DNA from: Planctomycetota bacterium
Lineage (GTDB): Bacteria > Planctomycetota > UBA8108 > SXIK01
DNA length: 64,000 nt
Direction: 5' to 3'
Assembly: GCA_965223845.1 (NCBI GenBank)
Contig: CBDCXR010000004.1
Location: forward strand, 7,712,001 to 7,776,000
Shown: positions 1 to 64,000 of the stretch, piece by piece
How the letters are laid out: each line of letters opens with the position of its first letter
How positions within the stretch are numbered: the stretch's first letter is position 1
Notes under the pieces: generated by a model
What the model saw: the letters and a program-made list of their open reading frames with translations, nothing else
Told to the model about the DNA's origin: nothing
The model's database searches: none
Made by a program: the position numbers and the translations under genes

Positions 1-525
1 TTGTCGGTGCGCCCCGATCGCCTGTTCGCCGACGCGATCGGAGACGACGCGCTCCTCGGTGAGTGGACGAACTTCGTCGTCGCGATGGACGTGAGTGCGT
101 CCGAGGCCGCGCTCGAGGGCGTATTTGCGAGCGACTTCCGCGGAGGGACGGCCGAGCTCCGGCGCGTGTTCGAGCGAGCGCTCTTGGATCCGCTCGCATC
201 CGGCGATCTCGGGCCGACGATCGCGCGGGAAGTTCCCGTTCTGCTGCCGGTCCGCTATCGCGTTGATGAATCCGGACGTGCGGAGGCGGGACTCGGTTCG
301 CCGGCGGTGCTCGCACTCCTCCGGTCGATCGCGGATTGGGTCAAGTCCGCAGCGACGGTGTCGGGCATCGATTCCACGCAGATTGCCGTCGACGCGGCAC
401 CCGCCGCCGGAGGTCTCTCGGGACGAGTGAAGCTCACGCTTGGCGCACCGCGAAACGACGGCGACGACGGTGCCGATGGGGCGCCGGACGACGGCGCAGA
501 ATCGAAACGCGAATCTTCGCGCTGA
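1..525 (+). CDS. Hypothetical protein, 5'-truncated by window edge
   Basis: Open frame from base 1 to TGA at 523-525 with plausible protein composition; no recognisable motif. Confidence 0.55.
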   Translation: MSVRPDRLFADAIGDDALLGEWTNFVVAMDVSASEAALEGVFASDFRGGTAELRRVFERALLDPLASGDLGPTIAREVPVLLPVRYRVDESGRAEAGLGSPAVLALLRSIADWVKSAATVSGIDSTQIAVDAAPAAGGLSGRVKLTLGAPRNDGDDGADGAPDDGAESKRESSR

Positions 526-602
526 ACGAGCCGGCGAAAAATCGTCGGATTTCGGCCGGTCGCGCGGACGCGACACGGACGAACTCGAGGTAAGATCGCG
601 GC

Positions 603-2615
603 ATGAGCCAGTGCCCGAGTTGTCACAGCTACAACGACGACGCGGCGGGATTCTGCGGCCAGTGCGGCGAGCGTCTTCCGACGCAGGCGCGCCCGACGAC
701 GGTGGTGAGGACGCGGGCGATCGGGCGCGACGGGACGCGGCGGCGCACGCGAGTGGCTTCAGCTCTGATCGGGATCGTGCTCGTCGCGCTCGTGTTCGTT
801 CTCATCGTCGCGGACGGAGAGTCCGATCCCGCACCGGCGGGCGAGGCGCCGAGCGATGTCGGTGCCCCGGCGGCCGTTTCGGCGGCAGCGGGGACCGTGC
901 GCGCGAACGATGACTCGGCAGCGATCCCCGAGGAAACCACGCCTGATCCCGGCGCGGCGGAGCCTGCGGAAGCGGCCCAACTCCGTGCGGCGCGTGCGCT
1001 CGTCGTCCTCGAGCTTCGCGACGAGCGCGGGCGACCGTGGCGAGAGGTGCGAGGCGTCCTCATCGACCGGCGCGGCATCGTCCTTTGCCGCTGGTCGCCG
1101 CTTCTCGGCGCGGTCGAGGGTGAAGCTCGGCTGCTCGCTGATCGCGGGGACCGGATGCCGATCACGGGTGTCGTCTACTCAAACGCGTGGCCCGACTGCG
1201 CTCTCGTTCACGTCGAACCGCGGTCTCCCGTGCCGGGGATTTCCCTCCGGCCGACTCGGCCGGAGGACGGGGACGCCGCCGTGCTCTTCTACGACCACCG
1301 TCCGATCGCCGCGAGCGTCGGCGAAACCGATGTGACGGGCGCCGACGGACGAACGCGCGTTCGCGCCGTCGCCGAGCGCGCGCTTCCGCCCGGCGTGTTC
1401 CTCGCGGTGGACGACCGGGCTCGCGTGGTCGGACTCTGCCGACCGGACGACGAGATCGGTGACCCCGGTCTCGTCGCGACGAACGGGGAGTCTTCGGATG
1501 ACCGTTCGCAGGCGCGCTCGGTCCTCGTCGATCCCGTCGGCGAGCTCGTCGATGCCCTCGACGATCCCGCCCTCTTCAGTCTTCAGGGAGCAACCGAGCG
1601 GTTCTACCGGGACACGTTCGCCGACTTGTATCGACGCGGCCGAGAAGCGATCGTCGACAAACGCTGGACGGACGCCATCGATCTCTTCGCCCGCGCGGTC
1701 GACGCTGCGTCGCGCGAAGGGATCTCCGAGGAGGATCTCGACCGGGCCCGAGCGGAACTCCGGGAGGCGTATTTCCGCGAGGCAGAGCGTCGGCTCGCGG
1801 CGCGTCGACTCGAGGAGACGGAGGAGCTGCTCTCGCGCGCGCTCGAAGCGTTCGAAACCGACGTGACTCTCTGGCGCATGCTCGGCGACGTGCGCTCGGC
1901 TCTCGGCCTTCACGCCGACGCGATCGCCGCCTACCTAGCCGCGCGCGACGCGGGCGGGGGAGCGGACATCGAGCGCTCCCTCGAAGACGCGTACCTCGCG
2001 CTCATTCGAGCACAGGCGACCGCCGGTGACATACGCGGAGCCGAGCTCTCCCTCGTCGACGGAATTGAGCAACTTCCCGGGAGCGCCGCGCTGCGGATCG
2101 AGCTCGCGAAGATCTACATCGACTTCGACGCGTACGATGACGCGGTGCAGCTGCTCAATACTGCGCGCGAGCTCGATCCGAAGGCAGCGAACGTCGTCGA
2201 GACTTTTCTTTCCCGCATCGACGACGCGCTGCGACGGCGCGACGCCGTGATCATTCCAATCGAATCGTCGTCGTCACTGCGCGCGCGAGCTCTCGTCGAC
2301 GGTCGCGAGAACGTCACGTTCGTCATCGATACCGGCGCTACCTACACGGCGATTCCACTCGCCGCGGCGACGCGTCTCGGCTACGACGTCGAAGGTGCGC
2401 CGCGGCGCACCGTGCGAACGGCGAGCGGTCTGTCGACCGTGCCGGTTCTTCGCGTCGAGTCCGTCGATCTCGAGGGGTACGCGGTGCGTAATCTCGAAGT
2501 GCTCGTCCTTCCGACGAACGGACCGAAGGTGGGGCTCCTCGGCCTCAACTACCTCAACCACTTCCGCTACAGCGTCGACTCGGCCCGTCGCGAGTTTCGG
2601 TTGGAGCGCCAGTGA
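603..2615 (+). CDS. Membrane-anchored multidomain protein: Zn-ribbon, TM helix, degenerate trypsin-like domain, TPR repeats, C-terminal retropepsin-like (clan AA) aspartyl protease
   Basis: N-terminal CPSC..CGQC; hydrophobic ALIGIVLVALVFVLIV; helical TPR-like repeats; FVIDTGATYTAI and GLLGLNYL retropepsin motifs. Confidence 0.8.
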   Translation: MSQCPSCHSYNDDAAGFCGQCGERLPTQARPTTVVRTRAIGRDGTRRRTRVASALIGIVLVALVFVLIVADGESDPAPAGEAPSDVGAPAAVSAAAGTVRANDDSAAIPEETTPDPGAAEPAEAAQLRAARALVVLELRDERGRPWREVRGVLIDRRGIVLCRWSPLLGAVEGEARLLADRGDRMPITGVVYSNAWPDCALVHVEPRSPVPGISLRPTRPEDGDAAVLFYDHRPIAASVGETDVTGADGRTRVRAVAERALPPGVFLAVDDRARVVGLCRPDDEIGDPGLVATNGESSDDRSQARSVLVDPVGELVDALDDPALFSLQGATERFYRDTFADLYRRGREAIVDKRWTDAIDLFARAVDAASREGISEEDLDRARAELREAYFREAERRLAARRLEETEELLSRALEAFETDVTLWRMLGDVRSALGLHADAIAAYLAARDAGGGADIERSLEDAYLALIRAQATAGDIRGAELSLVDGIEQLPGSAALRIELAKIYIDFDAYDDAVQLLNTARELDPKAANVVETFLSRIDDALRRRDAVIIPIESSSSLRARALVDGRENVTFVIDTGATYTAIPLAAATRLGYDVEGAPRRTVRTASGLSTVPVLRVESVDLEGYAVRNLEVLVLPTNGPKVGLLGLNYLNHFRYSVDSARREFRLERQ

Positions 2616-2691
2616 ACGCGGAACCGCTTCACTCGGGAGCGCCGAACATAGACGATGAGCGGGAAGGTCTCGCCGGAGCCGGCGGCGCGAT

Positions 2692-3831
2692 CTAGAATTG
2701 TGCCCGCACCGGGATCTTCAGTTCGGGGAGAAGCGGATCGTCGGTCGTGACCGCGATCACGTCCTTCACGAAGCGCTTCCCGCTCTCCGGCCTCCGCAGG
2801 AGGTCGACGGTAAGCCGGTAGGATTTACCCGCTTCGATCGGCGCGAGATCGACGCGAAAGAGGTCGCTTTCCCTCTTCACGCCGCGCACGCTGAACCGGT
2901 GGGATTCGCCGCCGCGACTCGTCAGCGTGAGAACTTTTCGTACGGCCGAGCTCGACTCGTTCGCCGAGGGGCCGAGCCCGGTGGTCTCCCGCCGGCGAAA
3001 GTACACGGAACGCCGGGGTGTGACGTGGATGCGCGGGAGAAGCTGAAGCGTTACGGGGAGGTGGAGTGAGTACTGGCGCTCGCCCGCGCGGACGTTCGTG
3101 ACCATCGTCTCGGTCTCGAGGCCGAGTTTCTTGGGGTCGAGCTTCCCCGTCGCGAGGTGGGTGACGATCGTTCCGTCCTTCTTCTGAGAGCTCGTGGGGA
3201 CAAGGAGCTTCCGCTTCGCGGCGAGCGAGATCAGCTCGACTCCCTCGAGCTTCGGTCGGAGCTCGAGCCGGAGCGGCTTCTCCGGGGGGGGGCCGCCGGA
3301 GACTACGGGGATGACCGGAGCTTTCGGATGGAGCTCGAGGAGCTCTGCAATCCGGCCGCGCACGCGGAGCTCGCTGACGCTCTTCCCCGCGCCGTTCGAG
3401 ATGATCTCGGTCGTCTTTTCGATTTCCCCGCGAAACGTTCCGGTGTCGATCGTCATGCGGAGCACCGTCGCCTCGCCGGGCGCGAGGATCTTCTTGAACG
3501 TGCGCTCGTCGACGAGAGTGCACCCGCAGGCCGGTTTCACGGATCGAATCTTCAGCTCGGCGGTGCCGGTGTTTTCGAGCGCGAAGGCGACGTCGAGCTG
3601 CTCGCCGCGATAGCGTTCGCCCCAGTCGTACACCGGTGCGCGGACCGAGAGTACGGGCGCGGGTGAGGTCGGGCTTGCGCCGTCACCGGCGGGCGAGGTC
3701 TCTTCAGGTTCCGCCTGCGCGGAGACGCTTCTCGCGGCGACGGCGACCAAGAGGGCAAGGAGCACCGACCGCACCGCACGGAGTCCTCGGCGTCGACGCC
3801 ACCCGATCGGTCGGTCGCAGTGTGAATTCAC
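2692..3831 (-). CDS. Secreted DUF1573 (Ig-like) domain protein
   Basis: Signal peptide; YDWG...F.LENTG..L.I..VKPACGCT...LAPGE signature. Confidence 0.8.
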   Translation of the reverse strand: MNSHCDRPIGWRRRRGLRAVRSVLLALLVAVAARSVSAQAEPEETSPAGDGASPTSPAPVLSVRAPVYDWGERYRGEQLDVAFALENTGTAELKIRSVKPACGCTLVDERTFKKILAPGEATVLRMTIDTGTFRGEIEKTTEIISNGAGKSVSELRVRGRIAELLELHPKAPVIPVVSGGPPPEKPLRLELRPKLEGVELISLAAKRKLLVPTSSQKKDGTIVTHLATGKLDPKKLGLETETMVTNVRAGERQYSLHLPVTLQLLPRIHVTPRRSVYFRRRETTGLGPSANESSSAVRKVLTLTSRGGESHRFSVRGVKRESDLFRVDLAPIEAGKSYRLTVDLLRRPESGKRFVKDVIAVTTDDPLLPELKIPVRAQF

Positions 3832-3875
3832 CGGCGGTTCTCGCGGCGAGCAGAGAGGGAACGGGGAGACTGCGT

Positions 3876-3919
3876 GACAAAGGAGCCAGCACCCAGACGA
3901 CGGTACCGGCTCCTTTGTC
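3876..3919. terminator. Stem-loop between the two DUF1573 genes (terminator or mRNA-stabilising hairpin)
   Basis: GACAAAGGAGCC (3876-3887) is the exact reverse complement of GGCTCCTTTGTC (3908-3919). Confidence 0.5.
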
Positions 3920-3953
3920 GCGATTTCAGTGGATCGAGACGCCGCGCTCGCAA

Positions 3954-5114
3954 TCAGCGCGAGCCGAAGATCGCCATCGCCGTGATCTTGAGCTCGGGTT
4001 GACTCGGGTCGTCCGTCTTGACCGTCAGCCGTTCGCGGAGCGTCCGCGTCGCGGACTCCGGCCGACCCTTGAGGGTCACCTCGAGCTCGTACTCGCGACC
4101 CTCGGCGCGGGGAGTGAGCTTCGTCTCGAACGCGCTCGTCTCCGCATCGCTTTCGATGCTGAGGATCTTAAACTTGTGCGTCTCGTCCGCGAGGCTCTTG
4201 ATCGTCAGCTTCTTGACGAGTGCCGGCGCCTCCGGCTTGGCGAGTTCGGTCGTCTCCTTCCGCGGGAAGTACGCCGAACGGGGGTTGACGTCGATGCGGT
4301 CTTTGACGAGGAGCGTCACGCGCACCGGGATCTCGATCGTCTTCTCACCCGTCTCGACCTTGACGGTGACATTCTCGTAGAAGTAGTTCCGGTTGCTGTT
4401 CGCGAGATCGATCGCGAGATCGACCGCGTACTCTTCTCCGGCCTTCACTTCCCGAAGCGACGCGTTGATGATCGTGCTCTTCGTGGTCACCTCGACCACC
4501 TTGGCTTCGGACTTCGACTGCCGGCGCAGAATGAACTCGCCGGAGGGCGACGCCGTCCCGCGTACGACCTCGATGCGCGGATTCTCGGGCTGAACCGCGT
4601 AGACCTGCTCGACGGTCCCCTGCATGGTGAGCTTGATGGGCTTCGCCGTCGCGTTCGAGTAGACGTCGGCGGTCTTCTTGAGTGCGCCCTTAAATCGCTT
4701 CGTGTCCACGCTGAGCGTGATGGATCCGCTCGCACCGGGAGGAATCGGCTGCTCCGGCTTCTCGACCGCGGTGCAGCCGCACTGGGCCTTCACGCGCTCG
4801 ATGATGAGCGGACTGCCGCCGGTGTTCTTCACGCCGAACGTGTGCTTGACGACGGAGCCGCGCACGACCGTGCCCCACTCGTGGACGGGTTCTTCGAACT
4901 GAATGACGGGCGGCGTAAAGTTGCGCGGCGGCACGGGCGGACGATAGTTCCGCTTTTTCCTCGTGGGCGGCGCCTTCGCCGGCTCGACGGTCTCGGCCTT
5001 GGTCTTCGCGTCGCTCTGAGCCATCGCCGGAACGGAAAAGAGTGCTGCGGCGACGAGGGCGAGAGCCGCGCGCTGCGTCAACGAGGAGGGACGGGCAAAC
5101 GAAGCGGTGTTCAT
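3954..5114 (-). CDS. Secreted DUF1573 (Ig-like) domain protein, paralogue of the neighbour
   Basis: Signal peptide ending AMA; HEWG...F.VKNTGGSPLII.RVKAQCGCT...IPPG; C-terminus TDDP.QPELKI matches the neighbour's TDDPLLPELKI. Confidence 0.8.
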   Translation of the reverse strand: MNTASFARPSSLTQRAALALVAAALFSVPAMAQSDAKTKAETVEPAKAPPTRKKRNYRPPVPPRNFTPPVIQFEEPVHEWGTVVRGSVVKHTFGVKNTGGSPLIIERVKAQCGCTAVEKPEQPIPPGASGSITLSVDTKRFKGALKKTADVYSNATAKPIKLTMQGTVEQVYAVQPENPRIEVVRGTASPSGEFILRRQSKSEAKVVEVTTKSTIINASLREVKAGEEYAVDLAIDLANSNRNYFYENVTVKVETGEKTIEIPVRVTLLVKDRIDVNPRSAYFPRKETTELAKPEAPALVKKLTIKSLADETHKFKILSIESDAETSAFETKLTPRAEGREYELEVTLKGRPESATRTLRERLTVKTDDPSQPELKITAMAIFGSR

Positions 5115-5563
5115 GAGTCGACCTCAAAGTCTGTGGCAAACCGGCCGGCGTCGGCCGGTTGAACCCTACGGCAACCAAGTCCCGCCGTGTCCCTCCGCCG
5201 AATCGCGCGGCGGGAGACACCGGCGAACGCGGGGGCACGCAACCGTCCCGTGCTCAGACGAAGGTTCCCGCAGACGAGAACCTTCGACGGTACCCGGACT
5301 GCCCGGACCGGTCCAGCGCGGCCCGATCGAGATCGGACCGGCGGGTCGAGCGGTAGATGGTCGCGTGGAGACTGGATTTCCTGGAAACCTCTCCATTTTA
5401 GCACAAGAGCTCGCCTTGTCAGCCAGCGGGGAGGCGCGCGTCGCGCCCCGAAAGCCGCTCGGCCAAACGGTCGGCGTTTCCCTCGTAGTACCCCGTGGGG
5501 CGACGATTCGGGAAGGTCCGGCTGGAGTTGCGTGGGCCCGACCTTCCTGGCAAGATCGGCAGC

Positions 5564-6928
5564 ATGCTGGGGATTCCGCATCGCTATCTCACGCGCTCGC
5601 TGCCGGGCGTCGGGGGCGAAATCAAGCAGCGCTACGAAGATTTCCGCGTGACGGAAGTTCCCCTCTACACCCCGAGCGGTGAGGGCGAGCACACTTACTT
5701 CGAGATCGAGAAGCGCGATTTGGCCACCCGCGAGGCGATCGATCTCATCGCCCGCCGCATCGGCGTCTCCCCCGACGAGATCGGTTACGCCGGCCTCAAG
5801 GACCGCCGTGGGATCACGCGGCAGACCCTCTCGGTGGGCGGCGTCGAGCCCGATCGCGTCCGCGAGCTCGCGATCGACGCGATCAAGATCCTCTGGGTCA
5901 ACCGGCATAGCAACAAGCTGAGGATCGGACACCTGCGGGGAAACCGCTTCGAGATCCGCGTCCGCGGCGTTTGTCCGGACGCCGAGGCGCGGCTCGGACC
6001 GATCATCGAAGCGATCTTGGCCCGCGGCATGCCGAACTACTTCGGGCCGCAGCGATTCGGGAGTCGCGCGGACGCCCACACGCTCGGCCGCGACCTCCTG
6101 CTCGGTCGGTGGGACGCGGCGGTGCGGCGTCTCCTCGGCGCGCCGGCCTCTACCGAGCGCGACCCTCAGACGATCGAGGCGCGCCGCCGCTTTGACGCCG
6201 GCGACCCCGTCGGCGCACGCGACGCATTCCCGCTTCAGTACGGGGATCAGCGAAGGGTTCTCGCCGCACTGATTCGAAATCCCGACCAACCCGAGCGCGC
6301 GCTCCGCCGCATGAGCGAGCCGAGCTACAAGATGTATCTCTCCGCGTACCAGGCCTATCTCTTCAATCTCATCGTCGAGTTCCGCATCGACGGGATCGCG
6401 GGTGCCGAGAGCGGCCTCGATGCCATCGCCCAAGGCGATCTCGCCTACCTCCACCGAAACGGCGCGGTCTTCTCGGTCGAGGATCCCGCGGCCGAGGCGG
6501 AGCGCATCGAGACGTTCGAGCTGAGCCCGAGCGGTCCGCTCTTCGGTGAGGCGATGCCTCACCCGAAGGGGGCCCCCGGCGCGCTCGAGGCTGAAGTGGT
6601 CGGCCGCGAGGGTTTCGAGCCGGTCGCGTTCTCGCGCTTGTTCCCGCGGCGAATTCTGAAGGGCGGGCGCCGCCCGCTCCGCGTGCCGGTTTCCGATCTT
6701 CAGTGGCGCATCGAGAAGAGCGACCTCCTCCTTCGGTTCTTTCTTCCGAAGGGCTCGTACGCGACGACCTTCATTCGCGAGCTGTCGAAGAACGAGGAGG
6801 TGCCCGACGAGTTCTACGCGGACGGGGAAGACGAGCGCCACCGACTCTGGCGTCCGGATCCTCCCGTCGAGTCGCCGGCCGGAGTCGACCGCGCGGATTC
6901 GCCCGACGAAGCGGGGGAAGACGCATGA
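5564..6928 (+). CDS. truD: tRNA pseudouridine(13) synthase TruD
   Basis: EDFRVTE, YAGLKDRRGITRQ (catalytic Asp), GHLRGNRF, PNYFGPQRFG, FFLPKGSYAT; start placed at ATG 5564. Confidence 0.93.
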   Translation: MLGIPHRYLTRSLPGVGGEIKQRYEDFRVTEVPLYTPSGEGEHTYFEIEKRDLATREAIDLIARRIGVSPDEIGYAGLKDRRGITRQTLSVGGVEPDRVRELAIDAIKILWVNRHSNKLRIGHLRGNRFEIRVRGVCPDAEARLGPIIEAILARGMPNYFGPQRFGSRADAHTLGRDLLLGRWDAAVRRLLGAPASTERDPQTIEARRRFDAGDPVGARDAFPLQYGDQRRVLAALIRNPDQPERALRRMSEPSYKMYLSAYQAYLFNLIVEFRIDGIAGAESGLDAIAQGDLAYLHRNGAVFSVEDPAAEAERIETFELSPSGPLFGEAMPHPKGAPGALEAEVVGREGFEPVAFSRLFPRRILKGGRRPLRVPVSDLQWRIEKSDLLLRFFLPKGSYATTFIRELSKNEEVPDEFYADGEDERHRLWRPDPPVESPAGVDRADSPDEAGEDA

Positions 6929-7521
6929 CGACCGAGTCGTTCCTCGATCGACTCGCCGCACCGACACCGACGCCGGGTGGGGGAGCCGCGTCGGCGCGGG
7001 TCGGTGCCCTGGGCTGCGCTCTCCTCCGAATGGTGACCGGCATCACGCTCGGAAAGATCCCCGACGGCGAGCGTCCCCCCGAGCTCGAGGCGGCTCACCG
7101 ACAGACGGAGGACCTTCTCGAGCGTCTCGCGAAGCTCGAGGCGGACGACGCCGCCGCGTTCGATGCCTTTATCGCTGCCGTCCGCCTTCCGAAGTCCACA
7201 ACGGCGGAGCGCGAGGAGCGCCGACGGGCGCGAGCAGCGGCCGCCGTGCGCGCCGCGTCGGCTCCCCTCGGCACCTTGAGCGCGGTGCGCGACGTCCTCC
7301 AGCTCGCCGACACCTTGAACGAGCTTTCGCACACGACGCCCCTCCGCGCGGAGAGCGATCTTCGCGTCGGCGCCGAGCTCGCACGCGCCGCAGCCCGCGG
7401 CGCGGCCCTCAACGTCGAGGCGAATCTTCCCTACCTCGACGAGTCGACGGCGGCGCAGCTCACTGCCGAATGCGAGTCGACCGCCGCCGAGATCGAGCGA
7501 CTCTACGCGCGGGTCGTCTGA
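6925..7521 (+). CDS. Formiminotetrahydrofolate cyclodeaminase / cyclohydrolase (FTCD_C) family protein
   Basis: FLDRLAAPTPTPGGGAASA, D..AF, SDL.VG, LNV.ANL motifs; ATGA overlap with truD stop. Confidence 0.85.
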   Translation: MTTESFLDRLAAPTPTPGGGAASARVGALGCALLRMVTGITLGKIPDGERPPELEAAHRQTEDLLERLAKLEADDAAAFDAFIAAVRLPKSTTAEREERRRARAAAAVRAASAPLGTLSAVRDVLQLADTLNELSHTTPLRAESDLRVGAELARAAARGAALNVEANLPYLDESTAAQLTAECESTAAEIERLYARVV

Positions 7522-7626
7522 CGACCTCGCCCTCTCGAGCCCGTTCGCGCGTCGGGGATGGGCCGGACGTCGTCGGATCTTCGCCGCCGGTTCACGCCGG
7601 GCGGCGCTAGCTCGCCGAAGCGGTGC

Positions 7627-9231
7627 TTACTCGAGGAATCCCTCGAGCAGTCGACTCCGCACCGGATGCTGCAGCTTCTTCAGGGCGCGAATCTCAATTT
7701 GCCGAATGCGCTCTCGGGTCACCTTGAACTTTTTCCCGAGCTCTTCGAGCGTGTAGGTGCTGTCGCGTCCGAGTCCGAAGCGCAGACGAACAACTTCGCG
7801 CTCGCGGAGGCTCAGGGAGTCGAGCACATCTTCCAGTCGCCGTTTCAGCATCTCCTGGTTGAGCGCGAGAGTCGGCGATTCACCGCGGTGATCTTCGATG
7901 AACTCGCCGAACGTGCAGTCGTCGTCGTCGCCCAGCGGATTGTTGATCGAGATCGGCGGCCGCGACAGCTTGAGCGCCTTCCGGATCTCCTCGCGCGGCA
8001 GCTCGAGCTCGTCGGCGAGCTCCATCAGATCTGGCGCTTGACCGTTCTTCAGGCCGAGCTCGCGCGTCGCGTTCATCAGCTTCGACATCGTTTCCGACAT
8101 GTATACGGGCAGTCGAATCATGCGGGATTTTTCCGCGATCGCCCGCGAAATCGCCTGTCGGATCCACCACGTCGCATACGTGGAAAACTTGTAGCCCTTG
8201 CGGTACTCGAACTTCTCGGTCGCGCGCATGAGGCCGGTGTTCCCCTCCTGGATGAGGTCGAGGAACGACAGGCCGCGCTTTCGGTAGCGCTTCGCGACGC
8301 TCACGACGAGCCGGAGGTTGGCGGAGGAGAGTCGGCTCTTCGAATCTTCGTAGCGCCGAAACTCGGCGTCGATCTTCGCCGCGCGCTTGAGGAAGGCCGC
8401 GTACGACTCGAAGACCGCCCGGTTCGCCTTGCTGAGGGCAGGAGACGAGATGATTCTCTGGCGCTGGCGCGGGCCGAGCTCCTTCTCGATCTGCGCGGCG
8501 ATCTGCAGGATGATCGTGCGCCACCGCGTCAGGTATTTCGTCTTGATCTGATACCGATCAACGAGCTTCACGACGCGCCGGATGCGTCCGTCGAGTCGAC
8601 GCCGCAGCGCGGCCCGCTCGGGCGAGCGCGCCGAGAGGGCGCAGAGGGCTTCGAAGTCCGCGATGTTGCGTTCGAGGTGCCGCCGGAGCTGATCGACCGA
8701 CCTCTCGAGCTCGATGAAGAATTCGTGTCGCTCGCCCTTCCGAGAGAGATTCACGTCGAGCACCTTCTCGATGAAGACCTCCTTCCGGAGGATCAGCTCG
8801 AGAAGCTCGAGCGCTTGCCGCTGCCCGAAGCGCGTGGAGTAGATCAGAACCCGAAGCTCGTCGCGGGACTCCTCGAGGTTGCGTGCCAGCTCGATTTCCT
8901 GCTCGCGGGTGAGAAGCGGGATCTGGGCCATCTGCGAGAAGTACATTCGGATCGGGTCGTCCAGCTTCCGCAGGGCGGCCTGTTCGGCCTCCTTGTCCTC
9001 CGCGGCGCCGAAGACGAGCCCTTCCCGTTCGCCCGACTCGAGCTCGCCCTCGCTCTCGGTCTCGTCATCGACCTGCACCCCCTCCTCCTCGAGGCCGCGG
9101 ACGATCTGGTCGAAGAGCCCGGCATCCTGGTCGACCTCGGGGGCGACTTGAAGAATGTCGTCGACGGAAGCGGACTTCTTCGATCGGAAGGCCGAGAGCA
9201 CGCGGCGTAGCAGGGTGTCAGCGGGTGTCAA
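7627..9231 (-). CDS. RNA polymerase sigma-70 factor, RpoD/SigA-like (possibly a non-primary paralogue)
   Basis: Region 1.2 [18 protein letters not shown]; region 2 [44 protein letters not shown]; region 4 [17 protein letters not shown]; GAGGAGG RBS before TTG start. Confidence 0.92.
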
Positions 9232-9391
9232 GAGAGGCCTCCTCGAGGTCGGGGCGAGAGAGCGTGGACTCGAGCCCGCGAGGGTCGAGCCCAGACCGGG
9301 TCACCGGTGCGCCGAGGGCGAGTCAAGAGACGCCGGAGGAGCGACGCTGACGCGCAGCGGTGTACCATGTCAGGACAGTGGACACTCGAGT

Positions 9392-9407
9392 AGCAAACCC
9401 CGAGCCA
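9392..9407 (-). promoter_or_regulatory. Sigma54 (-24/-12) promoter upstream of the sigma-70 gene
   Basis: Minus strand reads TGGCTCGGGGTTTGCT, one mismatch to TGGCACG-N4-TTGCW with correct GG-N10-GC spacing. Confidence 0.7.
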
Positions 9408-9492
9408 GATCTCCCCGATTCGTCTCTAAGCACCTAAGAACAATGCAGTTGAGTGTGGATGCCGTCTTATCCCACGGGAATCGCTGAGGCGA

Positions 9493-9567
9493 AAACTGTC
9501 CACTTTTTGACACGGGCTGCAAAAAAGTGTTAACGCTTCGCGGATTTGTGCCGAATCCGGACAGTTT
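9493..9567. promoter_or_regulatory. Candidate enhancer (UAS) sites for a sigma54 activator
   Basis: TGTCC-N6-TGACA at 9497-9512; AAACTGTCC (9493-9501) inverted as GGACAGTTT (9559-9567); about 90-160 bp upstream of the -24/-12 element. Confidence 0.45.
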
Positions 9568-9756
9568 CTCGGTGCGGAGTGCCGGGACGAAGCTCGCTCG
9601 GGGTGGCGAGAGCGAGTCGCCGCTCCCCGCGTGCCGGCGGAGTTCGCCGCGACCGGCGCTCCGGCGAGCCGGAACGCGGGTGCCGGCGGGGGGAGCCTTC
9701 TTCAGGAAGAAGGCCGACGCGCGCGCGAGCGCAACGCGCTCGATCGGGGACGAGCG

Positions 9757-10725
9757 CTACCTCTCGGCAAGATCGGCGCCGACCGAGTAGACCTCGGAGC
9801 GAGTCCAGCCGATGTCGCTGCGGAAGGTCCACAGGACGAGGAAGTACTGGGAAGCCTGGACCGAGTCGATCTCGATCTCCTCCCGGCGTTCGCCGTCGAG
9901 AGGTCCACCCGAGAGAACCCGGACGCGGGCGTAGGTTGCCGGGTTTTCCGGCGACAGCAGGACATCCGCTCGATTGCGCGACCCGAAGACGAAATAGAAG
10001 CTCGCCAGCGGATCGGCATGGACGAGGAACGTCGACGTTTCCGCGGGTGCATCCATCGCGCCCAGCTCGGCGGCGCCCGGATTCGGGGCGCCCTCCTCTT
10101 CGGCGGGGGCGAGGTCTTCGAGCCACGGGCCGATCAAGCGGCCGGTCCAGCTCGCCGTGAGCACCGTGAGTCCGAGCGGTCCGCGGAGCAAATCGACGCG
10201 CACGGTGATCGGTCGAGCGTCCGGATCGCGCAAGGACACATTCAGCCGGCGCTCGAGCTCGCTTACCTTGAGCTCGACGACCGAGTGATAGAGCTGCCCG
10301 TCGAATCGGCTCTCCACGCGGTGGAGGGGGGTGCTGTAGATGAGGAGCCCGTCGACGCTGACCGTCAGCGCGCCGCCATCGCTGCAGTTGGTCGCCATCG
10401 GGAGGCGGGCGATGCCGGTTCGGGCTGGCTCGCCGTCGTTCGGACCGCCGAGGAGAAGGGTCGGGCCGGCCTTAGCCCGAAGATCGGCGAACGCCGTCGC
10501 GGCTCCGGCGACTCCGGGTGAGTCGATGCCCGTCCGAACGCCCAAGAACATCCCCACGGCGAGCCCGAAAAGTACGAGCCCGCGGGCGAGCGGAGGCTCG
10601 GGAAGCCTCGCGACCAGGAATCTGACGGTCCGAAATCCCACTCTCACGGTGAATCGCGTCCTGCGTTCTGCCCCCATGATTGCCCAACCGAACGCCATCC
10701 TAAGGGCGCGATTTCGGGCTGGCAA
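9757..10725 (-). CDS. Hypothetical membrane-anchored or secreted protein (start uncertain)
   Basis: Hydrophobic GLVLFGLAVGMFLGV followed by a beta-rich domain; co-oriented with flanking genes. Confidence 0.55.
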   Translation of the reverse strand: MPARNRALRMAFGWAIMGAERRTRFTVRVGFRTVRFLVARLPEPPLARGLVLFGLAVGMFLGVRTGIDSPGVAGAATAFADLRAKAGPTLLLGGPNDGEPARTGIARLPMATNCSDGGALTVSVDGLLIYSTPLHRVESRFDGQLYHSVVELKVSELERRLNVSLRDPDARPITVRVDLLRGPLGLTVLTASWTGRLIGPWLEDLAPAEEEGAPNPGAAELGAMDAPAETSTFLVHADPLASFYFVFGSRNRADVLLSPENPATYARVRVLSGGPLDGERREEIEIDSVQASQYFLVLWTFRSDIGWTRSEVYSVGADLAER

Positions 10726-10974
10726 CGACTAATGGGAAGTGGCCGCTCTGTCCGCGGCCGGGGGCGCTCGTCGGCGATCGGTGGAGTTTCGTTCGGCGCG
10801 ACGAGGACGGGGTGCACGGCGAAAGGGGGGCGAGCGTCGATCCGGTGCGGCGAGTTATCGGGCTAGCTCGTCAGTGCGAACGAATCCATACCGTCATCTC
10901 GCTGGGCTCCCGGTTGCCCGCGCGTGGTACGGAACGAGTCGGACGGGACGCACGGCGCGTCCCGGTCGTCCCTC

Positions 10975-13900
10975 CTATCCGGCCGAACCGCGGTTCAATC
11001 CGTGCTTTCGCAGCAGCCGGTACAAGGTCTCGCGCGAAACGCCGCACACTCGCGCCGCCTCGGAGACGTTTCCGCGCGTCTTCGCGAGACAGCGCTCGAG
11101 GAATTCTCGTTCAAACCGCTCGCGAGCCTCGCGGAGGTTCCCTGATTCGCTCGCGGTCGCGACGGACGAATCCATGATCAAGTCCTTGGCGCCGATCGCG
11201 TCGCTCGCTCGCACGAGGAGATTCCGCTCGACGATCGACTTCAGCTCGCGCACGTTCCCGGGCCAGTCGTGGAGCGTGAGCGCCGCGACCGCGTCGGGAA
11301 GGAACTTGGGGGGTGTCCCGCCGCTCTCACGCGCGAACTCGGTGCAAAAGTGATCGACGAGAACGGGGATGTCCTCCTTGCGGTCTCGCAGGCTCGGCAC
11401 CGGGATGCGAATTCCGTTTAGACGATAGTAGAGATCTTTTCGAAACGTGCCGTCGTCGACGCGGTCCGACACGGGTCGATCGGCCGCCGCGATGACACGG
11501 ACGTCGATCGTGCGCGGGCGCCCGCCGATCGGACGGACTTCGCCTTCCTGGAGGACGCGTAGGAGGAGCCGCTGATCGTCGAGCGCGAGCTCGTCGACTT
11601 CGTCGAGAAAGATCGTTCCTCCGTTCGCCTGTTCGAAGAGACCGGTTTTGGCTTCGCTCGCGCCCGTGAACGCTCCGCGTTCGTGGCCGAAAAGCTCACT
11701 CTCGAGAAGCTCCCCCGAAAGCATGCCGAAGCTCGCGGAGACGAACGGACCGCCGCGACGATCGCTCGTGTAGTGGAGCGCGCGCGCGATGAGCTCCTTT
11801 CCCGTTCCGCTTTCGCCCTCGATCAAGACCGAGAGAGGAGTCGGCGCCACGCGTTCGATGAGGTAATAGAGAAGCCGCATCGCCGGCGAGCGCCCGACGA
11901 TGTTGCGAAACGAGTACCTCTCCTCGAGATTGCGTTGCCGCTCCCGCAAACTCTCGCGGACGAGCGCGAGCTGCTCGTTCTGGCGCGCCACGCGTTCCTG
12001 GAGCTTTTGATTGAGGAGATCGAGCTTCCGGTTGGCGCGTACGAGCTCCTCGGTCTGCCGGCGATTCTCGTCGACGAGCTGCGCGTTCGTCACCGCGATC
12101 GCCGCCTGGTCGGCGAACGCCTGGAGCGTAGCGACGTCCGCGTCGCGAAAGGCGTCCGTGCGCCAGCGGTTGTCGATGTAGATGAGGCCGAGCGTCGCGC
12201 CACGAAAGCGGAGCGGCGCGCAGAGAATGGAGCGCAGCTTGAGTCGCTGGACGCTCACCGCCTCTTGATAGTCGTCCTCGTCGAGCGCGTTGCGGATGAG
12301 GACCGTCTCGCCACTCTCGAGCACTCGGCGCACGACCGAATCGCTCACGATTTCCTGGGGCGGGGGCGTCTCGCTGCCGCTCCGGTCGCACGCGACGACG
12401 ATTTGCGGCCGCGCTCCGTCCTCCTTGAGCAGCACGAACCCGCTCTCGCCCGCGACGAGCTCGAGCACGGATCGAAGAAGCTCGCGGAGGAGACGATTCT
12501 TGTCGCTCTCGCGTCCAATCAAACCCGCGATCTCGTGGAGCCGTCGCGTCTCTTCGAGGAGCTGAGGGCCGACGGGCGGCGACGTCGCTGGAGAACTCGT
12601 CGCCGGGGCGTCCGCCACGGTTGAGTTCCCGTCGTCCCCGCCGCCGCGGAGGCGTGCGCGCTCGCGCGGGAAGAACATCTCGCGGGCGAAGCTCGGCGGC
12701 GCGGTCTCGAGCATGGACTCGATCGCACGCACTGCGCTCCGGCGCTCGACCTCGCTCTCCTTCGCGTCACCGCTGAGAGCCGCGAGGTCGGAAAGACTCG
12801 CGTGAAAGCGACCGGCGAGATCCGGGAGCTCGGCGTCGCGCGATTCCTTGAGCCCGCGAACGAGGTAGCGGCGCGCCCGACTCGACCAGCCGTCACCCTG
12901 TCGCGCAATCTCGAGTCGTCCGCGAAGAAGAAAATAGAGCGGAACGAGGTCGCGGATCGCCAGAATCTCGAGATGTTCGTACGCCTCTTCGAGCAGTCGC
13001 TCCGCTTCGGCACTGCGGTTTGCGCTGACCTGGTGCCACGCGCGTTCGAGCAGCACTTCGACCACCTCGCGGCGACTGGCGGCACTCCGGAAGACGCTTT
13101 CTGCCTCGGCGAGGATCGGCTGCGTCGGCGAGTGCTGACCGGACTCGCGCTCGACCCGCGCTCGGCCGAGGAGGCACGACGCGCGAAGGAGCGGTTGGTC
13201 GAGCTCGCGGGCGGATGCCTCGACGCTCGCGAACACTCGACGCGCCGAGCGCAGTCGTCCGACGGCCGCGAGAAACCGCGCCTCGACCTCTCGAGCGACG
13301 AGGACGCCGAGTCGGTTGCGGAGCGCCCGAAAGGTTCCGTGGGCGCTTCGCGCATCGCTCAGCGCCGCCGCGAGCTCACCGCGGGCGAGGGCGATCTGCG
13401 CGAGCTGAAGGCGCGAGTACGCGGCGCCGAGTCGCTCGTCGATCCGCTCGCGCAGCTCGAGCCCTCTCTGCGCGTACGCCGCGGCTTTCGTCAGCTCGCC
13501 CTGCGCGAGGTAGATCTTCCCGATGCGGTAGTAGGAGAAGCCGACGGCGGCGGGCGCCGCTGATCGTTTGCGCTTGTCGAGAGCGCGAAACGCGTAGTCG
13601 AGCGCCTCGCCGTAGTTGCCTTCGCGCTCGAGGATCGTCGACAAGTTCCCGAGCGCGCGAGCCATTCCCGCGCGGTCGTTGAGCCGCGTGTAGAGCTCGA
13701 TCGCGCGTTCGTAGCACTCTCTCGCCGCCCCGAGATCGTCCCGCACCTGATAGACGAGCCCGAGGTTGTTGTAGTTGTCCGCGATCGCTCCCTCGTCGCC
13801 CACGTTTCCCGCGAGGCGGAGCGCGATGCGATAGTTCACGAGCGCACGCTCCTGCTCGCCGCGGTCGTGATGCGTCGTCCCGAGCGCCTTGTGCACCGCG

Positions 13901-16900
13901 GCCCGGTGCTGCTGGCTCGCGAGCTGAGACGCGACCGCTCCGCCCTCTTCGAGGATTTCCGTCGCGCGGTCGTACTCGCCGAGATCGCGGAGCTGATTCC
14001 CGAGCGCGATGGTCGTCTCCACGTGAAGCGCGAGATTCTGCGAATCCCGAGCGATCGCAAGGGCGTGCTCGAGTTGATCGCGCGCCTCCTCGCTTCGGCG
14101 ATCGGCGCGGGCCGTTTCGGCGAGAAGAATGAACGCGCGGCAGCGCGCGGCGGCGTCGCCCCCGTCCGGCGCCTCGGCGATGCACCGCGCGAGGCGCTCG
14201 GTGGCCGATCGTTCGCCGCGGGCGAGGTGCGCCCTCGCGAGCGCGAGTCGCGTTCGGCCGAGCTCGGCGTCGGGATCGAGGAGGCGCGGCGCGGAGTTTG
14301 CCGACGCCGGGTCGCTGGAGGCGCCGCCGGCGAAGAGGCTCTCGCTGAGCTCGAGGACGAGGAGCGCGCTCGCGATCTCGCCGCTCTCGAGGTAACTCTC
14401 GCCGATTCGGCGCAGCACCTCGGCGCGCGCGAGAGCGTGGGCTTCGCCTTCGTAAAGAGACGAGAGAAACGTGAGGCGCTCGCGAGCCTTCTCGGGTTGG
14501 CGCAGAGCCGCGTAGAGCGTTGCGAGTCGGTCGACGGCGAGGGGGACCAGCGGGTCGAGCTTCGAGCCGGGGCGGCCGGTGGCGCGGCCGCCCGCTTCGA
14601 GCAGCGTTTCGAGCTGGAGCGCCGCGGCGGCGATCGCCTGCGAGCTCGCGAGGCGATCTGCCGTGACGAGGGTTTGGTCGGCGGCGAGGCTGTCCCAGCG
14701 CGCGAGCCGCGCGTGATGGGCGACGTCTTCCGGCACGCGGCACGGCGCCTCGTCGCGCGCGAAACCGTGGAGAGCCGCAGCGATCCCGCGGTGGATCTCG
14801 CGCCGCCGCGGCGCCGCGACCATGCGGTAGACGTGCGACGCGAGACTCGGCGAGGCGATGCCGATCTCTTCGCCGGAGATTCCGTCCCGCCGAGAGACGA
14901 GCCCGGCGCGTTCGAGTCTGCCGACGCTCGCAGTCGTCTCCGCACTTGTCGGTTCGGTTCGATCGCCAGCTCGGAGGGCGTCTAGAATCGGCGTCCGAAG
15001 GGGAGTTCCCGCCGCGGCGAGAATCTCGACGATCGATCGCGCATCGGTGCCGAGTCCGTCGAGCCGCTGGAGCATCGCTTCCTCGTGGCGGCGAGGGTAG
15101 TCCAGAATGTCCGCGCTCGAAGGCTCACCCCGCGCCCGGCGGATGAACTCGTCGAGAAGGCGAGGAGAGCCCTGAGAAACTTCGATCCACCGGCGCATCA
15201 CGTCGGGCGGGACATCGAGCTCCGGCGCGCGCTCGCGAATCCACTCCGGCACGCGATCGGCGGCGAGCGGCTGGAGGACTCGCCGCGTGCCGCTTGCGCG
15301 CTGGAGGAATCGGCCGAGATCGACGCTGGGGCCGATCCCCTCGACGGCTTCGCGGTGCCGGTCTCCCGCCGATGTGGTCGCAACGACGAGGAGTCGCGGC
15401 ATCGAAGCCGCTTCGTCGTGGGCGTCGTCTTCGCTTCGTTCGAGCCGCGTCGCGGATCGGTGAATCGTTTCGAGAAGCTTCAGCGTCTCGGGGCCGCCGA
15501 GCTCGACGTCGCGGAGTAGGAGCGCGACGGGTCGATCGCGAGCGAGAGCGAGGAGGACGTCGGCGATGAGGGAGCGGAGGCGTTCCGGCTCACGCGCGGC
15601 ATCGATGCTCGGGAGCGGAGCCGCCACGTCACCTTCTACGGGCGCGATTCGGCGAACCGCGTTGAGGTGCGCTTCGGTGAGGCCCAACTCCGGGGCGACG
15701 GCGCTGAGATCGATCTCTCGCGCGATTTGGACGAAGATTTCGGCGAACGGCTGGAACGCGTACTGACGCGGCAATCGACCGGCGCCGCTGTAGCACGACG
15801 TGCCACGCGAAAGGATGCGCAATTCGATCTCGCCGGCGAACTCGTCGAGGAACTGTCCCTCGTCCGCCTCGTAGATGCAGATCGTGCATTCGACCTCGCC
15901 TCGCTCGAGCTCCTCGAGCAGGGTCTCGACGTGCGCGAGTTCACTTTCCCAGCCGACGCGCGGGACGCGCGGACGGGCCTCGCGGACCGGCGCAGCGAGG
16001 CGAAAGCCGCCGATGCGCTCGAGCTCTTCGGCGACGGCGCGCGCGTCCGGAGGGCGCCGATCGGGGTCGGGATCGAGAAGTCGATCGATCAGATCGTCGA
16101 GGTCCGGCGGCGTGCCCGGCTCGGTGTCGCTCACGCGCAGTCGCGCGCCCGTGTTCGCGGCCTGCACCCACTCGGCCGGAGTGTCCCCGGGAAACGGCGG
16201 ACGCCCGGTGATCGCGTACGCGAGAGAAACGCCGAGTGAGAAGAGATCGCTCCTCCGGTCGGCCGGGCGTGCGTTCATCAACTCGGGGGCGACGAACGGA
16301 ACGGTGCCGCCCGGGTGCCCGTCGGCCGGCTTCGTCTCGTCTGCCGACAATCCGAAGTCGAGGATGGTCGGCCGGAGCGCGTCGCCCGGAGCCGCGCCCT
16401 TCTCGCGGACGAAAACGAGGTTCTCGGGCTTGATGTCGCGGTGGACGATTCCCTGGCGGTGGATCGCGTCGAGTGCCTGTGCCACTCGGGCGAGCGCGCG
16501 GAGGAACTCGCTCCAGCGAGCAGACTCCTCACGCGCGACTCGCTCCGAATCCTCCCCGGTCTTATCGAATAGATCGAGATACGTCGCGCGCAGGTTTTCG
16601 CCGTCGTAGTACACACTTGCGAGGTACGTCGCGTACGGCGCGTCGAGCGCGACGTCCGGTGAGAGCGCACGCATCGATGCGCGATCCAGCCGGCCGAAGT
16701 CGAAGACCTCCGCGATTCCCGGCTGGCGGAGGCGATGGACGATGCGGTACTCGCGCTGCGCGCGAGCGGCGAGTGCTGGATCGTTCCCCGGGAAGATCTT
16801 CAGCGCGCACTTTCGCCCGCCTCGGCGACGGTCGCGGGCGAGAACGACGCTCCTCTCGGGCTTCGTCGAAAGAGTCCCGAGCAGCTCGTAGCGGCCGGCC

Positions 16901-16929
16901 AGGTCGCCCGTTCGCACCATGCGTTCCAC
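10975..16929 (-). CDS. Giant Ser/Thr kinase - degenerate NTPase - TPR - GAF - sigma54 AAA+ activator - Fis HTH fusion
   Basis: ALKI, HRDIKPEN, DFG, GT.PF.APE, D.FSLG kinase motifs; TPRs (ADNYNNLGLVY); GAF (SILCAPL..LGLIYIDN); GESGTGKE, ESELFGHERGAFTGA, WPGNVREL; C-terminal HTH. Confidence 0.92.
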   Translation of the reverse strand: MERMVRTGDLAGRYELLGTLSTKPERSVVLARDRRRGGRKCALKIFPGNDPALAARAQREYRIVHRLRQPGIAEVFDFGRLDRASMRALSPDVALDAPYATYLASVYYDGENLRATYLDLFDKTGEDSERVAREESARWSEFLRALARVAQALDAIHRQGIVHRDIKPENLVFVREKGAAPGDALRPTILDFGLSADETKPADGHPGGTVPFVAPELMNARPADRRSDLFSLGVSLAYAITGRPPFPGDTPAEWVQAANTGARLRVSDTEPGTPPDLDDLIDRLLDPDPDRRPPDARAVAEELERIGGFRLAAPVREARPRVPRVGWESELAHVETLLEELERGEVECTICIYEADEGQFLDEFAGEIELRILSRGTSCYSGAGRLPRQYAFQPFAEIFVQIAREIDLSAVAPELGLTEAHLNAVRRIAPVEGDVAAPLPSIDAAREPERLRSLIADVLLALARDRPVALLLRDVELGGPETLKLLETIHRSATRLERSEDDAHDEAASMPRLLVVATTSAGDRHREAVEGIGPSVDLGRFLQRASGTRRVLQPLAADRVPEWIRERAPELDVPPDVMRRWIEVSQGSPRLLDEFIRRARGEPSSADILDYPRRHEEAMLQRLDGLGTDARSIVEILAAAGTPLRTPILDALRAGDRTEPTSAETTASVGRLERAGLVSRRDGISGEEIGIASPSLASHVYRMVAAPRRREIHRGIAAALHGFARDEAPCRVPEDVAHHARLARWDSLAADQTLVTADRLASSQAIAAAALQLETLLEAGGRATGRPGSKLDPLVPLAVDRLATLYAALRQPEKARERLTFLSSLYEGEAHALARAEVLRRIGESYLESGEIASALLVLELSESLFAGGASSDPASANSAPRLLDPDAELGRTRLALARAHLARGERSATERLARCIAEAPDGGDAAARCRAFILLAETARADRRSEEARDQLEHALAIARDSQNLALHVETTIALGNQLRDLGEYDRATEILEEGGAVASQLASQQHRAAVHKALGTTHHDRGEQERALVNYRIALRLAGNVGDEGAIADNYNNLGLVYQVRDDLGAARECYERAIELYTRLNDRAGMARALGNLSTILEREGNYGEALDYAFRALDKRKRSAAPAAVGFSYYRIGKIYLAQGELTKAAAYAQRGLELRERIDERLGAAYSRLQLAQIALARGELAAALSDARSAHGTFRALRNRLGVLVAREVEARFLAAVGRLRSARRVFASVEASARELDQPLLRASCLLGRARVERESGQHSPTQPILAEAESVFRSAASRREVVEVLLERAWHQVSANRSAEAERLLEEAYEHLEILAIRDLVPLYFLLRGRLEIARQGDGWSSRARRYLVRGLKESRDAELPDLAGRFHASLSDLAALSGDAKESEVERRSAVRAIESMLETAPPSFAREMFFPRERARLRGGGDDGNSTVADAPATSSPATSPPVGPQLLEETRRLHEIAGLIGRESDKNRLLRELLRSVLELVAGESGFVLLKEDGARPQIVVACDRSGSETPPPQEIVSDSVVRRVLESGETVLIRNALDEDDYQEAVSVQRLKLRSILCAPLRFRGATLGLIYIDNRWRTDAFRDADVATLQAFADQAAIAVTNAQLVDENRRQTEELVRANRKLDLLNQKLQERVARQNEQLALVRESLRERQRNLEERYSFRNIVGRSPAMRLLYYLIERVAPTPLSVLIEGESGTGKELIARALHYTSDRRGGPFVSASFGMLSGELLESELFGHERGAFTGASEAKTGLFEQANGGTIFLDEVDELALDDQRLLLRVLQEGEVRPIGGRPRTIDVRVIAAADRPVSDRVDDGTFRKDLYYRLNGIRIPVPSLRDRKEDIPVLVDHFCTEFARESGGTPPKFLPDAVAALTLHDWPGNVRELKSIVERNLLVRASDAIGAKDLIMDSSVATASESGNLREARERFEREFLERCLAKTRGNVSEAARVCGVSRETLYRLLRKHGLNRGSAG

Positions 16930-17079
16930 TCCGTGAACCCGCGCACCCGAGAGGCCCCGGCGCCGGCTCCGTGGGATCGCGCGCGCGCGATCCTCCGCGC
17001 TCCGCTGCGGTTCGACCGGCCGGGATCCGTGGCGGCTTCCTAGACGATAGCGGGCCCTGGCGGATCTGCCACATCGAGT

Positions 17080-17097
17080 GTGTCAGAAACGTGACAC
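17080..17097. promoter_or_regulatory. Palindromic operator or enhancer site
   Basis: GTGTCA-GAAACG-TGACAC, a perfect 6-bp inverted repeat between two activator genes. Confidence 0.5.
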
Positions 17098-17241
17098 TTT
17101 TCCCCCGTACCTATCGCCGGGGGCACCAGGAACCGGGGCGGCGCGACGACGACGTTCGGGCGTTGGTCGTCTCGTCCGCCGGACAACGTCGAGCTCAGGG
17201 GGCGGGCGGGCCGCCCCGTTCTCCGCCGACGTCAGAACAGA

Positions 17242-18900
17242 TCAACGATTCAGATTGTACTTGTTGATCTTGTTGTAGAGGCTCGTCTTCGGCACGGCGA
17301 GCTTCTTCGCGACGAGGCTCTTATTCCCTCGGCACTCGACGAGCGACGCGCGGATGATCTGCTCCTCGACCAGCTCGACGGCCTGTTTGAGAGTCAAGTC
17401 GACGAGATTCGTCTTCAACTCGGCGAGCGTCGTCTGCTCCGAGCCGCGGAGAAGAATGGTCTCGGAGAGCGCATCGACGCCGATCTCTCCGTCCGAGAGC
17501 GCATAGAGGCGCTTCACCTCGTTCTGGAGCTCGCGGATGTTTCCCGGCCAGTCGTATTCCTCGAGCTTTTCGAGGGCGCGCGAATCGATCTCTTTGTGGT
17601 CGCCGTGCTCTTCGTCGAGGACCTGGAGAAAGTGGCGGACGAGGTCCGGGACATCCTCGCGTCGTTCGCGGAGCGGCGGCAGCTTCAGGTTGATCACGTT
17701 CAGGCGGTAGTAGAGGTCCTCGCGGAAGTTCCCCTGCCGGACCTCTTCTTGCAGATCCTTGTTCGTCGCCGAGATGATGCGAACGTCGACGTCGATGAGC
17801 TCCTTGCCGCCGACTCGCCGGACGACGTTTTCCTGAAGGACTCGGAGGAGCTTTTTCTGCATCGTCGGGCTCATGTCGCCGACCTCGTCGAGAAAGAGCG
17901 TCCCTCCCGTCGCGAGCTCGAAGAGGCCCTTACTGTCTTTCGTGGCGCCGGTGAACGCGCCCTTCATGTAGCCGAAGAGCTCGCTCTCGAGCAGCGTTTC
18001 GGTGAGCGCGCCGCAGTTCTCCGAGATGAAGGGCTGGTCGCGGCGGGAGCTGTTTCGGTGAACGGCGTTCGCGATGAGCTCCTTCCCCGTTCCGCTTTCG
18101 CCGTTGATGAGAACGGGCGCGTTCGACGTCGCGATGCGATCGAGAATTTGAAAGATCTCGATCATGCGCGGGCTGTTCCCGACGATGATCGAATAGTCGC
18201 CGGCGAGGTCGCTCCGCTGCGCCTGCTTCCCGCGCCGCACCGGCGTCGGGACCTCGAGTGCGGTCGCGGTGGCGGTCGGGGGCTGTTCGCGGAGACGCGC
18301 GACGTCTCCCCAGAGGGAGCGGTTCTCGGCTTGCAGTCGGTCCTGGGCGAGCATCCCGGCGATCACGTCGCACTGAATGCGGACCACCCGGAGCCGATCC
18401 GGGTCGGTGTGGAGCTCGCGGAACCGGTTCTCGACCTGAATGACCGCGTCGACTCCGCGCGGTCCGACGATCGGGAGTGCGAGCAAATGCGGCTCGCGCT
18501 CCTTCGACGCCAAGTAGCCGCTTCGCACGACGGCGGCGGTGATCGCCGGGTCGATCTTTTTCTCCGGCTGCTGAACGCTTTCGCCGTCGACATCGATCGC
18601 GACGAGACAGTTCGCGGCTACCCGGCCGGTCGTCACCGCCTCCTCGCCGTTCGTCGCGAGCAAAAACGCCCGCTCCCCGCCGAGGAGCTGAAGGAGATCG
18701 AGAAGCAGCGATGCGACCGCCGGCGGCGCGTCGCCCTCAGCGGCGCGTTCGGACTCGGCATCGTCGGGTCGACGGAGGAGCGCGGAGGCGCGCATCGCGT
18801 GGTCGAGCATCGACGCGGGTCTTTCGAGGCCGGACCAGATATCGTTCCACTGCTGGTCCGGGGTGGTGACCGGCGTCGCTTTCGAGCTCTGTTCGTTCAC
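17242..18900 (-). CDS. Sigma54-dependent enhancer-binding protein (GAF-like + AAA+ + Fis HTH)
   Basis: GESGTGKE, ESELFGYMKGAFTGA, FLDEVG, FREDLYYRLNV, WPGNIREL; start placed at GTG 18900 after a GAGGAG RBS. Confidence 0.9.
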   Translation of the reverse strand: MNEQSSKATPVTTPDQQWNDIWSGLERPASMLDHAMRASALLRRPDDAESERAAEGDAPPAVASLLLDLLQLLGGERAFLLATNGEEAVTTGRVAANCLVAIDVDGESVQQPEKKIDPAITAAVVRSGYLASKEREPHLLALPIVGPRGVDAVIQVENRFRELHTDPDRLRVVRIQCDVIAGMLAQDRLQAENRSLWGDVARLREQPPTATATALEVPTPVRRGKQAQRSDLAGDYSIIVGNSPRMIEIFQILDRIATSNAPVLINGESGTGKELIANAVHRNSSRRDQPFISENCGALTETLLESELFGYMKGAFTGATKDSKGLFELATGGTLFLDEVGDMSPTMQKKLLRVLQENVVRRVGGKELIDVDVRIISATNKDLQEEVRQGNFREDLYYRLNVINLKLPPLRERREDVPDLVRHFLQVLDEEHGDHKEIDSRALEKLEEYDWPGNIRELQNEVKRLYALSDGEIGVDALSETILLRGSEQTTLAELKTNLVDLTLKQAVELVEEQIIRASLVECRGNKSLVAKKLAVPKTSLYNKINKYNLNR

Positions 18901-19436
18901 GCGATTCTCTTCTCCTCGAAGTGCTCCCGCGCCCGCATGCGATGACGAGCGTCCTCCGATGGAATCGGTCGCCGACGCACTCTCTCTTCGCCGCGAGTCG
19001 AAAACGGAACCTCGGGCGCGAAGCGAGCGGTCGGGGTCCGGGCTCTCCGCCGGCGAACTCGACGCGCCGGAGCAGGGCGACGGGAGAACTGCCCGTTCGG
19101 AGGAGAAGAGTACCATCTCGGCCCCGAATCGGCCGGTCGGGCGGCTCGAGGGGGCGCTCGCCGCGTCTCCGGGCTTTTCCTTGCTCCGATGCCTCTGCGG
19201 AGGTAGAGCTCGAGGTTCCGGGACGGCGAAGAATCCTCGCTGCGCGAGGCGTGGAGGTGACGTCCGGTCGCCGCGCCGCGGCACCGCCGAACTCGAGTAA
19301 AGAGCCGAAACGATCCTTCCGATATCGAAGGAGCACCGCGCGCCTCGGATACGAACGTCTCACCTCACGAACCGTTCACTGCGGCGTCCGGGGTCGTCGC
19401 GCGCAACTTCCGAACCGAAGCTCGAGGACTCGAACC

Positions 19437-19895
19437 ATGGAACGAACGCTGATCATCCTCAAACCCGATGCCGTGGACCGGCGGCTCGCCGGCGAGATCC
19501 TCGGACGTTTCGAGCGGAAGGGACTGAGAATCGCCGCGATGAAACTCTCGCGCATCACGTCCGAGCTCGCCGCGCGGCACTACGAAGCGCATGTTTCGAA
19601 ACCCTTCTATCCCAGCCTCGAGCGCTTTATCACCGGCGGACCCGTCGTACTCCTCGTCCTCGAGGGCGAGCACGCGATCTCCGTCGCGCGAAAGCTCATG
19701 GGGAAGACGGCGGCCTACGATGCCGAGCCCGGGACGATCCGCGGCGAATTCGGGTTGTCGGGGCAGTTCAATCTCGTTCACGGATCGGACTCTCCCGAGT
19801 CCGCCACACGCGAGATCGGACTGTTCTTTTCGGCCGAAGAGATTCATTCGTACGAGACGTCCGACGCGGCCTGGTGCACGACGCCGTCCGACTGA
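19437..19895 (+). CDS. ndk: Nucleoside diphosphate kinase
   Basis: MERTLIILKPDAV, PGTIRG, NLVHGSDS active-site His. Confidence 0.97.
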   Translation: MERTLIILKPDAVDRRLAGEILGRFERKGLRIAAMKLSRITSELAARHYEAHVSKPFYPSLERFITGGPVVLLVLEGEHAISVARKLMGKTAAYDAEPGTIRGEFGLSGQFNLVHGSDSPESATREIGLFFSAEEIHSYETSDAAWCTTPSD

Positions 19896-19925
19896 GAACG
19901 AAGCGAGTCGATCGGGAGAGAACTC

Positions 19926-21344
19926 GTGACGATCGGCGCAGAGGAGTTGGCTGCGCTCGCTCGAGACGCGCTCGACCTCGCCGTTGGCGCGCGAGTCGAG
20001 AACGTTCACGTCTCTCCTGGTGACGTCGTCACGCTCACGCTCTATCAGCGCGGGCGCGGCAAGGGCTTCCTGCTCTTCTGCCTCGAGCCCGAGCTCCGCC
20101 GGTTTCATTTCGTCGCGCACCGACCCCCGGCGCTCGCGGAGGCGTCAGCAGCCGCGAAAACGCTGCGGCGCCATCTCGCTAGGCAACACATCGAGCGACT
20201 CGACTGGAACGAGCGCGGGCTCTGCCTCGAGTTCCCCGAAGGTCTCGGTCTGCGCGTCGATCTCCTTGCGAACTCGCCGCGTCTTCGCCTAGAGCGCGGT
20301 GGCGAAGCTCTCCTCGAGGTCGCCGCGGGCAAGCTCGGTCCGGGGGGCGGTGACGTCGCGGCCGCCGAGCGGACTCGCGCCGGTCTCGTACCGGCGTCGC
20401 ACGCGCGAGTCGCGGCGCGCTATGCGGACGTCGAGAAGGACGTTCACCTCGAGGCGGCGCGGCAGTCGCGTCTGCGCTCCCTCACCCGGGCGCGGCGCCG
20501 TCAGAGGCGGCTCGTCGACAACCTGCTCCGCGATCGCCAGCGAGTCGATACCGCGTCCGACGCTCTCCGCGAGGGCGAGTTGCTGAAGTCCGCGCTCGGA
20601 TCGCTGAAGCGCGGAATGACCGAGGTTGAGATTCCCGATTACTACGCCGAGGGGGCGCCGCTTCGGCGGATTCTCCTCGATCCGCGCCTTTCACCGATCG
20701 AGAACGTCGAGCGGCGGTTTCGCCGTTACAAGAAGCGCGAGCGCGCGCTGCCGATCATCGCGAAACGTCTCGCGCGTGCCGAAGACGGAGCGCGCGAGAT
20801 CGCTTCGCTCCGGGAGCGCGTGGCCGCGGCGGAGTCGATCGAGGAGCTCTCCGCTCTCGACGCGGCGATCTCGCGCTTCGCCCGGGAGAAAGGAGTCCGC
20901 CAGAAAGGCGCGGCTCGGACGGCGAGAGCCGGGCCTCGTCGCTTCGTCTCGGCCGATGGCATCGAGATCCTCGTCGGACGAAACGCCCGTGGGAACGACG
21001 AGCTGACGTTTCGCATCGCGCGAGGAAACGACCTCTTCCTTCACGCGAGCGGCGTCGTAGGCTCGCACGTTATCGTGCGCGCCCCCGTCGAGTCGGTCCC
21101 GCCGGAGACTCTCATCGACGCGGCGCATCTCGCCGTCTACTACAGCGGACCGCGGCGCGACCGCGTCGCAGCGGGCGGCGAGGTCGATTACACGTCCGTG
21201 AAGCACCTCCGGCGGGTGAAGGGCGGACCGCCCGGGCGGGTCCTCTTTACGGATCACCGCAGTCTTCGCGTCCGCTGGGAGCCCGAACGATTCGCGCGAC
21301 TGCGCGGCGAGGACGCCGATCCGCCGCGAGGCGAGTCCCGTTGA
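19926..21344 (+). CDS. NFACT / RqcH (FbpA-DUF814) ribosome quality-control family protein
   Basis: LDPRLSPIENVERRF..YKK coiled-coil region and NFACT-R motif ILVGRNARGNDELTF..DLFLHA..GSHVIV. Confidence 0.85.
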   Translation: MTIGAEELAALARDALDLAVGARVENVHVSPGDVVTLTLYQRGRGKGFLLFCLEPELRRFHFVAHRPPALAEASAAAKTLRRHLARQHIERLDWNERGLCLEFPEGLGLRVDLLANSPRLRLERGGEALLEVAAGKLGPGGGDVAAAERTRAGLVPASHARVAARYADVEKDVHLEAARQSRLRSLTRARRRQRRLVDNLLRDRQRVDTASDALREGELLKSALGSLKRGMTEVEIPDYYAEGAPLRRILLDPRLSPIENVERRFRRYKKRERALPIIAKRLARAEDGAREIASLRERVAAAESIEELSALDAAISRFAREKGVRQKGAARTARAGPRRFVSADGIEILVGRNARGNDELTFRIARGNDLFLHASGVVGSHVIVRAPVESVPPETLIDAAHLAVYYSGPRRDRVAAGGEVDYTSVKHLRRVKGGPPGRVLFTDHRSLRVRWEPERFARLRGEDADPPRGESR

Positions 21345-21453
21345 TGGAGCGTGCGCTCGAAGCACCAGAGGAAGCGGGGGGCGCGAGGCGGCGGAACGCG
21401 TAAACACGGCCGGATTCTCGCGCTCGGAGTACGCGCCGCGCCCCGCTGTAACA

Positions 21454-21482
21454 TTGACCTGCCAACAGAGTTATGCTACGAT
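21454..21482 (+). promoter_or_regulatory. Sigma70-type promoter
   Basis: TTGACC-N17-TACGAT with an extended -10 TG, in an AT-richer intergenic patch. Confidence 0.55.
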
Positions 21483-21600
21483 TAGAAGTCTCTTGAGCCC
21501 GCCGTCCGGCGCGGCTCCTCTCCGAGAGAAATCAGAAGAGTTCAGCCGAAGAGTACCGACGAGTATCGCCGTCGATACCACTGCCGACGAGGTTCCCGCT

Positions 21601-22308
21601 ATGTCTGCAGCGTGCCGTCCGTTCGTCCGGGTAGCTGCTTGTTCCGTGTTCAGCGTTCTCCTCTTTTCCTGCTCCGGCTCGGAGAAGCTCTCGGTCACCG
21701 AGAAGGCCCGCCGGATCACCGAGAAGCGCGCGGAGGCGAAAAACGCCTACGACGCGTACGTGAACTCCGACTACACCGATCTCGAATCGCTTCAGGCTTG
21801 CGCGGATGCCTACGTCGAGTCGACCAAGATCGCGCCCGGAAGCTGCAATCTCTGCTTCTACCACGCCGGTCGCGCGCTGCGGGCGGTTGGGAATCACTAC
21901 CGCACCCTGATTGCACAGCTCGATGAGGAGCGGCGGCGCGGCGGCGACGCGAGCGCCATAGAGAAAACGGTCGAGAGTTACCGGGAGCTCGTGCGCGAAA
22001 ACTACCGCGAATCGAATCGGATGTACCAGTCGTACTTCCGTCGCGAAGGCACCTACGCGCATCCCGACGCCCATCTCGACTCGGTCGACAACTTCGCCCA
22101 GCTCGGTGAGTACGATCGAGCGCTTTATCACCTCGGTGTGTTCGAGGAGATCATCGACGAGCGGAGCCAGCTCGGCGAGACGAATCGCACCGAGATCGCG
22201 CGGCTGCGTCGCACACTCGAGACGCGCCGGCGCGTCGCAGAGGATCGGCGCATCGAAGAGGAACTCTCGGAAACGGACCGAGACCACCGTCCGCGCTTCA
22301 GCAACTGA
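21601..22308 (+). CDS. Predicted lipoprotein, helical/TPR-like
   Basis: Lipobox-like LLFSC after a hydrophobic stretch; helical body with a CNLC motif. Confidence 0.65.
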   Translation: MSAACRPFVRVAACSVFSVLLFSCSGSEKLSVTEKARRITEKRAEAKNAYDAYVNSDYTDLESLQACADAYVESTKIAPGSCNLCFYHAGRALRAVGNHYRTLIAQLDEERRRGGDASAIEKTVESYRELVRENYRESNRMYQSYFRREGTYAHPDAHLDSVDNFAQLGEYDRALYHLGVFEEIIDERSQLGETNRTEIARLRRTLETRRRVAEDRRIEEELSETDRDHRPRFSN

Positions 22309-22723
22309 TCGCGTTTCGCAATCAGGGGCGGACAAAGCTGCCGAACGCATCGAGCCGTTTCCCGACGCGATGCGCGTTCCCATCGGGCGGCGGGGACGGA
22401 CCCGCTCCGATCGCGGCCCTCGCACGGGCCGGAAATGTGTGACGCCGCCGGAGCCGCAGCTTCCGCGCGAGGCCGGTACGGCCTTCCGCTCCTAAGCCGG
22501 TCTGGCGCGGTCCGTTTGGCGGTCCCTGAGGGCGATGCTATTCTTCGATACCCCGAAGGAAGCCGGCGGGTTCCGCCCGCGGATCGGCTCCTTTGGGACC
22601 GAGGTGCATCCTCTACTTCGGACGCATCGCCACTCGACCTTTCGAGGTCATCCCGCCTTCGCGGGCGACGATCCCCGTCGCCCGCTTCGCCCCAGCCCGC
22701 TACGGATACTCCGGACTCTGCCC

Positions 22724-23578
22724 ATGCCGGAAGCGATCGACATCAAGAGTGTCATCCAGGGTAGCACCTGCGATATGACCGTGGACTCCCTCACGAAGAA
22801 GGGAGTGAAGCAGGTCAAGGTCCTCAATCAGGCCACGATCACTCGATTGATCTCCGAAACGATCGACCAGGTGCTCGCGGAGCGTTCGGAGGACATCAGT
22901 GCGCGCGAGCGGCAGCGAGTCGCGGCGCAGGCGCAAGACCGGCTGCAAAACAGCATCGGCGATCTCGCTCGTCTCCGCGCGCAGGTGGCGCAACTGACGG
23001 AGTCGAACAAGGCCTACTCGGAGGAACACGACCGTCTCCGGACGCGCCTCCAGTCGCTCGTCGACGCCCAGGCCGAGCGCGACCAGCTCTCGCAGCAGCT
23101 CCAGTCGTCGCGCGAAGAGATTCTTCGGCTCCAGCGGTCTTCGGCGAGCGCGTCGGAGGCAGCGGTCGAGCTCGAATCCTCACGGCAGCGCGCGGCGCAG
23201 CTCGAAGGTCAGCTTACCGCGCTCACGCAGCAGCTCTCGCAGCTTCAATCGAGCGCCGGCTCGAGCCCGGAGCTCCAGCAGATTCTGGAATTGTTGAGCA
23301 CCAAGTCGGACGGCAGCGCGCAGGCCGGCGGCGACGTCCTATCGGCGCTCACGAAGCTCACCGAAAAGGTCGAGCGAATCACGGCCAGTGGTGGAAGCGG
23401 TGGAGCCGGCGGATTCGCGGATATCGCACCGCCGGATGAAACGGCTCTCGAGTTCCTCGTGAAGGGCGAGGGACCGGTCGAGAGCAATATCGACACCGTC
23501 GAAGTGAAGAAGAAGTCTGCGGGTGACGTTAAAGGCGCCCTCGCCAAACTGAAAAAGCTTCAACAAGGAGGAGAGTAA
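22724..23578 (+). CDS. Coiled-coil protein coupled to the actin-like gene
   Basis: Long Q/E/L heptad region; amphipathic C-terminal helix DVKGALAKLKKLQ; TAATG overlap and AGGAGGAG RBS for the next gene. Confidence 0.8.
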   Translation: MPEAIDIKSVIQGSTCDMTVDSLTKKGVKQVKVLNQATITRLISETIDQVLAERSEDISARERQRVAAQAQDRLQNSIGDLARLRAQVAQLTESNKAYSEEHDRLRTRLQSLVDAQAERDQLSQQLQSSREEILRLQRSSASASEAAVELESSRQRAAQLEGQLTALTQQLSQLQSSAGSSPELQQILELLSTKSDGSAQAGGDVLSALTKLTEKVERITASGGSGGAGGFADIAPPDETALEFLVKGEGPVESNIDTVEVKKKSAGDVKGALAKLKKLQQGGE

Positions 23579-24639
23579 TGTCACAAGGCACCGATGGCGG
23601 TTCCCAGGTAGCGGAGCCAGTCGCCGGGGGCGCGGCGGTGGGCGGCGGTCAGTTCGCTCCGGGTCGTGGCCTGGATGTCGGTACGGCCAACTTGGTCAGC
23701 AGCGTGCAGGATCATTCCGGCAACGTCACGATCAAGATCCAGCGGAACGCCTTTATCGACGTCAACGCGGACGACTACACGAAGAACATGCTCTCGAAGC
23801 TGAACGTGCAGTACGTCGTCATCGACGGTCGCATGATCGTCGTTGGTGACCCCGCGTTCGAGCTCGCGAACATCCTCAACAAGGAAACGCGGCGTCCGAT
23901 GAAGGACGGCGTGATCAGCCCCGCCGAAGCGGACGCGATGCCGGTCGAGAAGATCATCCTCGCGAATCTGCTCGGTGAGCCGAACTTTCCGAAGGAGAAG
24001 GTGTACTACTCGGTTCCGGCCGACCCGATCGACGCCGACTTCAACGTCGTCTATCACAAGGGCGTGTTCGGTGGGCTCCTGAAGAAGCTCGGATACGCAC
24101 CGAAGCCGCTCCAGGAAGGGCACGCGGTGGTTTTCTCCGAGCTCGCCGAAGACGATTTCACCGGAATCGGAATCTCCTGCGGCGGCGGAATGTTCAACAT
24201 CTGCGTCGCGTACAAGTCGATCCCCGCGCTCACCTTCTCGACGAGCAAGGGCGGCGACTGGATCGATCGCAATGTCGCGACCGTGCTCGGGATCAAGGCC
24301 TCCCGCGCGACGGCGATCAAGGAGCGCGGAGTCAATCTCCTCAGCCCGCGGAATCGCGAAGAGGAAGCGGTCGAGATCTACTACCGAAACCTGATCTCTT
24401 ACACGCTCGAGTCGATCAAGAAGCGCTTCGAGTCGTCCGAGGGCATGCCCTCGTTCCCCGAGCCGGTCGAGATCGTCTGCGCGGGCGGGACCTCGATGAT
24501 CGGTGGCTTCGTCGAGATCTTCCAGGACGAGTTCGAGTCGATCAACTTCCCGATCGAAGTGAAGGGAATCCGTCGCGCCGACGATCCCCTCTTCAGCGTC
24601 GCGAAGGGTTGCCTCGTCGCCGCCCTCTCGGACGTCTGA
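23578..24639 (+). CDS. Actin-superfamily ATPase, volactin-like (not MreB/FtsA)
   Basis: Phosphate-1 GLDVGTAN, phosphate-2 GISCGGG, GGDWID, adenosine AGGTS, C-terminal SVAKG; NKETRRPM and PADPID segments recalled from haloarchaeal volactin. Confidence 0.8.
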   Translation: MSQGTDGGSQVAEPVAGGAAVGGGQFAPGRGLDVGTANLVSSVQDHSGNVTIKIQRNAFIDVNADDYTKNMLSKLNVQYVVIDGRMIVVGDPAFELANILNKETRRPMKDGVISPAEADAMPVEKIILANLLGEPNFPKEKVYYSVPADPIDADFNVVYHKGVFGGLLKKLGYAPKPLQEGHAVVFSELAEDDFTGIGISCGGGMFNICVAYKSIPALTFSTSKGGDWIDRNVATVLGIKASRATAIKERGVNLLSPRNREEEAVEIYYRNLISYTLESIKKRFESSEGMPSFPEPVEIVCAGGTSMIGGFVEIFQDEFESINFPIEVKGIRRADDPLFSVAKGCLVAALSDV

Positions 24640-24686
24640 TCAGGCGCCGCCTCGGCTCCGACGAGCCGAGGGGAAGATGAACTCTG

Positions 24687-24731
24687 CCGCGAGCTCCCGA
24701 TGCCGAAAGCTTCCGGGGCTCGCGGTTTTTT
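24687..24731 (+). terminator. Intrinsic terminator after the actin-like gene
   Basis: CCGCGAGCTCC pairs with GGGGCTCGCGG followed by T6; second hairpin CCTCGGCTC/GAGCCGAGG at 24650-24671. Confidence 0.6.
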
Positions 24732-24826
24732 CTTGGTTCGTGGCCTCGAGTTCAGCCGCCGGCGAAGCCGCGGACTTCACCGGATTCGGTGCGCGCAACG
24801 ACGACGCATCGATGCTCTGTTCCCGG

Positions 24827-25861
24827 TCACGACGTCGCGGTCGCATCGGGTGGGGACTGCGGCCGCCCGGAATCGACGCGCTCCGAAGTGCCTTCCGCAG
24901 CCTCCCTCTCCTCGTCTTCCGCCATCTTCCGAAGTGCGCGTCGAAAGCGAATCCGGTGTCGCACGATCGCTGCGACGGCGAGGATCGCGCTCACGGTCCA
25001 AAAGTTGAGGAGTCCGATGATCGACCACGGAAGCGAGCTCCGGGCGGCCAGCCAGTCGGCGAACGCGTCGTCGAGCTCACTCTCCGCGACTCCCGTCACG
25101 CGCGCGAGTCGGGCGTGCGAGTCGCCGCCGCGGACGCTCTCGACGAGTCGCGGAACGATTCCTTCACCGTGCCGCTCGACGAGGAACTCGATCCAGGCGT
25201 AGCTCTGAAGATACGCGAGCGAGCTCTGTCGGTGTGCGCGGGGAAACTCGTCGCGGAGCTTCTCGAGCGAGTAGATTCCGCCGACGCGCGCCGCGATTCC
25301 GAGATGGGATTCGTCGCTCGGCGACGGACGATGATCCGAGACCCACATCGCGAGGCCTTCGTCTAGCCAGCGAGGGATCTCTTCCGCGCCCTGATGGAGG
25401 ATGAGATGCGCGATCTCGTGACGGAGCGTCTCCGCGAACGGGCTGTACCTGAGAATCAGCCCACCGCGGAGAACGAGGGTCCTCAGTGACGGAACTGCGA
25501 CGCCCACGGCGCCTTCGGGAGGCGATCCACCGCGGGTGAGCTGACCCACGACGCGGCGAAACTCGGGGTCGTCCGGTGTGAGGACGACCCGGATCGGAGT
25601 CTCGAGCTCTCGACCCAGCCGGGTCCCGATCTCACCGGCCACGCGGGGCAGCGACTGGCTCAGTCGCTCGACTTCGCTCTCCGACCAGCCCGTCGCGTCG
25701 ATCGGGCCCACCGCCGACGCGGTCCGGGTGTACCCCTCGAGTGGGACTCCGCCGAGCTGAGCGACGAGCGCGACGATGGCGAGAGCAGAAGCGATCACCG
25801 CACGTGCCTCCGAGCTGATTCGAGTCGATCCAACGCCAACAGACCCCGCCGATGCTGTCAT
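24827..25861 (-). CDS. Peptidase MA-like zinc metallopeptidase, membrane-anchored
   Basis: LRHEIAH (HExxH) followed by PRWLDEGLA; N- and C-terminal hydrophobic helices. Confidence 0.8.
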   Translation of the reverse strand: MTASAGSVGVGSTRISSEARAVIASALAIVALVAQLGGVPLEGYTRTASAVGPIDATGWSESEVERLSQSLPRVAGEIGTRLGRELETPIRVVLTPDDPEFRRVVGQLTRGGSPPEGAVGVAVPSLRTLVLRGGLILRYSPFAETLRHEIAHLILHQGAEEIPRWLDEGLAMWVSDHRPSPSDESHLGIAARVGGIYSLEKLRDEFPRAHRQSSLAYLQSYAWIEFLVERHGEGIVPRLVESVRGGDSHARLARVTGVAESELDDAFADWLAARSSLPWSIIGLLNFWTVSAILAVAAIVRHRIRFRRALRKMAEDEEREAAEGTSERVDSGRPQSPPDATATS

Positions 25862-25923
25862 TCTGACGCACGCAACTTGTTGTTCAACGTCCGGGTTCTA
25901 TAATCGGGCCTTCGACTGTCAGA

Positions 25924-26745
25924 ATGGCTGGCAAGCGAACTCGACGCGATGGGGGGCGACCATTGAGTGAGACCGTGGATACCCGCGGGAGCGGATCGAG
26001 CGACTGGGACTTCGACGTCGCCGCGATGGCCGGGAGCCTCGTCCACGAAATCAAGAATCCGCTGAGCACGATCGGGATCAACGCGCAGCTCCTCCTCGAG
26101 GAGTGGAAGGATGCCGAATCGACCCGCGAGCTTCGCGCGCGGAAGCGTCTCGAGATCATCTCGTCCGAAGTGCAGCGTCTCGAGGGCATCGTCGAGTCGT
26201 TCCTCCGCTTCACCGAGCGCCACGAGCTTCGGCGAGAGCCGACGAATCTGAACGATCTCGTCACGGATCTCGAAGAGGTGAGCGCATCGAAGGCGGCTCA
26301 GAGCGGCGTGACGACGCTTCTCGGGCTCGATCCCGATTTTGCGCTCGCCGACGTCGACCCCAGTCTCGTGCGTCAGGTCGTGCTCAACTTGATCTTGAAC
26401 GCGATTCACGCCATGGCGGAAAGCGGGGGAGAGTTGATCCTCCGCACGCGGGCGGTCACGCGCGACGGTACGCCGTGGTGCGTGGTCGATGTCGTCGACA
26501 CCGGCTGCGGCATGAGCGAGCGCGTCCGGGAGCGCGTCTTCGACCTCTATTACTCGACGCGACGCGACGGGAACGGACTCGGCCTCGCAACGTCGAAGCG
26601 CATCGTCGATGAGCACGGAGGGTGGATCGAAGTCTCGAGCGAAGAAGGGAAAGGGAGCCAGTTCAGCGTCTATCTTCCGGTCGCGCCGGCGGGCGCGGGA
26701 ACGCAGGATCCCGGCGCGGAGCCGAGCGAGACGGAGGCGAGCTGA
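25924..26745 (+). CDS. Soluble histidine kinase (HisKA + HATPase) without a sensor domain
   Basis: H-box VHEIKNPL, N-box NLILNAIHA, DTGCG, GNGLGL; possible TATAAT -10 at 25899-25904. Confidence 0.9.
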   Translation: MAGKRTRRDGGRPLSETVDTRGSGSSDWDFDVAAMAGSLVHEIKNPLSTIGINAQLLLEEWKDAESTRELRARKRLEIISSEVQRLEGIVESFLRFTERHELRREPTNLNDLVTDLEEVSASKAAQSGVTTLLGLDPDFALADVDPSLVRQVVLNLILNAIHAMAESGGELILRTRAVTRDGTPWCVVDVVDTGCGMSERVRERVFDLYYSTRRDGNGLGLATSKRIVDEHGGWIEVSSEEGKGSQFSVYLPVAPAGAGTQDPGAEPSETEAS

Positions 26746-28220
26746 TGGCGAAAGCCGACGAGAAAAAGACCCAACTCGCGATCGTGGACGAGCCGGCAGA
26801 AGCCGAGACGTCGTTTCCGCGCGAGCCGGAGCCCGCGTCCGACGAAAGCGACCGCAGCTCGGACGATTCCTTGGGGCGCGTTCTCATCGTCGACGATGAT
26901 CCGCACCACGCCGAGAGCACCGCCGACGTCCTCAGCACGGTGGGATACCGGTGCGACACGGCCGGGAGCGCAGAAGCTGCGCTCGAGCGGCTCCGCGAAC
27001 GCGAGTACGACCTCGTCCTCACCGATCTCGTCCTCGGCGATTTAGACGGTATGGAGGTCCTTCGCGGTGCGCTCCAGATCAATCCTCTCATCGCGGTCAT
27101 CGTCTTCACCGGCCACGCGACGGTCGAGACCGCGGTCGAAGCGTTGAAGCGCGGCGCGGTCGATTACCTCATGAAGCCGCTCAACATCGACGGTCTTCGC
27201 ATCCGCGTGAAGAAGGCGCTCGAGCGGCAGGAGCTCGTCCGCATCAACCGCGACCTCGAGAAGCGCCTCGACAGCAAGTTCGGTTTTGAAGGCATCATCG
27301 GCAACAGCGAGCCGATGCGCGAGACGATCGAGCTCATGAAGCAGATCGTCGACACGGATGTCTCGGTGCTGATCACCGGCGAGAACGGTACCGGGAAGGA
27401 GCTGATCGCGCGCGCGATTCACGAGAACAGCGGCCGGCGTCACCGCGCGCTCGTTCCGCTCAACTGCGCGGCTCTCTCCTCGCAGCTGGTCGAAAGCGAA
27501 CTCTTCGGGCACGAGAAGGGAGCGTTCACCGGCGCGCAGAACCAAAAGAAGGGGCGGTTCGAGTTCGCGAACCACGGGACGCTCTTTCTCGACGAGGTGG
27601 GGGACATCCCGATCGACACCCAGGTCAAGCTCCTCCGCGTGCTCGAGTCGGGCGAGGTGATGCGCGTCGGATCCAACGAGGTGATCCGCGTCGATGTTCG
27701 GTTGATTTCGGCGACGAACCGCGACCTCGAGCAACTCATCGCCGAGGGGAAGTTTCGCGAGGACCTCTACTACCGACTCAAGGTGGTGACGATCCACCTT
27801 CCGCCGCTCCGCGATCGCGGTCCCGACATCACGCTTCTCATCGACCACTTCGTCCGCGAGTTCGCGCGAATCTACAAGAAGCCGATCACCGGGATTACGC
27901 GCGAGGCGATCACCGTGCTTCAGACCTACCGCTGGCCGGGGAACGTACGCGAACTGAAGCACGCGGTTGAGAACATGGTGGTCGTCTCCCGCGGTCCGGT
28001 GCTCGGGGTCGACAGCCTGCCGCAGAGCATTCACCGCGCCGAGAAGGTCGCGAGCGTCGGGCTCGGGTCGATCGTGGGAATGACCAGCGAGGAGCTCGAC
28101 CGGGAGCACGTCCGGCTCACGCTCGAGCACGTCGGGGGAAATCGCCAGGCGGCCGCGAAGATGCTCGGCATCGGAGAGCGGACGCTGTACCGTAAGCTGA
28201 ATCGCTACGGGCTGTCGTGA
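26745..28220 (+). CDS. NtrC-family sigma54-dependent response regulator
   Basis: Receiver VLIVDDD..LTDL..KP; GENGTGKE, ELFGHEKGAFTGA, WPGNVREL, HTH; TGATG overlap with kinase stop. Confidence 0.95.
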   Translation: MAKADEKKTQLAIVDEPAEAETSFPREPEPASDESDRSSDDSLGRVLIVDDDPHHAESTADVLSTVGYRCDTAGSAEAALERLREREYDLVLTDLVLGDLDGMEVLRGALQINPLIAVIVFTGHATVETAVEALKRGAVDYLMKPLNIDGLRIRVKKALERQELVRINRDLEKRLDSKFGFEGIIGNSEPMRETIELMKQIVDTDVSVLITGENGTGKELIARAIHENSGRRHRALVPLNCAALSSQLVESELFGHEKGAFTGAQNQKKGRFEFANHGTLFLDEVGDIPIDTQVKLLRVLESGEVMRVGSNEVIRVDVRLISATNRDLEQLIAEGKFREDLYYRLKVVTIHLPPLRDRGPDITLLIDHFVREFARIYKKPITGITREAITVLQTYRWPGNVRELKHAVENMVVVSRGPVLGVDSLPQSIHRAEKVASVGLGSIVGMTSEELDREHVRLTLEHVGGNRQAAAKMLGIGERTLYRKLNRYGLS

Positions 28221-28278
28221 CGGGCCGCTCCGGGCGTGACCCCACCGCGCGGCGAAGCGTCGGGGTGCGCGCGCTGCG

Positions 28279-28338
28279 CTGCCAGCCTGGCAGTTGGATA
28301 GCCTCGAGAGCCCCCGGCGGAGCCTGTCATTTTGACGG
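28279..28338. promoter_or_regulatory. Two 15-bp palindromes, candidate enhancer sites upstream of dnaK
   Basis: CTGCCA-GCC-TGGCAG (28279-28293) and CTGTCA-TTT-TGACGG (28324-28338) share the same geometry, 45 bp apart. Confidence 0.55.
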
Positions 28339-28414
28339 CTGCGCTCGGTTCGGACGCGGCCGCCGTCTTTTTAAGTCATTTGAATATAATGGGTTGCGTG
28401 GTGTCCGCGTCTTG

Positions 28415-28430
28415 CGGAACGAGGTTTGCT
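28415..28430 (+). promoter_or_regulatory. Candidate sigma54 (-24/-12) promoter for dnaK
   Basis: CGGAACGAGGTTTGCT with GG-N10-GC spacing, preceded by an AT-rich IHF-like tract at about 28368-28397. Confidence 0.55.
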
Positions 28431-28618
28431 TTTCTCACTGGCGACGTGTCCCGGTGCCCGATTGCCAAGCGAAGCGGGTTTCGGGGCGAGACTGGGTTTG
28501 TCCAGACCGGGCAGTAACGGGCCGAAATGAGAAACATTGAGTCCCGTCGGCTGAGCACAAGGAACCGCTGAGCTCGCGAGACCGCAAGTCGACGCCGGAC
28601 GGGTGAAGGAGGTAATCC

Positions 28619-30553
28619 ATGTCGAAGATCATCGGAATCGATCTCGGAACGACGAACTCCGTCGTCGCCGTCATGGAGGGTTCGGAGCCGAACGTGATCC
28701 CGAATGCCGACGGGCAGCGCGTCACGCCGTCCGTCGTCGCGTTCACCGATAAGGGGCGACTCGTCGGGACGACGGCGAAGCGCCAGGGCGTCACGAATCC
28801 CGTGCGGACGATCTACTCGATCAAGCGCTTCATGGGGCGCCGGCACAACGAAGTCGAGTCGGACGAGCGACGCGTTCCGTACAAGCTGGTCGGAGCTAGC
28901 GATGACCTCGTGAAGGTCGAGATCGACGGGAAGGAACACACGCCGCCGCAGATCTCTGCGATGATCCTCGGCTACTTGAAGGAGGCGGCGGAAGCCTATC
29001 TCGGCACGAAGGTCGAGAAGGCCGTGATCACCGTCCCGGCCTACTTCAACGACGGTCAGCGCCAGGCCACGAAGGACGCGGGTGCGATCGCGGGACTTCA
29101 GGTCGAGCGGATCATCAACGAGCCGACCGCGGCCGCGCTCGCCTACGGACTCAAGGAGCGCCCGGCCGGATCGAAGATCGCGGTCTTCGACCTCGGCGGT
29201 GGTACCTTCGATGTTTCCATCCTCGAAGTCGACGAGGGCTTCTTTAAGGTGCTCTCGACGAACGGCGACACCCAGCTCGGTGGCGACGACTTCGACGAGG
29301 TCGTCCTCGACTACATCGCGGACGAATTCCGCAAGGAGCAGGGGATCGACCTCCGGCAGGATCATATGGCGCTCCAGCGGCTCAAGGAGGCGTCGGAGAA
29401 GGCCAAGTGCGAGCTCTCGAGCAAGGTGGCGACCGATGTCAACTTGCCGTTCATCACAGCGGATCAATCGGGACCGAAGCACCTCCAGATCGAAGTTTCG
29501 CGTGCGAAGTACGAGCAGCTGATCAAAGACACGCTCGAGCGCTGCCGTGAGCCGTGCGAACTCGCGCTCAAGGACGCGGGACTCAGTGCGGAACAGATCG
29601 ACGACGTCGTTCTCGTCGGCGGCTCGACGCGCGGTCCGCTCGTTCAGGCGCTCGTGAAGGAGATCTTCAAGCGCGATCCGAACCGTTCGGTCAACCCCGA
29701 CGAAGTCGTCGCGCTCGGTGCGGCCATCCAAGGCGGGATCCTCCAGGGCGACGAGACGCTTAAGGATGTTCTCCTCCTCGACGTGACTCCACTCTCTCTC
29801 GGTGTCGAGACCTACGGCGGCGTCATGACGCGGCTCATCGAGCGGAACACCACGATCCCGACGCAGAAATCGGAGACATTCACGACGGCGTCCGACAACC
29901 AAGCCGCGGTCGACATCAAGATCTGGCAGGGCGAACGCGAAATGGCGCAGGACAACCGGCTCCTCGGAACGTTCGTTCTCCAGGGGATCGCCCCGGCCCC
30001 GCGCGGCGTCCCGAAGATCGAGGTGACGTTCGATATCGATGCGAACGGAATCCTGAACGTGGGCGCGAAGGATCTCGGCACGGGCAAGGAGCAGTCGATC
30101 CGCATCGAGTCCTCGAGCGGCCTCAGCAAGGACGAAGTCGAGCGCATGCGCTCCGAGGCGGAGGCGAACGCCGAGAAGGACAAGGAAAAGCGCGAGGTGA
30201 TCGAGCTCAAGAACTCCTCGGAGCAGCTCGTCTATCAGATCGAGCAACAGCTCGGAGAGAACTCGGGCGCGATTCCCGACGATCTCCGGGCGAAGGTCGG
30301 CGTCGCGATCGATCGACTGAAGTCGGCGCGCGGCAGCGACGACGTAAACGGCATGCGTTCGGCGCAGACGGAGCTGAACGGGCTCCTGCAGGAGATCGGG
30401 AAGTCGGTCTACGAGAAGGCGGGCGCGGGTGCGGCGTCGGCTGGTGCTGCTGCGGACACCGAAGGTGAAAGCTCGAGCGCGGATGCGGGAACGCAAGGCA
30501 CGAGCGGCGACGACGAAAACGTGATCGACGCCGACTACGAGGTTAAGAACTGA
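28619..30553 (+). CDS. dnaK: Chaperone DnaK (Hsp70)
   Basis: [51 protein letters not shown]; GAAGGAGGT RBS. Confidence 0.98.
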
Positions 30554-31307
30554 CCCGATCGGGTTGAGGCTGACTTTCACACACCACGCGGCGCCGTTCG
30601 ATCCCCGTGATCGACCGGCGCCGCGTTTCGTAGGCACGGCACGACAAAACGCGCCGTCGCGGCGAGAGTGGAAGATGCGAAGGCGCGATCTCCGCATTAT
30701 CATCCCTATTGAATCGAGTTTCTCGCCGCTGCCACGCGGAGTTCGCCGCTGCGCGGTTCCGCGCGCCGGCAGCGCGTGAGGGCCTCGGAAAAAAGGGGGC
30801 GGTGCACACGGGAACGGCGATTGCCTTTGGATCCGGACCGTCCCCGCTCCGCCTCGACCGACCGCGATCCGTACGGTCTCAACGGCGCTCGTTCGCAGAA
30901 CGCGATGCGCTGGGGTTTCGTCCCGCGCGCCCGGGGCCGGGATCGCGCTCAGATCTGAACGTTGCAAGAGCGGCAAGCGAAACGGAAGCGAGCGTTCGCA
31001 CTAGGGCTTCGAGTCGTTCGCCGAGCGGAGCGTACCTACTGGCACGCGAGCATTCGCGGAACGGCCCGAAGGCAGCTGCGGCTGGCTGCTCGCCGACCGA
31101 AAGCGAATCTTGCCGCGAGGCTTTTGCCACGTTGGGGTCAAGTCGGAGTTCCTTCAGGTTCGATAACACACGTAGCCCGGCCTCCTCACCCAGTGGGGTG
31201 AGCGTAGAGGCGAGCCGCCGCGCGCGACGTAGGACCGAGCGCGACCCGCGCAACGCGGCGGGAAATCGAGGAGCGAGCGAGCCGGGCCCCCCAGGAGGTT
31301 TGCGCCG

Positions 31308-33356
<2,049 letters not shown>

Positions 33357-33407
33357 CGACGACCCTCGTCGCGCCTCCCTTAGTCGGACGGTGAAGAGAG
33401 GTCCCCA

Positions 33408-34511
33408 TTGGTTCAACGCATCGAGCCTGAAGTGAGGCGATTCAAGCGAATCGTCCGCGGCAAGGTGAAGGAGAACCTGAAGCGATACATCACGCGCGGC
33501 GAGATCATCGCGCGCGAAGGGGACAAGTTCGTGTCCGTTCCGCTGCCGCAGATCGAGCTCCCGCGCTTCCGATACGGCTCGGAGCAGATGGGGGGAGTCG
33601 GACAGGGCGAAGGCGAGGAGGGGCAGTCGCTCGCCGGACAGCCCGGGGACGGCCCCGGCCAGGCGGGGGATCTGCCCGGCGAACACATCCTCGAGGTCGA
33701 GGTCGGTCTCGAGGAGCTGGCGGAGATCCTCGGCGAGGAGCTCGAGCTCCCGCGGATCGAGCCGCGCGGCGACAAGACGCTCGAGACCGAGGCCGACCAC
33801 TACACCGGTGTCCATCGCGCCGGACCCGAAGCGCTTCGCCACTTCAAGCGGACGTACAAGGAAGCCCTCAAGCGTCAGATCGCCGCGGGGATCTACAACC
33901 CCGAGCGGCCAGTGATCATCCCGATCCACGAGGACCGGCGCTATCGCGGGTGGAAGAAGAAGGGCGTCCCGCAGTCGAGTGCGGTGATCGTCTACATGAT
34001 GGATGTCTCCGGCTCGATGGGAAACGAGCAGAAGGAAATCGTCCGGATCGAGAGCTTCTGGATCGACACCTGGCTCCGCTCGCAGTACCGCGATCTCGAG
34101 ACGCGCTACATCATCCACGACGCCGTCGCCCGCGAGGTCGACCGGCACACGTTCTTCCACATACGCGAATCGGGCGGTACCCGGATCTCATCCGCCTATC
34201 AGCTCTGTAAGGACATCATCGAGAAGGACTACGATCCCTCGGCGTGGAACATCTATCCCTTCCACTTCTCGGACGGCGACAACTGGGGCGGCGAGGACAC
34301 TCAGCTTTGCCTGAGCCTGCTCCGCGATCACCTCATCCCCGTCTCGAATCTCTTCTGCTACGGGCAGGTGAAGAGCGCGTACGGGAGCGGTCAGTTCCTC
34401 AAGGATCTTCGGGACGGGATTGAGGACGAAGAGCGGCTCGTCTACTCGGAGATCAACAGCCGCGAGGAGATCTACGCCTCCATCCAGTGCTTTCTGGGGA
34501 AGGGCCGATGA
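33408..34511 (+). CDS. yeaH: YeaH/YhbH (DUF444) vWA-like protein
   Basis: [32 protein letters not shown]; located between prkA and spoVR. Confidence 0.9.
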
Positions 34512-35998
34512 CGACCGCACTCACGCCCGAGCTCTCGGAGATCGCGGCAGACGTCCGCGCCTACGCGACCGAGTACGGCCTCGACTTCTTCGAGGTCATC
34601 TTCGAGCTCCTCGACTACGACGAGCTGAACATGGTCGCGGCCTACGGCGGATTTCCGACGCGCTACCCACACTGGCGCTTCGGGATGGAGTACCAGGAAC
34701 TCAGCAAGAACTACGCGTACGGACTCGGAAAAATCTACGAGCTCGTCATCAACAACGACCCTTGCTACGCCTATCTCATGCGCTGCAACCACCTCGTCGA
34801 CCAGAAGATGGTGATGGCGCATGTCTACGGGCACTCCGACTTCTTCAAGTCGAACCTCTGGTTCGCGAAGACGAACCGAAAGATGATGGACGAGACCGCG
34901 AATCACGGGACGCGGATCCGTCGCTACGCCGAGCGCTTCGGCTACGAACGCGTCGAGGACTTCCTCGACTGTTGCCTGTCTCTCGAGAATCTCATCGACG
35001 CCCACTCGCCGTTCATTCGCCGGCGGCGCGACTTCACGGATGAGGATCTCGAGCACGCCCGCGAGACTCTCCAGCCGACTCGCCTGAAGGCGAAGTCGTA
35101 CATGGACAGCTACATCAACCCCGAGAGCTACCTCGAGCAGCAGCGCGAGCAGATCCAGAGCGAGCTCGAGCAGCTCGGCAAGTTCCCCGTCGAGCCCGAG
35201 AAGGATGTGCTCCTCTTCCTCCTCGAGAACGCGAAGCTCGAGCGCTGGCAGCGGGATGTTCTCTCGATCGTCCGAGAAGAGGCGTACTACTTCGCCCCGC
35301 AGGCGATGACGAAGATCATGAACGAGGGCTGGGCGAGCTACTGGCACTCGACGATCATGACCGAGCGCGCGGCGAGTTCCGCCGAGATCGTCGACTACGC
35401 CGACCGGCACTCCGGAACGATGGGGACGCGGCCCGGCGTTCTCAACCCGTACAAGGTCGGCCTCGAGCTGTTTCGCGACATTGAGAATCGCTGGAACAAG
35501 GGGCGATTCGGTCCCGAGTGGGACGATTGCACGGACGCGAACGAAAAAGCGCGCTGGGATCGCCAGCTCGGGCTCGGCCGTGAGAAAATCTTCGAGGTGC
35601 GACGCGTTCACAACGACATCACGTTCATCGACGAGTTCCTCACCGAGGAATTCGTCGCCGAGCACCAGCTCTTCACCTACAAGTTCGACAAGCAGAATCA
35701 GGAGTATCAGATCGATAGCCGTGACTTCCGCGCGGTGAAGGAGAAACTCCTGTTCAGCCTCTCGAACGCGGGGCATCCGCGCATCCGCGTCGAGGACGGC
35801 AATCACTCGAACCGCGGCGAGCTCTATCTCGTCCACTCCTACGAGGGGCTCCCGCTCCGCGTCGATCACGCGCGCGCGACGCTCGAAAATCTGTATCGCA
35901 TCTGGGGGCGACCGGTTCACCTCGAGACGGTCGTCGAGAAACGGCGAAAGGCGATGTCCTACGACGGCTCGCGGCACGACGAGACTCCGATCAAGTGA
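34508..35998 (+). CDS. spoVR: SpoVR (YcgB) family protein
   Basis: [46 protein letters not shown]; ATGA overlap with yeaH. Confidence 0.93.
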
Positions 35999-36014
35999 GT
36001 CCGCGGAGGAAGCC

Positions 36015-36743
36015 TTGACCGACGACGGACCGCCCCTGACCGCCGCAGGTTTTAGCGCCTCGGCCGCGACGCTCGCGCAAGCGATCACGCGTGTCCTCGG
36101 GTCGCCCGCAGACGCCGACGCGCTTCCGAACGAAGCGACCGGACTCCGCGTCGGCCTGATGGGACCACCGGGCGTCGGGAAGAGTAGCTTACTGCGCGAG
36201 CTGGCGAGAGAGTTACGCCGGCGCGACGAGCGAGTCGCGGTGCTCGCGTCGGATCCGGTGAGCCCGAAGACGGGCGGAGCGTATCTCGGCGATCGCGTGC
36301 GCTTCGCGGAGCTGGCTGAGGATCCGGACGTGTTCGTCCGGAGCATCGGCCACCGCGATGGACCGGGGCGTCCGACACGAGGCGTCGACGCCGCCGCACG
36401 AGTCCTTCACGCTGCGGGGTACGGCTGGGTGTTCTTCGAGACCGTCGGCATCGGGCAGACGGAGACCGCGGTCCTCGGCGACGTCGATGTGCGCGTTCTC
36501 GTCCTTTCCGCCGACTCCGGCGACGGCCAACAGATGCTGAAGGCCGGCTATCTCGAGACGGCCGATGTCTACGTCGTGAGCAAGAGCGATCGACCGACCG
36601 CGGCGGTTTGGGCGCGCGAGCTGAGCGAGATCGTCGGTGACCCGGCGGAGGGTGCTCCGGCGGTGTTCTGCGCGAGCGGACGAACGGGCGCCGGAGTCCC
36701 CGAGTTGATCGACCACCTGCGCGATCGCGTCGCCGGCGGGTGA
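36015..36743 (+). CDS. MeaB/ArgK family GTPase (short form)
   Basis: GPPGVGKS, DPVSP.TGGA.LGDRVR, ETVGIGQTE, SKSD. Confidence 0.85.
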   Translation: MTDDGPPLTAAGFSASAATLAQAITRVLGSPADADALPNEATGLRVGLMGPPGVGKSSLLRELARELRRRDERVAVLASDPVSPKTGGAYLGDRVRFAELAEDPDVFVRSIGHRDGPGRPTRGVDAAARVLHAAGYGWVFFETVGIGQTETAVLGDVDVRVLVLSADSGDGQQMLKAGYLETADVYVVSKSDRPTAAVWARELSEIVGDPAEGAPAVFCASGRTGAGVPELIDHLRDRVAGG

Positions 36744-36769
36744 GATCCGCACCGAGTGGTGAGAGTGAG

Positions 36770-38290
36770 ATGACCGAAGTGAAGAACGGACCGCGCGGCC
36801 GTGTCGATCGCGTGGTGGTCCCGATCGTTTCGCAGGACGGGCTCGGATCTCTGGGGCGAGTCGGCGAGCTCGCGGATGTGCGCGATCAGTTCGCTCCGGC
36901 CGCCAAGCGGGCGCTCAAGGCCGGCGTCTGCGATGCAGAGCGCTTCTCCGTACAGACATTCGTCCACGCGGCGCCGGCCCGGATCGGCTCGCTCTCGCTC
37001 GCCGGTCTCGGGTCCTTCGAGAAGCTGACTCCGGCAGTCCTTCGATCGGTCGCGGCCCAGGCGGCGCGTCGCGCTCGACGCGAGCGCTGCACGTCGGTCG
37101 GGATCCCGCTCGATTGCGCCGCGCTCACGCAGGCCGGCGAGTCGTGGGGGACCGCGGCCGTCGTCGAAGCACTCGCCGACGGTTGGCGTCACGGTAACTA
37201 CCGCGGCGGAGCCTACAAGAGCGACGGGAGAACGCAGAAGCGGAACCGCGAAGTCTCGCTCACGATGTACACGGGCGGGGTCTCGGCTCGCGGCTGCGCC
37301 GCCGCGGCGAAGCGCGGTGCCGCGATCGGCGACGCGGTGTCGTTCGCGCGGGAGATCGGTGACGCTCCGGCGAACAAGATGACTCCCGCTGCGCTCGCTC
37401 GTCGAGCCCGCGAGCTCGCGCGCAGCTCTCGCGTCACCGTAAAGATCGCCGGCGAGGCCGACATCCGGCGCCTCAAAATGGGCGCGCTCCTCGCGGTCGC
37501 GCAGGGAAGCGCGCTCCCGCCGCGGCTCATCGAGTGCCGGTACCGCCCCCGGACGCGAGCTTCGCGGCGCATCGTCCTCGTCGGAAAGGCGATCACCTTC
37601 GATTCGGGCGGGCTCTCGCTCAAGCCGGCGCGCGGGATGGAGGAGATGAAGTTCGATCTTTGTGGCGGCGCCGCCGTCCTCGGAGCGATGCGGGCGATCG
37701 CGAAGCTCGAGCCGAGGATCGAGGTCGTCGCGCTCGTTCCGGCGTGCGAGAACATGGTTTCAGGCAACTCGGTTCGCCCCGGCGACATCGTGACCAGCGC
37801 GTCGGGAAAGACGATCGAAGTGCTCAACACCGACGCCGAAGGGCGGCTGATCCTCGCCGACGCGCTCCACTACGCGAAGCGTTTCAAGCCGGACTGGGTC
37901 GTCGACATCGCGACGCTCACGGGGGCGGTCGTCGTCGCGCTCGGGAATCTCGTCAGCGGTCTCATCGCGAACGACGATGCACTGGCCGAGCGCGTCGCGG
38001 CGGCCGGAGAGGCGAGCGGAGACCGCGTTTGGCGCCTCCCCCTCTTCGACGAGGCGATCGAGGCGACTCGCGGCCAGTACGCCGACATTCGCAACTCCTG
38101 CGGCCGTCCGGCGGGGGCGATCACCGCGGGGGCGTTCCTGTCTCACTTCGCCGGCGAGGTGCCCTGGTGCCACCTCGACATCGCCGGTACTGGCTGGACG
38201 GATCGCGAGTCGCCCGGCGCCGGGCCGGGCGCGTCGGGCGTTGGGGTCCGGCTGCTCACGCGCCTCGTCGAGGACCTCGCGCGCGGCTGA
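36770..38290 (+). CDS. pepA: Leucyl aminopeptidase (M17)
   Basis: GKAITFDSGGLSLK, MKFDLCG, NTDAEGRLILADAL, ATLTGA, HLDIAG. Confidence 0.95.
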   Translation: MTEVKNGPRGRVDRVVVPIVSQDGLGSLGRVGELADVRDQFAPAAKRALKAGVCDAERFSVQTFVHAAPARIGSLSLAGLGSFEKLTPAVLRSVAAQAARRARRERCTSVGIPLDCAALTQAGESWGTAAVVEALADGWRHGNYRGGAYKSDGRTQKRNREVSLTMYTGGVSARGCAAAAKRGAAIGDAVSFAREIGDAPANKMTPAALARRARELARSSRVTVKIAGEADIRRLKMGALLAVAQGSALPPRLIECRYRPRTRASRRIVLVGKAITFDSGGLSLKPARGMEEMKFDLCGGAAVLGAMRAIAKLEPRIEVVALVPACENMVSGNSVRPGDIVTSASGKTIEVLNTDAEGRLILADALHYAKRFKPDWVVDIATLTGAVVVALGNLVSGLIANDDALAERVAAAGEASGDRVWRLPLFDEAIEATRGQYADIRNSCGRPAGAITAGAFLSHFAGEVPWCHLDIAGTGWTDRESPGAGPGASGVGVRLLTRLVEDLARG

Positions 38291-38333
38291 CGCGGTCGCC
38301 GTCTTCGCGTCCCGCCGGCCGGTCGATCGGAAA

Positions 38334-38361
38334 TAGACACGACCCCCGGGTTTGCTATAAT
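38334..38361 (+). promoter_or_regulatory. Sigma70-type promoter
   Basis: TAGACA-N16-TATAAT with an extended -10 TG. Confidence 0.55.
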
Positions 38362-38704
38362 CCGGGTTCGGCTCGTGTTAACCCGTAGTTCGAGAAGCCT
38401 TTGTGACGACTCTGGTCGTGTCCAAATCGGCGTCTCGTCGAGCGGCTTCGCCGGTCTTGTCGGTGGTCAGTACGCGCGCCGGTGGACTCCCTGCCGCGCT
38501 TTCCGAACCGCGCCGTCTTGGGGGTACGTCCATCTCTAACGTGCCGATTCGCGGTCGAGCGGCGATCGTCGCCGAGCGCGGTCGGTCGGTTGCTGCAAAG
38601 ATCCCATCCGGGGAACGCGATCGTGCCCGATTGTCGTCGGCCGGTTTCCGCCGGCTCCCCCGGTTTGCCGTTCGCGGCGAAGTGTCCACGGTAAGAGGTT
38701 CAGG

Positions 38705-40993
38705 ATGAGAATTGCCATCGAGTGGCGCGGCCGGTTCGCGCTTCTTCTCTGCGCGTCCGCATGTCTCGGCTCGACGCTCCTTTGCACGCCGGCTAACGCG
38801 CAGGCGCGTGAAGTGAAGGTGAAGCACATCGTCGTCTTGACGAAGGCCGAGATCGACACGATCCATAAAGAGCTCCTCGCTGGCGAGGTCGACCGAAAGG
38901 CGTTTTCGACGGCGGCGAAGAAGTACTCGAAAGATCCGGCGTCGAAGCGTCTCGGTGGGACTCTTCCCGAGTGGGTCAGTCCGACGCGCACCGGCTACGA
39001 CCCCGCGTTCAAGGATGCGGCGCTCAAGCTCGGCGTCGGTGATCTCTCCGAGCCGGTGAAGTCCGATTTCGGGTGGCATCTCATCTACGCCATCGAGGAG
39101 CGCGGCGGCGGGACGGCGACGACGGTCGTCACTCCCAGCGACGTCGCGGGGAACACCGGGACGACCGAAACGCCCGCGGGGGCCGGGACACCGAAGACGA
39201 CCGGCACATCGACGGTTGGACCGCAGAGTCTCGTACCCGCCGGGGCTGGATCGGACGGGACGGACACGACGACGAGCTCGCCCCAGACGACCGTCGAGGT
39301 TCTCGCCCCTCGGGAGCCGAAGAAGTTCGAGAACGCGAAGCGCTCGACGCGCCCGGCGAAGAAGCTCATCGTGTCGGTGTCGAGCTCGAAGGTCGGGAAC
39401 CGCGCGGCGCAGTACCGATTCAGTGATCGTCAGATGGCCGAGTTGAACGTCTCGATCAAGAACGGTGGATCCGAGGTGATTCAGTCGTTCGCGCCCGAAC
39501 TCGCGGTGCTCGGCTTCGACGTCACGGGACTCGGCGACTCCTTTCCGCTCCTCCCCGATTTTGCGTCGCTCGCCGAGCCGGCGAGCTTCTTCGTCGAGTT
39601 GAAGCCGTACGAGATCCGCGGCTACGAGTTCGCGCTCAACGAGTTCTACCCGGACCTCCGGGAGGGGCGCTATTCGGTCCGGTGGAACCGGACTACGTTC
39701 TTCACGAAGCTCGAGAGCCGGTTCCCGAAGGTGACGGAGCTCGCCGAGTACGCGACGATCAAGTCGGCCCTCCAAGCGAGCGGTGCGACGCAAGTCGACA
39801 ACATCGTTCGCGATGCCCTGGCGCGCCAGACGATGCGCGACGGCGGGCTGAACGTGAGTCTCTACGAATCGATCCGGAGCAACCGAGCGTATCTCGTCGA
39901 TCTCAAGCTGAGCGGCATCGAAGAGCCGATCCGCATCCAGCTCGACACTCGCAATCAGCTCAGCGCGGCACGACACTTCGCGAATCTGGTCGCCGACGGG
40001 TTCTACGACAACCTCGACTTCTTCGACGTCCGCGCCGGGGACTTCCTGCTCGGTGGAAGTCCGACGCCGAGCGGCAACGGCGTTCCGAACGTGCCGCTTC
40101 CGCGCGTAAGAAACGTAAACAACCTCTCCCACGTTCGCGGCACCGTCTCGTTCGTGAGCCGGCGAGTCCGCAAGGGGCCGATTCGCGGTGGCGAGATCGG
40201 AAGCGTCTTCTTTATCTGTCTCAAATCTCATCCCGAGTGGGACGCCGAGCACGTCCCGTTCGGAAAGGTCGTCTCTGGACTCGACCAGCTTTCGAAGCTG
40301 ATCGCCCGCACTCGCATCGAGTGGGTGAAGCTACTTCCGAGTGACGGTGACGCGTCCGCCATCGCCGCGAGTCCGGACGCGAGCTCACGCACGGCGGCCG
40401 GTGCTTCGACGCCGGGAGTGACCACCGGCAATCCCGAGGCGGTCATCAAAACAGCCAAGGGCGAGCTCACCGTAGAGCTGTTCGAAGACGACGCGCGAAA
40501 CACCGTAAACAACTTCGTCTCGCTCGCCGACGCGGGCTTCTACAACAAGCTTCGGGAGGGCGAAGGGAAGCAGACCTTCCACTTCCTTCTCAAGGACGAG
40601 GGCGGAAAGCCACTCGCGATTCAGGGCGGGAGTCCGACGAACGACTTCGAAGGCGGTCCCGGCTATACGGTCACCGGTGAGTCGAACGAGCACAAGCACA
40701 CGAAGGGCGCGCTCGCACTCGTCCGCGATTTCGACGAAGAGACCGGCGCTTTCGTGTCGGACAGCGGGGGAAGTCAGTTCCTCATCTGTCTCGACGATAT
40801 CCCGTACTACGACACGATGAAGCTCACGGTCTTCGGTCGTGTGACCCGCGGGCTGGAGGTGCTCGACAAGCTCGAGGAGGGCGACGCGATCGAATCGATC
40901 AATGTGACGAAGAAGCGGCCGAAATCGTCGTACACGGTGCGAAAGCACGTCCCGGGGGCACCCGTGGACCCGCACGCCGGTCACAATCACTGA
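38705..40993 (+). CDS. Exported peptidyl-prolyl isomerase: parvulin + Thr-rich linker + two cyclophilin-like domains
   Basis: Signal peptide; KHIVV..YSKD..GG.L..F..A..SEPVKSDFGWHLI (parvulin); two GFY..GGSP..G..F.ICL..FG.V..GL cyclophilin repeats. Confidence 0.85.
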   Translation: MRIAIEWRGRFALLLCASACLGSTLLCTPANAQAREVKVKHIVVLTKAEIDTIHKELLAGEVDRKAFSTAAKKYSKDPASKRLGGTLPEWVSPTRTGYDPAFKDAALKLGVGDLSEPVKSDFGWHLIYAIEERGGGTATTVVTPSDVAGNTGTTETPAGAGTPKTTGTSTVGPQSLVPAGAGSDGTDTTTSSPQTTVEVLAPREPKKFENAKRSTRPAKKLIVSVSSSKVGNRAAQYRFSDRQMAELNVSIKNGGSEVIQSFAPELAVLGFDVTGLGDSFPLLPDFASLAEPASFFVELKPYEIRGYEFALNEFYPDLREGRYSVRWNRTTFFTKLESRFPKVTELAEYATIKSALQASGATQVDNIVRDALARQTMRDGGLNVSLYESIRSNRAYLVDLKLSGIEEPIRIQLDTRNQLSAARHFANLVADGFYDNLDFFDVRAGDFLLGGSPTPSGNGVPNVPLPRVRNVNNLSHVRGTVSFVSRRVRKGPIRGGEIGSVFFICLKSHPEWDAEHVPFGKVVSGLDQLSKLIARTRIEWVKLLPSDGDASAIAASPDASSRTAAGASTPGVTTGNPEAVIKTAKGELTVELFEDDARNTVNNFVSLADAGFYNKLREGEGKQTFHFLLKDEGGKPLAIQGGSPTNDFEGGPGYTVTGESNEHKHTKGALALVRDFDEETGAFVSDSGGSQFLICLDDIPYYDTMKLTVFGRVTRGLEVLDKLEEGDAIESINVTKKRPKSSYTVRKHVPGAPVDPHAGHNH

Positions 40994-41249
40994 TCGACAA
41001 GCTCAGGCCCCAACGTCGCAAAGACTCCGCACCACGCGTTCCTTGCCGCCTGGGGGCCGATTTCACGGCGACCCTCGTCGCCTTACGAACCAACCGAGCC
41101 CGCGCGGTGCCGACGAGCGACCACGCGGGCTCGCGTTGTCTGTATCCTGAGTGCGGCCTTCGTGGAGCCCCCTCGTCGGCGCGGCGAAGCCGCCGCGCCG
41201 TTCCTCCCGGGCGGGCTCGCTTTCGTTTCGATTGCGGGAGGGATCCAGA

Positions 41250-42959
41250 GTGACGCCTGTCGACGAATCGCCGATCCGGCGCGGCATCTCCGCTCGGGCG
41301 GTGTGGCTCGTTTTCCTGGGATCGGTCGTTTCGCCATCGGTCGTTTCGCCATCGGTCGTTCCGCCTCGGGGCGAGGCGGAGGATGCTCCGTCGAGCGCGT
41401 CGGCCCGAACGCGTCCCAACATCGTCTTCATCCTCGCCGACGATCTCGGCTACGGGGACGTCGAGAGCTTCGGCCGCGAGCGCTGCGCGATCGACACACC
41501 GCACTTCGATCGCCTCGCGCGGGAGGGAATGCGCTTCACGAACGCACACGCGGCGGCTTCCGTCTGCATCCCCTCGCGGATCGCTCTCGTGACCGGGCGA
41601 TATCCGCTTCGCTTCGGGCCCGGCACGCGCGGCGGGCCGTGGGGCTTTCTCGGACTCCGGTTGAAAAAGGGCGCGCACACCGTCGCGAGGATGCTCCAGC
41701 GCGGCGGATATCGAACGGGCATCGTCGGGAAGTGGCACCTCGGAACGAAGATGCCGACGACTGACGGCAAGATCCAGGGGCCGACGAATGTCGACTACCG
41801 CCGGCCGCTCGAGGTCGGGCCGAATGACTACGGCTTCGACGAGAGCTTCATTCTTCCCGGATCGCTCGATATGTATCCCTACGTGTTCGTGCGGAACCAC
41901 GCGTTCGTGGGAGAAGTCACGGCGCAGAAAGGATGGAGCGCGTTCCACCGCGTCGGTCCGGCGGCAGCGGACTTCGAGGACTGGAAGGTCCTCGACACGT
42001 TCGCGAGCGAAGCGGAGACGTTCATCGCCGCCGCGAAGGAGGGAGGGAAGCCGTTTTTTCTCTATCTCGCCCTCACGTCGCCCCACACTCCCACCTGTCC
42101 GAGTCCGGCCTTCAAAGGGCGAAGCCCACTCGGCATCTACGGCGACTTCGTCATGGAGACCGATCACTGCGTCGGGAGAGTCCTCGCTGCGCTCGACGAG
42201 TCCGGGCTCGCGAAGAACACTCTCGTCGTCGCGACGTCGGATCACGGCGCGGCGGTCTACGCCGGCCGCGAGCCGAAAGCGACGTTCGCGCAGCTCCGCG
42301 AGCTCGAGAAGGATGGCCACTTCAGCAGCGGGCCGTACCGCGGCTACAAGTTCTCCGTCTACGAAGGCGGGACGCGCGTGCCCTTCGTCGCTCGCTGGCC
42401 GGGAGTGATCGCCGCCGGTGGGACGAGCGAGCGGCTGGTTGGACTCCAGGACTTTTACGCGACGGCGGCGGAAATCTCCGGGGCGAAGCTCGCGCCGGCG
42501 GAAGCGCCGGATTCGATGAGCCTCGTTCCGCTCTTTCGCGATCCCGCGGCTCGGGGCGCGCGGTCTTCCCTCATCATTCAGGGCGCACCTTCGCTCGCGT
42601 ACCACTCCGGACCTTGGAAGCTCGCGCTTTGTCCGGGAAGCGGGTGCGATGGGCGGTACGGAAACTCGCCGAAGCGAGTGGACGCCTGGCGCACTGCGAT
42701 TCAGTCCTACCGCGGGGAGCTCGAGCGCGAAGACGATCTCGTGAAGCCGGAGTTTGTGCAGCTCTATCGGCTCGATCGCGACCCGGGTGAAACGACGGAT
42801 CTCTCGGCGGAGCATCCCGAGAAGCTGAGCGAGCTCTTCGAGCAGATGCGGTCCGAAGTCGAGCGCGGGAGGACGACTCCCGGCCCGCGGCTCGCGAACG
42901 ATCGGGAGAAGATCCCGCTCTTTCGCGGCGTGCCGCCTTTCGTTTGGGGGGCGCCGTAG
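41250..42959 (+). CDS. Arylsulfatase A-like sulfatase
   Basis: PNIVFILADDLGYGD, CIPSR formylglycine motif, GKWHLG, TSDHG, YEGGTRVPF. Confidence 0.93.
   Translation: MTPVDESPIRRGISARAVWLVFLGSVVSPSVVSPSVVPPRGEAEDAPSSASARTRPNIVFILADDLGYGDVESFGRERCAIDTPHFDRLAREGMRFTNAHAAASVCIPSRIALVTGRYPLRFGPGTRGGPWGFLGLRLKKGAHTVARMLQRGGYRTGIVGKWHLGTKMPTTDGKIQGPTNVDYRRPLEVGPNDYGFDESFILPGSLDMYPYVFVRNHAFVGEVTAQKGWSAFHRVGPAAADFEDWKVLDTFASEAETFIAAAKEGGKPFFLYLALTSPHTPTCPSPAFKGRSPLGIYGDFVMETDHCVGRVLAALDESGLAKNTLVVATSDHGAAVYAGREPKATFAQLRELEKDGHFSSGPYRGYKFSVYEGGTRVPFVARWPGVIAAGGTSERLVGLQDFYATAAEISGAKLAPAEAPDSMSLVPLFRDPAARGARSSLIIQGAPSLAYHSGPWKLALCPGSGCDGRYGNSPKRVDAWRTAIQSYRGELEREDDLVKPEFVQLYRLDRDPGETTDLSAEHPEKLSELFEQMRSEVERGRTTPGPRLANDREKIPLFRGVPPFVWGAP
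41321..41365 (+). repeat. 3 x 15-bp in-frame tandem repeat in the sulfatase leader
   Basis: ATCGGTCGTTTCGCC x2 + ATCGGTCGTTCCGCC, encoding SVVSP repeats. Confidence 0.9.
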
Positions 42960-43191
42960 TCGGGTGCGGACGGGCGCCCCGATCGCGGCGATCTGCCCGC
43001 ATTCGGGGCGCAACTAGCCCCGGCCGTCGGGCGGCGCGTTCGTCCGTAGCGTTTACGTCCAAAAAGGAGGCCTCGGCGCGCCGGCGGAGTAGAATCAGGA
43101 CGGAAGCGCGGGTTAGGATGGCGTGCGCGCCCGCCGGTTCGCGGGGGCGGGGGCAGAAGTCGGATATCACGATCCCTGGGAGAGACGATCC

Positions 43192-45312
43192 ATGGGTTCT
43201 CCACGAATCTTCGCACTCATACTCGTTGTTCTCGCCGCCACACCGGCCGCGACTCGGGCGATCGAGCCGGTCGGCGGCTTCGCGGCGCCCCCTCTGACTC
43301 TCGTCGAGCCGACGCTGCGCGAGAAGCTGAGTCCCGACAAACTGGTGCTCGTCGACGGAGCGGAGATTAGAGGAAAGCTGCTCGAGGTCAATCGCCAGCG
43401 CGTTCGCATCCTCGTCGACCTCGAGGAAACGGCGATCCGCCGCAACGTGATTGAAGAGATCGACCGCGGTCTCGCGGCGAAGCGACGCTCCTACCTCGCC
43501 AAGCGGATCAAGGAAATCGAAAACGACCCGTCTGCGGAGGCGTGGCGAAAGTTTGCCAACTTTTGCCTCAAGGAAGAGGCGAAGCGAGGCTGGAACCTCG
43601 CCCCCGAGCGAAACCGCGCCCTCGATCGACTCCTCAAGGAGAAAAGCGACGACGCCAAGGCGCGCGAGGAAAAGGACTACGCGTTCCACCACGATGGGAC
43701 GTGGTGGGCGATCGGGATTCTCGCCGACTACAAGCTCGAAGGTGGGAGTCTCGTCGCCCGCGACGAAGCGAAGAAGAGCTCGACGGAGAAGAAGGGCGCG
43801 GGCGAGAAGGACGGCGGGTCGGGGACGAGCACCGTCGTCAAGAAGGCGGGTCCGCACCCGAAGAGCTACCGCTTGCTCGAGCGCAAAGAGATGTCACCGC
43901 GCAAGCTGCGCGAGCTCGAGGAATCCATCGCGGAGATGGTGAAGAACGCCGAGAAGGCGCGGGAGAAGCAGGACCTCGAATACGAAGGAGTCGAGTGGGA
44001 AGATCGCTACAAGATCCCGACCCGACATTTCGAGGTGCACTGCAACTCGACGCGCCGCATCGCCGTTCTTTACTCTCGCCTCATGGAGGCGATCCGCGCG
44101 GAGCTCGCTAAACGCTTCAAGAGCCCGATCGTCCGCAATCTCCGGGCGCCTGTGTTCATCTATAAGAGCCAGGAAGAGTTTATGGAGCAGGATCGCCTCG
44201 GGCGCTGGGCCGGGCGCGGTGTGGGCGGGTACTACATGCCGGTCAACCAGCAGGTCGTCGCGTTCCACGGGACGTTCGGGTTTACGGGCACGACGTTCAG
44301 CGTCCTCTGCCACGAGGGCACGCATTACTTTCAGGGGCTCGTCCTCAAGGGCGGGTTCGACAACGTGCCGATCTGGCTCATCGAAGGCCTCGCGGTCTAC
44401 TTCGGCGACGGCAGCACCTTCGACCCGAAGAGGGTGAAGATCGAAACGGGGAAGATCCCGCGGGACCGCCTCGTTCACATCCAGGAGAAGATGGAAGGCG
44501 GCTATCACACGCCCGTCGAGAAGCTCATCGCGATGAAGCGCGGCTGGGGCGGCTTCAGCGGCAGCCACTACGCCGACTCTTGGGCGCTGATTTACTACAT
44601 GGTTCACTCGGGAAAGAAGGGGCAGCAATTCCTCAACGAGTACTGGAAGATCGGGATCGAGCGCCTGCTCAAGAAGAAGGACTTCCGCACGCTCGCCGAG
44701 AAACACTACGGCTCGATCAAGGAGCTCGAGAAGGAGTACGTGAAGTACATCTTGGGGCTCCAGGTCCCCTCCGCCGGCGAGGTGAAGGGCGACTACTTCA
44801 TGAGCGACGTGTTCCGCTTCTTCGTGAAGAGTCCCGGCTCGGAGTGGAGATTCTTCGAAGACGGAGAAGACAAGAGCATGGTGGTCGGCACGCTCCTTCC
44901 GGATACGAGCGCCGAAGTGCGAATCTACTTCCGGAACAACATGGAGAATCAGGAGTCCGAGGATTACATGAAGAGCTACGTCGAGAGTCGCCGCGAGCGT
45001 TTCGGCCGCGTGCGCACCCGGGAGGTGACCATCAGCGGCCTTCCGGCGACGGAGCTCCGTTACGTGCACGACGGGAAGGAGCAGGGTCCCTCGACGCGCG
45101 TGGTCTTCGTCGACGGCAAGATCAAACAGATCAAGCGGCCGAAGAAGAAGAGTCGTGGGCCTCGCGAAGTCACCGAGTACGTCCTCGTGCAGATCGACGG
45201 CGTCGCCGTGATCGAGTGCTCGGCCGCCCAGGGGGAGGGGCGCAAGTTTCGCGAGCACTACGATGGCGTCCGGGCGAGCTTCACGCTCGACAACTCGACG
45301 CGGCGGTGGTGA
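43192..45312 (+). CDS. Secreted DUF1570-like putative zinc metallopeptidase
   Basis: Signal peptide; VLCHEGTH (HExxH), PIWLIEGLAVYF, YADSWALIYYM. Confidence 0.78.
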   Translation: MGSPRIFALILVVLAATPAATRAIEPVGGFAAPPLTLVEPTLREKLSPDKLVLVDGAEIRGKLLEVNRQRVRILVDLEETAIRRNVIEEIDRGLAAKRRSYLAKRIKEIENDPSAEAWRKFANFCLKEEAKRGWNLAPERNRALDRLLKEKSDDAKAREEKDYAFHHDGTWWAIGILADYKLEGGSLVARDEAKKSSTEKKGAGEKDGGSGTSTVVKKAGPHPKSYRLLERKEMSPRKLRELEESIAEMVKNAEKAREKQDLEYEGVEWEDRYKIPTRHFEVHCNSTRRIAVLYSRLMEAIRAELAKRFKSPIVRNLRAPVFIYKSQEEFMEQDRLGRWAGRGVGGYYMPVNQQVVAFHGTFGFTGTTFSVLCHEGTHYFQGLVLKGGFDNVPIWLIEGLAVYFGDGSTFDPKRVKIETGKIPRDRLVHIQEKMEGGYHTPVEKLIAMKRGWGGFSGSHYADSWALIYYMVHSGKKGQQFLNEYWKIGIERLLKKKDFRTLAEKHYGSIKELEKEYVKYILGLQVPSAGEVKGDYFMSDVFRFFVKSPGSEWRFFEDGEDKSMVVGTLLPDTSAEVRIYFRNNMENQESEDYMKSYVESRRERFGRVRTREVTISGLPATELRYVHDGKEQGPSTRVVFVDGKIKQIKRPKKKSRGPREVTEYVLVQIDGVAVIECSAAQGEGRKFREHYDGVRASFTLDNSTRRW

Positions 45313-45468
45313 TCCCGCCGCGACCGCGGACGCGCGACGCGAGTTTTTTCGTGTTGCTCGCTCCGCCGGATCGCGGTTCATCGCTCGCGGATTGACACGC
45401 GCGGGCGGATCGGGCTTCTTGGGAGGTCCTATACCGTCCGTCCGTCCCCCGGGGAGCGATCGTCCGTC

Positions 45469-46617
45469 GTGAATCGCGAGTTGTTACCTGCCGTCGAGAT
45501 CCTCCGAGCCGAGCCTGGGGCGCGTCTCTCCCACGACGATTGGCGCCTCATCCTCGGACTCGATGCCGCCGGCGATCGAATCGCGCCTGCGTTCTCTCTC
45601 GCCGAGCTCGAGGAGCTCGCGGGACGCTTCCGCGAGCGACTCCATCCGGACCGTGTCGTCACGTACGTCGTCGACCGGAACATCAACTACTCGAACGTGT
45701 GCACCTCGATCTGCAATTTTTGCGCGTTCTACCGGAGCCCCGGCGAAGAGGGCGGATACGTCCTCGAGTACGAGGATATCTTTCGCAAGGTGGAGGAGAC
45801 GCTCGCACTCGGCGGAAGCGGTGTCCTCATGCAGGGAGGACTGCATCCGGACCTCCCGCTCGAGTGGTACACGAAGCTCCTCCGCGAATTGAAGCAGCGC
45901 TACGGTATTCATCTCCACTGCTTCTCTCCGACTGAGATCCTCGGTCTCATGGAGATCACGGGGCAGTCCGCGAAGGAGATTCTCGTCGCGCTCAAGGAGG
46001 CCGGTCTCGACTCCATGCCCGGCGGCGGCGGCGAGATCCTCATCGACGAAGTGCGGCGAAAGCGCCGCTCGAAGGTGAACTCCGAGGAGTGGCTCGACAT
46101 CATGGCCGCGGCGCAGGAGATCGGTCTTCCGACGACGGCGACGATGATGTTCGGCCACGGCGAACGGCTCGAGCACCGCCTCCAGCACCTCGAGAAGATC
46201 CGCGCGCTTCAGGATCGGACCGGCGGATTCGTGTCGTTCATCCCCTGGAACTTCCAGCCCGACAACACGCCGCTCGGACGCGTGGTCTCGGATCGCGTCG
46301 GTCCGGACGAGTACATTCTCTGGCTCTCGGTCGCGCGCCTCTACCTCGACAACATTCCGAATCTCCAGGTCTCGTGGCTCACGCAAGGGCTCGAGGTCGG
46401 CGAGCGCGCCCTCCGCGGCGGCGCGAACGATCTGGGGAGCACGATGATCGAGGAGAACGTGATCAAGCCCGCGGGTGCGGAGCACGAGGCAACGGAGGAC
46501 GTCCTGCGCCGAACGATCGTGAACGCAGGTTTCACTCCCTGCCTTCGAAACGCCGCGTACCGCCGACTCGGGACGCCGAATCTCGAGGAGGCGAGCTCGG
46601 GAACCGTCTCCTCGTGA
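45469..46617 (+). CDS. mqnC: Cyclic dehypoxanthinyl futalosine synthase (radical SAM)
   Basis: [51 protein letters not shown]. Confidence 0.88.
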
Positions 46618-47705
46618 ATCGATTGCCGCTGGCGGAGGAACACACGACGGCCGGCGCTACGTGGGCGGCGGAGGACGGGCTCGATCTGCCGGCGAGCTAC
46701 GGTGACCCCGCGCGTGAGGCCGCCGCGGTGCGCGACGCGGCGGGCCTCGTCGACCTCTCTGAGCGCGGCGTGTTCCGAATCTCGGGCGCGGGCGCAGCGG
46801 AGACGCTCCACGGGCTCCTTTCGAGCTCGGTGAAGGATCTCGCCGCTCTGCGAGCGCAGCCGAGCTGCCTCCTCTCGGCGAAGGGGCGAGTCGTCGGCGC
46901 GTTCGATCTCCAGCGAACGGGCAAGGACGAGTTCCACGTCGCGATGCGCGAGCGGCCGCGGGCAGGGCTCTTCGCTGGACTCCAAAAGTACCTCTTCCTC
47001 AGCGATCTCGAGCTCGTCGACGTGAGCGCGGAGCTCGCAGTCGTCGCAATTCAGGGGCCGAGGGCCGACGCGCTCCTCTCGCGTGCGTCCGGAGGCCCGG
47101 GCGAGCTCGCGCCCGGGGCGATCGAGATCCGAACGATCGCGAGTGTCCCGTGCCGAGTGTCGACGGGCGGCGAGACGCCCGAGGGCGGCGTTTTCATCTG
47201 GGTGCCGCAGAGCGGGCTTGTCGACGTGTGGCGCGCGATTCGGAGCGCGTTCGTGGAGGGTGAGAACCTCGTGGGGCGCGAGGCGTACGAGGAGCTCCGG
47301 GTAGAGGCGGGCGCCGCGCGCTACGGGATCGACTACGACGAGGAGGCGTTCCCGAACGAGATCGGCTGGGACAGCGCGCTCTCGTACGACAAGTGCTACG
47401 TCGGCCAGGAGGTCGTCGCGCGGATGCGAACCTACGGCGAGGTCAATCGGAAGCTGCGAGGTCTCCTCTCGGACGACCGCGAGGTCGCGCGCGGCGCCCG
47501 CGTGCTCGCCGGAGACGACGAGATCGGCCTCGTCACCTCGAGTGTCCGCTCGAGTCGCCTCGCGCGGACACTCTCGCTCGCGCGCGTCAAACGACGATTC
47601 TGGGGCGAGCGCGAAGTCACGATCGAGACGGGGAACGGACGGACTCTCGCGGTGCAAACCGACTTGCCGTTTGTTCGGCTGGACGGTACCGAAGACGCGC
47701 GCTAA
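46614..47705 (+). CDS. ygfZ: Folate-binding YgfZ/GcvT-like protein
   Basis: [23 protein letters not shown] signature; GTGA overlap with mqnC stop. Confidence 0.85.
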
Positions 47706-47841
47706 GCTGCAGGATTCCCGTCTCGTCGCGGCGACCGTACGACTGCGAACGAGCGAGGTTCGGGGGAGTTCGAGTCGTCCCGGCCGACGACCTCCGCCCC
47801 GTGAATTGAGATCGAGCCGCCGCGGCGCGGAGGAACATGCG

Positions 47842-49167
47842 TTGATCGTCCTCAAGTTCGGAGGAACTTCCGTCGGGAACCCGGACGCGATCCGTCGCGT
47901 CGGCGAAATCATCCGCGGTTCGCTCCCGCGCCGGCCGCTGGTGGTCTCGTCTGCCGTGGGTGGACAGACGAACCGACTCTTCGCGATCGTCGAAGAGGCG
48001 GTCGGCGGCGGCGATTGGGAAACGGAGTTCGGGACGCTCGAGGACGTCCACCGCGAGATCCTGCGCAGTCTCCAGCTCGACGCCCGCCTCCTCGACGAGC
48101 TCCTCGGGGAGCTGAAGGGAGTGGTTCAAGGGATCGCTCTCCTCCGCGAACGCACCGAGCGAGCCAAGGATCTCTTCGTCAGCTTCGGCGAGCGATTGGC
48201 GGTTCGCATCCTCGCGGCGTACTTGCGCTCGGTTGGCGTCGAGGCCGAGGCCAAGGACGCGTTTGATATCGGTCTCATCACCGACCGCAACCACGGGCGC
48301 GCGCGGCCGGTCGAGGATGTCGACGCGCGGATACGTACCGCTCTCGAAGGAGTCGAAAGCGTCCCGATCGTGACCGGCTACATCGGGAAGAGCGAGTGCG
48401 GCGAGATCACAACGCTCGGACGCGGCGGGAGCGACTACACCGCGGCGATCTTTGGCGCGGCCCTCGACGCCGAGGAGATCCAAATCTGGACGGACGTCGA
48501 CGGCGTGATGACCGCCGACCCGCGCATCGTCGACGGCGCGCGTTTCCTCGAGCGGCTTTCGTTCGCCGAGGCGGCCGAGCTCGCGTTCTACGGCGCGAAG
48601 GTGATCCATCCGGCGACGATGGTTCCGGCGGTGCAAAAGAACGTCCCGATTCGCGTCTTGAACAGTTTCCGACCGGAGTTCGAAGGAACGCTGATCGTCG
48701 CGGATCCGAGCGAAGACGACCGCTGGCTGAAGTCGATCGCGAGCAAGGACCGCGTCTCGATCATCGACGTCGTCGCGGCGCGGATGCTGCTCCAGCCGGG
48801 GTTCATCAAGAAGATCGCCGACGTCTTCGCGAAGCGCGAAGTCGTAATCGACATGATCGCGACGAGCGAGGTCAGCGTGTCGATGACCGTCGACCCGAGC
48901 GCCGAATTGGATCTCGTCGAGCGCGATCTCAAGGAATTCTCGAAAGTGACGGTCAAGACCGGAATGTCACAGGTGAGTCTCGTCGGCGAAGGAATCTCAG
49001 AGCGCGTGGGCTTCGCGGCCGAGCTCTTCGAGATCGTGGGCGAGCTCGGGGTGAACGTCGAGATGATCTCGTTCGGAGCGACGCGGAACAACCTGAGCAT
49101 CGTGGTTCGGGAGGAGCACATTCGGGACGTGGTGTCGGCTTTGCATGCTCGGTTTTTCGAACGGTGA
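47842..49167 (+). CDS. lysC: Aspartate kinase
   Basis: VLKFGGTSV, SFGE, TLGRGGSDYTA, WTDVDG.MTADP, GAKVIHP, ACT domains. Confidence 0.95.
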   Translation: MIVLKFGGTSVGNPDAIRRVGEIIRGSLPRRPLVVSSAVGGQTNRLFAIVEEAVGGGDWETEFGTLEDVHREILRSLQLDARLLDELLGELKGVVQGIALLRERTERAKDLFVSFGERLAVRILAAYLRSVGVEAEAKDAFDIGLITDRNHGRARPVEDVDARIRTALEGVESVPIVTGYIGKSECGEITTLGRGGSDYTAAIFGAALDAEEIQIWTDVDGVMTADPRIVDGARFLERLSFAEAAELAFYGAKVIHPATMVPAVQKNVPIRVLNSFRPEFEGTLIVADPSEDDRWLKSIASKDRVSIIDVVAARMLLQPGFIKKIADVFAKREVVIDMIATSEVSVSMTVDPSAELDLVERDLKEFSKVTVKTGMSQVSLVGEGISERVGFAAELFEIVGELGVNVEMISFGATRNNLSIVVREEHIRDVVSALHARFFER

Positions 49168-49179
49168 AGACGGGAAAAC

Positions 49180-49219
49180 TTCACACGAAGAGCGCGAAGC
49201 CGCGCGAAGAAAGACGAAG
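49180..49219 (+). repeat. Repeat copy A (left end of GxxExxY cassette)
   Basis: TTCACACGAAGAGCGCGAAGCCGCGCGAAGAAAGACGAAG, 12 bp after the lysC stop. Confidence 0.85.
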
Positions 49220-49296
49220 GCGGGAGCGAGTCGAAGAGGTGGGGAGTACCGAGGGACTCATTTCCCAAGTTCGTGAGAGTGGTGACGGTCGGAAGG

Positions 49297-49689
49297 TCAC
49301 CGCACGACTCGTTTGAGCCCATCGGATAAGCGCTGAACATTGAAGTTCATCAGCAACCCGACGGACAGCTTGGACAGCCGCAAATAGGTGATGAGTTGTG
49401 CCTCGTGGATCGGGAGAAGCCGCTCGACGCTCTTCAGCTCGACGACGAGCTCCCCGGCTACGACAAGGTCGGCGCGGTATCCGCAAGCGACTTTGGTTTC
49501 CTTGTATCGGAAAGGAATCGGCAGCTCCATCTCGAAGGGGATTCCTCTCCGCGCGAGTTCGTGACCGAGGCATTGCTGGTACGCCGATTCGAGGAGCCCC
49601 GGTCCAAGATTCCTGTGCACCTCGAGAGCGCAACCGATCACGTCGTGCGATAGAGATTCAAATTCAAAGCGATTCCCACGACGCCCCAC
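49297..49689 (-). CDS. GxxExxY protein (PD-(D/E)XK nuclease-like family)
   Basis: LGPGLLESAY motif, YRADLVV..VVELKSV, AQLITYL..GLLMNF. Confidence 0.92.
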   Translation of the reverse strand: MGRRGNRFEFESLSHDVIGCALEVHRNLGPGLLESAYQQCLGHELARRGIPFEMELPIPFRYKETKVACGYRADLVVAGELVVELKSVERLLPIHEAQLITYLRLSKLSVGLLMNFNVQRLSDGLKRVVR

Positions 49690-49760
49690 AGATCAACCTC
49701 TCTGCCAAATGATTTCGACCAGCGGCGCTTCCCCACGCACAGCCGCACGCACACTCACTC

Positions 49761-49790
49761 ACACACACACACACTCTCTCTCTCTCTCTC
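49761..49790. repeat. (AC)7(TC)8 microsatellite abutting repeat copy B
   Basis: Read directly from the sequence. Confidence 0.9.
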
Positions 49791-49829
49791 TTCGTCTTCC
49801 TTCGCGCCCCTTCGCGTCCTTCGTGTAAA
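49790..49829 (-). repeat. Repeat copy B (right end of GxxExxY cassette, inverted)
   Basis: Minus strand TTTACACGAAGGACGCGAAGGGGCGCGAAGGAAGACGAAG; 34/40 identical to copy A by manual alignment. Confidence 0.85.
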
Positions 49830-49895
49830 CTCCCGACTAGACCCCGAGTAACCTTGAGACCGAAACCCACGCCCCGCAACCGCTAGACCCCCGAG

Positions 49896-51563
49896 ATGCG
49901 GATCGCCCTAGCCCAAATCAACACGACCGTAGCCGACTTCAAAGGCAACACCGAAGCCGTCGAGCAGGCCTTAGCTCGCGCGCGCGCGGAAGGCGTCGAC
50001 CTCGTCGTGTTTCCCGAGCAAACGCTCCCGGGCTACCCGGCCGAAGATCTTCTCGAACGTCCCGATTTCTGGGTTGCCGCCGACGAGGCTCTCGAGCGCG
50101 TCGTCGCGAGCTGCCACGGCGTCGCGGCGCTCGTGGGCTCGCTTCGACGCGCGGGGAGCGGCGAAGGGAATCCCATCCACAACGCCGCGTTTCTCATCGA
50201 CGACGGCGAGATCGTCGCCGCGTACGACAAGCGACTTCTTCCGACCTACGACGTCTTTGACGAAGGCCGTTACTTTCGCCCGGGACGCGAATCCGCGGTC
50301 GTAGAGCTCCGCGGACACAAAGTCGGACTCGCGGTTTGCGAAGACCTTTGGAACGATCCGAGCTTCTGGTGCGAGCGTCGCTACGACGTCGACCCAATCG
50401 AGGATCTCGCTCGCGCCGGCGCCGAAGTCATCGTCGCGGTCTCGGCGTCGCCCTACAGCCTCGGCCGAACGTCGCTTCGCTACGACATGCTGAGGAGCTC
50501 CGCGGCGAAGCACGGCATCGCCATCGCGATGACGAATCTCGTCGGCGGGAATACAACTCTCGTCTTCGACGGGGCCAGCTTCGCGGTCAACGCGAACGGC
50601 GATCCCGTCGCGATCGCTCCGTCGTTCGAGGAGGCGGTCGAGATCTTCGATCTGGGGGGCGAGCCGCTGTCCGATGTGCCCCGGTCGTTCACGGCCGGAT
50701 CGGCTCGCGACGACAGTGCTCTCGTGGAGGAGGTCTACCGCGCTCTCGTGCTCGGCGTCCGGGACTACATGGAGAAGAGCGGGTTCGAGCGCGCGGTCCT
50801 CGGATTGAGCGGCGGCATCGACTCGGCGCTCACCGCGGCGGTCGCAGTCGACGCGATAGGACACGATCGCGTCCTCGGCGTCTCTCTCCCGTCGCGGTAC
50901 TCCTCCGAGGGAAGCATCGCCGACGCGGAAGCGCTCGCGCGAAACCTCGGCATCGAGCACCACACTCTTTCGATCGAAGATCTCTTCTCGTCGAGCCTTC
51001 GCACACTCGAGCCGCTATTCGAAGGAACCGATCCGGGCATCGCCGAAGAGAACATCCAAGCGCGCGCCCGCGGATTGCTGCTGATGGCGATCTCGAACAA
51101 GTTCGGCTCGCTCCTCCTCACGACCGGGAATAAAAGTGAGCTGGCCGTCGGTTACTGCACCCTCTACGGCGACATGTCGGGCGGGCTCGCGGTGATTTCA
51201 GACGTCCCGAAAACGCTTGTCTACCGCATTTGCGAGTGGCTGAATCGCGAGCGGGAGATCATTCCCGCGAGCACCATCGAAAAACCGCCGTCGGCGGAGC
51301 TGCGGCCCGACCAGACGGATCAGGACAGCCTGCCGCCTTACGACATCCTCGACTCGATCCTCGAATGCTACGTCGAGGAGCACGAGAGCGCGGACGAAAT
51401 CGTCGCCCGTGGATTCGAGCGCACGGTCGTCGAGGATGTGATTCGGCTCGTCGATCGGAACGAATACAAGCGAAAGCAAGCGGCGCCGGGGCTTCGGATT
51501 ACTTCGAAGGCGTTCGGGCCGGGGCGGCGGGTTCCGATTGTTCAGCGGTTTCGGCGGGTGTAG
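49896..51563 (+). CDS. nadE: Glutamine-dependent NAD+ synthetase
   Basis: Nitrilase domain VFPE..K..YDVFDE..CEDLW; LGLSGGIDS, ENIQARARG, TGNKSE, PSAELRPDQTDQD. Confidence 0.96.
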   Translation: MRIALAQINTTVADFKGNTEAVEQALARARAEGVDLVVFPEQTLPGYPAEDLLERPDFWVAADEALERVVASCHGVAALVGSLRRAGSGEGNPIHNAAFLIDDGEIVAAYDKRLLPTYDVFDEGRYFRPGRESAVVELRGHKVGLAVCEDLWNDPSFWCERRYDVDPIEDLARAGAEVIVAVSASPYSLGRTSLRYDMLRSSAAKHGIAIAMTNLVGGNTTLVFDGASFAVNANGDPVAIAPSFEEAVEIFDLGGEPLSDVPRSFTAGSARDDSALVEEVYRALVLGVRDYMEKSGFERAVLGLSGGIDSALTAAVAVDAIGHDRVLGVSLPSRYSSEGSIADAEALARNLGIEHHTLSIEDLFSSSLRTLEPLFEGTDPGIAEENIQARARGLLLMAISNKFGSLLLTTGNKSELAVGYCTLYGDMSGGLAVISDVPKTLVYRICEWLNREREIIPASTIEKPPSAELRPDQTDQDSLPPYDILDSILECYVEEHESADEIVARGFERTVVEDVIRLVDRNEYKRKQAAPGLRITSKAFGPGRRVPIVQRFRRV

Positions 51564-51585
51564 CCCGGCGACCGGAAGAAGAGAT

Positions 51586-51628
51586 TGCACACGAAGAGCG
51601 CGAAGGACGCGAAGGAAGAGGAAGGGGA
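51586..51628 (+). repeat. Repeat copy C (left end of TIR-MoxR island)
   Basis: TGCACACGAAGAGCGCGAAGGACGCGAAGGAAGAGGAAGGGGA, 22 bp after the nadE stop. Confidence 0.85.
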
Positions 51629-51824
51629 AAGACCGGGAGAACGGAAAGCGTGGGGAGCTAAGAAGTCGGGAGAGGAGAAACACGGATCGCATCCAGCCTC
51701 TCCGTTTCGACTACGCCGCAGCCTCCACACTCGCGGCTGACTTTCTTCCGTAGTCGCGGGTATCATGATCGGACGACCGACTCCGAGTTCGGTCGCGAGA
51801 TTCCGGTGGGTGGTTCTTTCGGCT

Positions 51825-53075
51825 GTGAAACCGATCGTCTTCATCAGTCACAGTACGGCGGAAGCGGACGCGGCGGGGCGAACGTGGATCGAAACGCTCT
51901 GCACGCGGCTCGAGGGTGCCGGTTACGACCCCAAGGTCGATTTTCGCGATATCGATGCCGGGCACGACTGGAACTCCGACATCGACGAGTGGATGGACGA
52001 GTGCCACGCCGCCGTCCTTCTTCTCTCGGAGCGCGCGCTTCGCTCGGAGTGGGTGAGGAAGGAAGTGACGATCCTCATCTGGCGGCTCGGTCGCGAGAAG
52101 GAATTTAGCGTGCTTCCGTTTCTTGCTCCGGATTTGGGGAGCAATCGGGACGAGAAACTCGCCGCGCTGAGGGCTGCGTATCCGGCCCTCTTCCTCGACC
52201 GAATTCAGATGAAGGAAGGTCTCGATCACGACGCGATCACGCAGACGGTTCGCGACGAGGTCACACAGCCGTACGAAGATACGCCGTTTGAGAAACTCGT
52301 CGAGTATCTAACGGTCCGCATCAAGGAGTGCGACGCCACGCTCCTCGATCGTCTCGTCGTCGATCTCGGCCGTACCCCTCCCGGATGGCGCGCGGGCAAG
52401 GACAGCTCGGAGCGGTGCGCCGACGTCATCGCGCGCTGCGCTCTCCACGGCGAGTGGGGCAACCTCGCGAATGGTCTCGCCGACCTCGACGAGCGACTCC
52501 AACAGGGACGGGTCGACGCGAGTGGACGTTCCGAGATCCTTCACGCGCTCTCGCCGCTCTGGGTTCCGGCCGACGCCTCCGCCGGACTTTCCGCGACGGA
52601 CGCCTCTGCGGATCGGTGGGCCGTCGCGCTGAACGGTGAGTACGTTCTCCTCTACACGTCGCTCATGTACATCGAGCGTGCGTACCCGCTCGTCCAGCAG
52701 AAGCGCTGCTGCGTTGTCGAGCATCTCCAGCAGGGAGGGGATCAGCTCGTCGAGCTCAGAGCGCGAATTTGGGAAGTTCTCGAGACGGAATTTCCCCGTC
52801 GCTCTCGCGAACGAATCGTCGATCGGCTCAGGCGTCGGTCACAGCCGATCTTCATCACGATTCCGTCGTTTGAATGGGGGGACAAGATCGATCAGACACT
52901 GAGCGCGCTCGAGAGCGATTTTCCTAACGTGACGTTCGTCCTCGACACGGGCCGTGAGCAGCCTGGCACTCCCGCTCCGCGAGGGACCCAGTTCCTCGAT
53001 CCGCCGGTCGACCTCGACCGTGAGGCGAACAATCTCGACTTGTACGAAAACGTAAAAGATGCGATTGGCCTTTGA
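51825..53075 (+). CDS. TIR-domain protein with uncharacterised C-terminal domains (vMAP/iSTAND-like position in a MoxR-vWA system)
   Basis: IVFISHS..D..I.AG.DW...I..AVLLLS..AL.SEWVRKE (catalytic-position Glu present). Confidence 0.8.
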   Translation: MKPIVFISHSTAEADAAGRTWIETLCTRLEGAGYDPKVDFRDIDAGHDWNSDIDEWMDECHAAVLLLSERALRSEWVRKEVTILIWRLGREKEFSVLPFLAPDLGSNRDEKLAALRAAYPALFLDRIQMKEGLDHDAITQTVRDEVTQPYEDTPFEKLVEYLTVRIKECDATLLDRLVVDLGRTPPGWRAGKDSSERCADVIARCALHGEWGNLANGLADLDERLQQGRVDASGRSEILHALSPLWVPADASAGLSATDASADRWAVALNGEYVLLYTSLMYIERAYPLVQQKRCCVVEHLQQGGDQLVELRARIWEVLETEFPRRSRERIVDRLRRRSQPIFITIPSFEWGDKIDQTLSALESDFPNVTFVLDTGREQPGTPAPRGTQFLDPPVDLDREANNLDLYENVKDAIGL

Positions 53076-53090
53076 AGCCTAGAGGTCCTC

Positions 53091-54104
53091 GTGAGCTTTC
53101 AAAAACCCCACTTCGATCCCCAAGCCGCCGAGGGCGGCAAGCGTCACGCCGCGTCGAAGACGGTGACGTTTCGCTGGAGTGAAGAACCCGGCGACGTCTA
53201 TGTCTACTCGGACGAAATCATCCTCACGGTGAACGCCGCGATGGCCGCATCCCGGCCGCTCCTCGTGAGCGGGGATCCGGGGACGGGCAAAACCACGCTC
53301 GCGCGAGGGATCGCCGAGGTTTTGGAGCGCAAGTACTACAAGCGCGTCGTCACGTCGCGGACGAAGGCGACTGACCTCGCTTGGCGTTTCGATGCGCTGA
53401 AGCGTCTCAGCGAAGCTCAGGCCGCGACCAAGGACGAGCCGCTCCTCCCGCGGGCGGCGTTCGTCGAGCCCGAGGCCCTCTGGTGGTGCTTTGACCCTTC
53501 GACGGCAACCCAGCGCGGCGCGACGACCATCGAGGAGGCGAAGATCCAGCAACGCCAGGAGGATCTCCTTCCGGCGAAAGATCCCGATGACCGGCACGAC
53601 CGAACGGACGCCGTGCTCCTCATCGACGAGATCGACAAGGCGGAGCCGGACGTCCCGAACGATCTCCTCGAAACGCTCGACGAGCGGCGGTTCACCGTGA
53701 CCGATCTCGACACTCCGCGAGAGATCAACGCTGGAGATCGGAAGCCGTTCGTGATGATCACGACGAACGGAGAACGCGATCTTCCGCCGGCATTCATTCG
53801 TCGGTGCGCGTCTATCGAGCTTCCAGCACCGGATGAAGATTGGCTCGTCCGAGTCGCAAACGAGCACGACAGCGAGGGGTCGAAGGCGTTCCATCGCGAA
53901 GTTGCCAAGCGCATAGTCGCACTCGCAAAGGCCGCGAAAGAGCGCAACCAGCGTCCACCGAGCACGGCCGAGTTTCTCGACACGCTCGAAGCGTGCCGTG
54001 ATCTCGGCATCAAGAGTGCGTCTCACGCGCAATGGAAGACTCTCCTCGAGGCGATGGCCTGGAAGCGAACCGACAGCATGCCCGAGCTCGTGGAGGAGAC
54101 GTGA
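53091..54104 (+). CDS. MoxR-family AAA+ ATPase (conflict-system type)
   Basis: RPLLVSGDPGTGKT, FDALKRL, VLLIDEIDKA..PNDLL, ITTNGERDLP.AF.RRC, PSTAEFLD. Confidence 0.9.
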   Translation: MSFQKPHFDPQAAEGGKRHAASKTVTFRWSEEPGDVYVYSDEIILTVNAAMAASRPLLVSGDPGTGKTTLARGIAEVLERKYYKRVVTSRTKATDLAWRFDALKRLSEAQAATKDEPLLPRAAFVEPEALWWCFDPSTATQRGATTIEEAKIQQRQEDLLPAKDPDDRHDRTDAVLLIDEIDKAEPDVPNDLLETLDERRFTVTDLDTPREINAGDRKPFVMITTNGERDLPPAFIRRCASIELPAPDEDWLVRVANEHDSEGSKAFHREVAKRIVALAKAAKERNQRPPSTAEFLDTLEACRDLGIKSASHAQWKTLLEAMAWKRTDSMPELVEET

Positions 54105-55225
54105 CCGCTTCCGCGTCGCTAGCACGCCACGAGTCGGAGGGCCCCGACCGCCACCGAGTGAAGCCGCGAGGTGACGTCTCCCTCGGTGATCTTCTTCGGG
54201 CGATCGCTGCGCTCGGACTCCAGAAGAAGACTACTGATCGACGCGCTCACCTCGATCGGACCGTCGCGGCGCTCGGCCTCCCGGTCGAGCCGAAAGGGGC
54301 GCGCACGAGCGAGAGCGACGACGCGGAGCAAAGAACGCCGAGGCCTCCGGAGGGCGACGAGCACCGCCCGCAGTGGAAGCCGCCCGAGGAGCGAGTTCGA
54401 TCCGCGCCGCCGATTCCCGAGCCGAGAGACGTCGAGGAAACCGAGACGCCGCGTCCGGTTCGCCTTCTCAGGATCCAGTCCGTCCGTACGACCGCGACGC
54501 TCGCGCCGTGGACTCGTGCGAATGCGAAGCCGATGGACGAGCCGACCGCCGAGTCGTACCGCGACCCCGAGCCGCGCCCCCTCTTCGAGCCGCGTCTCGC
54601 GCGCTCGATTCTCGGCGCGGTCGCGCGGACGCGCGACCCCAGTTGCGACATCGATGTCGAGCAACTGGCGGACGACATCGCGCACGCACGACCGGTTACG
54701 GAGTTGCCGTTCGAGGTGGAATGGAGTCTCCGCCGCGGACTCCAGCTCCTCGTCGACCGCGGGAAGGGAATGGCGCCGTTCGCCTCGGACTGCGAGCGCA
54801 TTCGCGACGACCTCGACGCCGTCCTCGCCGACGACGCGTTTGACGTCCAGGAATTCGAGGGAAGCCCGACGCGGGGAGTGCTCGTCGACTGGTTCGAAAT
54901 CGACGACGACGATGATGATGATGACGATGATGGTACGGCTCCCTGGACGCCGCCCGTCGATGGGCGTCCGATCGTCGTCCTCAGCGATCTCGGTCTCGCT
55001 CCGATCTCTTCGATCGCGCGCGCGTCGAGTCGCGAATGGCGGGAATTCGGCGAGCGGGCGCGCCGAGCCGGCTCACCCGTAGTCTGCCTGAGTCCATATT
55101 CCACCGAGCGAACGCGTACCGTCGCGGGCGACGCGATGGAGTGTTTCCACTGGGACCGCTCAACCGGTACGAGCGAGGTCGCTCGTGTCCTCCGGCGCCT
55201 CCGCATTCGAGGTCACGGGAGGTGA
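54101..55225 (+). CDS. Divergent vWA-like partner of MoxR with Pro-rich linker and Asp10 tract
   Basis: IDVEQL..IA..RP..LP, LQLLVDRG.GMAPF, IVVLSDLG typical of the vWA component; GTGA overlap with the MoxR stop. Confidence 0.7.
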   Translation: MTASASLARHESEGPDRHRVKPRGDVSLGDLLRAIAALGLQKKTTDRRAHLDRTVAALGLPVEPKGARTSESDDAEQRTPRPPEGDEHRPQWKPPEERVRSAPPIPEPRDVEETETPRPVRLLRIQSVRTTATLAPWTRANAKPMDEPTAESYRDPEPRPLFEPRLARSILGAVARTRDPSCDIDVEQLADDIAHARPVTELPFEVEWSLRRGLQLLVDRGKGMAPFASDCERIRDDLDAVLADDAFDVQEFEGSPTRGVLVDWFEIDDDDDDDDDDGTAPWTPPVDGRPIVVLSDLGLAPISSIARASSREWREFGERARRAGSPVVCLSPYSTERTRTVAGDAMECFHWDRSTGTSEVARVLRRLRIRGHGR

Positions 55226-55232
55226 GCCGGGG

Positions 55233-58200
55233 ATGACGATGCGAGAGCGCGCCGAGAGAACGATTCGTCGTTTCTACGAACGTCGACCGAATGCGTTTGA
55301 GCTCGCCCGCGTCGCATCGCTCGCCGTTCGCGTCGACGCGGCGCTCCTCCGCGCGCTCCGGATCGATCTCCTTCGCGGCGTTCCCGCCGGCGCGGAAGCC
55401 GACGTTTGGTTCTCGCCGCTCGTCGCCGCACCGGGCGCGACCGGCTTCGTGTTCGACCGCGGCGTCTGCGACCTCCTCCGGCTCGATCTCGCTCAGGATC
55501 AGACGCTTCTTCGACGGGCGTACGACATCGTGAGCGAGGTCCACTCGGGTGCGCCGCCGTCCCAGCAGATCGAGGAGCGCCTCATCTACTACGGGCTTCT
55601 TGACGATCCCGGATCGAACGATGAACTCACTGCGACCTTCTACGAAGCCCTCGCAGCACTTACCGCTAACAAGAAGCGAGGCGGAGAGGTCGCGCGCTGG
55701 GCGGCGCGAGCGCTTCCCGGTCTCCCGGCAAATGCACAGACCAACACTGCCGCTCACCTCCTCGACGTCGGCAGCGCAGCGAGGCTCCGCGGCGCGGCGA
55801 TTCTCGATCGCGAGCTCACGCGCTTCGCGGCACCCGCGACCCTCCGGCACGTCCTCCCGCGCACGTCGAAGAAAAAGATCGGCATCCGCGTCTACGACGG
55901 CGTCTTCGAGATCGTCGAATCGGGCCGTGACGCGAGCACGGCGATCGAAGTGCCCGACGTACCGGGGTCCTACCTGACGCTCAAGTGGCGAGCGTATCTC
56001 CCGCGCGAGGGACGTCGAACGATCCTTGCCCAGCCGGGCGAACGGGTTTCGATTCCGCGGAATCGGAGGGAACTGCTCGACGACGCGCTCGAGCGCCTTG
56101 CGGACGAATGCGATCTGACAACGGCGGCGTACTATCACCGCGGCGCGAACTCGAACGCGCTCCTCTTGACCGCCGTCTTCCAGCGCGATCCGGGAGGACT
56201 CGAGGTCAAGCCGCGTCTCGCCTACAGTCCGCTCATCTCGGAGGCCGTTCGTTCCACGGGGTCGATCGTTCAGCCTGACCTCGAGGAAACGATGCTCGCG
56301 GACGATCCCGCTTTCGCGATCGGCGTCGACGGCGAAGACGACGCCCACGGCGTTTTCGCCGCATGGCAGCCTCCTCCGAGCACCGAGCGAGAACAGAATC
56401 GCCTCGTGCGAGGCGCGAAACGTCTCGGAAAGATCGTCGAAGCGTGGCCGATTCGCGTCCGCACGATGGAGGGCGACGAGTTCGCGCTCGAGCTCCTCGA
56501 TGAGCGAGACGAAGAGGCGGACGACGATTCCCGTGAGAACGTAGCGGAGCCCGAGGTCGAATCGGAGGACGATGCGAAAGCCGCCGAGCAGCTTCGCCTC
56601 GGGACGTTCACTGTGGAGATCCCCGAAAGCGCGGATGTCGGGTTTTTTCTTTCGCCGACGCACGGCCTGACGATCTCCCGCGATTACGAACCGGGAATGA
56701 CTCTCCGGGCGAGCTACGGTGGCGCGTTCCACGAGGTGCGAGTGCTTCACGTGGAGGTCGATCCAGGTGAAGACGAGGCGGAGCGGCTCCAAGAGTCTCG
56801 CGTGTCCAACGCTCAGATTGCGGCCGAGCGCGACAGTGGGCGCCCACTCATGGCGGTGATCGAATTCGACTCGCCAGTTCGGTCGATTCAGGTCCTCCCG
56901 CGACTCCGCGAGCGCCGATCGCTCGAAACTGGCGCCCGTTGGTTCACGATCGCGCGGGCCGAGCTCGATGGCGGACTTCGTTCGGGCACGATCGAGCGGT
57001 TCGACGCGGAGGACACCGAGGTCGTGCTCCGCTCTCCGACGCCCATCCTCGGCGAGGTTACCGACGGCGCACCGATCATCGTCGACGGCACGGTCGTCGG
57101 AGTCGTGTCGGCGGTCGGAGCCATCGACCGTCCGGGAGCGACCGAAACAGAGTACCGGGTCGTCGCGATCCCGATTTGGCGCCTTCGGCGTCTGCTCGAC
57201 GAGATTCCGTACGACGCGTACTTCTCCTATCACCCCGACGATCGCGACGCTGCGAACGAACTCGCGGAGGCGCTCAGAGACCGTGGACTCCGCATTTGGA
57301 CTCCCGAAAGCGAGCTCTCCGCGGGCAAGGACTGGAAGTCGAGCGAGACGACGGCGCTCACGCGCTCGAAATCCGCGGTCCTCTTCTTCTCCGAGAGTCG
57401 AACGCGCTGGAAGGTCGACGTAGATCTCGACGTCGCAACGAAGCTTGCGGAAACCGAGCCCGCCTTCGATGTGTTGCCCGTGGTCTTTCCACCGGTCGGC
57501 ATCGAGCATCTGCCCGCGGGAGTCCGCACGCGGCAGATCTACACATTCGATTCGAGTGCCGCCGAAAAACTCGCGGACGAGATCTTCGCGCGTATCGCTC
57601 GGCCCGTCGCGGCGGAGGATGCTACGGAGGAGCCCGAGGCGACAGATCTTCCGACCTGGAAAGAAGCGATCGAAGCGATTCGTTCGAGCAAGCAGTACGA
57701 CGGGCTCGAGCTGAAGCCGCAGGACGGCCTCCAGCCACTCGGACCCGACCCGGAGAGCGGACTCTGGGAGTTCCTGCACGTCGAGACGGGCGAGCCGCCC
57801 GAGCGAGATTCCCACGGAAGGACCGTTCCTACGGCCGCGATGGGGATCGTGCTGGTGCTTCTTCCGGGCGGACGGTTTTGGATGGGGTCGCAGAAACCGC
57901 CCGTCGGCGCGACGACCTCTTCGGTCGGGGGCGGACGGCCTTTTCAGAATCAGGATCCGGATTCCCGCGAGAATGAGCGTCCGGTCCACGAGGTCGAGCT
58001 CAGCCCGTTCTTTATCGCGAAGTACCAGCTCACCGAGGCGCAGTGGTCGCGATCGACTGCGATGCCCTCTTCTGAGGAAAGGTCCGAAGGAACGACCACG
58101 GCCAAGGTCGAACCCAAGTCGCAGAACGCATTAGAGTACTGCGCCACTCAAGGATTGACGCTGCCGACCGAGGCGCAATGGGAGTACGCGTGCCGAGCTG

Positions 58201-58559
58201 GCACCTACACGCCGTACAGCGGAACAGGAAACCTCGACGAGATGGGCTGGTACGAGAAAAACAGCGGCGATCGGATCCACAACGTCGGCGAGAAGCGACC
58301 CAATCACTGGGGCCTCTACGACGTTCACGGAAACGTATGGGAATGGTGCGTGGACCAATTCGATCACGAGTTCTACTCGCGGGAGGAAGCGACGAGGCGC
58401 GATCCGACCTGCGACGAAGGACGCTCCGGTGGCCGGGTGCTGCGGGGCGGCGGCTTCGACGATTTCGCCGAGCTAACTCGCTCGGCTTTCCGTATCGGGG
58501 ACGCGCCGGAGGCTCGCAACCTCAACGTGGGTTTTCGCCCCGTGAGAACGATCGACTAA
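55233..58559 (+). CDS. Multidomain effector: helical N-terminus, GAF-like, degenerate trypsin-like, TIR, C-terminal FGE-sulfatase (FGS/SUMF1) domain
   Basis: YDAYFSYH..D TIR start; LPGGRFWMGS, E.P.HEV.LSPF.I.KY.LT, LPTEAQWEYACRAG, N.WGLYD.HGNVWEW, RVLRGG, GFRP. Confidence 0.82.
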   Translation: MTMRERAERTIRRFYERRPNAFELARVASLAVRVDAALLRALRIDLLRGVPAGAEADVWFSPLVAAPGATGFVFDRGVCDLLRLDLAQDQTLLRRAYDIVSEVHSGAPPSQQIEERLIYYGLLDDPGSNDELTATFYEALAALTANKKRGGEVARWAARALPGLPANAQTNTAAHLLDVGSAARLRGAAILDRELTRFAAPATLRHVLPRTSKKKIGIRVYDGVFEIVESGRDASTAIEVPDVPGSYLTLKWRAYLPREGRRTILAQPGERVSIPRNRRELLDDALERLADECDLTTAAYYHRGANSNALLLTAVFQRDPGGLEVKPRLAYSPLISEAVRSTGSIVQPDLEETMLADDPAFAIGVDGEDDAHGVFAAWQPPPSTEREQNRLVRGAKRLGKIVEAWPIRVRTMEGDEFALELLDERDEEADDDSRENVAEPEVESEDDAKAAEQLRLGTFTVEIPESADVGFFLSPTHGLTISRDYEPGMTLRASYGGAFHEVRVLHVEVDPGEDEAERLQESRVSNAQIAAERDSGRPLMAVIEFDSPVRSIQVLPRLRERRSLETGARWFTIARAELDGGLRSGTIERFDAEDTEVVLRSPTPILGEVTDGAPIIVDGTVVGVVSAVGAIDRPGATETEYRVVAIPIWRLRRLLDEIPYDAYFSYHPDDRDAANELAEALRDRGLRIWTPESELSAGKDWKSSETTALTRSKSAVLFFSESRTRWKVDVDLDVATKLAETEPAFDVLPVVFPPVGIEHLPAGVRTRQIYTFDSSAAEKLADEIFARIARPVAAEDATEEPEATDLPTWKEAIEAIRSSKQYDGLELKPQDGLQPLGPDPESGLWEFLHVETGEPPERDSHGRTVPTAAMGIVLVLLPGGRFWMGSQKPPVGATTSSVGGGRPFQNQDPDSRENERPVHEVELSPFFIAKYQLTEAQWSRSTAMPSSEERSEGTTTAKVEPKSQNALEYCATQGLTLPTEAQWEYACRAGTYTPYSGTGNLDEMGWYEKNSGDRIHNVGEKRPNHWGLYDVHGNVWEWCVDQFDHEFYSREEATRRDPTCDEGRSGGRVLRGGGFDDFAELTRSAFRIGDAPEARNLNVGFRPVRTID

Positions 58560-58606
58560 CCCGACGCTCTCGATCAAGCTCCGGTTCAAATCCTCCTCTC
58601 CCTCTC

Positions 58607-58651
58607 TCCCCTTCCTCTGCCTTCGCGTCCCCTTCGCGCCCTTCGTGTGAA
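58607..58651 (-). repeat. Repeat copy D (right end of TIR-MoxR island, inverted)
   Basis: Minus strand TTCACACGAAGGGCGCGAAGGGGACGCGAAGGCAGAGGAAGGGGA; shares the AGAGGAAGGGGA tail with copy C. Confidence 0.85.
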
Positions 58652-58687
58652 CCTCTTCCTCTCCCTCTTTCGCTTCCGCTTCCCCAC

Positions 58688-59746
58688 TCAAAACCGAACC
58701 CCCAACCCCCCGCTCACGAAGAAACTCTGATGCGACCCCGCATCATCGTCGAGCGGAGAATCTCCACCATCCGGCGCGTCCGACGTCCGATACGACACCG
58801 AAGTGAACACCGAGCCCCAGCTCCACAGGTACTCGAGCCCCAGGTCGACGCTTCCCGTCGTCACCACCGACGACTCGTAGAAGTCGCCGCTCCGCACGCC
58901 ATCGATCGACACTTCGGTGTCATCGTAGAAGAGTGCGCCGGTTGTTCCCTGAAGGAAGAAGCGGAAACCCGTCGAGTGAATGTCTTCGTCGAAGAGGATG
59001 CGCTTCAACTCGTCGAAATCGCCAAAGGATCCGAGGAGCGCGAACGGCGCTGACAGCCGGACACCCGCGTGCACCGACGTCGAATCGAGGTCGCCGAACG
59101 ACACGCGTGAGCCGTCGATCGTTCGTGTCCGACCGGCGTGGGATTCGAACGCGCCGCCGACGAGGACGGTCAGCACCGGTACGGGCTGGAGCCCGAGATC
59201 GACGCCCGCACGGATCCCGTCGCGAAAGAGTCCGCGGTAACTGCGCTCGCCGCCGTCGCCGAAGGTCCCGAGCGCGTACCCGAAGTGGGGGAGAAGGCGG
59301 AACCGCCAGCCGGCGTCGCGCTCGCCGTCGTCGTGACCGGGATCGATGCGGATGCTCTTCTCTCGGAGAACGCCCGAGTCATCGAAGACGAACTGAAGCT
59401 CGTTCGTATCCTCCGAACCCTCGCCGACTCGGAGGAACGTATGCTGATATCCGAAGAGAGGCGTCGGGATGCGAAAACGAAGACCGACGTCGAGCTCGTC
59501 GCGGTACGAATAAAAGAGCCGATCTTCATCGCCCGTCCACTCGAGACGTGTCGGGGCACCGAGAGCGTCGAGCGTCTCGCCGAGCGTCGCCTCGTCGACG
59601 GCGAGCTCGTCGTACGCTTTCTTGTCGATCGGTGATTCCGAGCGCATCCGGATGACGTCGATCCGACATCCGGTCGCCGCGAGAAGGGCGATGAGCCCGA
59701 AATAAGTTGCGGCGAGACGGCTGCGCCGGCGGGCGCGACGAATCAT
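58688..59746 (-). CDS. Lipoprotein with BamE/SmpA-like domain fused to a probable outer-membrane beta-barrel
   Basis: Lipobox AATGC; T..ETL..LGAP..Y.Y..L..VFD..GV; alternating beta strands ending GLGVRF. Confidence 0.6.
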   Translation of the reverse strand: MIRRARRRSRLAATYFGLIALLAATGCRIDVIRMRSESPIDKKAYDELAVDEATLGETLDALGAPTRLEWTGDEDRLFYSYRDELDVGLRFRIPTPLFGYQHTFLRVGEGSEDTNELQFVFDDSGVLREKSIRIDPGHDDGERDAGWRFRLLPHFGYALGTFGDGGERSYRGLFRDGIRAGVDLGLQPVPVLTVLVGGAFESHAGRTRTIDGSRVSFGDLDSTSVHAGVRLSAPFALLGSFGDFDELKRILFDEDIHSTGFRFFLQGTTGALFYDDTEVSIDGVRSGDFYESSVVTTGSVDLGLEYLWSWGSVFTSVSYRTSDAPDGGDSPLDDDAGSHQSFFVSGGLGVRF

Positions 59747-59749
59747 GCG

Positions 59750-60175
59750 CTACTTCCCGAACGGAAAGCCGTAGGAGGCGTCTTCCGCGCGGAACGTCGC
59801 GCCGACGTGCGTCACCTTGCCGGCCTCATCGAAGAAGACGACGACGCGGTCGCTCTTCTCGTCGGAGTTTCCGAAGTTGACGAGCGCGAGCGAGATCACG
59901 CTGAACTTCGTGGTCGAGTGATCGTAGATATACGCGTGCTCGCGCAGCGGATCGTGCTCCCGATTGCTGAAGACGATTTCCTGCGGCGCGCCGAGGAGCC
60001 GAGTGACGTCGGCCTTCGTCGAGTTCTGGGTGATCTGGCTCACCGCCTCGGGGGACAAACGGTGGTCGACCTGCCGCCGCGCGAACGCAAGGCAACCCGT
60101 GAGAGACGGAAGAACTCCGATGACGGTGAGGCTGAGTAGCAGTCGATACACTCCGGTGCTCCTTTCGGGTGTCAC
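59750..60175 (-). CDS. BamE/SmpA-like lipoprotein
   Basis: Lipobox LTGC; TKADV..LLGAP, YIY, VVVFFDEAGKV. Confidence 0.7.
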   Translation of the reverse strand: MTPERSTGVYRLLLSLTVIGVLPSLTGCLAFARRQVDHRLSPEAVSQITQNSTKADVTRLLGAPQEIVFSNREHDPLREHAYIYDHSTTKFSVISLALVNFGNSDEKSDRVVVFFDEAGKVTHVGATFRAEDASYGFPFGK

Positions 60176-60324
60176 CCTTCAGCGCGGTGGCGCCTGAGTT
60201 CGAGTTGGCGGTAAATCAGCGAGCGCGAGGGCGCGAGGATCGTCGAGGACAAGTTCAGTGAAGGCGGCGGTGCTGGAGGTTTCCGTGGACTGAACGGGAC
60301 ATCGGACGGACCGCCGAATTCGAA

Positions 60325-60732
60325 CTAAGACCCTTCGATCCACTCGTACCCGTCCGGGTACATCTCTTTCTTCCAGATCGGCACGCGCTCTTTGAGCGTG
60401 TCGATCGCGTAGCGCAAGGCGTCGAAACCCTCGGCGCGGTGCGCCGAGGCGACCGCGATGAAAACGCTCGTCTCTCCGACTTCTAAGTAGCCGACCCGGT
60501 GGACGATCTCAACGTTCGATCCCGGCCAGCGCTCGCGCACTTCCGCTTCGATGGCTTCCATTTCGCGCGTTGCCATCGCGCCGTACGCGTGGTAGTCGAT
60601 GCCGGTGACCGCTTTCCCGCGGTGGTGATCGCGCACCGTGCCGGCGAATGTGAGCACCGCGCCGGCGCCCGCGCTGGCGACGTCGCGCGTCGCGCGCTCG
60701 GGATCGATCGTTTCGGAGACGAGACGAGCCAC
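60325..60732 (-). CDS. moaE: Molybdopterin synthase catalytic subunit
   Basis: GAVLTFAGTVR, HRVG.L.VGE, SAHR.EGF, LKERVPIWKKE. Confidence 0.93.
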   Translation of the reverse strand: MARLVSETIDPERATRDVASAGAGAVLTFAGTVRDHHRGKAVTGIDYHAYGAMATREMEAIEAEVRERWPGSNVEIVHRVGYLEVGETSVFIAVASAHRAEGFDALRYAIDTLKERVPIWKKEMYPDGYEWIEGS

Positions 60733-60744
60733 GGCGCTCCGGCG

Positions 60745-60990
60745 TCAACCGCCGCTCACGGGAGGGATCAGGGCGAGCACCGCGCCGTCGCGAAGCGGAG
60801 TGTCGGCGGAGACGAACTCTTCGTCGAGAGCGGTGCGACAGCTCGCGATCGCGCCCGCGAGGTCGGGATTCTCCTTCGTGAGGCGTGCGACAGCGTCTTC
60901 GACCGTCGAGTCGGGAGGGACTTCGAGGGAATGCTCGTTCGTGCGAGCGAGCTCGCGGAGGCGTGCGAAATAGAGGACGCGAATTTGCAT
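60745..60990 (-). CDS. moaD: Molybdopterin synthase sulfur carrier
   Basis: MQIRVLYFARLRE...ALIPPVSGG with C-terminal di-Gly. Confidence 0.93.
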   Translation of the reverse strand: MQIRVLYFARLRELARTNEHSLEVPPDSTVEDAVARLTKENPDLAGAIASCRTALDEEFVSADTPLRDGAVLALIPPVSGG

Positions 60991-61022
60991 CGGGGGACTC
61001 TCGGTTCGTCGACCAGGAGAGT

Positions 61023-61598
61023 CTAACACGACGGATTCTCGTCTCGCTCGTCCATCGCGCCCTCCGGGCCCGCGAGCTCCTGCGCCATCGTCTGCATCCG
61101 TACCGCGTCGCGGACGGGAGTCCGGCGGAGCGCCGCGCCGATGCGGACGAGGAGAAGAAGGAGACTCGAGTGGATCGCCATCGGGACGATGGGTTTGGTC
61201 CCGGACGCCTCCGTCGAGACCGCACCCGCGAGCGCGGCGCCGATCCAAGCAACCTGGTAGAGGGTGAGAAGCAACGCGGTCAGCCAGCCACCCTTCCGCC
61301 GCCTCGTGATCGCGAGACCGCTCATCGTCAGCAGGATCCCGACGACAAGAAAGGACAGCCAGTGGTGTCCCGAAGGCCACGGCGCGAGGGGGTACCACCC
61401 GATGAGCGCTCGACTCCAGTGGTCCGGTCCCGAGCCTTCGATGAAGACTCCGAACGCTCCGATCGCAAATCCGGTCGTGCACAGGGCGACGCCCCCGAGG
61501 TAGAGCCAGAGGAATTCGCGCGCGAGCTCGGGCGCGTAGCCACACACGCGACACGGGAAGTCACTATCGGCGGGGGTGTTACAGTTCGGGCAGCGCAT
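61023..61598 (-). CDS. Zn-ribbon membrane protein (about 4 TM helices)
   Basis: CPNC..CRVC followed by several hydrophobic helices. Confidence 0.7.
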   Translation of the reverse strand: MRCPNCNTPADSDFPCRVCGYAPELAREFLWLYLGGVALCTTGFAIGAFGVFIEGSGPDHWSRALIGWYPLAPWPSGHHWLSFLVVGILLTMSGLAITRRRKGGWLTALLLTLYQVAWIGAALAGAVSTEASGTKPIVPMAIHSSLLLLLVRIGAALRRTPVRDAVRMQTMAQELAGPEGAMDERDENPSC

Positions 61599-61714
61599 CT
61601 CGAGAAACTAAGGGGGGAACGGACGGGAGTCTCGGGCTCGACGCCATCGTCGATGGCCGCCGGCGGGCCGTGTTGTACCACATCTTCATCTTCCCGTCCG
61701 CGTTCCCGTCCGGC

Positions 61715-61742
61715 TTGACGCGATTCGCGTCCGGGCTACACT
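61715..61742 (+). promoter_or_regulatory. Sigma70-type promoter
   Basis: TTGACG-N16-TACACT upstream of the FHA gene. Confidence 0.4.
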
Positions 61743-61857
61743 CGAGCGGAGCGGTGGCGCGTGCGGGAAGAGTGGTCCATTCTCGCCGCCCGCGTCTCCC
61801 GCAGGTGTCGATTCACCCGGTGAAGTTCCGGACGGCGGAAGCGGAGAGAGCGCGCCA

Positions 61858-63666
61858 ATGACCGAGCGCGACGACCGAGCGAGCGAGGTCGAGCTCGCGA
61901 TTACGAGCGGACGCCAGCAGGGCGCATCGATCACCCTCGCGCCGGGTCGGCCGGTGACGGTGGGCAGCAACCGTCAATCGGACGTCCATCTGCGTGACGC
62001 GGCGGTGTCGTGGAATCACGCGCGTCTCTGGGTCGAGCGCGGGGAGGTGGTGGTCGAGGACCTCGGTAGCGCGAACGGCACCCTCCTCAACGGCGAGCGC
62101 GTTCCGCGCGGCATCCTCCGGCCCGGTGACACACTCGACATCGGAAGCACCCGCTTCGAGCTTCAGGGCGCGGATACCGCGCCGCCGCTGATCGCCCCGA
62201 CGCCGTCCCTCCTCGATGAGATCGCGCAGCTTCGCACTAGGCTCGAGGAGTCGGAGGGAGCGCGCCGCGATCTCGAAACTCGACTCGCCGCCGCGGGAGA
62301 AGAACGCGACGACGCGGTGCGCCGGGCGGCGTCCTTAGAGAGAAAGACGCAATCCGCGCAGCGAAAGCTCCGCGATGCGACGAAGCGTTCGAGCGAGCTC
62401 GAGAACGAAGTGCGCGATTTGCGCGAGCGTACGTCGGGCGATACGAGCCGCTACGATCTCGAGCGCGAGCGCCGCGCGGAGCTCGAGGAGCGACTCGCGC
62501 GGACCGAGACTGATCTCGAGTCGGAGCGCGTCGCGCGGGCGCAGGCGGACGCCGCACTCGAGGCTTCGCGCGAGCGGGACGTCGAGCTCGCCGTCGCGCG
62601 GAAGGACGTCGAGCGCCTGGCGGCCGAGCTGGAATCGACGGCCGCGCGGGAGGGCGAGTCCGAAGCGCGCCGTGCGGCGCTCGAAGCTCGCCTCGACGAC
62701 GCCCGCGCCGAGCTCCTCGAGCTCACCCGGCGCGACGCCGAGCGCGAGGCTCGTCTCCTCGCGGCCGACGAACGTCGTCGCGATCTCGAGGCGCGTCTCG
62801 CTTCGGAGTCCACGGACCGCGACCTCATCGAGCAGCGCTACGATGAGGCGACCGCGGGGCTCGCCCGGGCCGAGAGTGAGCTCGAAGTGCGCGAGCGCCG
62901 GATCCGCGAGATCGATGCGAAGCTCGGCGACGCCGAGAGCCGTGCTGAAGAATCTTCGAAGCGCGTCTCGGAAGCCGACGCCGAGCTCGCGCGCGCGAGA
63001 GAGCGCACGGAGCGCGACGTCGACGCGGTCCGCGCGGAAATCGCCGCGGCGGAAGAGCGCGCGGCCGAGCTCGAGTGTCAGCTCGAAGTCGCCGCCGCGG
63101 AGTGCGATCGACTTCGAATCGAGCTGGCAGCGGAAAAAAAGACGGCCGATGCCGCGGTCGAGGCGCAGCGCGCGGAGGAGGCGAGGCTCGGGGCTCTAGC
63201 GATCGAGCGCGACGAGCTGCGGACTCTCCTCGAGACGGAGCGATCGAGCGCGGCGGAGCTGGCCGCTCGGCTGGAGCGCGAGCGAGGCGACCGCGCCGCG
63301 ACGCTCGAACGCATCCAGAGCGAACAAGCAGACGATCACCGGCGCATCGCCGCGCTCGACGAAGCGAACGCAGCTCAGCGGGCGAAGATCGAGAAACTCA
63401 GTGCGGATCTCGATGAATCGGTGAGCGAACGCGAGCGACTCGGCGGGGAGCTCGAGACCGCTCGCCTCACCGTCGACGACCTCGAGTCACGCGTCGAGAT
63501 GCTCGAAACTCGCGCGAGAGAACTGACGGACAAGGTTACCGAGAAGAATCGGCGGATCCGCGAGGAGCGCGACGCCGGACGGCAGAGGCTGGGACGCGAA
63601 ACCGCGCGCTTCCTCGGAGAGAAGCGCCGTCTCGAGGCCTTGGTTCGCGAACGAGACAACAGCTAG
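61858..63666 (+). CDS. FHA domain + long coiled-coil protein
   Basis: VS..HARL..VEDLGSANGT.LNG FHA core; about 480 aa of E/R/A/L heptads. Confidence 0.85.
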   Translation: MTERDDRASEVELAITSGRQQGASITLAPGRPVTVGSNRQSDVHLRDAAVSWNHARLWVERGEVVVEDLGSANGTLLNGERVPRGILRPGDTLDIGSTRFELQGADTAPPLIAPTPSLLDEIAQLRTRLEESEGARRDLETRLAAAGEERDDAVRRAASLERKTQSAQRKLRDATKRSSELENEVRDLRERTSGDTSRYDLERERRAELEERLARTETDLESERVARAQADAALEASRERDVELAVARKDVERLAAELESTAAREGESEARRAALEARLDDARAELLELTRRDAEREARLLAADERRRDLEARLASESTDRDLIEQRYDEATAGLARAESELEVRERRIREIDAKLGDAESRAEESSKRVSEADAELARARERTERDVDAVRAEIAAAEERAAELECQLEVAAAECDRLRIELAAEKKTADAAVEAQRAEEARLGALAIERDELRTLLETERSSAAELAARLERERGDRAATLERIQSEQADDHRRIAALDEANAAQRAKIEKLSADLDESVSERERLGGELETARLTVDDLESRVEMLETRARELTDKVTEKNRRIREERDAGRQRLGRETARFLGEKRRLEALVRERDNS

Positions 63667-64000
63667 ATCGACGCGGGCGATGGACGCCGTCGAGTGTCCG
63701 GTCCTTCACTATGGAGAATCGAGAGCGGGAGCTCGCGATGGATTCGAAATCGAGTCCCGGCCGCGTGCGAACGTCGCGCTCTCCTGAGTCGCCCCGCTAG
63801 TCCAAAGCACACGACATGCTCAGAAAATCTCTCTCCCGCGCGTTTGGCGCGTCGACGAAACCGACCCCGGAGCTCCCGCCTGCACCTCACGACCAGGAGC
63901 GAGCGGCGGCGCTCGATCGATTGTTTCGGGAGGTCCACGACGAGATCTCGCGCGAAGTGCAAAGGAGAAGCGCTGCGGCGTCGATCTCTCGCGAGTTCGC

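Follow-up and report, generated by a model that had tools for sequence, protein, structure and literature searches.

A volactin-family actin and its translationally coupled, probable adaptor: a candidate filament system in Planctomycetota

To our knowledge, planctomycetes divide and take shape in the absence of FtsZ, and little is understood of their cytoskeleton. In a 64,000-nucleotide stretch of planctomycete DNA (the whole of which we call the window), a gene for an actin-fold ATPase directly follows a gene for a coiled-coil protein. Is this pair a filament with a dedicated partner, and, if so, what would the partner connect the filament to? The genome, which is 91.7% complete, has no match to FtsZ or tubulin. 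The first-pass annotation of the window had anticipated that absence, and the cytoskeletal context that it drew must be widened to include an MreB elsewhere in the genome (414.6 bits) and a MamK-like actin (384 bits, below the cut-off of 400) 5.6 Mb from the window locus.

The pair forms a compact unit on the forward strand. The upstream gene (22724..23578; ATG at 22724, stop at 23576-23578) encodes a partner of 284 aa, which we call the adaptor; in an alignment its homologues begin at the same position, which supports the start at 22724. The downstream gene (23578..24639) encodes an actin-like ATPase of 353 aa, assigned to the Volactin/Mad28 family from its open reading frame, Pfam, tree, and fold, and it contains the GLDVGT, ISCGGG, GGDWID, and AGGTS segments first noticed in it. 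At the junction (23566..23580, forward strand), AGGAGG (23566-23571) precedes a TAATG in which the adaptor's TAA (23576-23578) and the actin's ATG (23578-23580) share one base, the overlap with a coiled-coil gene that had been described. As read from the sequence, this is a tight translational coupling of adaptor and actin. At 39 of 51 loci the putative actin start likewise overlaps the partner's stop or lies at most 6 nt from it, and the adaptor-actin pair is not a chance arrangement, because it recurs in dozens of genomes. The unit ends in an intrinsic-terminator-like element (24686..24731, forward strand), a 12-pair hairpin (24686-24726) running into six T (24726-24731). The segment 24640-24735 folds with a z-score of −3.57, and 1 of 200 shuffles is equally stable, which upholds the terminator proposed after the actin gene; a simple terminator scan did not call the hairpin, the loop of which is too long for that scan.

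The neighbours encode an NFACT protein, a hypothetical protein, a Peptidase_MA_2 protein, a histidine kinase, sigma-54 activators, and DnaK, and, as had been stated, no mreCD, ftsZ, or par gene lies beside the actin gene. The Peptidase_MA_2 gene (24827..25861, reverse strand) specifies a two-TM membrane protein with an HExxH motif and often accompanies the pair as a third gene, at about half of related loci; at the window locus it is inverted relative to the actin gene, on which it converges. The sigma-54 promoter pattern occurs 30 times in the window, where 28.2 matches are expected, and never within 22309-22723; a sigma-70 scan returned 0 sites, and Rfam returned 0 matches across 21000-26000.

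On its sequence, the window actin is a full-length member of the Pfam Volactin family (PF25216). It scores 291.4 bits where the cut-off is 35, with residues 30-349 aligned to positions 3-321 of the 321-position profile, and the model finds one copy in the whole genome, at 291.3 bits. Of 3048 matches, the best 120 contain PF25216 without exception, at 71-89% identity to the window actin; a protein atlas entry for the latter repeats the Pfam name only. Among 80 sequences, G303 is invariant and D33, G35, T36, R106, P107, S200, G202, G204, G226, D227, D230, and G304 are at least 90% conserved, and every family signature residue is present in the window actin: the phosphate 1 D-x-G-T, a phosphate 2 with Ser, RRPM, GGDWID, and GG-T/S. 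The Ser in place of the usual phosphate-2 Asp, singled out early on, is thus a family-wide trait. The segments that had been described as volactin-like also fit Haloarcula volactin, PADPID being identical, SELA..FTG.GIS and SVA.G fitting, and NKETRRPM approximating EETRRPM. Other actin families were considered and rejected: MreB (Pfam MreB_Mbl 18.4 bits against a cut-off of 27, NCBIfam 13 against 293, and mreCD absent nearby), FtsA (Pfam 22.6 bits against 31.8, NCBIfam ftsA 20.8 against 175.85), MamK (NCBIfam 29.9 bits against 400), and salactin and BeeR (unlisted at E<=1 with the NCBIfam/Pfam models). One protein, P0149, had been taken for haloarchaeal from its acidity; the related-loci search placed it in one halophile-like planctomycete MAG.

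We placed the window actin in a tree of 81 rows (73 from the family and 8 outgroups, with the volB of locus L050 left out), built by a quick search with SH-aLRT values and no bootstrap. The 73 family rows split from the MreB, MamK, and FtsA outgroups with support of 97. The window actin groups neither with MreB nor with actin-fold enzymes, as the first-pass annotation had expected. It sits within a bacterial clade (support 96) that includes volactin-type actins of Omnitrophota, and it is 58-60% identical to those of three Omnitrophota loci; a haloarchaeal clade (support 99) excludes it. Two of these Omnitrophota genomes (L038 and L051) have a true MamK at 439-440 bits against the cut-off of 400, one of them on the same contig, and the third (L049) has no MamK match. 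A MamK-bait genome scan for magnetotactic relatives in Desulfobacterota and Nitrospirota returned only Omnitrophota and Planctomycetota. The MamK-bearing Omnitrophota and the published Ser motif suggest that the closest relatives with experiments to their name are probably bacterial Mad28 proteins rather than archaeal volactin. Mad28, according to excerpts of its description (PMC10653835), likewise has Ser for Asp in phosphate 2, is filamentous inside cells, and assembles in vitro when given ATP-gamma-S; an extract of two-hybrid results names Mad25, a coiled-coil protein, as its sole interactor in that assay (bioRxiv 10.1101/2025.02.24.639979). Volactin, as presented in excerpts of PMC10869688, forms dynamic filaments whose tips touch the membrane, and its binding factors are given there as unknown.

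The predicted fold points the same way. The AlphaFold2 model of the window actin (pLDDT 93.5, pTM 0.91; residues 1-28 disordered) has as its top solved structures polymerising actins throughout, namely MreB/Mbl, the MamK filament 5ljv (TM 0.69/0.74), and the BeeR filament (0.68), with TM values of about 0.6-0.68 for MreB. By analogy with Mad28 and volactin, we infer that the window actin would polymerise into filaments. The earlier suggestion of an uncharacterised bacterial module therefore stands in part: a filament with a partner is supported, but its probable relatives, the Mad28 proteins, have already been studied in bacteria.

What of the partner? Pfam assigns the adaptor no family and returns coiled-coil noise only, and the alignment with its homologues divides it into three parts. 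An N-terminal domain (residues 1-95; 22724..23008, forward strand), delimited by HMM and alignment, holds the invariant L23, G27, and V33. A long helix (residues 60-178; 22901..23257, forward strand), taken from the AlphaFold2 model and the alignment, differs in length among homologues and is for that reason presumed to be a coiled-coil spacer or dimeriser. A C-terminal module (residues 232-284; 23417..23575, forward strand) holds the invariant E253, N255, L273, and L276 and is a candidate volactin-binding motif. In blocks of ten residues, the pLDDT of the adaptor model is 89-98 over 61-170, 76 over 51-60, and 81 over 171-180; it is below 50 for residues 223-235 and 251-265, and the C-terminal fold is uncertain. 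Near the C-terminus the model has a Lys/Leu-rich helix (residues 268-282). The protein had been described as a coiled coil ending in an amphipathic helix; the helix is there, but it is one part of a longer conserved stretch, a module of about 50 residues.

Both terminal parts travel with the actin. The N-domain HMM matches at 56 of 62 bacterial loci (53 times directly upstream of the actin) and the C-module HMM at 58 of 62 (54 times directly upstream of a volactin-type actin), and the proposed synteny of the partner thus holds at most of these bacterial loci. The HMMs recovered most of the 7 of 62 loci missed by tblastn with the partner; a homologue search with the partner alignment listed at least 43 proteins, a number that does not measure the size of the family, since coiled-coil words took up the list of candidates. 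Two Omnitrophota loci carry the C-module on a coiled-coil gene downstream of a second actin, and the Omnitrophota loci are without the partner's N-domain. Neither HMM matched at E<=1 in two huge-phage loci. Two proteins, P0127 and P0268, begin with the partner N-domain and continue with a volactin domain, as in a natural fusion. Either may be a gene-calling or frameshift artefact.

The same genome has a second copy of the N-domain. It lies in P0372, directly upstream of the MamK-like actin gene, which is flanked by this adaptor and a glycoside dehydrogenase-like gene; hhalign relates the two adaptors at a probability of 94.2% (E 1.2e-7), whereas BLASTP of the partner against P0372 gave nothing (E 98). 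Within the 1 kb of flank covered, 23 of 80 loci have the N-domain upstream of a MamK-like gene; the 80 loci come from ordinary Planctomycetota and Phycisphaerae records. The adaptors of MamK-like actins end in a different conserved module; the volactin-type C-module was found at 0 of the 80 loci and occurs a single time in the window's genome. These alignments suggest that planctomycete actin adaptors are modular, with a common N-domain and an actin-specific C-terminal module.

A related tail appears in the Archaea. Directly upstream of haloarchaeal volactin, 58 of 80 loci have a 4-TM protein of the DUF7139 family; among the 74 archaeal loci whose upstream DNA reaches far enough, 14, mostly of Halorubrum, lack it, so it is not an obligatory partner. 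By hhalign, the DUF7139 tail and the bacterial C-module can be aligned across 29 columns (score 29.4, P 2.6e-5, probability 74.9%), and 0 of 200 column shuffles reach that score (maximum 16.4); the full-length profiles of adaptor and DUF7139 compare at 12.5% probability (P 0.0023). The likeness is short, at 29 columns, and could reflect convergence on a Lys/Leu-rich helix. In Haloferax volcanii the motif-bearing DUF7139 protein, identified by synteny, is HVO_2016, next to volA, and in an extract of the volactin paper's proteome tables its values parallel those of volactin in 3 of 5 comparisons. We also folded the window actin with adaptor residues 222-284. The median score was 0.56 (runs of 0.58, 0.42, and 0.56) and the best of three controls 0.00, with at least 53% of contacts in common between runs and a partner pLDDT of at least 44. 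Of 157 solved complexes, 116 attain the mark used, as do 2 of 215 mismatched pairs, and scores up to 0.60 include 18 of the 157 solved complexes and both passing mismatches; the proposed complex prediction is thus positive in the weak band, and its output listed no interface.

Taken together, the locus probably encodes a translationally coupled, filament-forming actin and a dedicated modular adaptor whose C-terminus binds volactin-type actin, a reading that we hold with some confidence and short of conviction. The three-part make-up of N-domain, spacer, and C-module suggests that the adaptor ties filaments to a cargo or an anchor. The N-domain, common to planctomycete actin adaptors, would presumably dock on a shared cellular target; the coiled coil would serve as a variable-length spacer or dimeriser; the C-module of about 50 residues would bind volactin-type actin specifically; and the adaptor would thereby tie filaments, probably by their ends, to the cargo or anchor. 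Where it is present, the Peptidase_MA_2 protein of about half of related loci may serve as the system's envelope-side end.

Two other accounts of the adaptor deserve a full hearing. In one, in line with the anchor first suggested, the C-terminal amphipathic helix would act as a MinD/FtsA-type membrane-targeting sequence, so that the coiled-coil protein would fasten filaments to the inner membrane by its tail and bind the actin elsewhere; the Lys/Leu-rich helix of the last 15 residues (268-282) suits this, as do volactin filament tips that touch the membrane (excerpts of PMC10869688). The module, however, stretches about 20 residues beyond the helix on its N-terminal side and takes in the invariants E253 and N255, which are not helical; in the Archaea it sits in the cytoplasmic tail of a 4-TM protein, which would not need a membrane-targeting helix; and it tracks the actin family, MamK-like-actin adaptors keeping the N-domain with a different tail. 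The complex fold with actin (0.56 against 0.00) adds weak support on the same side. We consider a membrane anchor improbable; conservation and modelling make it more likely that the C-module binds actin rather than membrane.

In the other, the adaptor would resemble ParR or AlfB in a ParMRC-like segregation system, the N-domain binding DNA, of a centromere or of the chromosome, that the actin pushes or pulls, much as salactin acts in DNA partitioning in Halobacterium (excerpts of PMC10869688). The architecture, a small N-terminal domain with a C-terminal actin-binding peptide, is that of ParR, and a ParA/MinD-type ATPase is encoded in the Omnitrophota operons; automatic names given to partners in source records, for instance "chromosome segregation ATPase", also point there, though they mirror only the coiled coil. 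Yet the 415-bp upstream region (22250-22760 was searched) holds no iteron-like array, only two-copy short repeats; no RHH or HTH family was matched in 33 partners; the NCBIfam salactin model does not match at E<=1; in the Archaea the module is borne by a membrane protein; and the locus is single-copy and chromosomal, and present in whole planctomycete families. We give segregation little credence.

The remaining accounts can be set aside quickly. That the window actin has the fold but does not polymerise (being an ATPase of another kind: a chaperone, kinase-like enzyme, or regulator) and has a coiled-coil neighbour unrelated to filaments, as the phosphate-2 Asp-to-Ser change might hint, is very improbable, for the Ser is family-wide and excerpts of PMC10653835 have Mad28 polymerising with the same change, the closest solved structures all form filaments, no sugar-kinase or Hsp70 family matches in Pfam or NCBIfam, and conservation at 54-91% identity throughout the phylum, next to a coupled adaptor, is what cytoskeletal proteins typically show. 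Scarcely any weight attaches to a genuine Mad28 in the magnetosome system of a magnetotactic planctomycete, despite the proximity of its clade to Mad28-type genes of MamK-bearing Omnitrophota, the 384-bit MamK-family match, and mad genes reported in Planctomycetota (excerpts of PMC12713370): the neighbours over about 17.2-30.6 kb of the window include no mam or mad gene, the MamK-like gene falls under 400 bits at 5.6 Mb with an unrelated flank, the pair occurs in 114 of 301 sampled Planctomycetota, and MamK-like genes occupy 80 loci of ordinary records; the cellular role is probably not magnetosome-related.

The reading of a coupled filament and modular adaptor has consequences beyond this locus. 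With 114 of 301 sampled Planctomycetota genomes above the PF25216 cut-off, 54-91% identity over 62 bacterial loci, and a paired adaptor, this is probably a major and unstudied cytoskeletal system. Some PF25216-positive genomes are closed and 99-100% complete, and cultured strains may permit genetics. The tail motif common to both lineages is of interest for a tractable archaeon as well, where it is a candidate for filament attachment, and the exchange of C-modules between adaptors of two actin families offers a rule for finding bacterial actin-binding peptides. A bolder version, which we think unlikely as a whole, is that the motif of about 30 residues common to the planctomycete adaptor, the Omnitrophota coiled coil, and DUF7139 is a universal volactin-binding motif recruiting filament ends, that exchangeable C-modules wire volactin- and MamK-type actins to one target, and that, with the MA peptidase, the system serves envelope remodelling or division in cells without FtsZ. 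If true, prokaryotes would have in this motif a counterpart to short actin-binding peptides, used with an anchor that differs by lineage.

How does this system compare with known ones? MreB with RodZ/MreCD offers a similar fold and, in both, a possible link to an envelope protein; the window locus is without mreCD, and the genome's own MreB lies elsewhere. ParM-ParR and MamK-MamJ likewise encode a dedicated adaptor beside an actin-like filament, and in ParM-ParR a terminal peptide of ParR contacts the actin; these are other actin families, however, the planctomycete adaptor is encoded upstream rather than downstream, and, unlike ParM-ParR, the planctomycete locus is chromosomal, phylum-wide, and free of centromere repeats. 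Mad28 is bacterial, has the same phosphate-2 Asp-to-Ser change (ISCGGG in the window actin), and pairs with a coiled-coil interactor, as the window actin adjoins a coiled-coil adaptor gene; Mad28, with the coiled-coil Mad25/Mad26, belongs to deep-branching magnetotactic bacteria and to a magnetosome context absent at the window locus. Volactin VolA (HVO_2015) of Haloferax volcanii is, at full length, of the same Pfam family, PF25216. An orthologue of VolA was considered and rejected, since the haloarchaeal clade excludes the window actin and the gene neighbourhoods differ, and the disk-shape role of volactin cannot be transferred to the planctomycete actin. Haloarchaeal volactin forms a separate clade, its upstream gene encodes the 4-TM DUF7139 protein instead of a soluble coiled coil, and its locus adjoins a zinc-finger gene and CetZ5, where the planctomycete locus has a coiled-coil adaptor and an MA peptidase. 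The two actins are nonetheless 42% identical over 92% of the window actin's length, they share their motifs down to the phosphate-2 Ser, and the gene upstream of haloarchaeal volactin carries a tail motif related to that of the planctomycete adaptor.

The window encodes a two-gene unit on the forward strand, in which a partner protein of 284 aa (P0002; 22724-23578) precedes an actin of 353 aa (P0001; 23578-24639) and a single base is common to the partner stop TAA (23576-23578) and the actin ATG (23578-23580). An AGGAGG on the same strand (23566-23571) stands ahead of this ATG, and folding places a terminator-like forward-strand hairpin of 12 pairs at 24686-24726, followed by six T residues (24726-24731); its folding z-score is -3.57, with 1 of 200 shuffles folding equally well. 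The first-pass annotation described a 353-aa actin gene that overlaps a coiled-coil gene by TAATG and is followed by a terminator, and this arrangement is confirmed. A second strong hairpin of 9 G+C-rich pairs (24647-24673) lies immediately 3' of the actin stop, before the terminator hairpin. The window spans G000:C4:7712001-7776000 of a 7.9-Mb source genome (4 contigs, 91.7% complete), and close homologues come from Planctomycetota records. Across 51 loci, a possible actin start overlaps the partner stop in 17 and falls 0 to 6 nt after it in 22 (39 of 51 together), with 12 loci separated by more than 30 nt.

The window actin is a planctomycete variant of the already known Volactin/Mad28 kind. 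P0001 covers the entire Pfam Volactin profile (PF25216) at 291.4 bits against a cut-off of 35, which bears out the resemblance to volactin noted at first pass. Pfam FtsA (22.6 bits) and MreB (18.4 bits) both score under cut-off, as do NCBIfam MamK (29.9 bits, cut-off 400) and ftsA (20.8, cut-off 175.85); salactin and BeeR gave no P0001 match at E ≤ 1 in the NCBIfam search, and a PDB sequence search returned MamK at E 0.016 only. An alignment of 80 rows (P0001 plus 79 of 150 listed representatives, picked by a length of 320 to 390 aa) shows a Ser at the phosphate-2 position (S200) that is nearly invariant across the family, and yielded an AlphaFold2 model with a pLDDT of 93.5 and a pTM of 0.91. 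The top solved Foldseek matches of this model were MreB/Mbl, the MamK filament 5ljv (TM 0.69/0.74), and the BeeR filament (0.68), at 17 to 21% identity, and no solved chain in the structure library searched was more than 21% identical to P0001.

Our 81-row tree (quick IQ-TREE mode, SH-aLRT supports only) comprised P0001, 16 planctomycete, 6 Omnitrophota, 10 haloarchaeal, 2 Nanoarchaeota, and 2 phage sequences, 36 hand-picked members of the 150 listed representatives, and eight outgroups (source-genome MreB, Escherichia coli MreB and FtsA, two Omnitrophota MamK, the source-genome MamK-like protein, and two further actin-like proteins); the second volactin paralogue of locus L050 was left out. 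The Volactin family, P0001 included, split from the outgroups with a support of 97; of the groups proposed at first pass for such a phylogeny, the tree covers MreB, FtsA, MamK, and volactin. Haloarchaeal volactins form a single clade (99), and P0001 falls within a bacterial one (96) that also contains both Omnitrophota paralogues and further Planctomycetota sequences.

An exhaustive search of 1.84 billion representatives recovered 1171 proteins at E ≤ 1e-3, 826 at ≤ 1e-10, and 378 at ≤ 1e-30. Above-cut-off Volactin scores were present in 114 of 301 sampled Planctomycetota genomes, with entire planctomycete families positive (7/7, 15/15, 10/10) or negative (0/7, 0/10). Homologues on haloarchaeal replicons are 42% identical to P0001, one from Haloarcula scoring 447 bits on PF25216, and those in Nanoarchaeota records are 46 to 47% identical. 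Two huge uncultured phages also carry Volactin-family proteins (35.5 to 41.6% identical), one of which clusters with a database representative (support 99); they lie at L167 3001-3957 (41.6%) and L168 3001-3993 (35.5%), in phages of 485 kb and 595 kb, and their 3-kb flanks contain neither of the conserved partner regions described below. Some Planctomycetota carry tandem volactin paralogues behind a single partner (L045 4013-7046, L050 2485-5383, L052 1493-4541), of which the second, at 624 to 674 aa, has a conserved extension at its N-terminus and D-L-P-L-I-S at the end of its tail.

The modular adaptor is one of two new elements here, the other being the cross-domain motif described below. 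A Pfam scan of 33 partner members gave coiled-coil noise only, any one family appearing in at most 4 members, and their alignment resolves conserved regions at both ends, one of ~95 residues at the N-terminus (N-domain, residues 1-95; L23, G27, and V33 invariant) and one of ~50 residues at the C-terminus (C-module, residues 232-284; E253, N255, L273, and L276 invariant), with a variable coiled coil between them. The partner AlphaFold2 model (pLDDT 77.5) consists of a small helical N-domain, a single helix at 60-178, a Gly-rich linker, and a final helix at 268-282, in agreement with the coiled-coil protein with a C-terminal helix noted earlier. Identity to the window proteins across 62 bacterial loci is 54 to 91% for the actin and only 21 to 45% for the partner. 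When HMMs of both regions were run on six-frame ORFs of these loci, the N-domain matched 56, being immediately 5' of the best actin match in 53, 5' of the first tandem paralogue in 2, and in an ORF that extends into the actin in 1. The C-module matched 58 and stood immediately 5' of actin in 54 of the 62; in two Omnitrophota loci, L038 (E 7e-8) and L049 (E 2e-7), it lies on a coiled-coil gene 3' of the second actin. Two of the match-free loci lack upstream DNA. In two database representatives, P0127 (669 aa) and P0268 (522 aa), the partner N-domain comes first and a volactin domain follows in one protein; they are natural fusions or else the product of merged gene calls.

The C-module occurs once in the source genome (72,182 six-frame ORFs; next E-value 7.6). 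The N-domain has a second match there (E 2e-6), in a 413-aa protein immediately 5' of a MamK-like actin (C4:2154498-2155508, reverse strand; NCBIfam MamK 384 bits, cut-off 400; BeeR 194.7) in a reverse-strand locus outside the window (G000:C4:2154498-2157378; L163 1411-3952), and profile comparison relates the two N-domains over 61 columns (probability 94.2%, E 1.2e-7). Among 80 loci recovered with a MamK-type bait, all Omnitrophota or Planctomycetota/Phycisphaerae by record title save for a small number of MAG records with generic or other titles, 23 carry the N-domain in the gene just 5' of the actin (1 kb flank covered). These proteins have a different conserved C-terminal module, and the volactin-type C-module was found at E ≤ 1 in 0 of the 80. 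One adaptor scaffold therefore bears tails that follow the actin family, as expected if the tail is the actin-binding part.

A related tail may extend to the Archaea. Immediately 5' of volactin in 58 of 80 haloarchaeal loci (the best 80 of 285 relatives, six Haloferax records included) is a ~300-aa DUF7139 protein (139 bits in Pfam) with 4 TM segments and an acidic tail; of 20 loci with no DUF7139 match, 6 have too little upstream DNA and the other 14 are mostly Halorubrum. The C-module profile aligned to this tail over 29 columns (score 29.4, P 2.6e-5, probability 74.9%), a score reached by 0 of 200 column shuffles of the tail (mean 9.2, maximum 16.4; reversed tail 14.2); full-length comparison chose the same stretch (P 0.0023, probability 12.5%). 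The bacterial C-module HMM, run on 4789 archaeal six-frame ORFs, put the gene in the DUF7139 position in nearly all top ranks, with weak E-values (best 0.0047). We regard this cross-domain motif as new and as a candidate volactin-binding motif. The Haloferax massiliensis locus (L094 1978-5877) reads DUF7139, volactin, a CPxCG zinc-finger gene on the opposite strand, and a CetZ-like gene. This order matches HVO_2016 to HVO_2013, making an actin and a tubulin homologue near neighbours; HVO_2016 would be the DUF7139 gene because of its synteny with the Haloferax volactin locus. In 3 of the 5 comparisons in supplementary file 4 of PMC10869688, HVO_2016 shifts in the same direction as volactin (HVO_2015) at a low error probability.

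Complex folding of the actin (80-row alignment) with partner residues 222-284 (33-protein alignment) scored 0.56 (runs 0.58, 0.42, 0.56) against 0.00 for the best of 3 controls, with contact agreement of at least 53% and a partner pLDDT of at least 44. In calibration, 116 of 157 solved complexes reached the mark, as did 2 of 215 mismatched pairs; of those that reached it, only 18 of the solved complexes scored 0.60 or under, as did both of the mismatches. The verdict for the pair was weak support, and the output gave no interface. We count the fold as a modest rise in the odds that actin and tail bind, because synteny, coupling, and motif had made binding likely beforehand. Polymerization of the window actin, its binding to the partner, and its cellular role are what we infer.

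Convergent with the actin is a reverse-strand Peptidase_MA_2 gene (24827-25861; 45.6 bits, HExxH) whose product has a hydrophobic segment at both ends; by the positive-inside rule its domain would face outward. It lies 3' of actin in 34 of 62 other loci (tblastn), co-oriented in 33, and the inverted orientation is confined to the window and its closest relative, L002. Synteny extends to an NFACT gene (19926-21344) in 29 of 62 loci and to the downstream histidine kinase and sigma-54 regulator in 6 to 9 of 62, all close relatives; we regard these three as conserved neighbourhood outside the unit proper. On its two sides lie genes for two sigma-54-dependent activators and one histidine kinase (17242-19284, reverse; 25924-26745 and 26622-28220, forward), and no sigma-54 promoter match was found 5' of the partner gene. 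The source genome encodes MreB (414.6 bits) and no FtsA above cut-off; in line with the expected absence of FtsZ, no tubulin/FtsZ family match was found in the 91.7% complete assembly. It has at least four actin-fold cytoskeletal candidates: MreB, the MamK-like actin, a 763-aa ORF (248 bits on MamK), and the volactin type.

The literature searched held no description of the planctomycete actin-partner pair, the adaptor domains, or the shared motif, and none naming PF25216 or DUF7139; on planctomycete actin-like proteins it held only the Mad28 work and a preprint on a lokiactin homologue, a different actin. The original observation is confirmed overall and its interpretation supported, with corrections. 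An Omnitrophota operon (L038 2395-7130, L049, L051) encodes a ParA/MinD-type ATPase, a coiled-coil protein, two volactin-type actins, and a second coiled-coil protein. True MamK is present in two of these three genomes (L038, L051; 439 to 440 bits, cut-off 400) and was not found in L049; in one genome, MamK and a volactin-type actin share a 125-kb contig. These Omnitrophota genomes tie the window actin to Mad28 indirectly. According to published accounts (PMC10653835, PMC12713370), Mad28 occurs in magnetotactic Omnitrophota and has Ser replacing the phosphate-2 Asp; it assembles into filaments in cells and polymerizes in vitro.

What the first reader, a model, noticed from the sequence alone, without database searches (positions are those of the whole stretch)
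49180..58651. One repeat family, as matched inverted pairs, delimits both a GxxExxY nuclease cassette and a 7-kb conflict island: candidate transposase-free cassette system
Seen: four copies of YACACGAAG-NN-CGCGAAG-N2-4-CGCGAAG-purine tail, at A 49180(+), B 49829(-), C 51586(+) and D 58651(-). A/B bracket only the GxxExxY gene and C/D bracket exactly the four-gene TIR-MoxR-vWA-FGS island. The tails co-vary by pair (A/B AAGACGAAG; C/D AGAGGAAGGGGA), so partners resemble each other more than the other pair. Left copies lie 12 and 22 bp after the lysC and nadE stops, and I saw no other copy in the window. There is no integrase or transposase here. Known: GxxExxY is a PD-(D/E)XK-fold family of unclear function. 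Inference: the repeats may be ends or landing pads for variable cargo, possibly processed by the GxxExxY protein, loosely analogous to REP/RAYT or integron cassettes. I know of no description of such a system.
Basis: partly seen in the sequence, partly recalled or inferred. Interest (0 to 1): 0.88.

Follow-up and report, generated by a model that had tools for sequence, protein, structure and literature searches.

The report
Nuclease gene nested in hairpin repeats
The four repeats belong to a genome-wide family of hairpin-forming repeats that sit behind genes, and one copy carries a small nuclease gene that is found inside the same kind of hairpin in several bacterial phyla, which hints at what this uncharacterised nuclease family acts on.

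Summary
The four copies are real and lie where stated. They are not a local cassette system. A profile search of the whole genome finds 126 arms. Forty form inward-facing pairs, and 34 of those are gene-less hairpins of 171-361 bp with unique cores. Of the 126 arms, 94 sit where a gene reads into them.

The link to GxxExxY is real and general. Outside this window, 37 of 41 testable GxxExxY genes lie between inverted arms built of tandem units of about 9 nt. None of 80 shifted controls did. The genomes include Herpetosiphon and Verrucomicrobiota, Vicinamibacterales and Planctomycetaceae MAGs. This is the architecture of 23S-rRNA intervening sequences carrying S23p (PMC4990558), with a different protein and a different repeat period. 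It also resembles RAYT/REPIN.

Both insertions are missing from relatives that keep the lysC-nadE-p352 gene order. C/D is probably one hairpin, or two arms, at a permissive convergent junction that now holds the TIR-MoxR island. Inward orientation is not enriched at long range, and the other cargo is not defence-related.

Verdict: a new variant of a known kind. No mobility or nuclease action was shown.

The parts
47542..49167 (+). lysC (aspartokinase), the left flanking gene. The annotated ORF start is probably too early.
   Evidence: AA_kinase + ACT domains. Relatives align only from about residue 82-100. The stop lies 4 nt before arm A.
49172..49231 (+). Arm A: GGGAAAACTT-CACACGAAG-AG-CGCGAAG-CCG-CGCGAAG-AAA-GACGAAG plus a purine tail.
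   Evidence: Exact core. Profile hit E 2.6e-10. Arm limits.
49297..49689 (-). GxxExxY PD-(D/E)XK nuclease gene, 130 aa, GTG start preceded by GAGAGG.
   Evidence: PF13366 E 9e-42. TIGR04256 E 2e-43. It carries the residues invariant in 31 homologues: G31, E34, Y37, D74, E84, K86. AF2 model pLDDT 92.4.
49750..49790 (.). (CA)n(CT)n microsatellite continuing the inner tail of arm B. Similar purine or pyrimidine simple repeats follow many arms.
   Evidence: Read. Tails of solo arms. Public contigs are cut at 49740-49803.
49784..49837 (-). Arm B, the inverted partner of A. It lies 58 nt upstream of the nadE start.
   Evidence: Exact core. Profile hit E 1.4e-10. It pairs with A over about 55 bp in the RNA fold.
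49896..51563 (+). nadE (glutamine-dependent NAD synthetase), between the two elements.
   Evidence: CN_hydrolase + NAD_synthase. Orthologues at 59-65% identity in 12 relatives.
51578..51640 (+). Arm C, 14 nt after the nadE stop. It carries the rare GAGGAAG variant and a 2-nt shorter second spacer.
   Evidence: It forms a 35-nt, 86% complementary inverted repeat with D.
51765..53075 (+). TIR-domain protein, 436 aa.
   Evidence: TIR_2 E 2.7e-16. Only generic TIR hits in PADLOC.
53091..54104 (+). MoxR-type AAA+ ATPase, 337 aa.
   Evidence: AAA_5 E 2.7e-16 and bpMoxR PF20030 E 1.2e-11.
54032..55225 (+). 397-aa ORF, possibly vWA-like. The start is uncertain because the ORF overlaps the MoxR gene.
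   Evidence: No Pfam, NCBIfam or PADLOC hit. ESM Atlas nearest named clusters are VWA_CoxE, score 0.93, a lead only.
55185..58559 (+). 1124-aa protein with a TIR domain (residues 680-790) and a C-terminal FGE-sulfatase domain.
   Evidence: PF03781 E 1.1e-36 and TIR_2 E 1.1e-11.
58596..58659 (-). Arm D, 28 nt after the stop of the convergent 352-aa gene.
58688..59746 (-). 352-aa gene of no known family (p352), the right flanking gene, convergent with nadE in relatives.
   Evidence: No Pfam hit. Orthologues lie next to nadE in relatives.

Best explanation
SHOWN. A, B, C and D are arms of a genome-wide family of palindromic intergenic elements. An arm is 60-80 nt long. It has a conserved outer end (gGAAGAGnTTCACA), four RCGAAG units spaced 9-12 nt start to start, and a purine-rich, often microsatellite-like tail. 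Two inverted arms enclose a unique core. Arms lie just behind gene 3' ends, with the gene reading into the purine arm. The A/B copy carries the genome's only intact GxxExxY nuclease gene. That arrangement, a GxxExxY ORF between inverted arms made of tandem units of about 9 nt, is a conserved unit in this phylum and in Herpetosiphon, Verrucomicrobiota, Vicinamibacterales and Planctomycetaceae genomes. It parallels the 23S-rRNA intervening sequence, where an S23p ORF sits between inverted arms with tandem heptamers.

INFERRED. Read-through RNA from the flanking genes folds into a stem of about 45-55 bp. That would be a substrate of the RNase III type, so the element can sit in transcribed DNA without harm. 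The nuclease recognises the tandem units of its own arms, as DNA hairpin or cruciform or as an RNA stem. It thereby copies, maintains or once spread the arms, making it a counterpart of RAYT for REPINs. The gene-less pairs and solo arms would then be old, non-autonomous relatives or relics.

C/D. This is most likely one such element, or less likely two solo arms, in the convergent nadE/p352 spacer. Its core now holds the TIR-MoxR-(vWA-like)-TIR/FGE operon. The spot is permissive and varies among relatives. The evidence does not require the arms to be the island's means of transfer.
For: Family size and shape:
- 126 arms at E<0.01, 102 at E<1e-5, all on the chromosome.
- 40 inward pairs: 37 under 1 kb, 34 of them 171-361 bp. 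Only one neighbour pair under 1 kb has any other orientation.
- Arm profile.
- Cores are single-copy. Only 3 elements share a 66-97-nt stretch, and one pair shares 38 nt.

Position:
- A GC3-based frame call finds a gene reading into 94 of 126 arms, out of 19, and none for 13. Random sites gave 888 in and 876 out of 3000.
- 20 of 40 pairs lie between convergent genes, and 36 of 46 solos have a gene reading in.

Partner signature:
- The second spacer is identical in 15 of 17 parsed short pairs. Shuffled partners gave a mean of 3.6 and a maximum of 11 in 5000 shuffles.

The gene:
- Only one full GxxExxY gene. A second, divergent PF13366 ORF lacks the E and K residues and has no flanking repeat.
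- D74, E84 and K86 are intact. The fold is nuclease-like, nearest Cas4 and lambda exonuclease, though weakly.

Generality:
- A flanking inverted repeat scoring >=15 was found at 26 of 30 GxxExxY genes from 30 genomes of the phylum, against 0 of 58 shifted controls.
- All 11 genes tested in three genomes of other phyla scored >=18, with control maximum 13.
- Two tandem copies in L034 sit exactly between the arms.
- PF05635 genes show the same arrangement: 19 of 23 against 0 of 44 controls. Their unit period is 7 in 18 of 23, against 0 of 30 for GxxExxY. The repeat period therefore follows the protein family.
- Genomes with GxxExxY carry more generic nonamer arms: median 11 against 2.5, and >=10 arms in 41 of 73 against 11 of 78.
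- In G110, different gene copies sit in different arm types, and each type is also dispersed.

Insertions:
- lysC and nadE are 2-103 bp apart in 4 relatives.
- nadE and p352 are 10 and 189 bp apart in two relatives. Two others hold different genes there.

RNA and the IVS precedent:
- The A/B arms pair in the RNA fold.
- For the intervening sequence, RNase III cutting in the stem and tandem heptamers before the ORF are reported in PMC4990558 (abstract and passages).
Against: - No act of mobility was seen. No two elements share a core. No target duplication or boundary direct repeat was found. No relative closer than 65% (genomes) or 59% (metagenomes) nadE identity is available.
- Unique cores differ from REPINs, which are held to replicate as whole doublets.
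- A/B are not close partners: ranks 51 and 69 of 125, and 0 of 3 spacers identical. The same spacer result holds for C/D and for the 3-kb pair.
- Some genomes have many arms but no GxxExxY or PF05635 gene found. Examples are G083 (243 arms, 92% complete) and G101 (77 arms, 84% complete). The Thiobacillus genome behind L031 has a hairpin but no PF13366. Arms can therefore persist without the gene.
- 4 of 30 GxxExxY genes showed no flanking repeat. In a few (L131, L137, L140, L142) the gene lies beside or between hairpins rather than inside one.
- Genomes of one phylum are kin, so the Mann-Whitney P of 7e-9 overstates the association.
- RNase III processing and any activity of the nuclease are inference only.
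Confidence: 0.6

Rival explanations
1. Host cis-element only. The arms are 3'-end RNA structures used by the cell for RNase III processing, mRNA stabilising or insulating. The GxxExxY gene merely uses, or tolerates, such a stem for its own expression control. The nuclease has no role in making or moving arms.
For: - Arms show a strong bias to gene 3' ends with fixed polarity: 94 of 126.
- Partner spacers are kept identical, as expected for a selected stem.
- Arms persist in genomes where no GxxExxY was found.
- In the Coxiella IVS the authors favour the RNA over the ORF as the relevant part (PMC4990558, passages).
- There are no recent duplicates.
Against: - About 44 arms are solos that cannot form the stem.
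- It does not explain why two unrelated nucleic-acid-binding protein families each sit in arms with their own repeat period.
- It does not explain why arm outer ends share a TT(A/C)AC(C)-like terminus across phyla.
- It does not explain how one arm family reached 126 sites.
- The T-run lies before the stem and the A-run after it, the reverse of an intrinsic terminator.
Confidence: 0.2
2. The arms are the ends or landing pads of a transposase-free cassette system. Variable cargo, including the defence-type island, moves in and out between matched arm pairs, possibly processed by GxxExxY.
For: - Five of 40 pairs hold genes: A/B, C/D, a 3-kb pair, a 1.4-kb pair and a 525-bp pair.
- Both window cargos are absent from relatives with conserved flanks.
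- C and D share a rare variant, and their inner 35 nt are 86% complementary.
- The island fills its core tightly. There are 125 nt from arm C to the first start codon and 36 nt from the last stop to arm D's inner repeat.
Against: - Inward orientation is not enriched at 1-10 kb: 3 of 15 neighbour pairs.
- Gene-bearing pairs lack the partner spacer signature: 0 of 9 spacers identical in the three parsed.
- Other cargo is not defence-related.
- The island's G+C (0.62-0.68) is no different from its flanks.
- The nadE/p352 junction also varies in relatives that lack these arms.
- The relatives compared are distant, so absence there says little about the mechanism.
Confidence: 0.12
3. An ordinary MITE family. 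These would be non-autonomous deletion derivatives moved by a classical transposase encoded elsewhere, with GxxExxY a passenger.
For: The elements have terminal inverted repeats, are small, lie between genes and occur in many copies.
Against: - The interiors share no homology.
- No pair up to 10 kb encloses a transposase-like ORF.
- No clear target duplication was found.
- Y1_Tnp hits are borderline (23 bits) and about 10 kb or more from any arm.
- It does not explain the conserved nesting of GxxExxY in such arms in several phyla.
- Transposase families other than Y1_Tnp were not searched genome-wide.
Confidence: 0.05

Closest known systems
23S-rRNA intervening sequences (IVS) carrying an S23p / PF05635 ORF, as in Coxiella, Leptospira and Salmonella
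   Same: A small ORF lies in the loop of a long stem formed by terminal inverted repeats, with tandem short repeats and an AG-rich stretch just upstream of the ORF. The element is regarded as selfish and of unknown origin, and RNase III cuts in the stem (PMC4990558, abstract and passages). In this phylum, PF05635 genes outside rRNA show the same arms: 19 of 23.
   Different: Here the ORF is a PD-(D/E)XK nuclease (PF13366), not a four-helix bundle. The units are about 9-10 nt, not 7. The sites are behind protein-coding genes, not in 23S rRNA. The arm family has spread to 126 copies, nearly all without an ORF. G000 has no PF05635 match at E<=1e-10. RNase III cutting is not shown here.
REPIN / RAYT systems
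   Same: These are inverted doublets of a short extragenic repeat in many copies, together with a single-copy gene that is itself flanked by the repeats. From search listings and abstract openings only: PMC3337134 and bioRxiv 10.1101/2022.05.22.493013. That RAYT genes are flanked by REPs is recalled.
   Different: The protein is a PD-(D/E)XK nuclease, not an HUH Y1 transposase. There is no credible Y1_Tnp near any arm. Arms are 60-80 nt with internal tandem units. Cores are unique rather than copied with the doublet. Other genomes hold several GxxExxY copies with several arm types.
MITEs and foldback-type elements
   Same: Both are small, lie between genes and have terminal inverted repeats. 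Foldback-type elements also have arms built of internal tandem repeats (recalled).
   Different: There is no shared interior, no parent IS and no target duplication found.
Integron cassettes (attC) and Xer-dependent dif modules
   Same: In both, cargo is bounded by imperfect inverted repeats whose structure matters more than their sequence (recalled).
   Different: There is no integrase in the window. The elements do not form a one-directional array. The arms of one element face each other around the cargo, rather than one site per cassette. Most elements carry no cargo.
PD-(D/E)XK nucleases in mobile DNA: Tn7 TnsA, Rpn/YhgA 'transposase_31', PD-(D/E)XK homing endonucleases such as I-Bth0305I, and Cas4
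   Same: They share the catalytic fold. Cas4 SSO0001 is the best Foldseek match (E 2e-3, TM 0.5), and the I-Bth0305I catalytic domain appears at rank 40.
   Different: There is no sequence-level relation to any solved structure. The matches are weak and show only the superfamily. The roles of TnsA and Rpn are recalled, not tested.

Membership tests
GxxExxY protein (TIGR04256 / Pfam PF13366 PDDEXK_3) | Scores above the curated cut-offs of both models | tested here: met
   PF13366 142.5 bits against a cut-off of 22. TIGR04256 147.3 bits against a cut-off of 35.
GxxExxY protein (TIGR04256 / Pfam PF13366 PDDEXK_3) | GxxExxY motif and the D...ExK catalytic residues of the PD-(D/E)XK fold | tested here: met
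   G31, E34, Y37, D74, E84 and K86 are invariant in 31 aligned homologues, the window's protein included. The AF2 model (pLDDT 92.4) matches PD-(D/E)XK nucleases. Assigning these residues to catalysis is inference from the superfamily.
23S-rRNA intervening sequence (IVS) element | Terminal inverted repeats that form a long stem around the ORF | tested here: met
   The A/B arms pair over about 55 bp in the minimum-energy and centroid RNA folds.
23S-rRNA intervening sequence (IVS) element | Tandem short repeats within the arm upstream of the ORF | tested here: met
   Four RCGAAG units spaced 9-12 nt start to start. The IVS has three or four GACAGAT heptamers (PMC4990558).
23S-rRNA intervening sequence (IVS) element | Inserted in a helix of the 23S rRNA gene | tested here: not met
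   The elements lie between lysC and nadE and between nadE and p352. There is no Rfam match in 48800-59200.
23S-rRNA intervening sequence (IVS) element | ORF of the S23p / PF05635 family | tested here: not met
   The ORF is PF13366. G000 has no PF05635 match at E<=1e-10.
23S-rRNA intervening sequence (IVS) element | Excision from the transcript by RNase III | not testable with these tools
   No RNA holder was listed. Only contigs of one sample were available.
REPIN / RAYT | Many extragenic inverted doublets of one repeat | tested here: met
   37 inward pairs under 1 kb among 126 arms.
REPIN / RAYT | The doublet replicates as a unit, so copies share the spacer | tested here: not met
   The cores are unique.
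REPIN / RAYT | The associated single-copy gene is an HUH Y1 transposase flanked by the repeats | tested here: not met
   The flanked gene is a PD-(D/E)XK nuclease. The Y1_Tnp hits are borderline and not next to arms.
MITE | Interior derived from a parent IS and shared among copies, with a target-site duplication | tested here: not met
   There is no shared interior and no transposase in any pair. The flanks show only a loose CTCGA/TCTGA-like motif, which is often the neighbour's stop codon, and no duplication.
Integron gene cassette | An IntI tyrosine recombinase with an adjacent one-directional array of ORF-attC units | tested here: not met
   The nearest Phage_integrase hit lies about 37 kb outside the window. 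The arms are inverted around the cargo.
MoxR-vWA conflict systems (for the C/D cargo) | bpMoxR-type AAA+ ATPase | tested here: met
   PF20030 44.6 bits against a cut-off of 27.
MoxR-vWA conflict systems (for the C/D cargo) | Adjacent vWA protein | tested here: inconclusive
   No profile hit even at E 5. The ESM Atlas lead to VWA_CoxE clusters scores 0.93.
MoxR-vWA conflict systems (for the C/D cargo) | Match to a described defence system | tested here: not met
   PADLOC and NCBIfam give only domain-level TIR and AAA hits, far below system cut-offs.

The most novel reading that the evidence does not exclude
GxxExxY nucleases are the enzymatic partners of a class of hairpin elements found in several phyla, whose arms are tandem nonamers. 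S23p/Avd-like four-helix-bundle proteins are the partners of a sister class with heptamer arms, which includes the classical rRNA intervening sequences. Each protein binds the tandem units of its own arms. The nuclease cuts hairpin or cruciform DNA at the conserved TT(A/C)AC termini and so copies or homes the element. This would be a second, independent RAYT/REPIN-like partnership. The loops of these hairpins would serve as entry points for foreign operons such as the TIR-MoxR island.
Probability: 0.22. Interest if true: 0.85.

Novelty: new variant of a known kind. Interest (0 to 1): 0.6.

Why it matters
PF13366/TIGR04256 is a widespread protein family, found in 73 of 151 sampled genomes of this phylum. 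Its function is listed as 'Unknown' in the PD-(D/E)XK survey (PMC3424549, one table passage). In the library searched, three papers hold 'GxxExxY' (two were listed; I read a passage of one) and two hold 'PDDEXK_3' or 'PF13366' (I read a table passage of one). Nothing I saw in them concerns flanking repeats.

The gene almost always sits inside inverted arms of tandem nonamers. The same arms occur by the dozen to the hundred without a gene. The repeat period switches to 7 when the nested protein is S23p. Together these give a concrete substrate to test for the nuclease.

The finding also connects two puzzles: the origin of rRNA intervening sequences, called 'unclear' in PMC4990558, and the abundant hairpin repeats of many environmental bacteria.

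For annotation, these arms explain many spurious short ORFs and breaks in assemblies. For the defence field the message is cautionary: an island bracketed by a repeat pair need not be moved by that repeat.

Tried and rejected
- Decayed GxxExxY genes in the gene-less elements. A six-frame search with a family HMM covered 36 other short pairs and the inner 700 nt of 46 solos. It found nothing better than E 5.9. Rejected.
- Hidden partners for solo arms. Only 2 of 46 have an inner inverted match scoring >=20 within 1.5 kb.
- Target duplications or boundary direct repeats. None were found.
- Foreign composition of the island. G+C is 0.62-0.68 inside and 0.60-0.71 outside, so it is not distinct.
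- Known RNA families. Rfam gave no match at E<=0.1 in 48800-59200.
- Solved structures by sequence. None at E<=1. By fold, there were only weak superfamily matches.
- Closer relatives for empty-site analysis. The 30 nearest genomes lack the exact arm pattern and none is of the same genus. The best nadE identity is 65% among genomes and 59% among metagenome contigs. The 80 metagenome loci were not used further.
- Reads. No RNA holder was listed. The four holders are contigs of one sample and one study, possibly the source sample. Laid on 48500-59500, they cover the stretch without other letters. The 'joints' that skip 7003, 7014 or 9409 bases have only 20-23 letters on the shorter side. I read them as other genomic copies of the repeat, not as excision. 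This gives no verdict on excision, expression or RNA ends.
- Intrinsic terminator. In other genomes the T-run precedes the stem and the A-run follows it, the wrong way round. Not pursued with the scanner.
- Protein-tree versus arm-type co-variation. Not run. The gene and its arms are inherited together under every model, so the test would not discriminate.
- Complex prediction. Not used, as no protein-protein claim is made.
- The search of earlier findings. It was closed, so no earlier notes were seen.
- Supplements. No supplementary files of papers were seen. None bears on a claim made here.

Full report
1. THE OBSERVATION

The exact core CACGAAG-NN-CGCGAAG occurs in the window at 49184(+), 49825(-), 51590(+) and 58647(-). 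The only other matches carry one mismatch: C's own internal repeat, and a probable chance site at 29005. Reading the sequence confirms the layout:
- lysC stop
- arm A
- GxxExxY gene on the minus strand
- a (CA)n(CT)n run
- arm B
- nadE
- arm C
- four ORFs
- arm D
- the stop of a convergent 352-aa gene

The window is G000:C4:7712001-7776000.

2. THE FAMILY IS GENOME-WIDE

A strict pattern finds 99 hits in the 7.9-Mb genome. A profile built from 65 copies finds 147 hits at E<1, 126 at E<0.01 and 102 at E<1e-5. All are on the chromosome, and 70 of the 126 lie between 5 and 7 Mb.

It runs through four RCGAAG units and fades into a purine-rich tail.

Sorting arms along the chromosome gives 40 inward-facing (+,-) neighbour pairs within 10 kb. 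Thirty-seven are under 1 kb, and 34 of these are 171-361 bp. Only one neighbour pair under 1 kb has any other orientation. Forty-six arms are left as solos. Only 2 of them hide a degenerate partner within 1.5 kb. Solo arms run into long purine microsatellites.

The cores between paired arms are single-copy. Three elements share a 66-97-nt stretch and one pair shares 38 nt. Nothing else matches beyond simple sequence. Core G+C is 57%, against 65% for the genome.

3. WHERE THE ARMS SIT

I called the coding frame of the 300 nt lying 70-370 nt outside each arm, taking the open frame with the largest GC3-GC2. A gene reads into 94 of 126 arms and out of 19, with no call for 13. Random sites gave 888 in and 876 out of 3000. 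Twenty of 40 pairs lie between convergent genes. Thirty-six of 46 solos have a gene reading in.

4. PARTNERS

In the 17 short pairs where both arms could be parsed, the spacer between the two CGCGAAG units is identical in 15. Shuffled partners gave a mean of 3.6 and a maximum of 11. The other two spacers are identical in 8 of 17 each. Short pairs are therefore born, or kept, as palindromes.

The three parsed long pairs (the 3-kb pair, A/B and C/D) have 0 of 3 spacers identical each.

By whole-arm similarity, D is 5th of 125 candidate partners for C, and 1st in the tail. C is 15th for D. Both carry GAGGAAG, which 9 of 126 arms have. A and B are 51st and 69th for each other, and their shared AAGACGAAG is the consensus (75 of 126 arms). 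The median partner rank in short pairs is 15. C/D's inner 35 nt are 86% complementary, the longest inverted repeat in the region.

I read C/D as probably, but not certainly, true partners.

5. THE GENE

G000 has one full GxxExxY gene, the one between A and B. It also has a divergent PF13366 ORF at C4:7043348-7043671. That ORF lacks the motif's E and the catalytic K, and it has no flanking inverted repeat.

The window's protein has every residue that is invariant in 31 homologues, including D74, E84 and K86. It gives a confident model with pLDDT 92.4. The nearest solved folds are Cas4, lambda-type exonucleases and, further off, tRNA-splicing endonucleases. All are weak matches (best E 2e-3, TM about 0.5). 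No solved structure matches by sequence.

6. THE LINK BETWEEN GENE AND ARMS IS CONSERVED

A scan of one genome per species for the exact arm pattern returned hairpins of the same build in many phyla.

In one of these, a Planctomycetaceae MAG (L034), two tandem GxxExxY genes each lie exactly between CACCACGAAGGACACGAAGAGCACGAAG and its reverse complement.

I then took 30 loci with PF13366 genes from 30 genomes of G000's phylum. For each gene I scored the best local alignment between the 200 nt upstream and the reverse complement of the 200 nt downstream:
- 26 of 30 testable genes score >=15, against 0 of 58 controls shifted by 800 nt. The window's own copy was left out, and two genes were dropped for short flanks.
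- In Herpetosiphon giganteus, a Verrucomicrobiota MAG and a Vicinamibacterales MAG, all 11 genes tested score >=18. The control maximum was 13 in 22 controls.

The arms differ in sequence: CACAGAG, CGCAGAG, CGCAAAG, CACGGAG, CATGAAG, CACGAAT and others. They always consist of about three tandem units, with the purine version upstream of the start codon on the coding strand. Many share a TT(A/C)AC(C) outer end.

7. A SISTER CLASS, AND THE KNOWN PRECEDENT

PF05635 (23S rRNA intervening-sequence protein, S23p) genes occur in 78 of 151 genomes of the phylum at E<=1e-10, but not in G000. Nineteen of 23 testable genes have flanking inverted repeats scoring >=15, against 0 of 44 controls. The best unit period is 7 in 18 of 23. 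For GxxExxY it is 8-10 in 26 of 30 and 7 in none.

This matches the published Coxiella IVS. There an S23p ORF lies in the loop of a 28-bp terminal-repeat stem, three tandem GACAGAT heptamers and an AG-rich stretch precede the ORF, and RNase III cuts in the stem. The authors call the origin and function unclear (PMC4990558, abstract and passages).

That S23p proteins are kin of the DGR protein Avd is recalled. One search lists two DGR papers that hold both names, which I did not read.

8. ARMS GREATLY OUTNUMBER GENES ELSEWHERE TOO

A generic pattern of three CRCNRAR units gives 3357 matches in 151 genomes, against 416 for the reversed control. Of those 416, 173 come from one noisy genome. Examples are 447 against 2, 283 against 2, 243 against 3, and 83 against 3 in G000.

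Genomes with GxxExxY have a median of 11 such arms, against 2.5 in genomes without. At least 10 arms occur in 41 of 73 against 11 of 78. The Mann-Whitney P is 7e-9, overstated because the genomes are kin.

There are exceptions. Eleven genomes have >=10 arms but no GxxExxY found, and six of these also have no PF05635. They include G083 with 243 arms.

In G110, three arm types coexist. Two GxxExxY copies lie between CACGGAG arms and between CACAGAG arms respectively, and two others lie beside a short hairpin.

9. THE TWO CARGOS ARE INSERTIONS

The gene order (two upstream ORFs, lysC, nadE, then convergent p352, BamE-like, MoaE) is kept in five relatives of the family and order.
- lysC and nadE are 2-103 bp apart in the four relatives where lysC was found. 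In G009 no lysC hit lies in the 2.1 kb upstream of nadE.
- In G000 they are 728 bp apart, and the A-GxxExxY-B element fills the gap.
- nadE and p352 are 10 bp (G009) and 189 bp (G007) apart.
- They are 817 bp apart, with another ORF between, in G003.
- They are 2.2 kb apart, with two other genes between, in G012.
- p352 was not detected in G004.
- In G000 the gap is 7.1 kb.

The junction is thus variable even in genomes that lack these arms. The relatives are distant (nadE identity at most 65%), so this shows insertion but not its mechanism.

10. IS THE ISLAND A CASSETTE OF THE REPEAT?

Evidence for: C/D look like partners, and the operon fills the core tightly.

Evidence against:
- Among neighbour pairs 1-10 kb apart, inward orientation is 3 of 15.
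- The other gene-bearing pairs hold an alginate-lyase-like gene plus DUF1572, an NTP-transferase, and a DUF2007 gene.
- The island's composition is not distinct.
- Nothing in PADLOC or NCBIfam names it as a known system. It has two TIR domains, a bpMoxR ATPase, an FGE-sulfatase domain and an unassigned ORF with a VWA_CoxE lead.

I therefore rate the cassette reading at about 0.12.

11. MECHANISM

Shown: the architecture, its conservation, the 3'-end position, the palindromic upkeep of short pairs, and an intact catalytic motif.

Inferred:
(a) Transcripts reading out of the flanking genes form the stem (for A/B). By analogy with the IVS, double-strand-specific RNase processes that stem.
(b) The tandem units are binding sites for the nested protein. 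This rests on the split of period 9 against period 7 by protein family.
(c) The nuclease acts on the arms to copy or maintain them, as RAYT is held to do for REPINs (search listings only).

Against (c): the cores are unique, there are no recent duplicates, and some genomes have arms but no gene.

The main rival, which I put at 0.2, is that the arms are purely host RNA elements and the gene is a tenant.

12. NOVELTY

Known:
- IVS elements with S23p.
- REPIN/RAYT.
- PD-(D/E)XK nucleases in mobile DNA.

Not found in print:
- that GxxExxY genes are nested in tandem-nonamer inverted arms;
- that such arms are dispersed gene-less behind genes;
- that the period differs by protein family.

The searches were 'GxxExxY' (3 papers hold the term, 2 were listed, none of what I saw is on this), 'PDDEXK_3 / PF13366' (2 papers, function 'Unknown'), IVS terms, REPIN/RAYT and S23p/heptamer terms. 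The library lacks most subscription journals and database family descriptions, so a prior remark elsewhere cannot be excluded.

I file this as a new variant of a known kind, with interest 0.6.

Noticed in passing
G000:C4:7043348-7043671 (outside the window): A second, divergent PF13366-like ORF (63.7 bits). It lacks the E of GxxExxY and the K of ExK, and it has no flanking inverted repeat. It may be an inactivated or repurposed paralogue.
   Followed up: partly
L161-L184 (other genomes of the phylum): PF05635 (S23p, the rRNA intervening-sequence protein) genes outside rRNA sit between inverted arms of tandem heptamers of many sequence types (GTTGTCA, CCAATAG, GGTCAGC, GTTGTGA and others). Two of them (L161, L167) sit in CACAAAG-type arms like those of GxxExxY.
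   Followed up: partly
window 49750-49790; G000 solo arms such as C4:2129464, 2825466 and 6313550: Arms run into long purine/pyrimidine microsatellites or minisatellites: (GA)n, (GT)n, (GAGTGA)n and a 13-nt unit repeated at least 9 times. Public contigs of the same sample break at the one beside arm B.
   Followed up: partly
G000 chromosome: The arms are unevenly spread. Per megabase the counts are 5, 4, 7, 14, 12, 33, 37 and 14, so 70 of 126 lie between 5 and 7 Mb. No reason is known.
   Followed up: no
window 47542-47830: The lysC ORF as listed (541 aa, GTG start) is probably about 90 codons too long. Relatives align only from residue 82-100 onward.
   Followed up: no
L156:8150-8860 and L157:9320-11360: The convergent nadE/p352 junction holds different genes in two relatives: one minus-strand ORF in G003, and two genes plus a masked stretch in G012. 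It is a recurrent insertion spot independent of the arms.
   Followed up: partly
L009, L025, L028, L067, L074, L088 and others (Herpetosiphon records): In Herpetosiphon, CACGAAG-type arms stand next to other tandem-repeat blocks (CCAATAG/GCTATCG-type, GGATGAA-type). This suggests compound arrays of several hairpin families.
   Followed up: no
G083 and G101 (other genomes of the phylum): These genomes have 243 and 77 generic nonamer arms (CGCCAAG and CGCAGAG types in G083), but no PF13366 or PF05635 gene was found at 92% and 84% completeness. In G083 the arms often form direct arrays about 70-130 bp apart rather than inverted pairs.
   Followed up: no
window 51607: Contigs of the public runs show a one-letter insertion behind 51607 in a minority of the summed depth. 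It most likely comes from contigs of other copies of the repeat that align to arm C.
   Followed up: no
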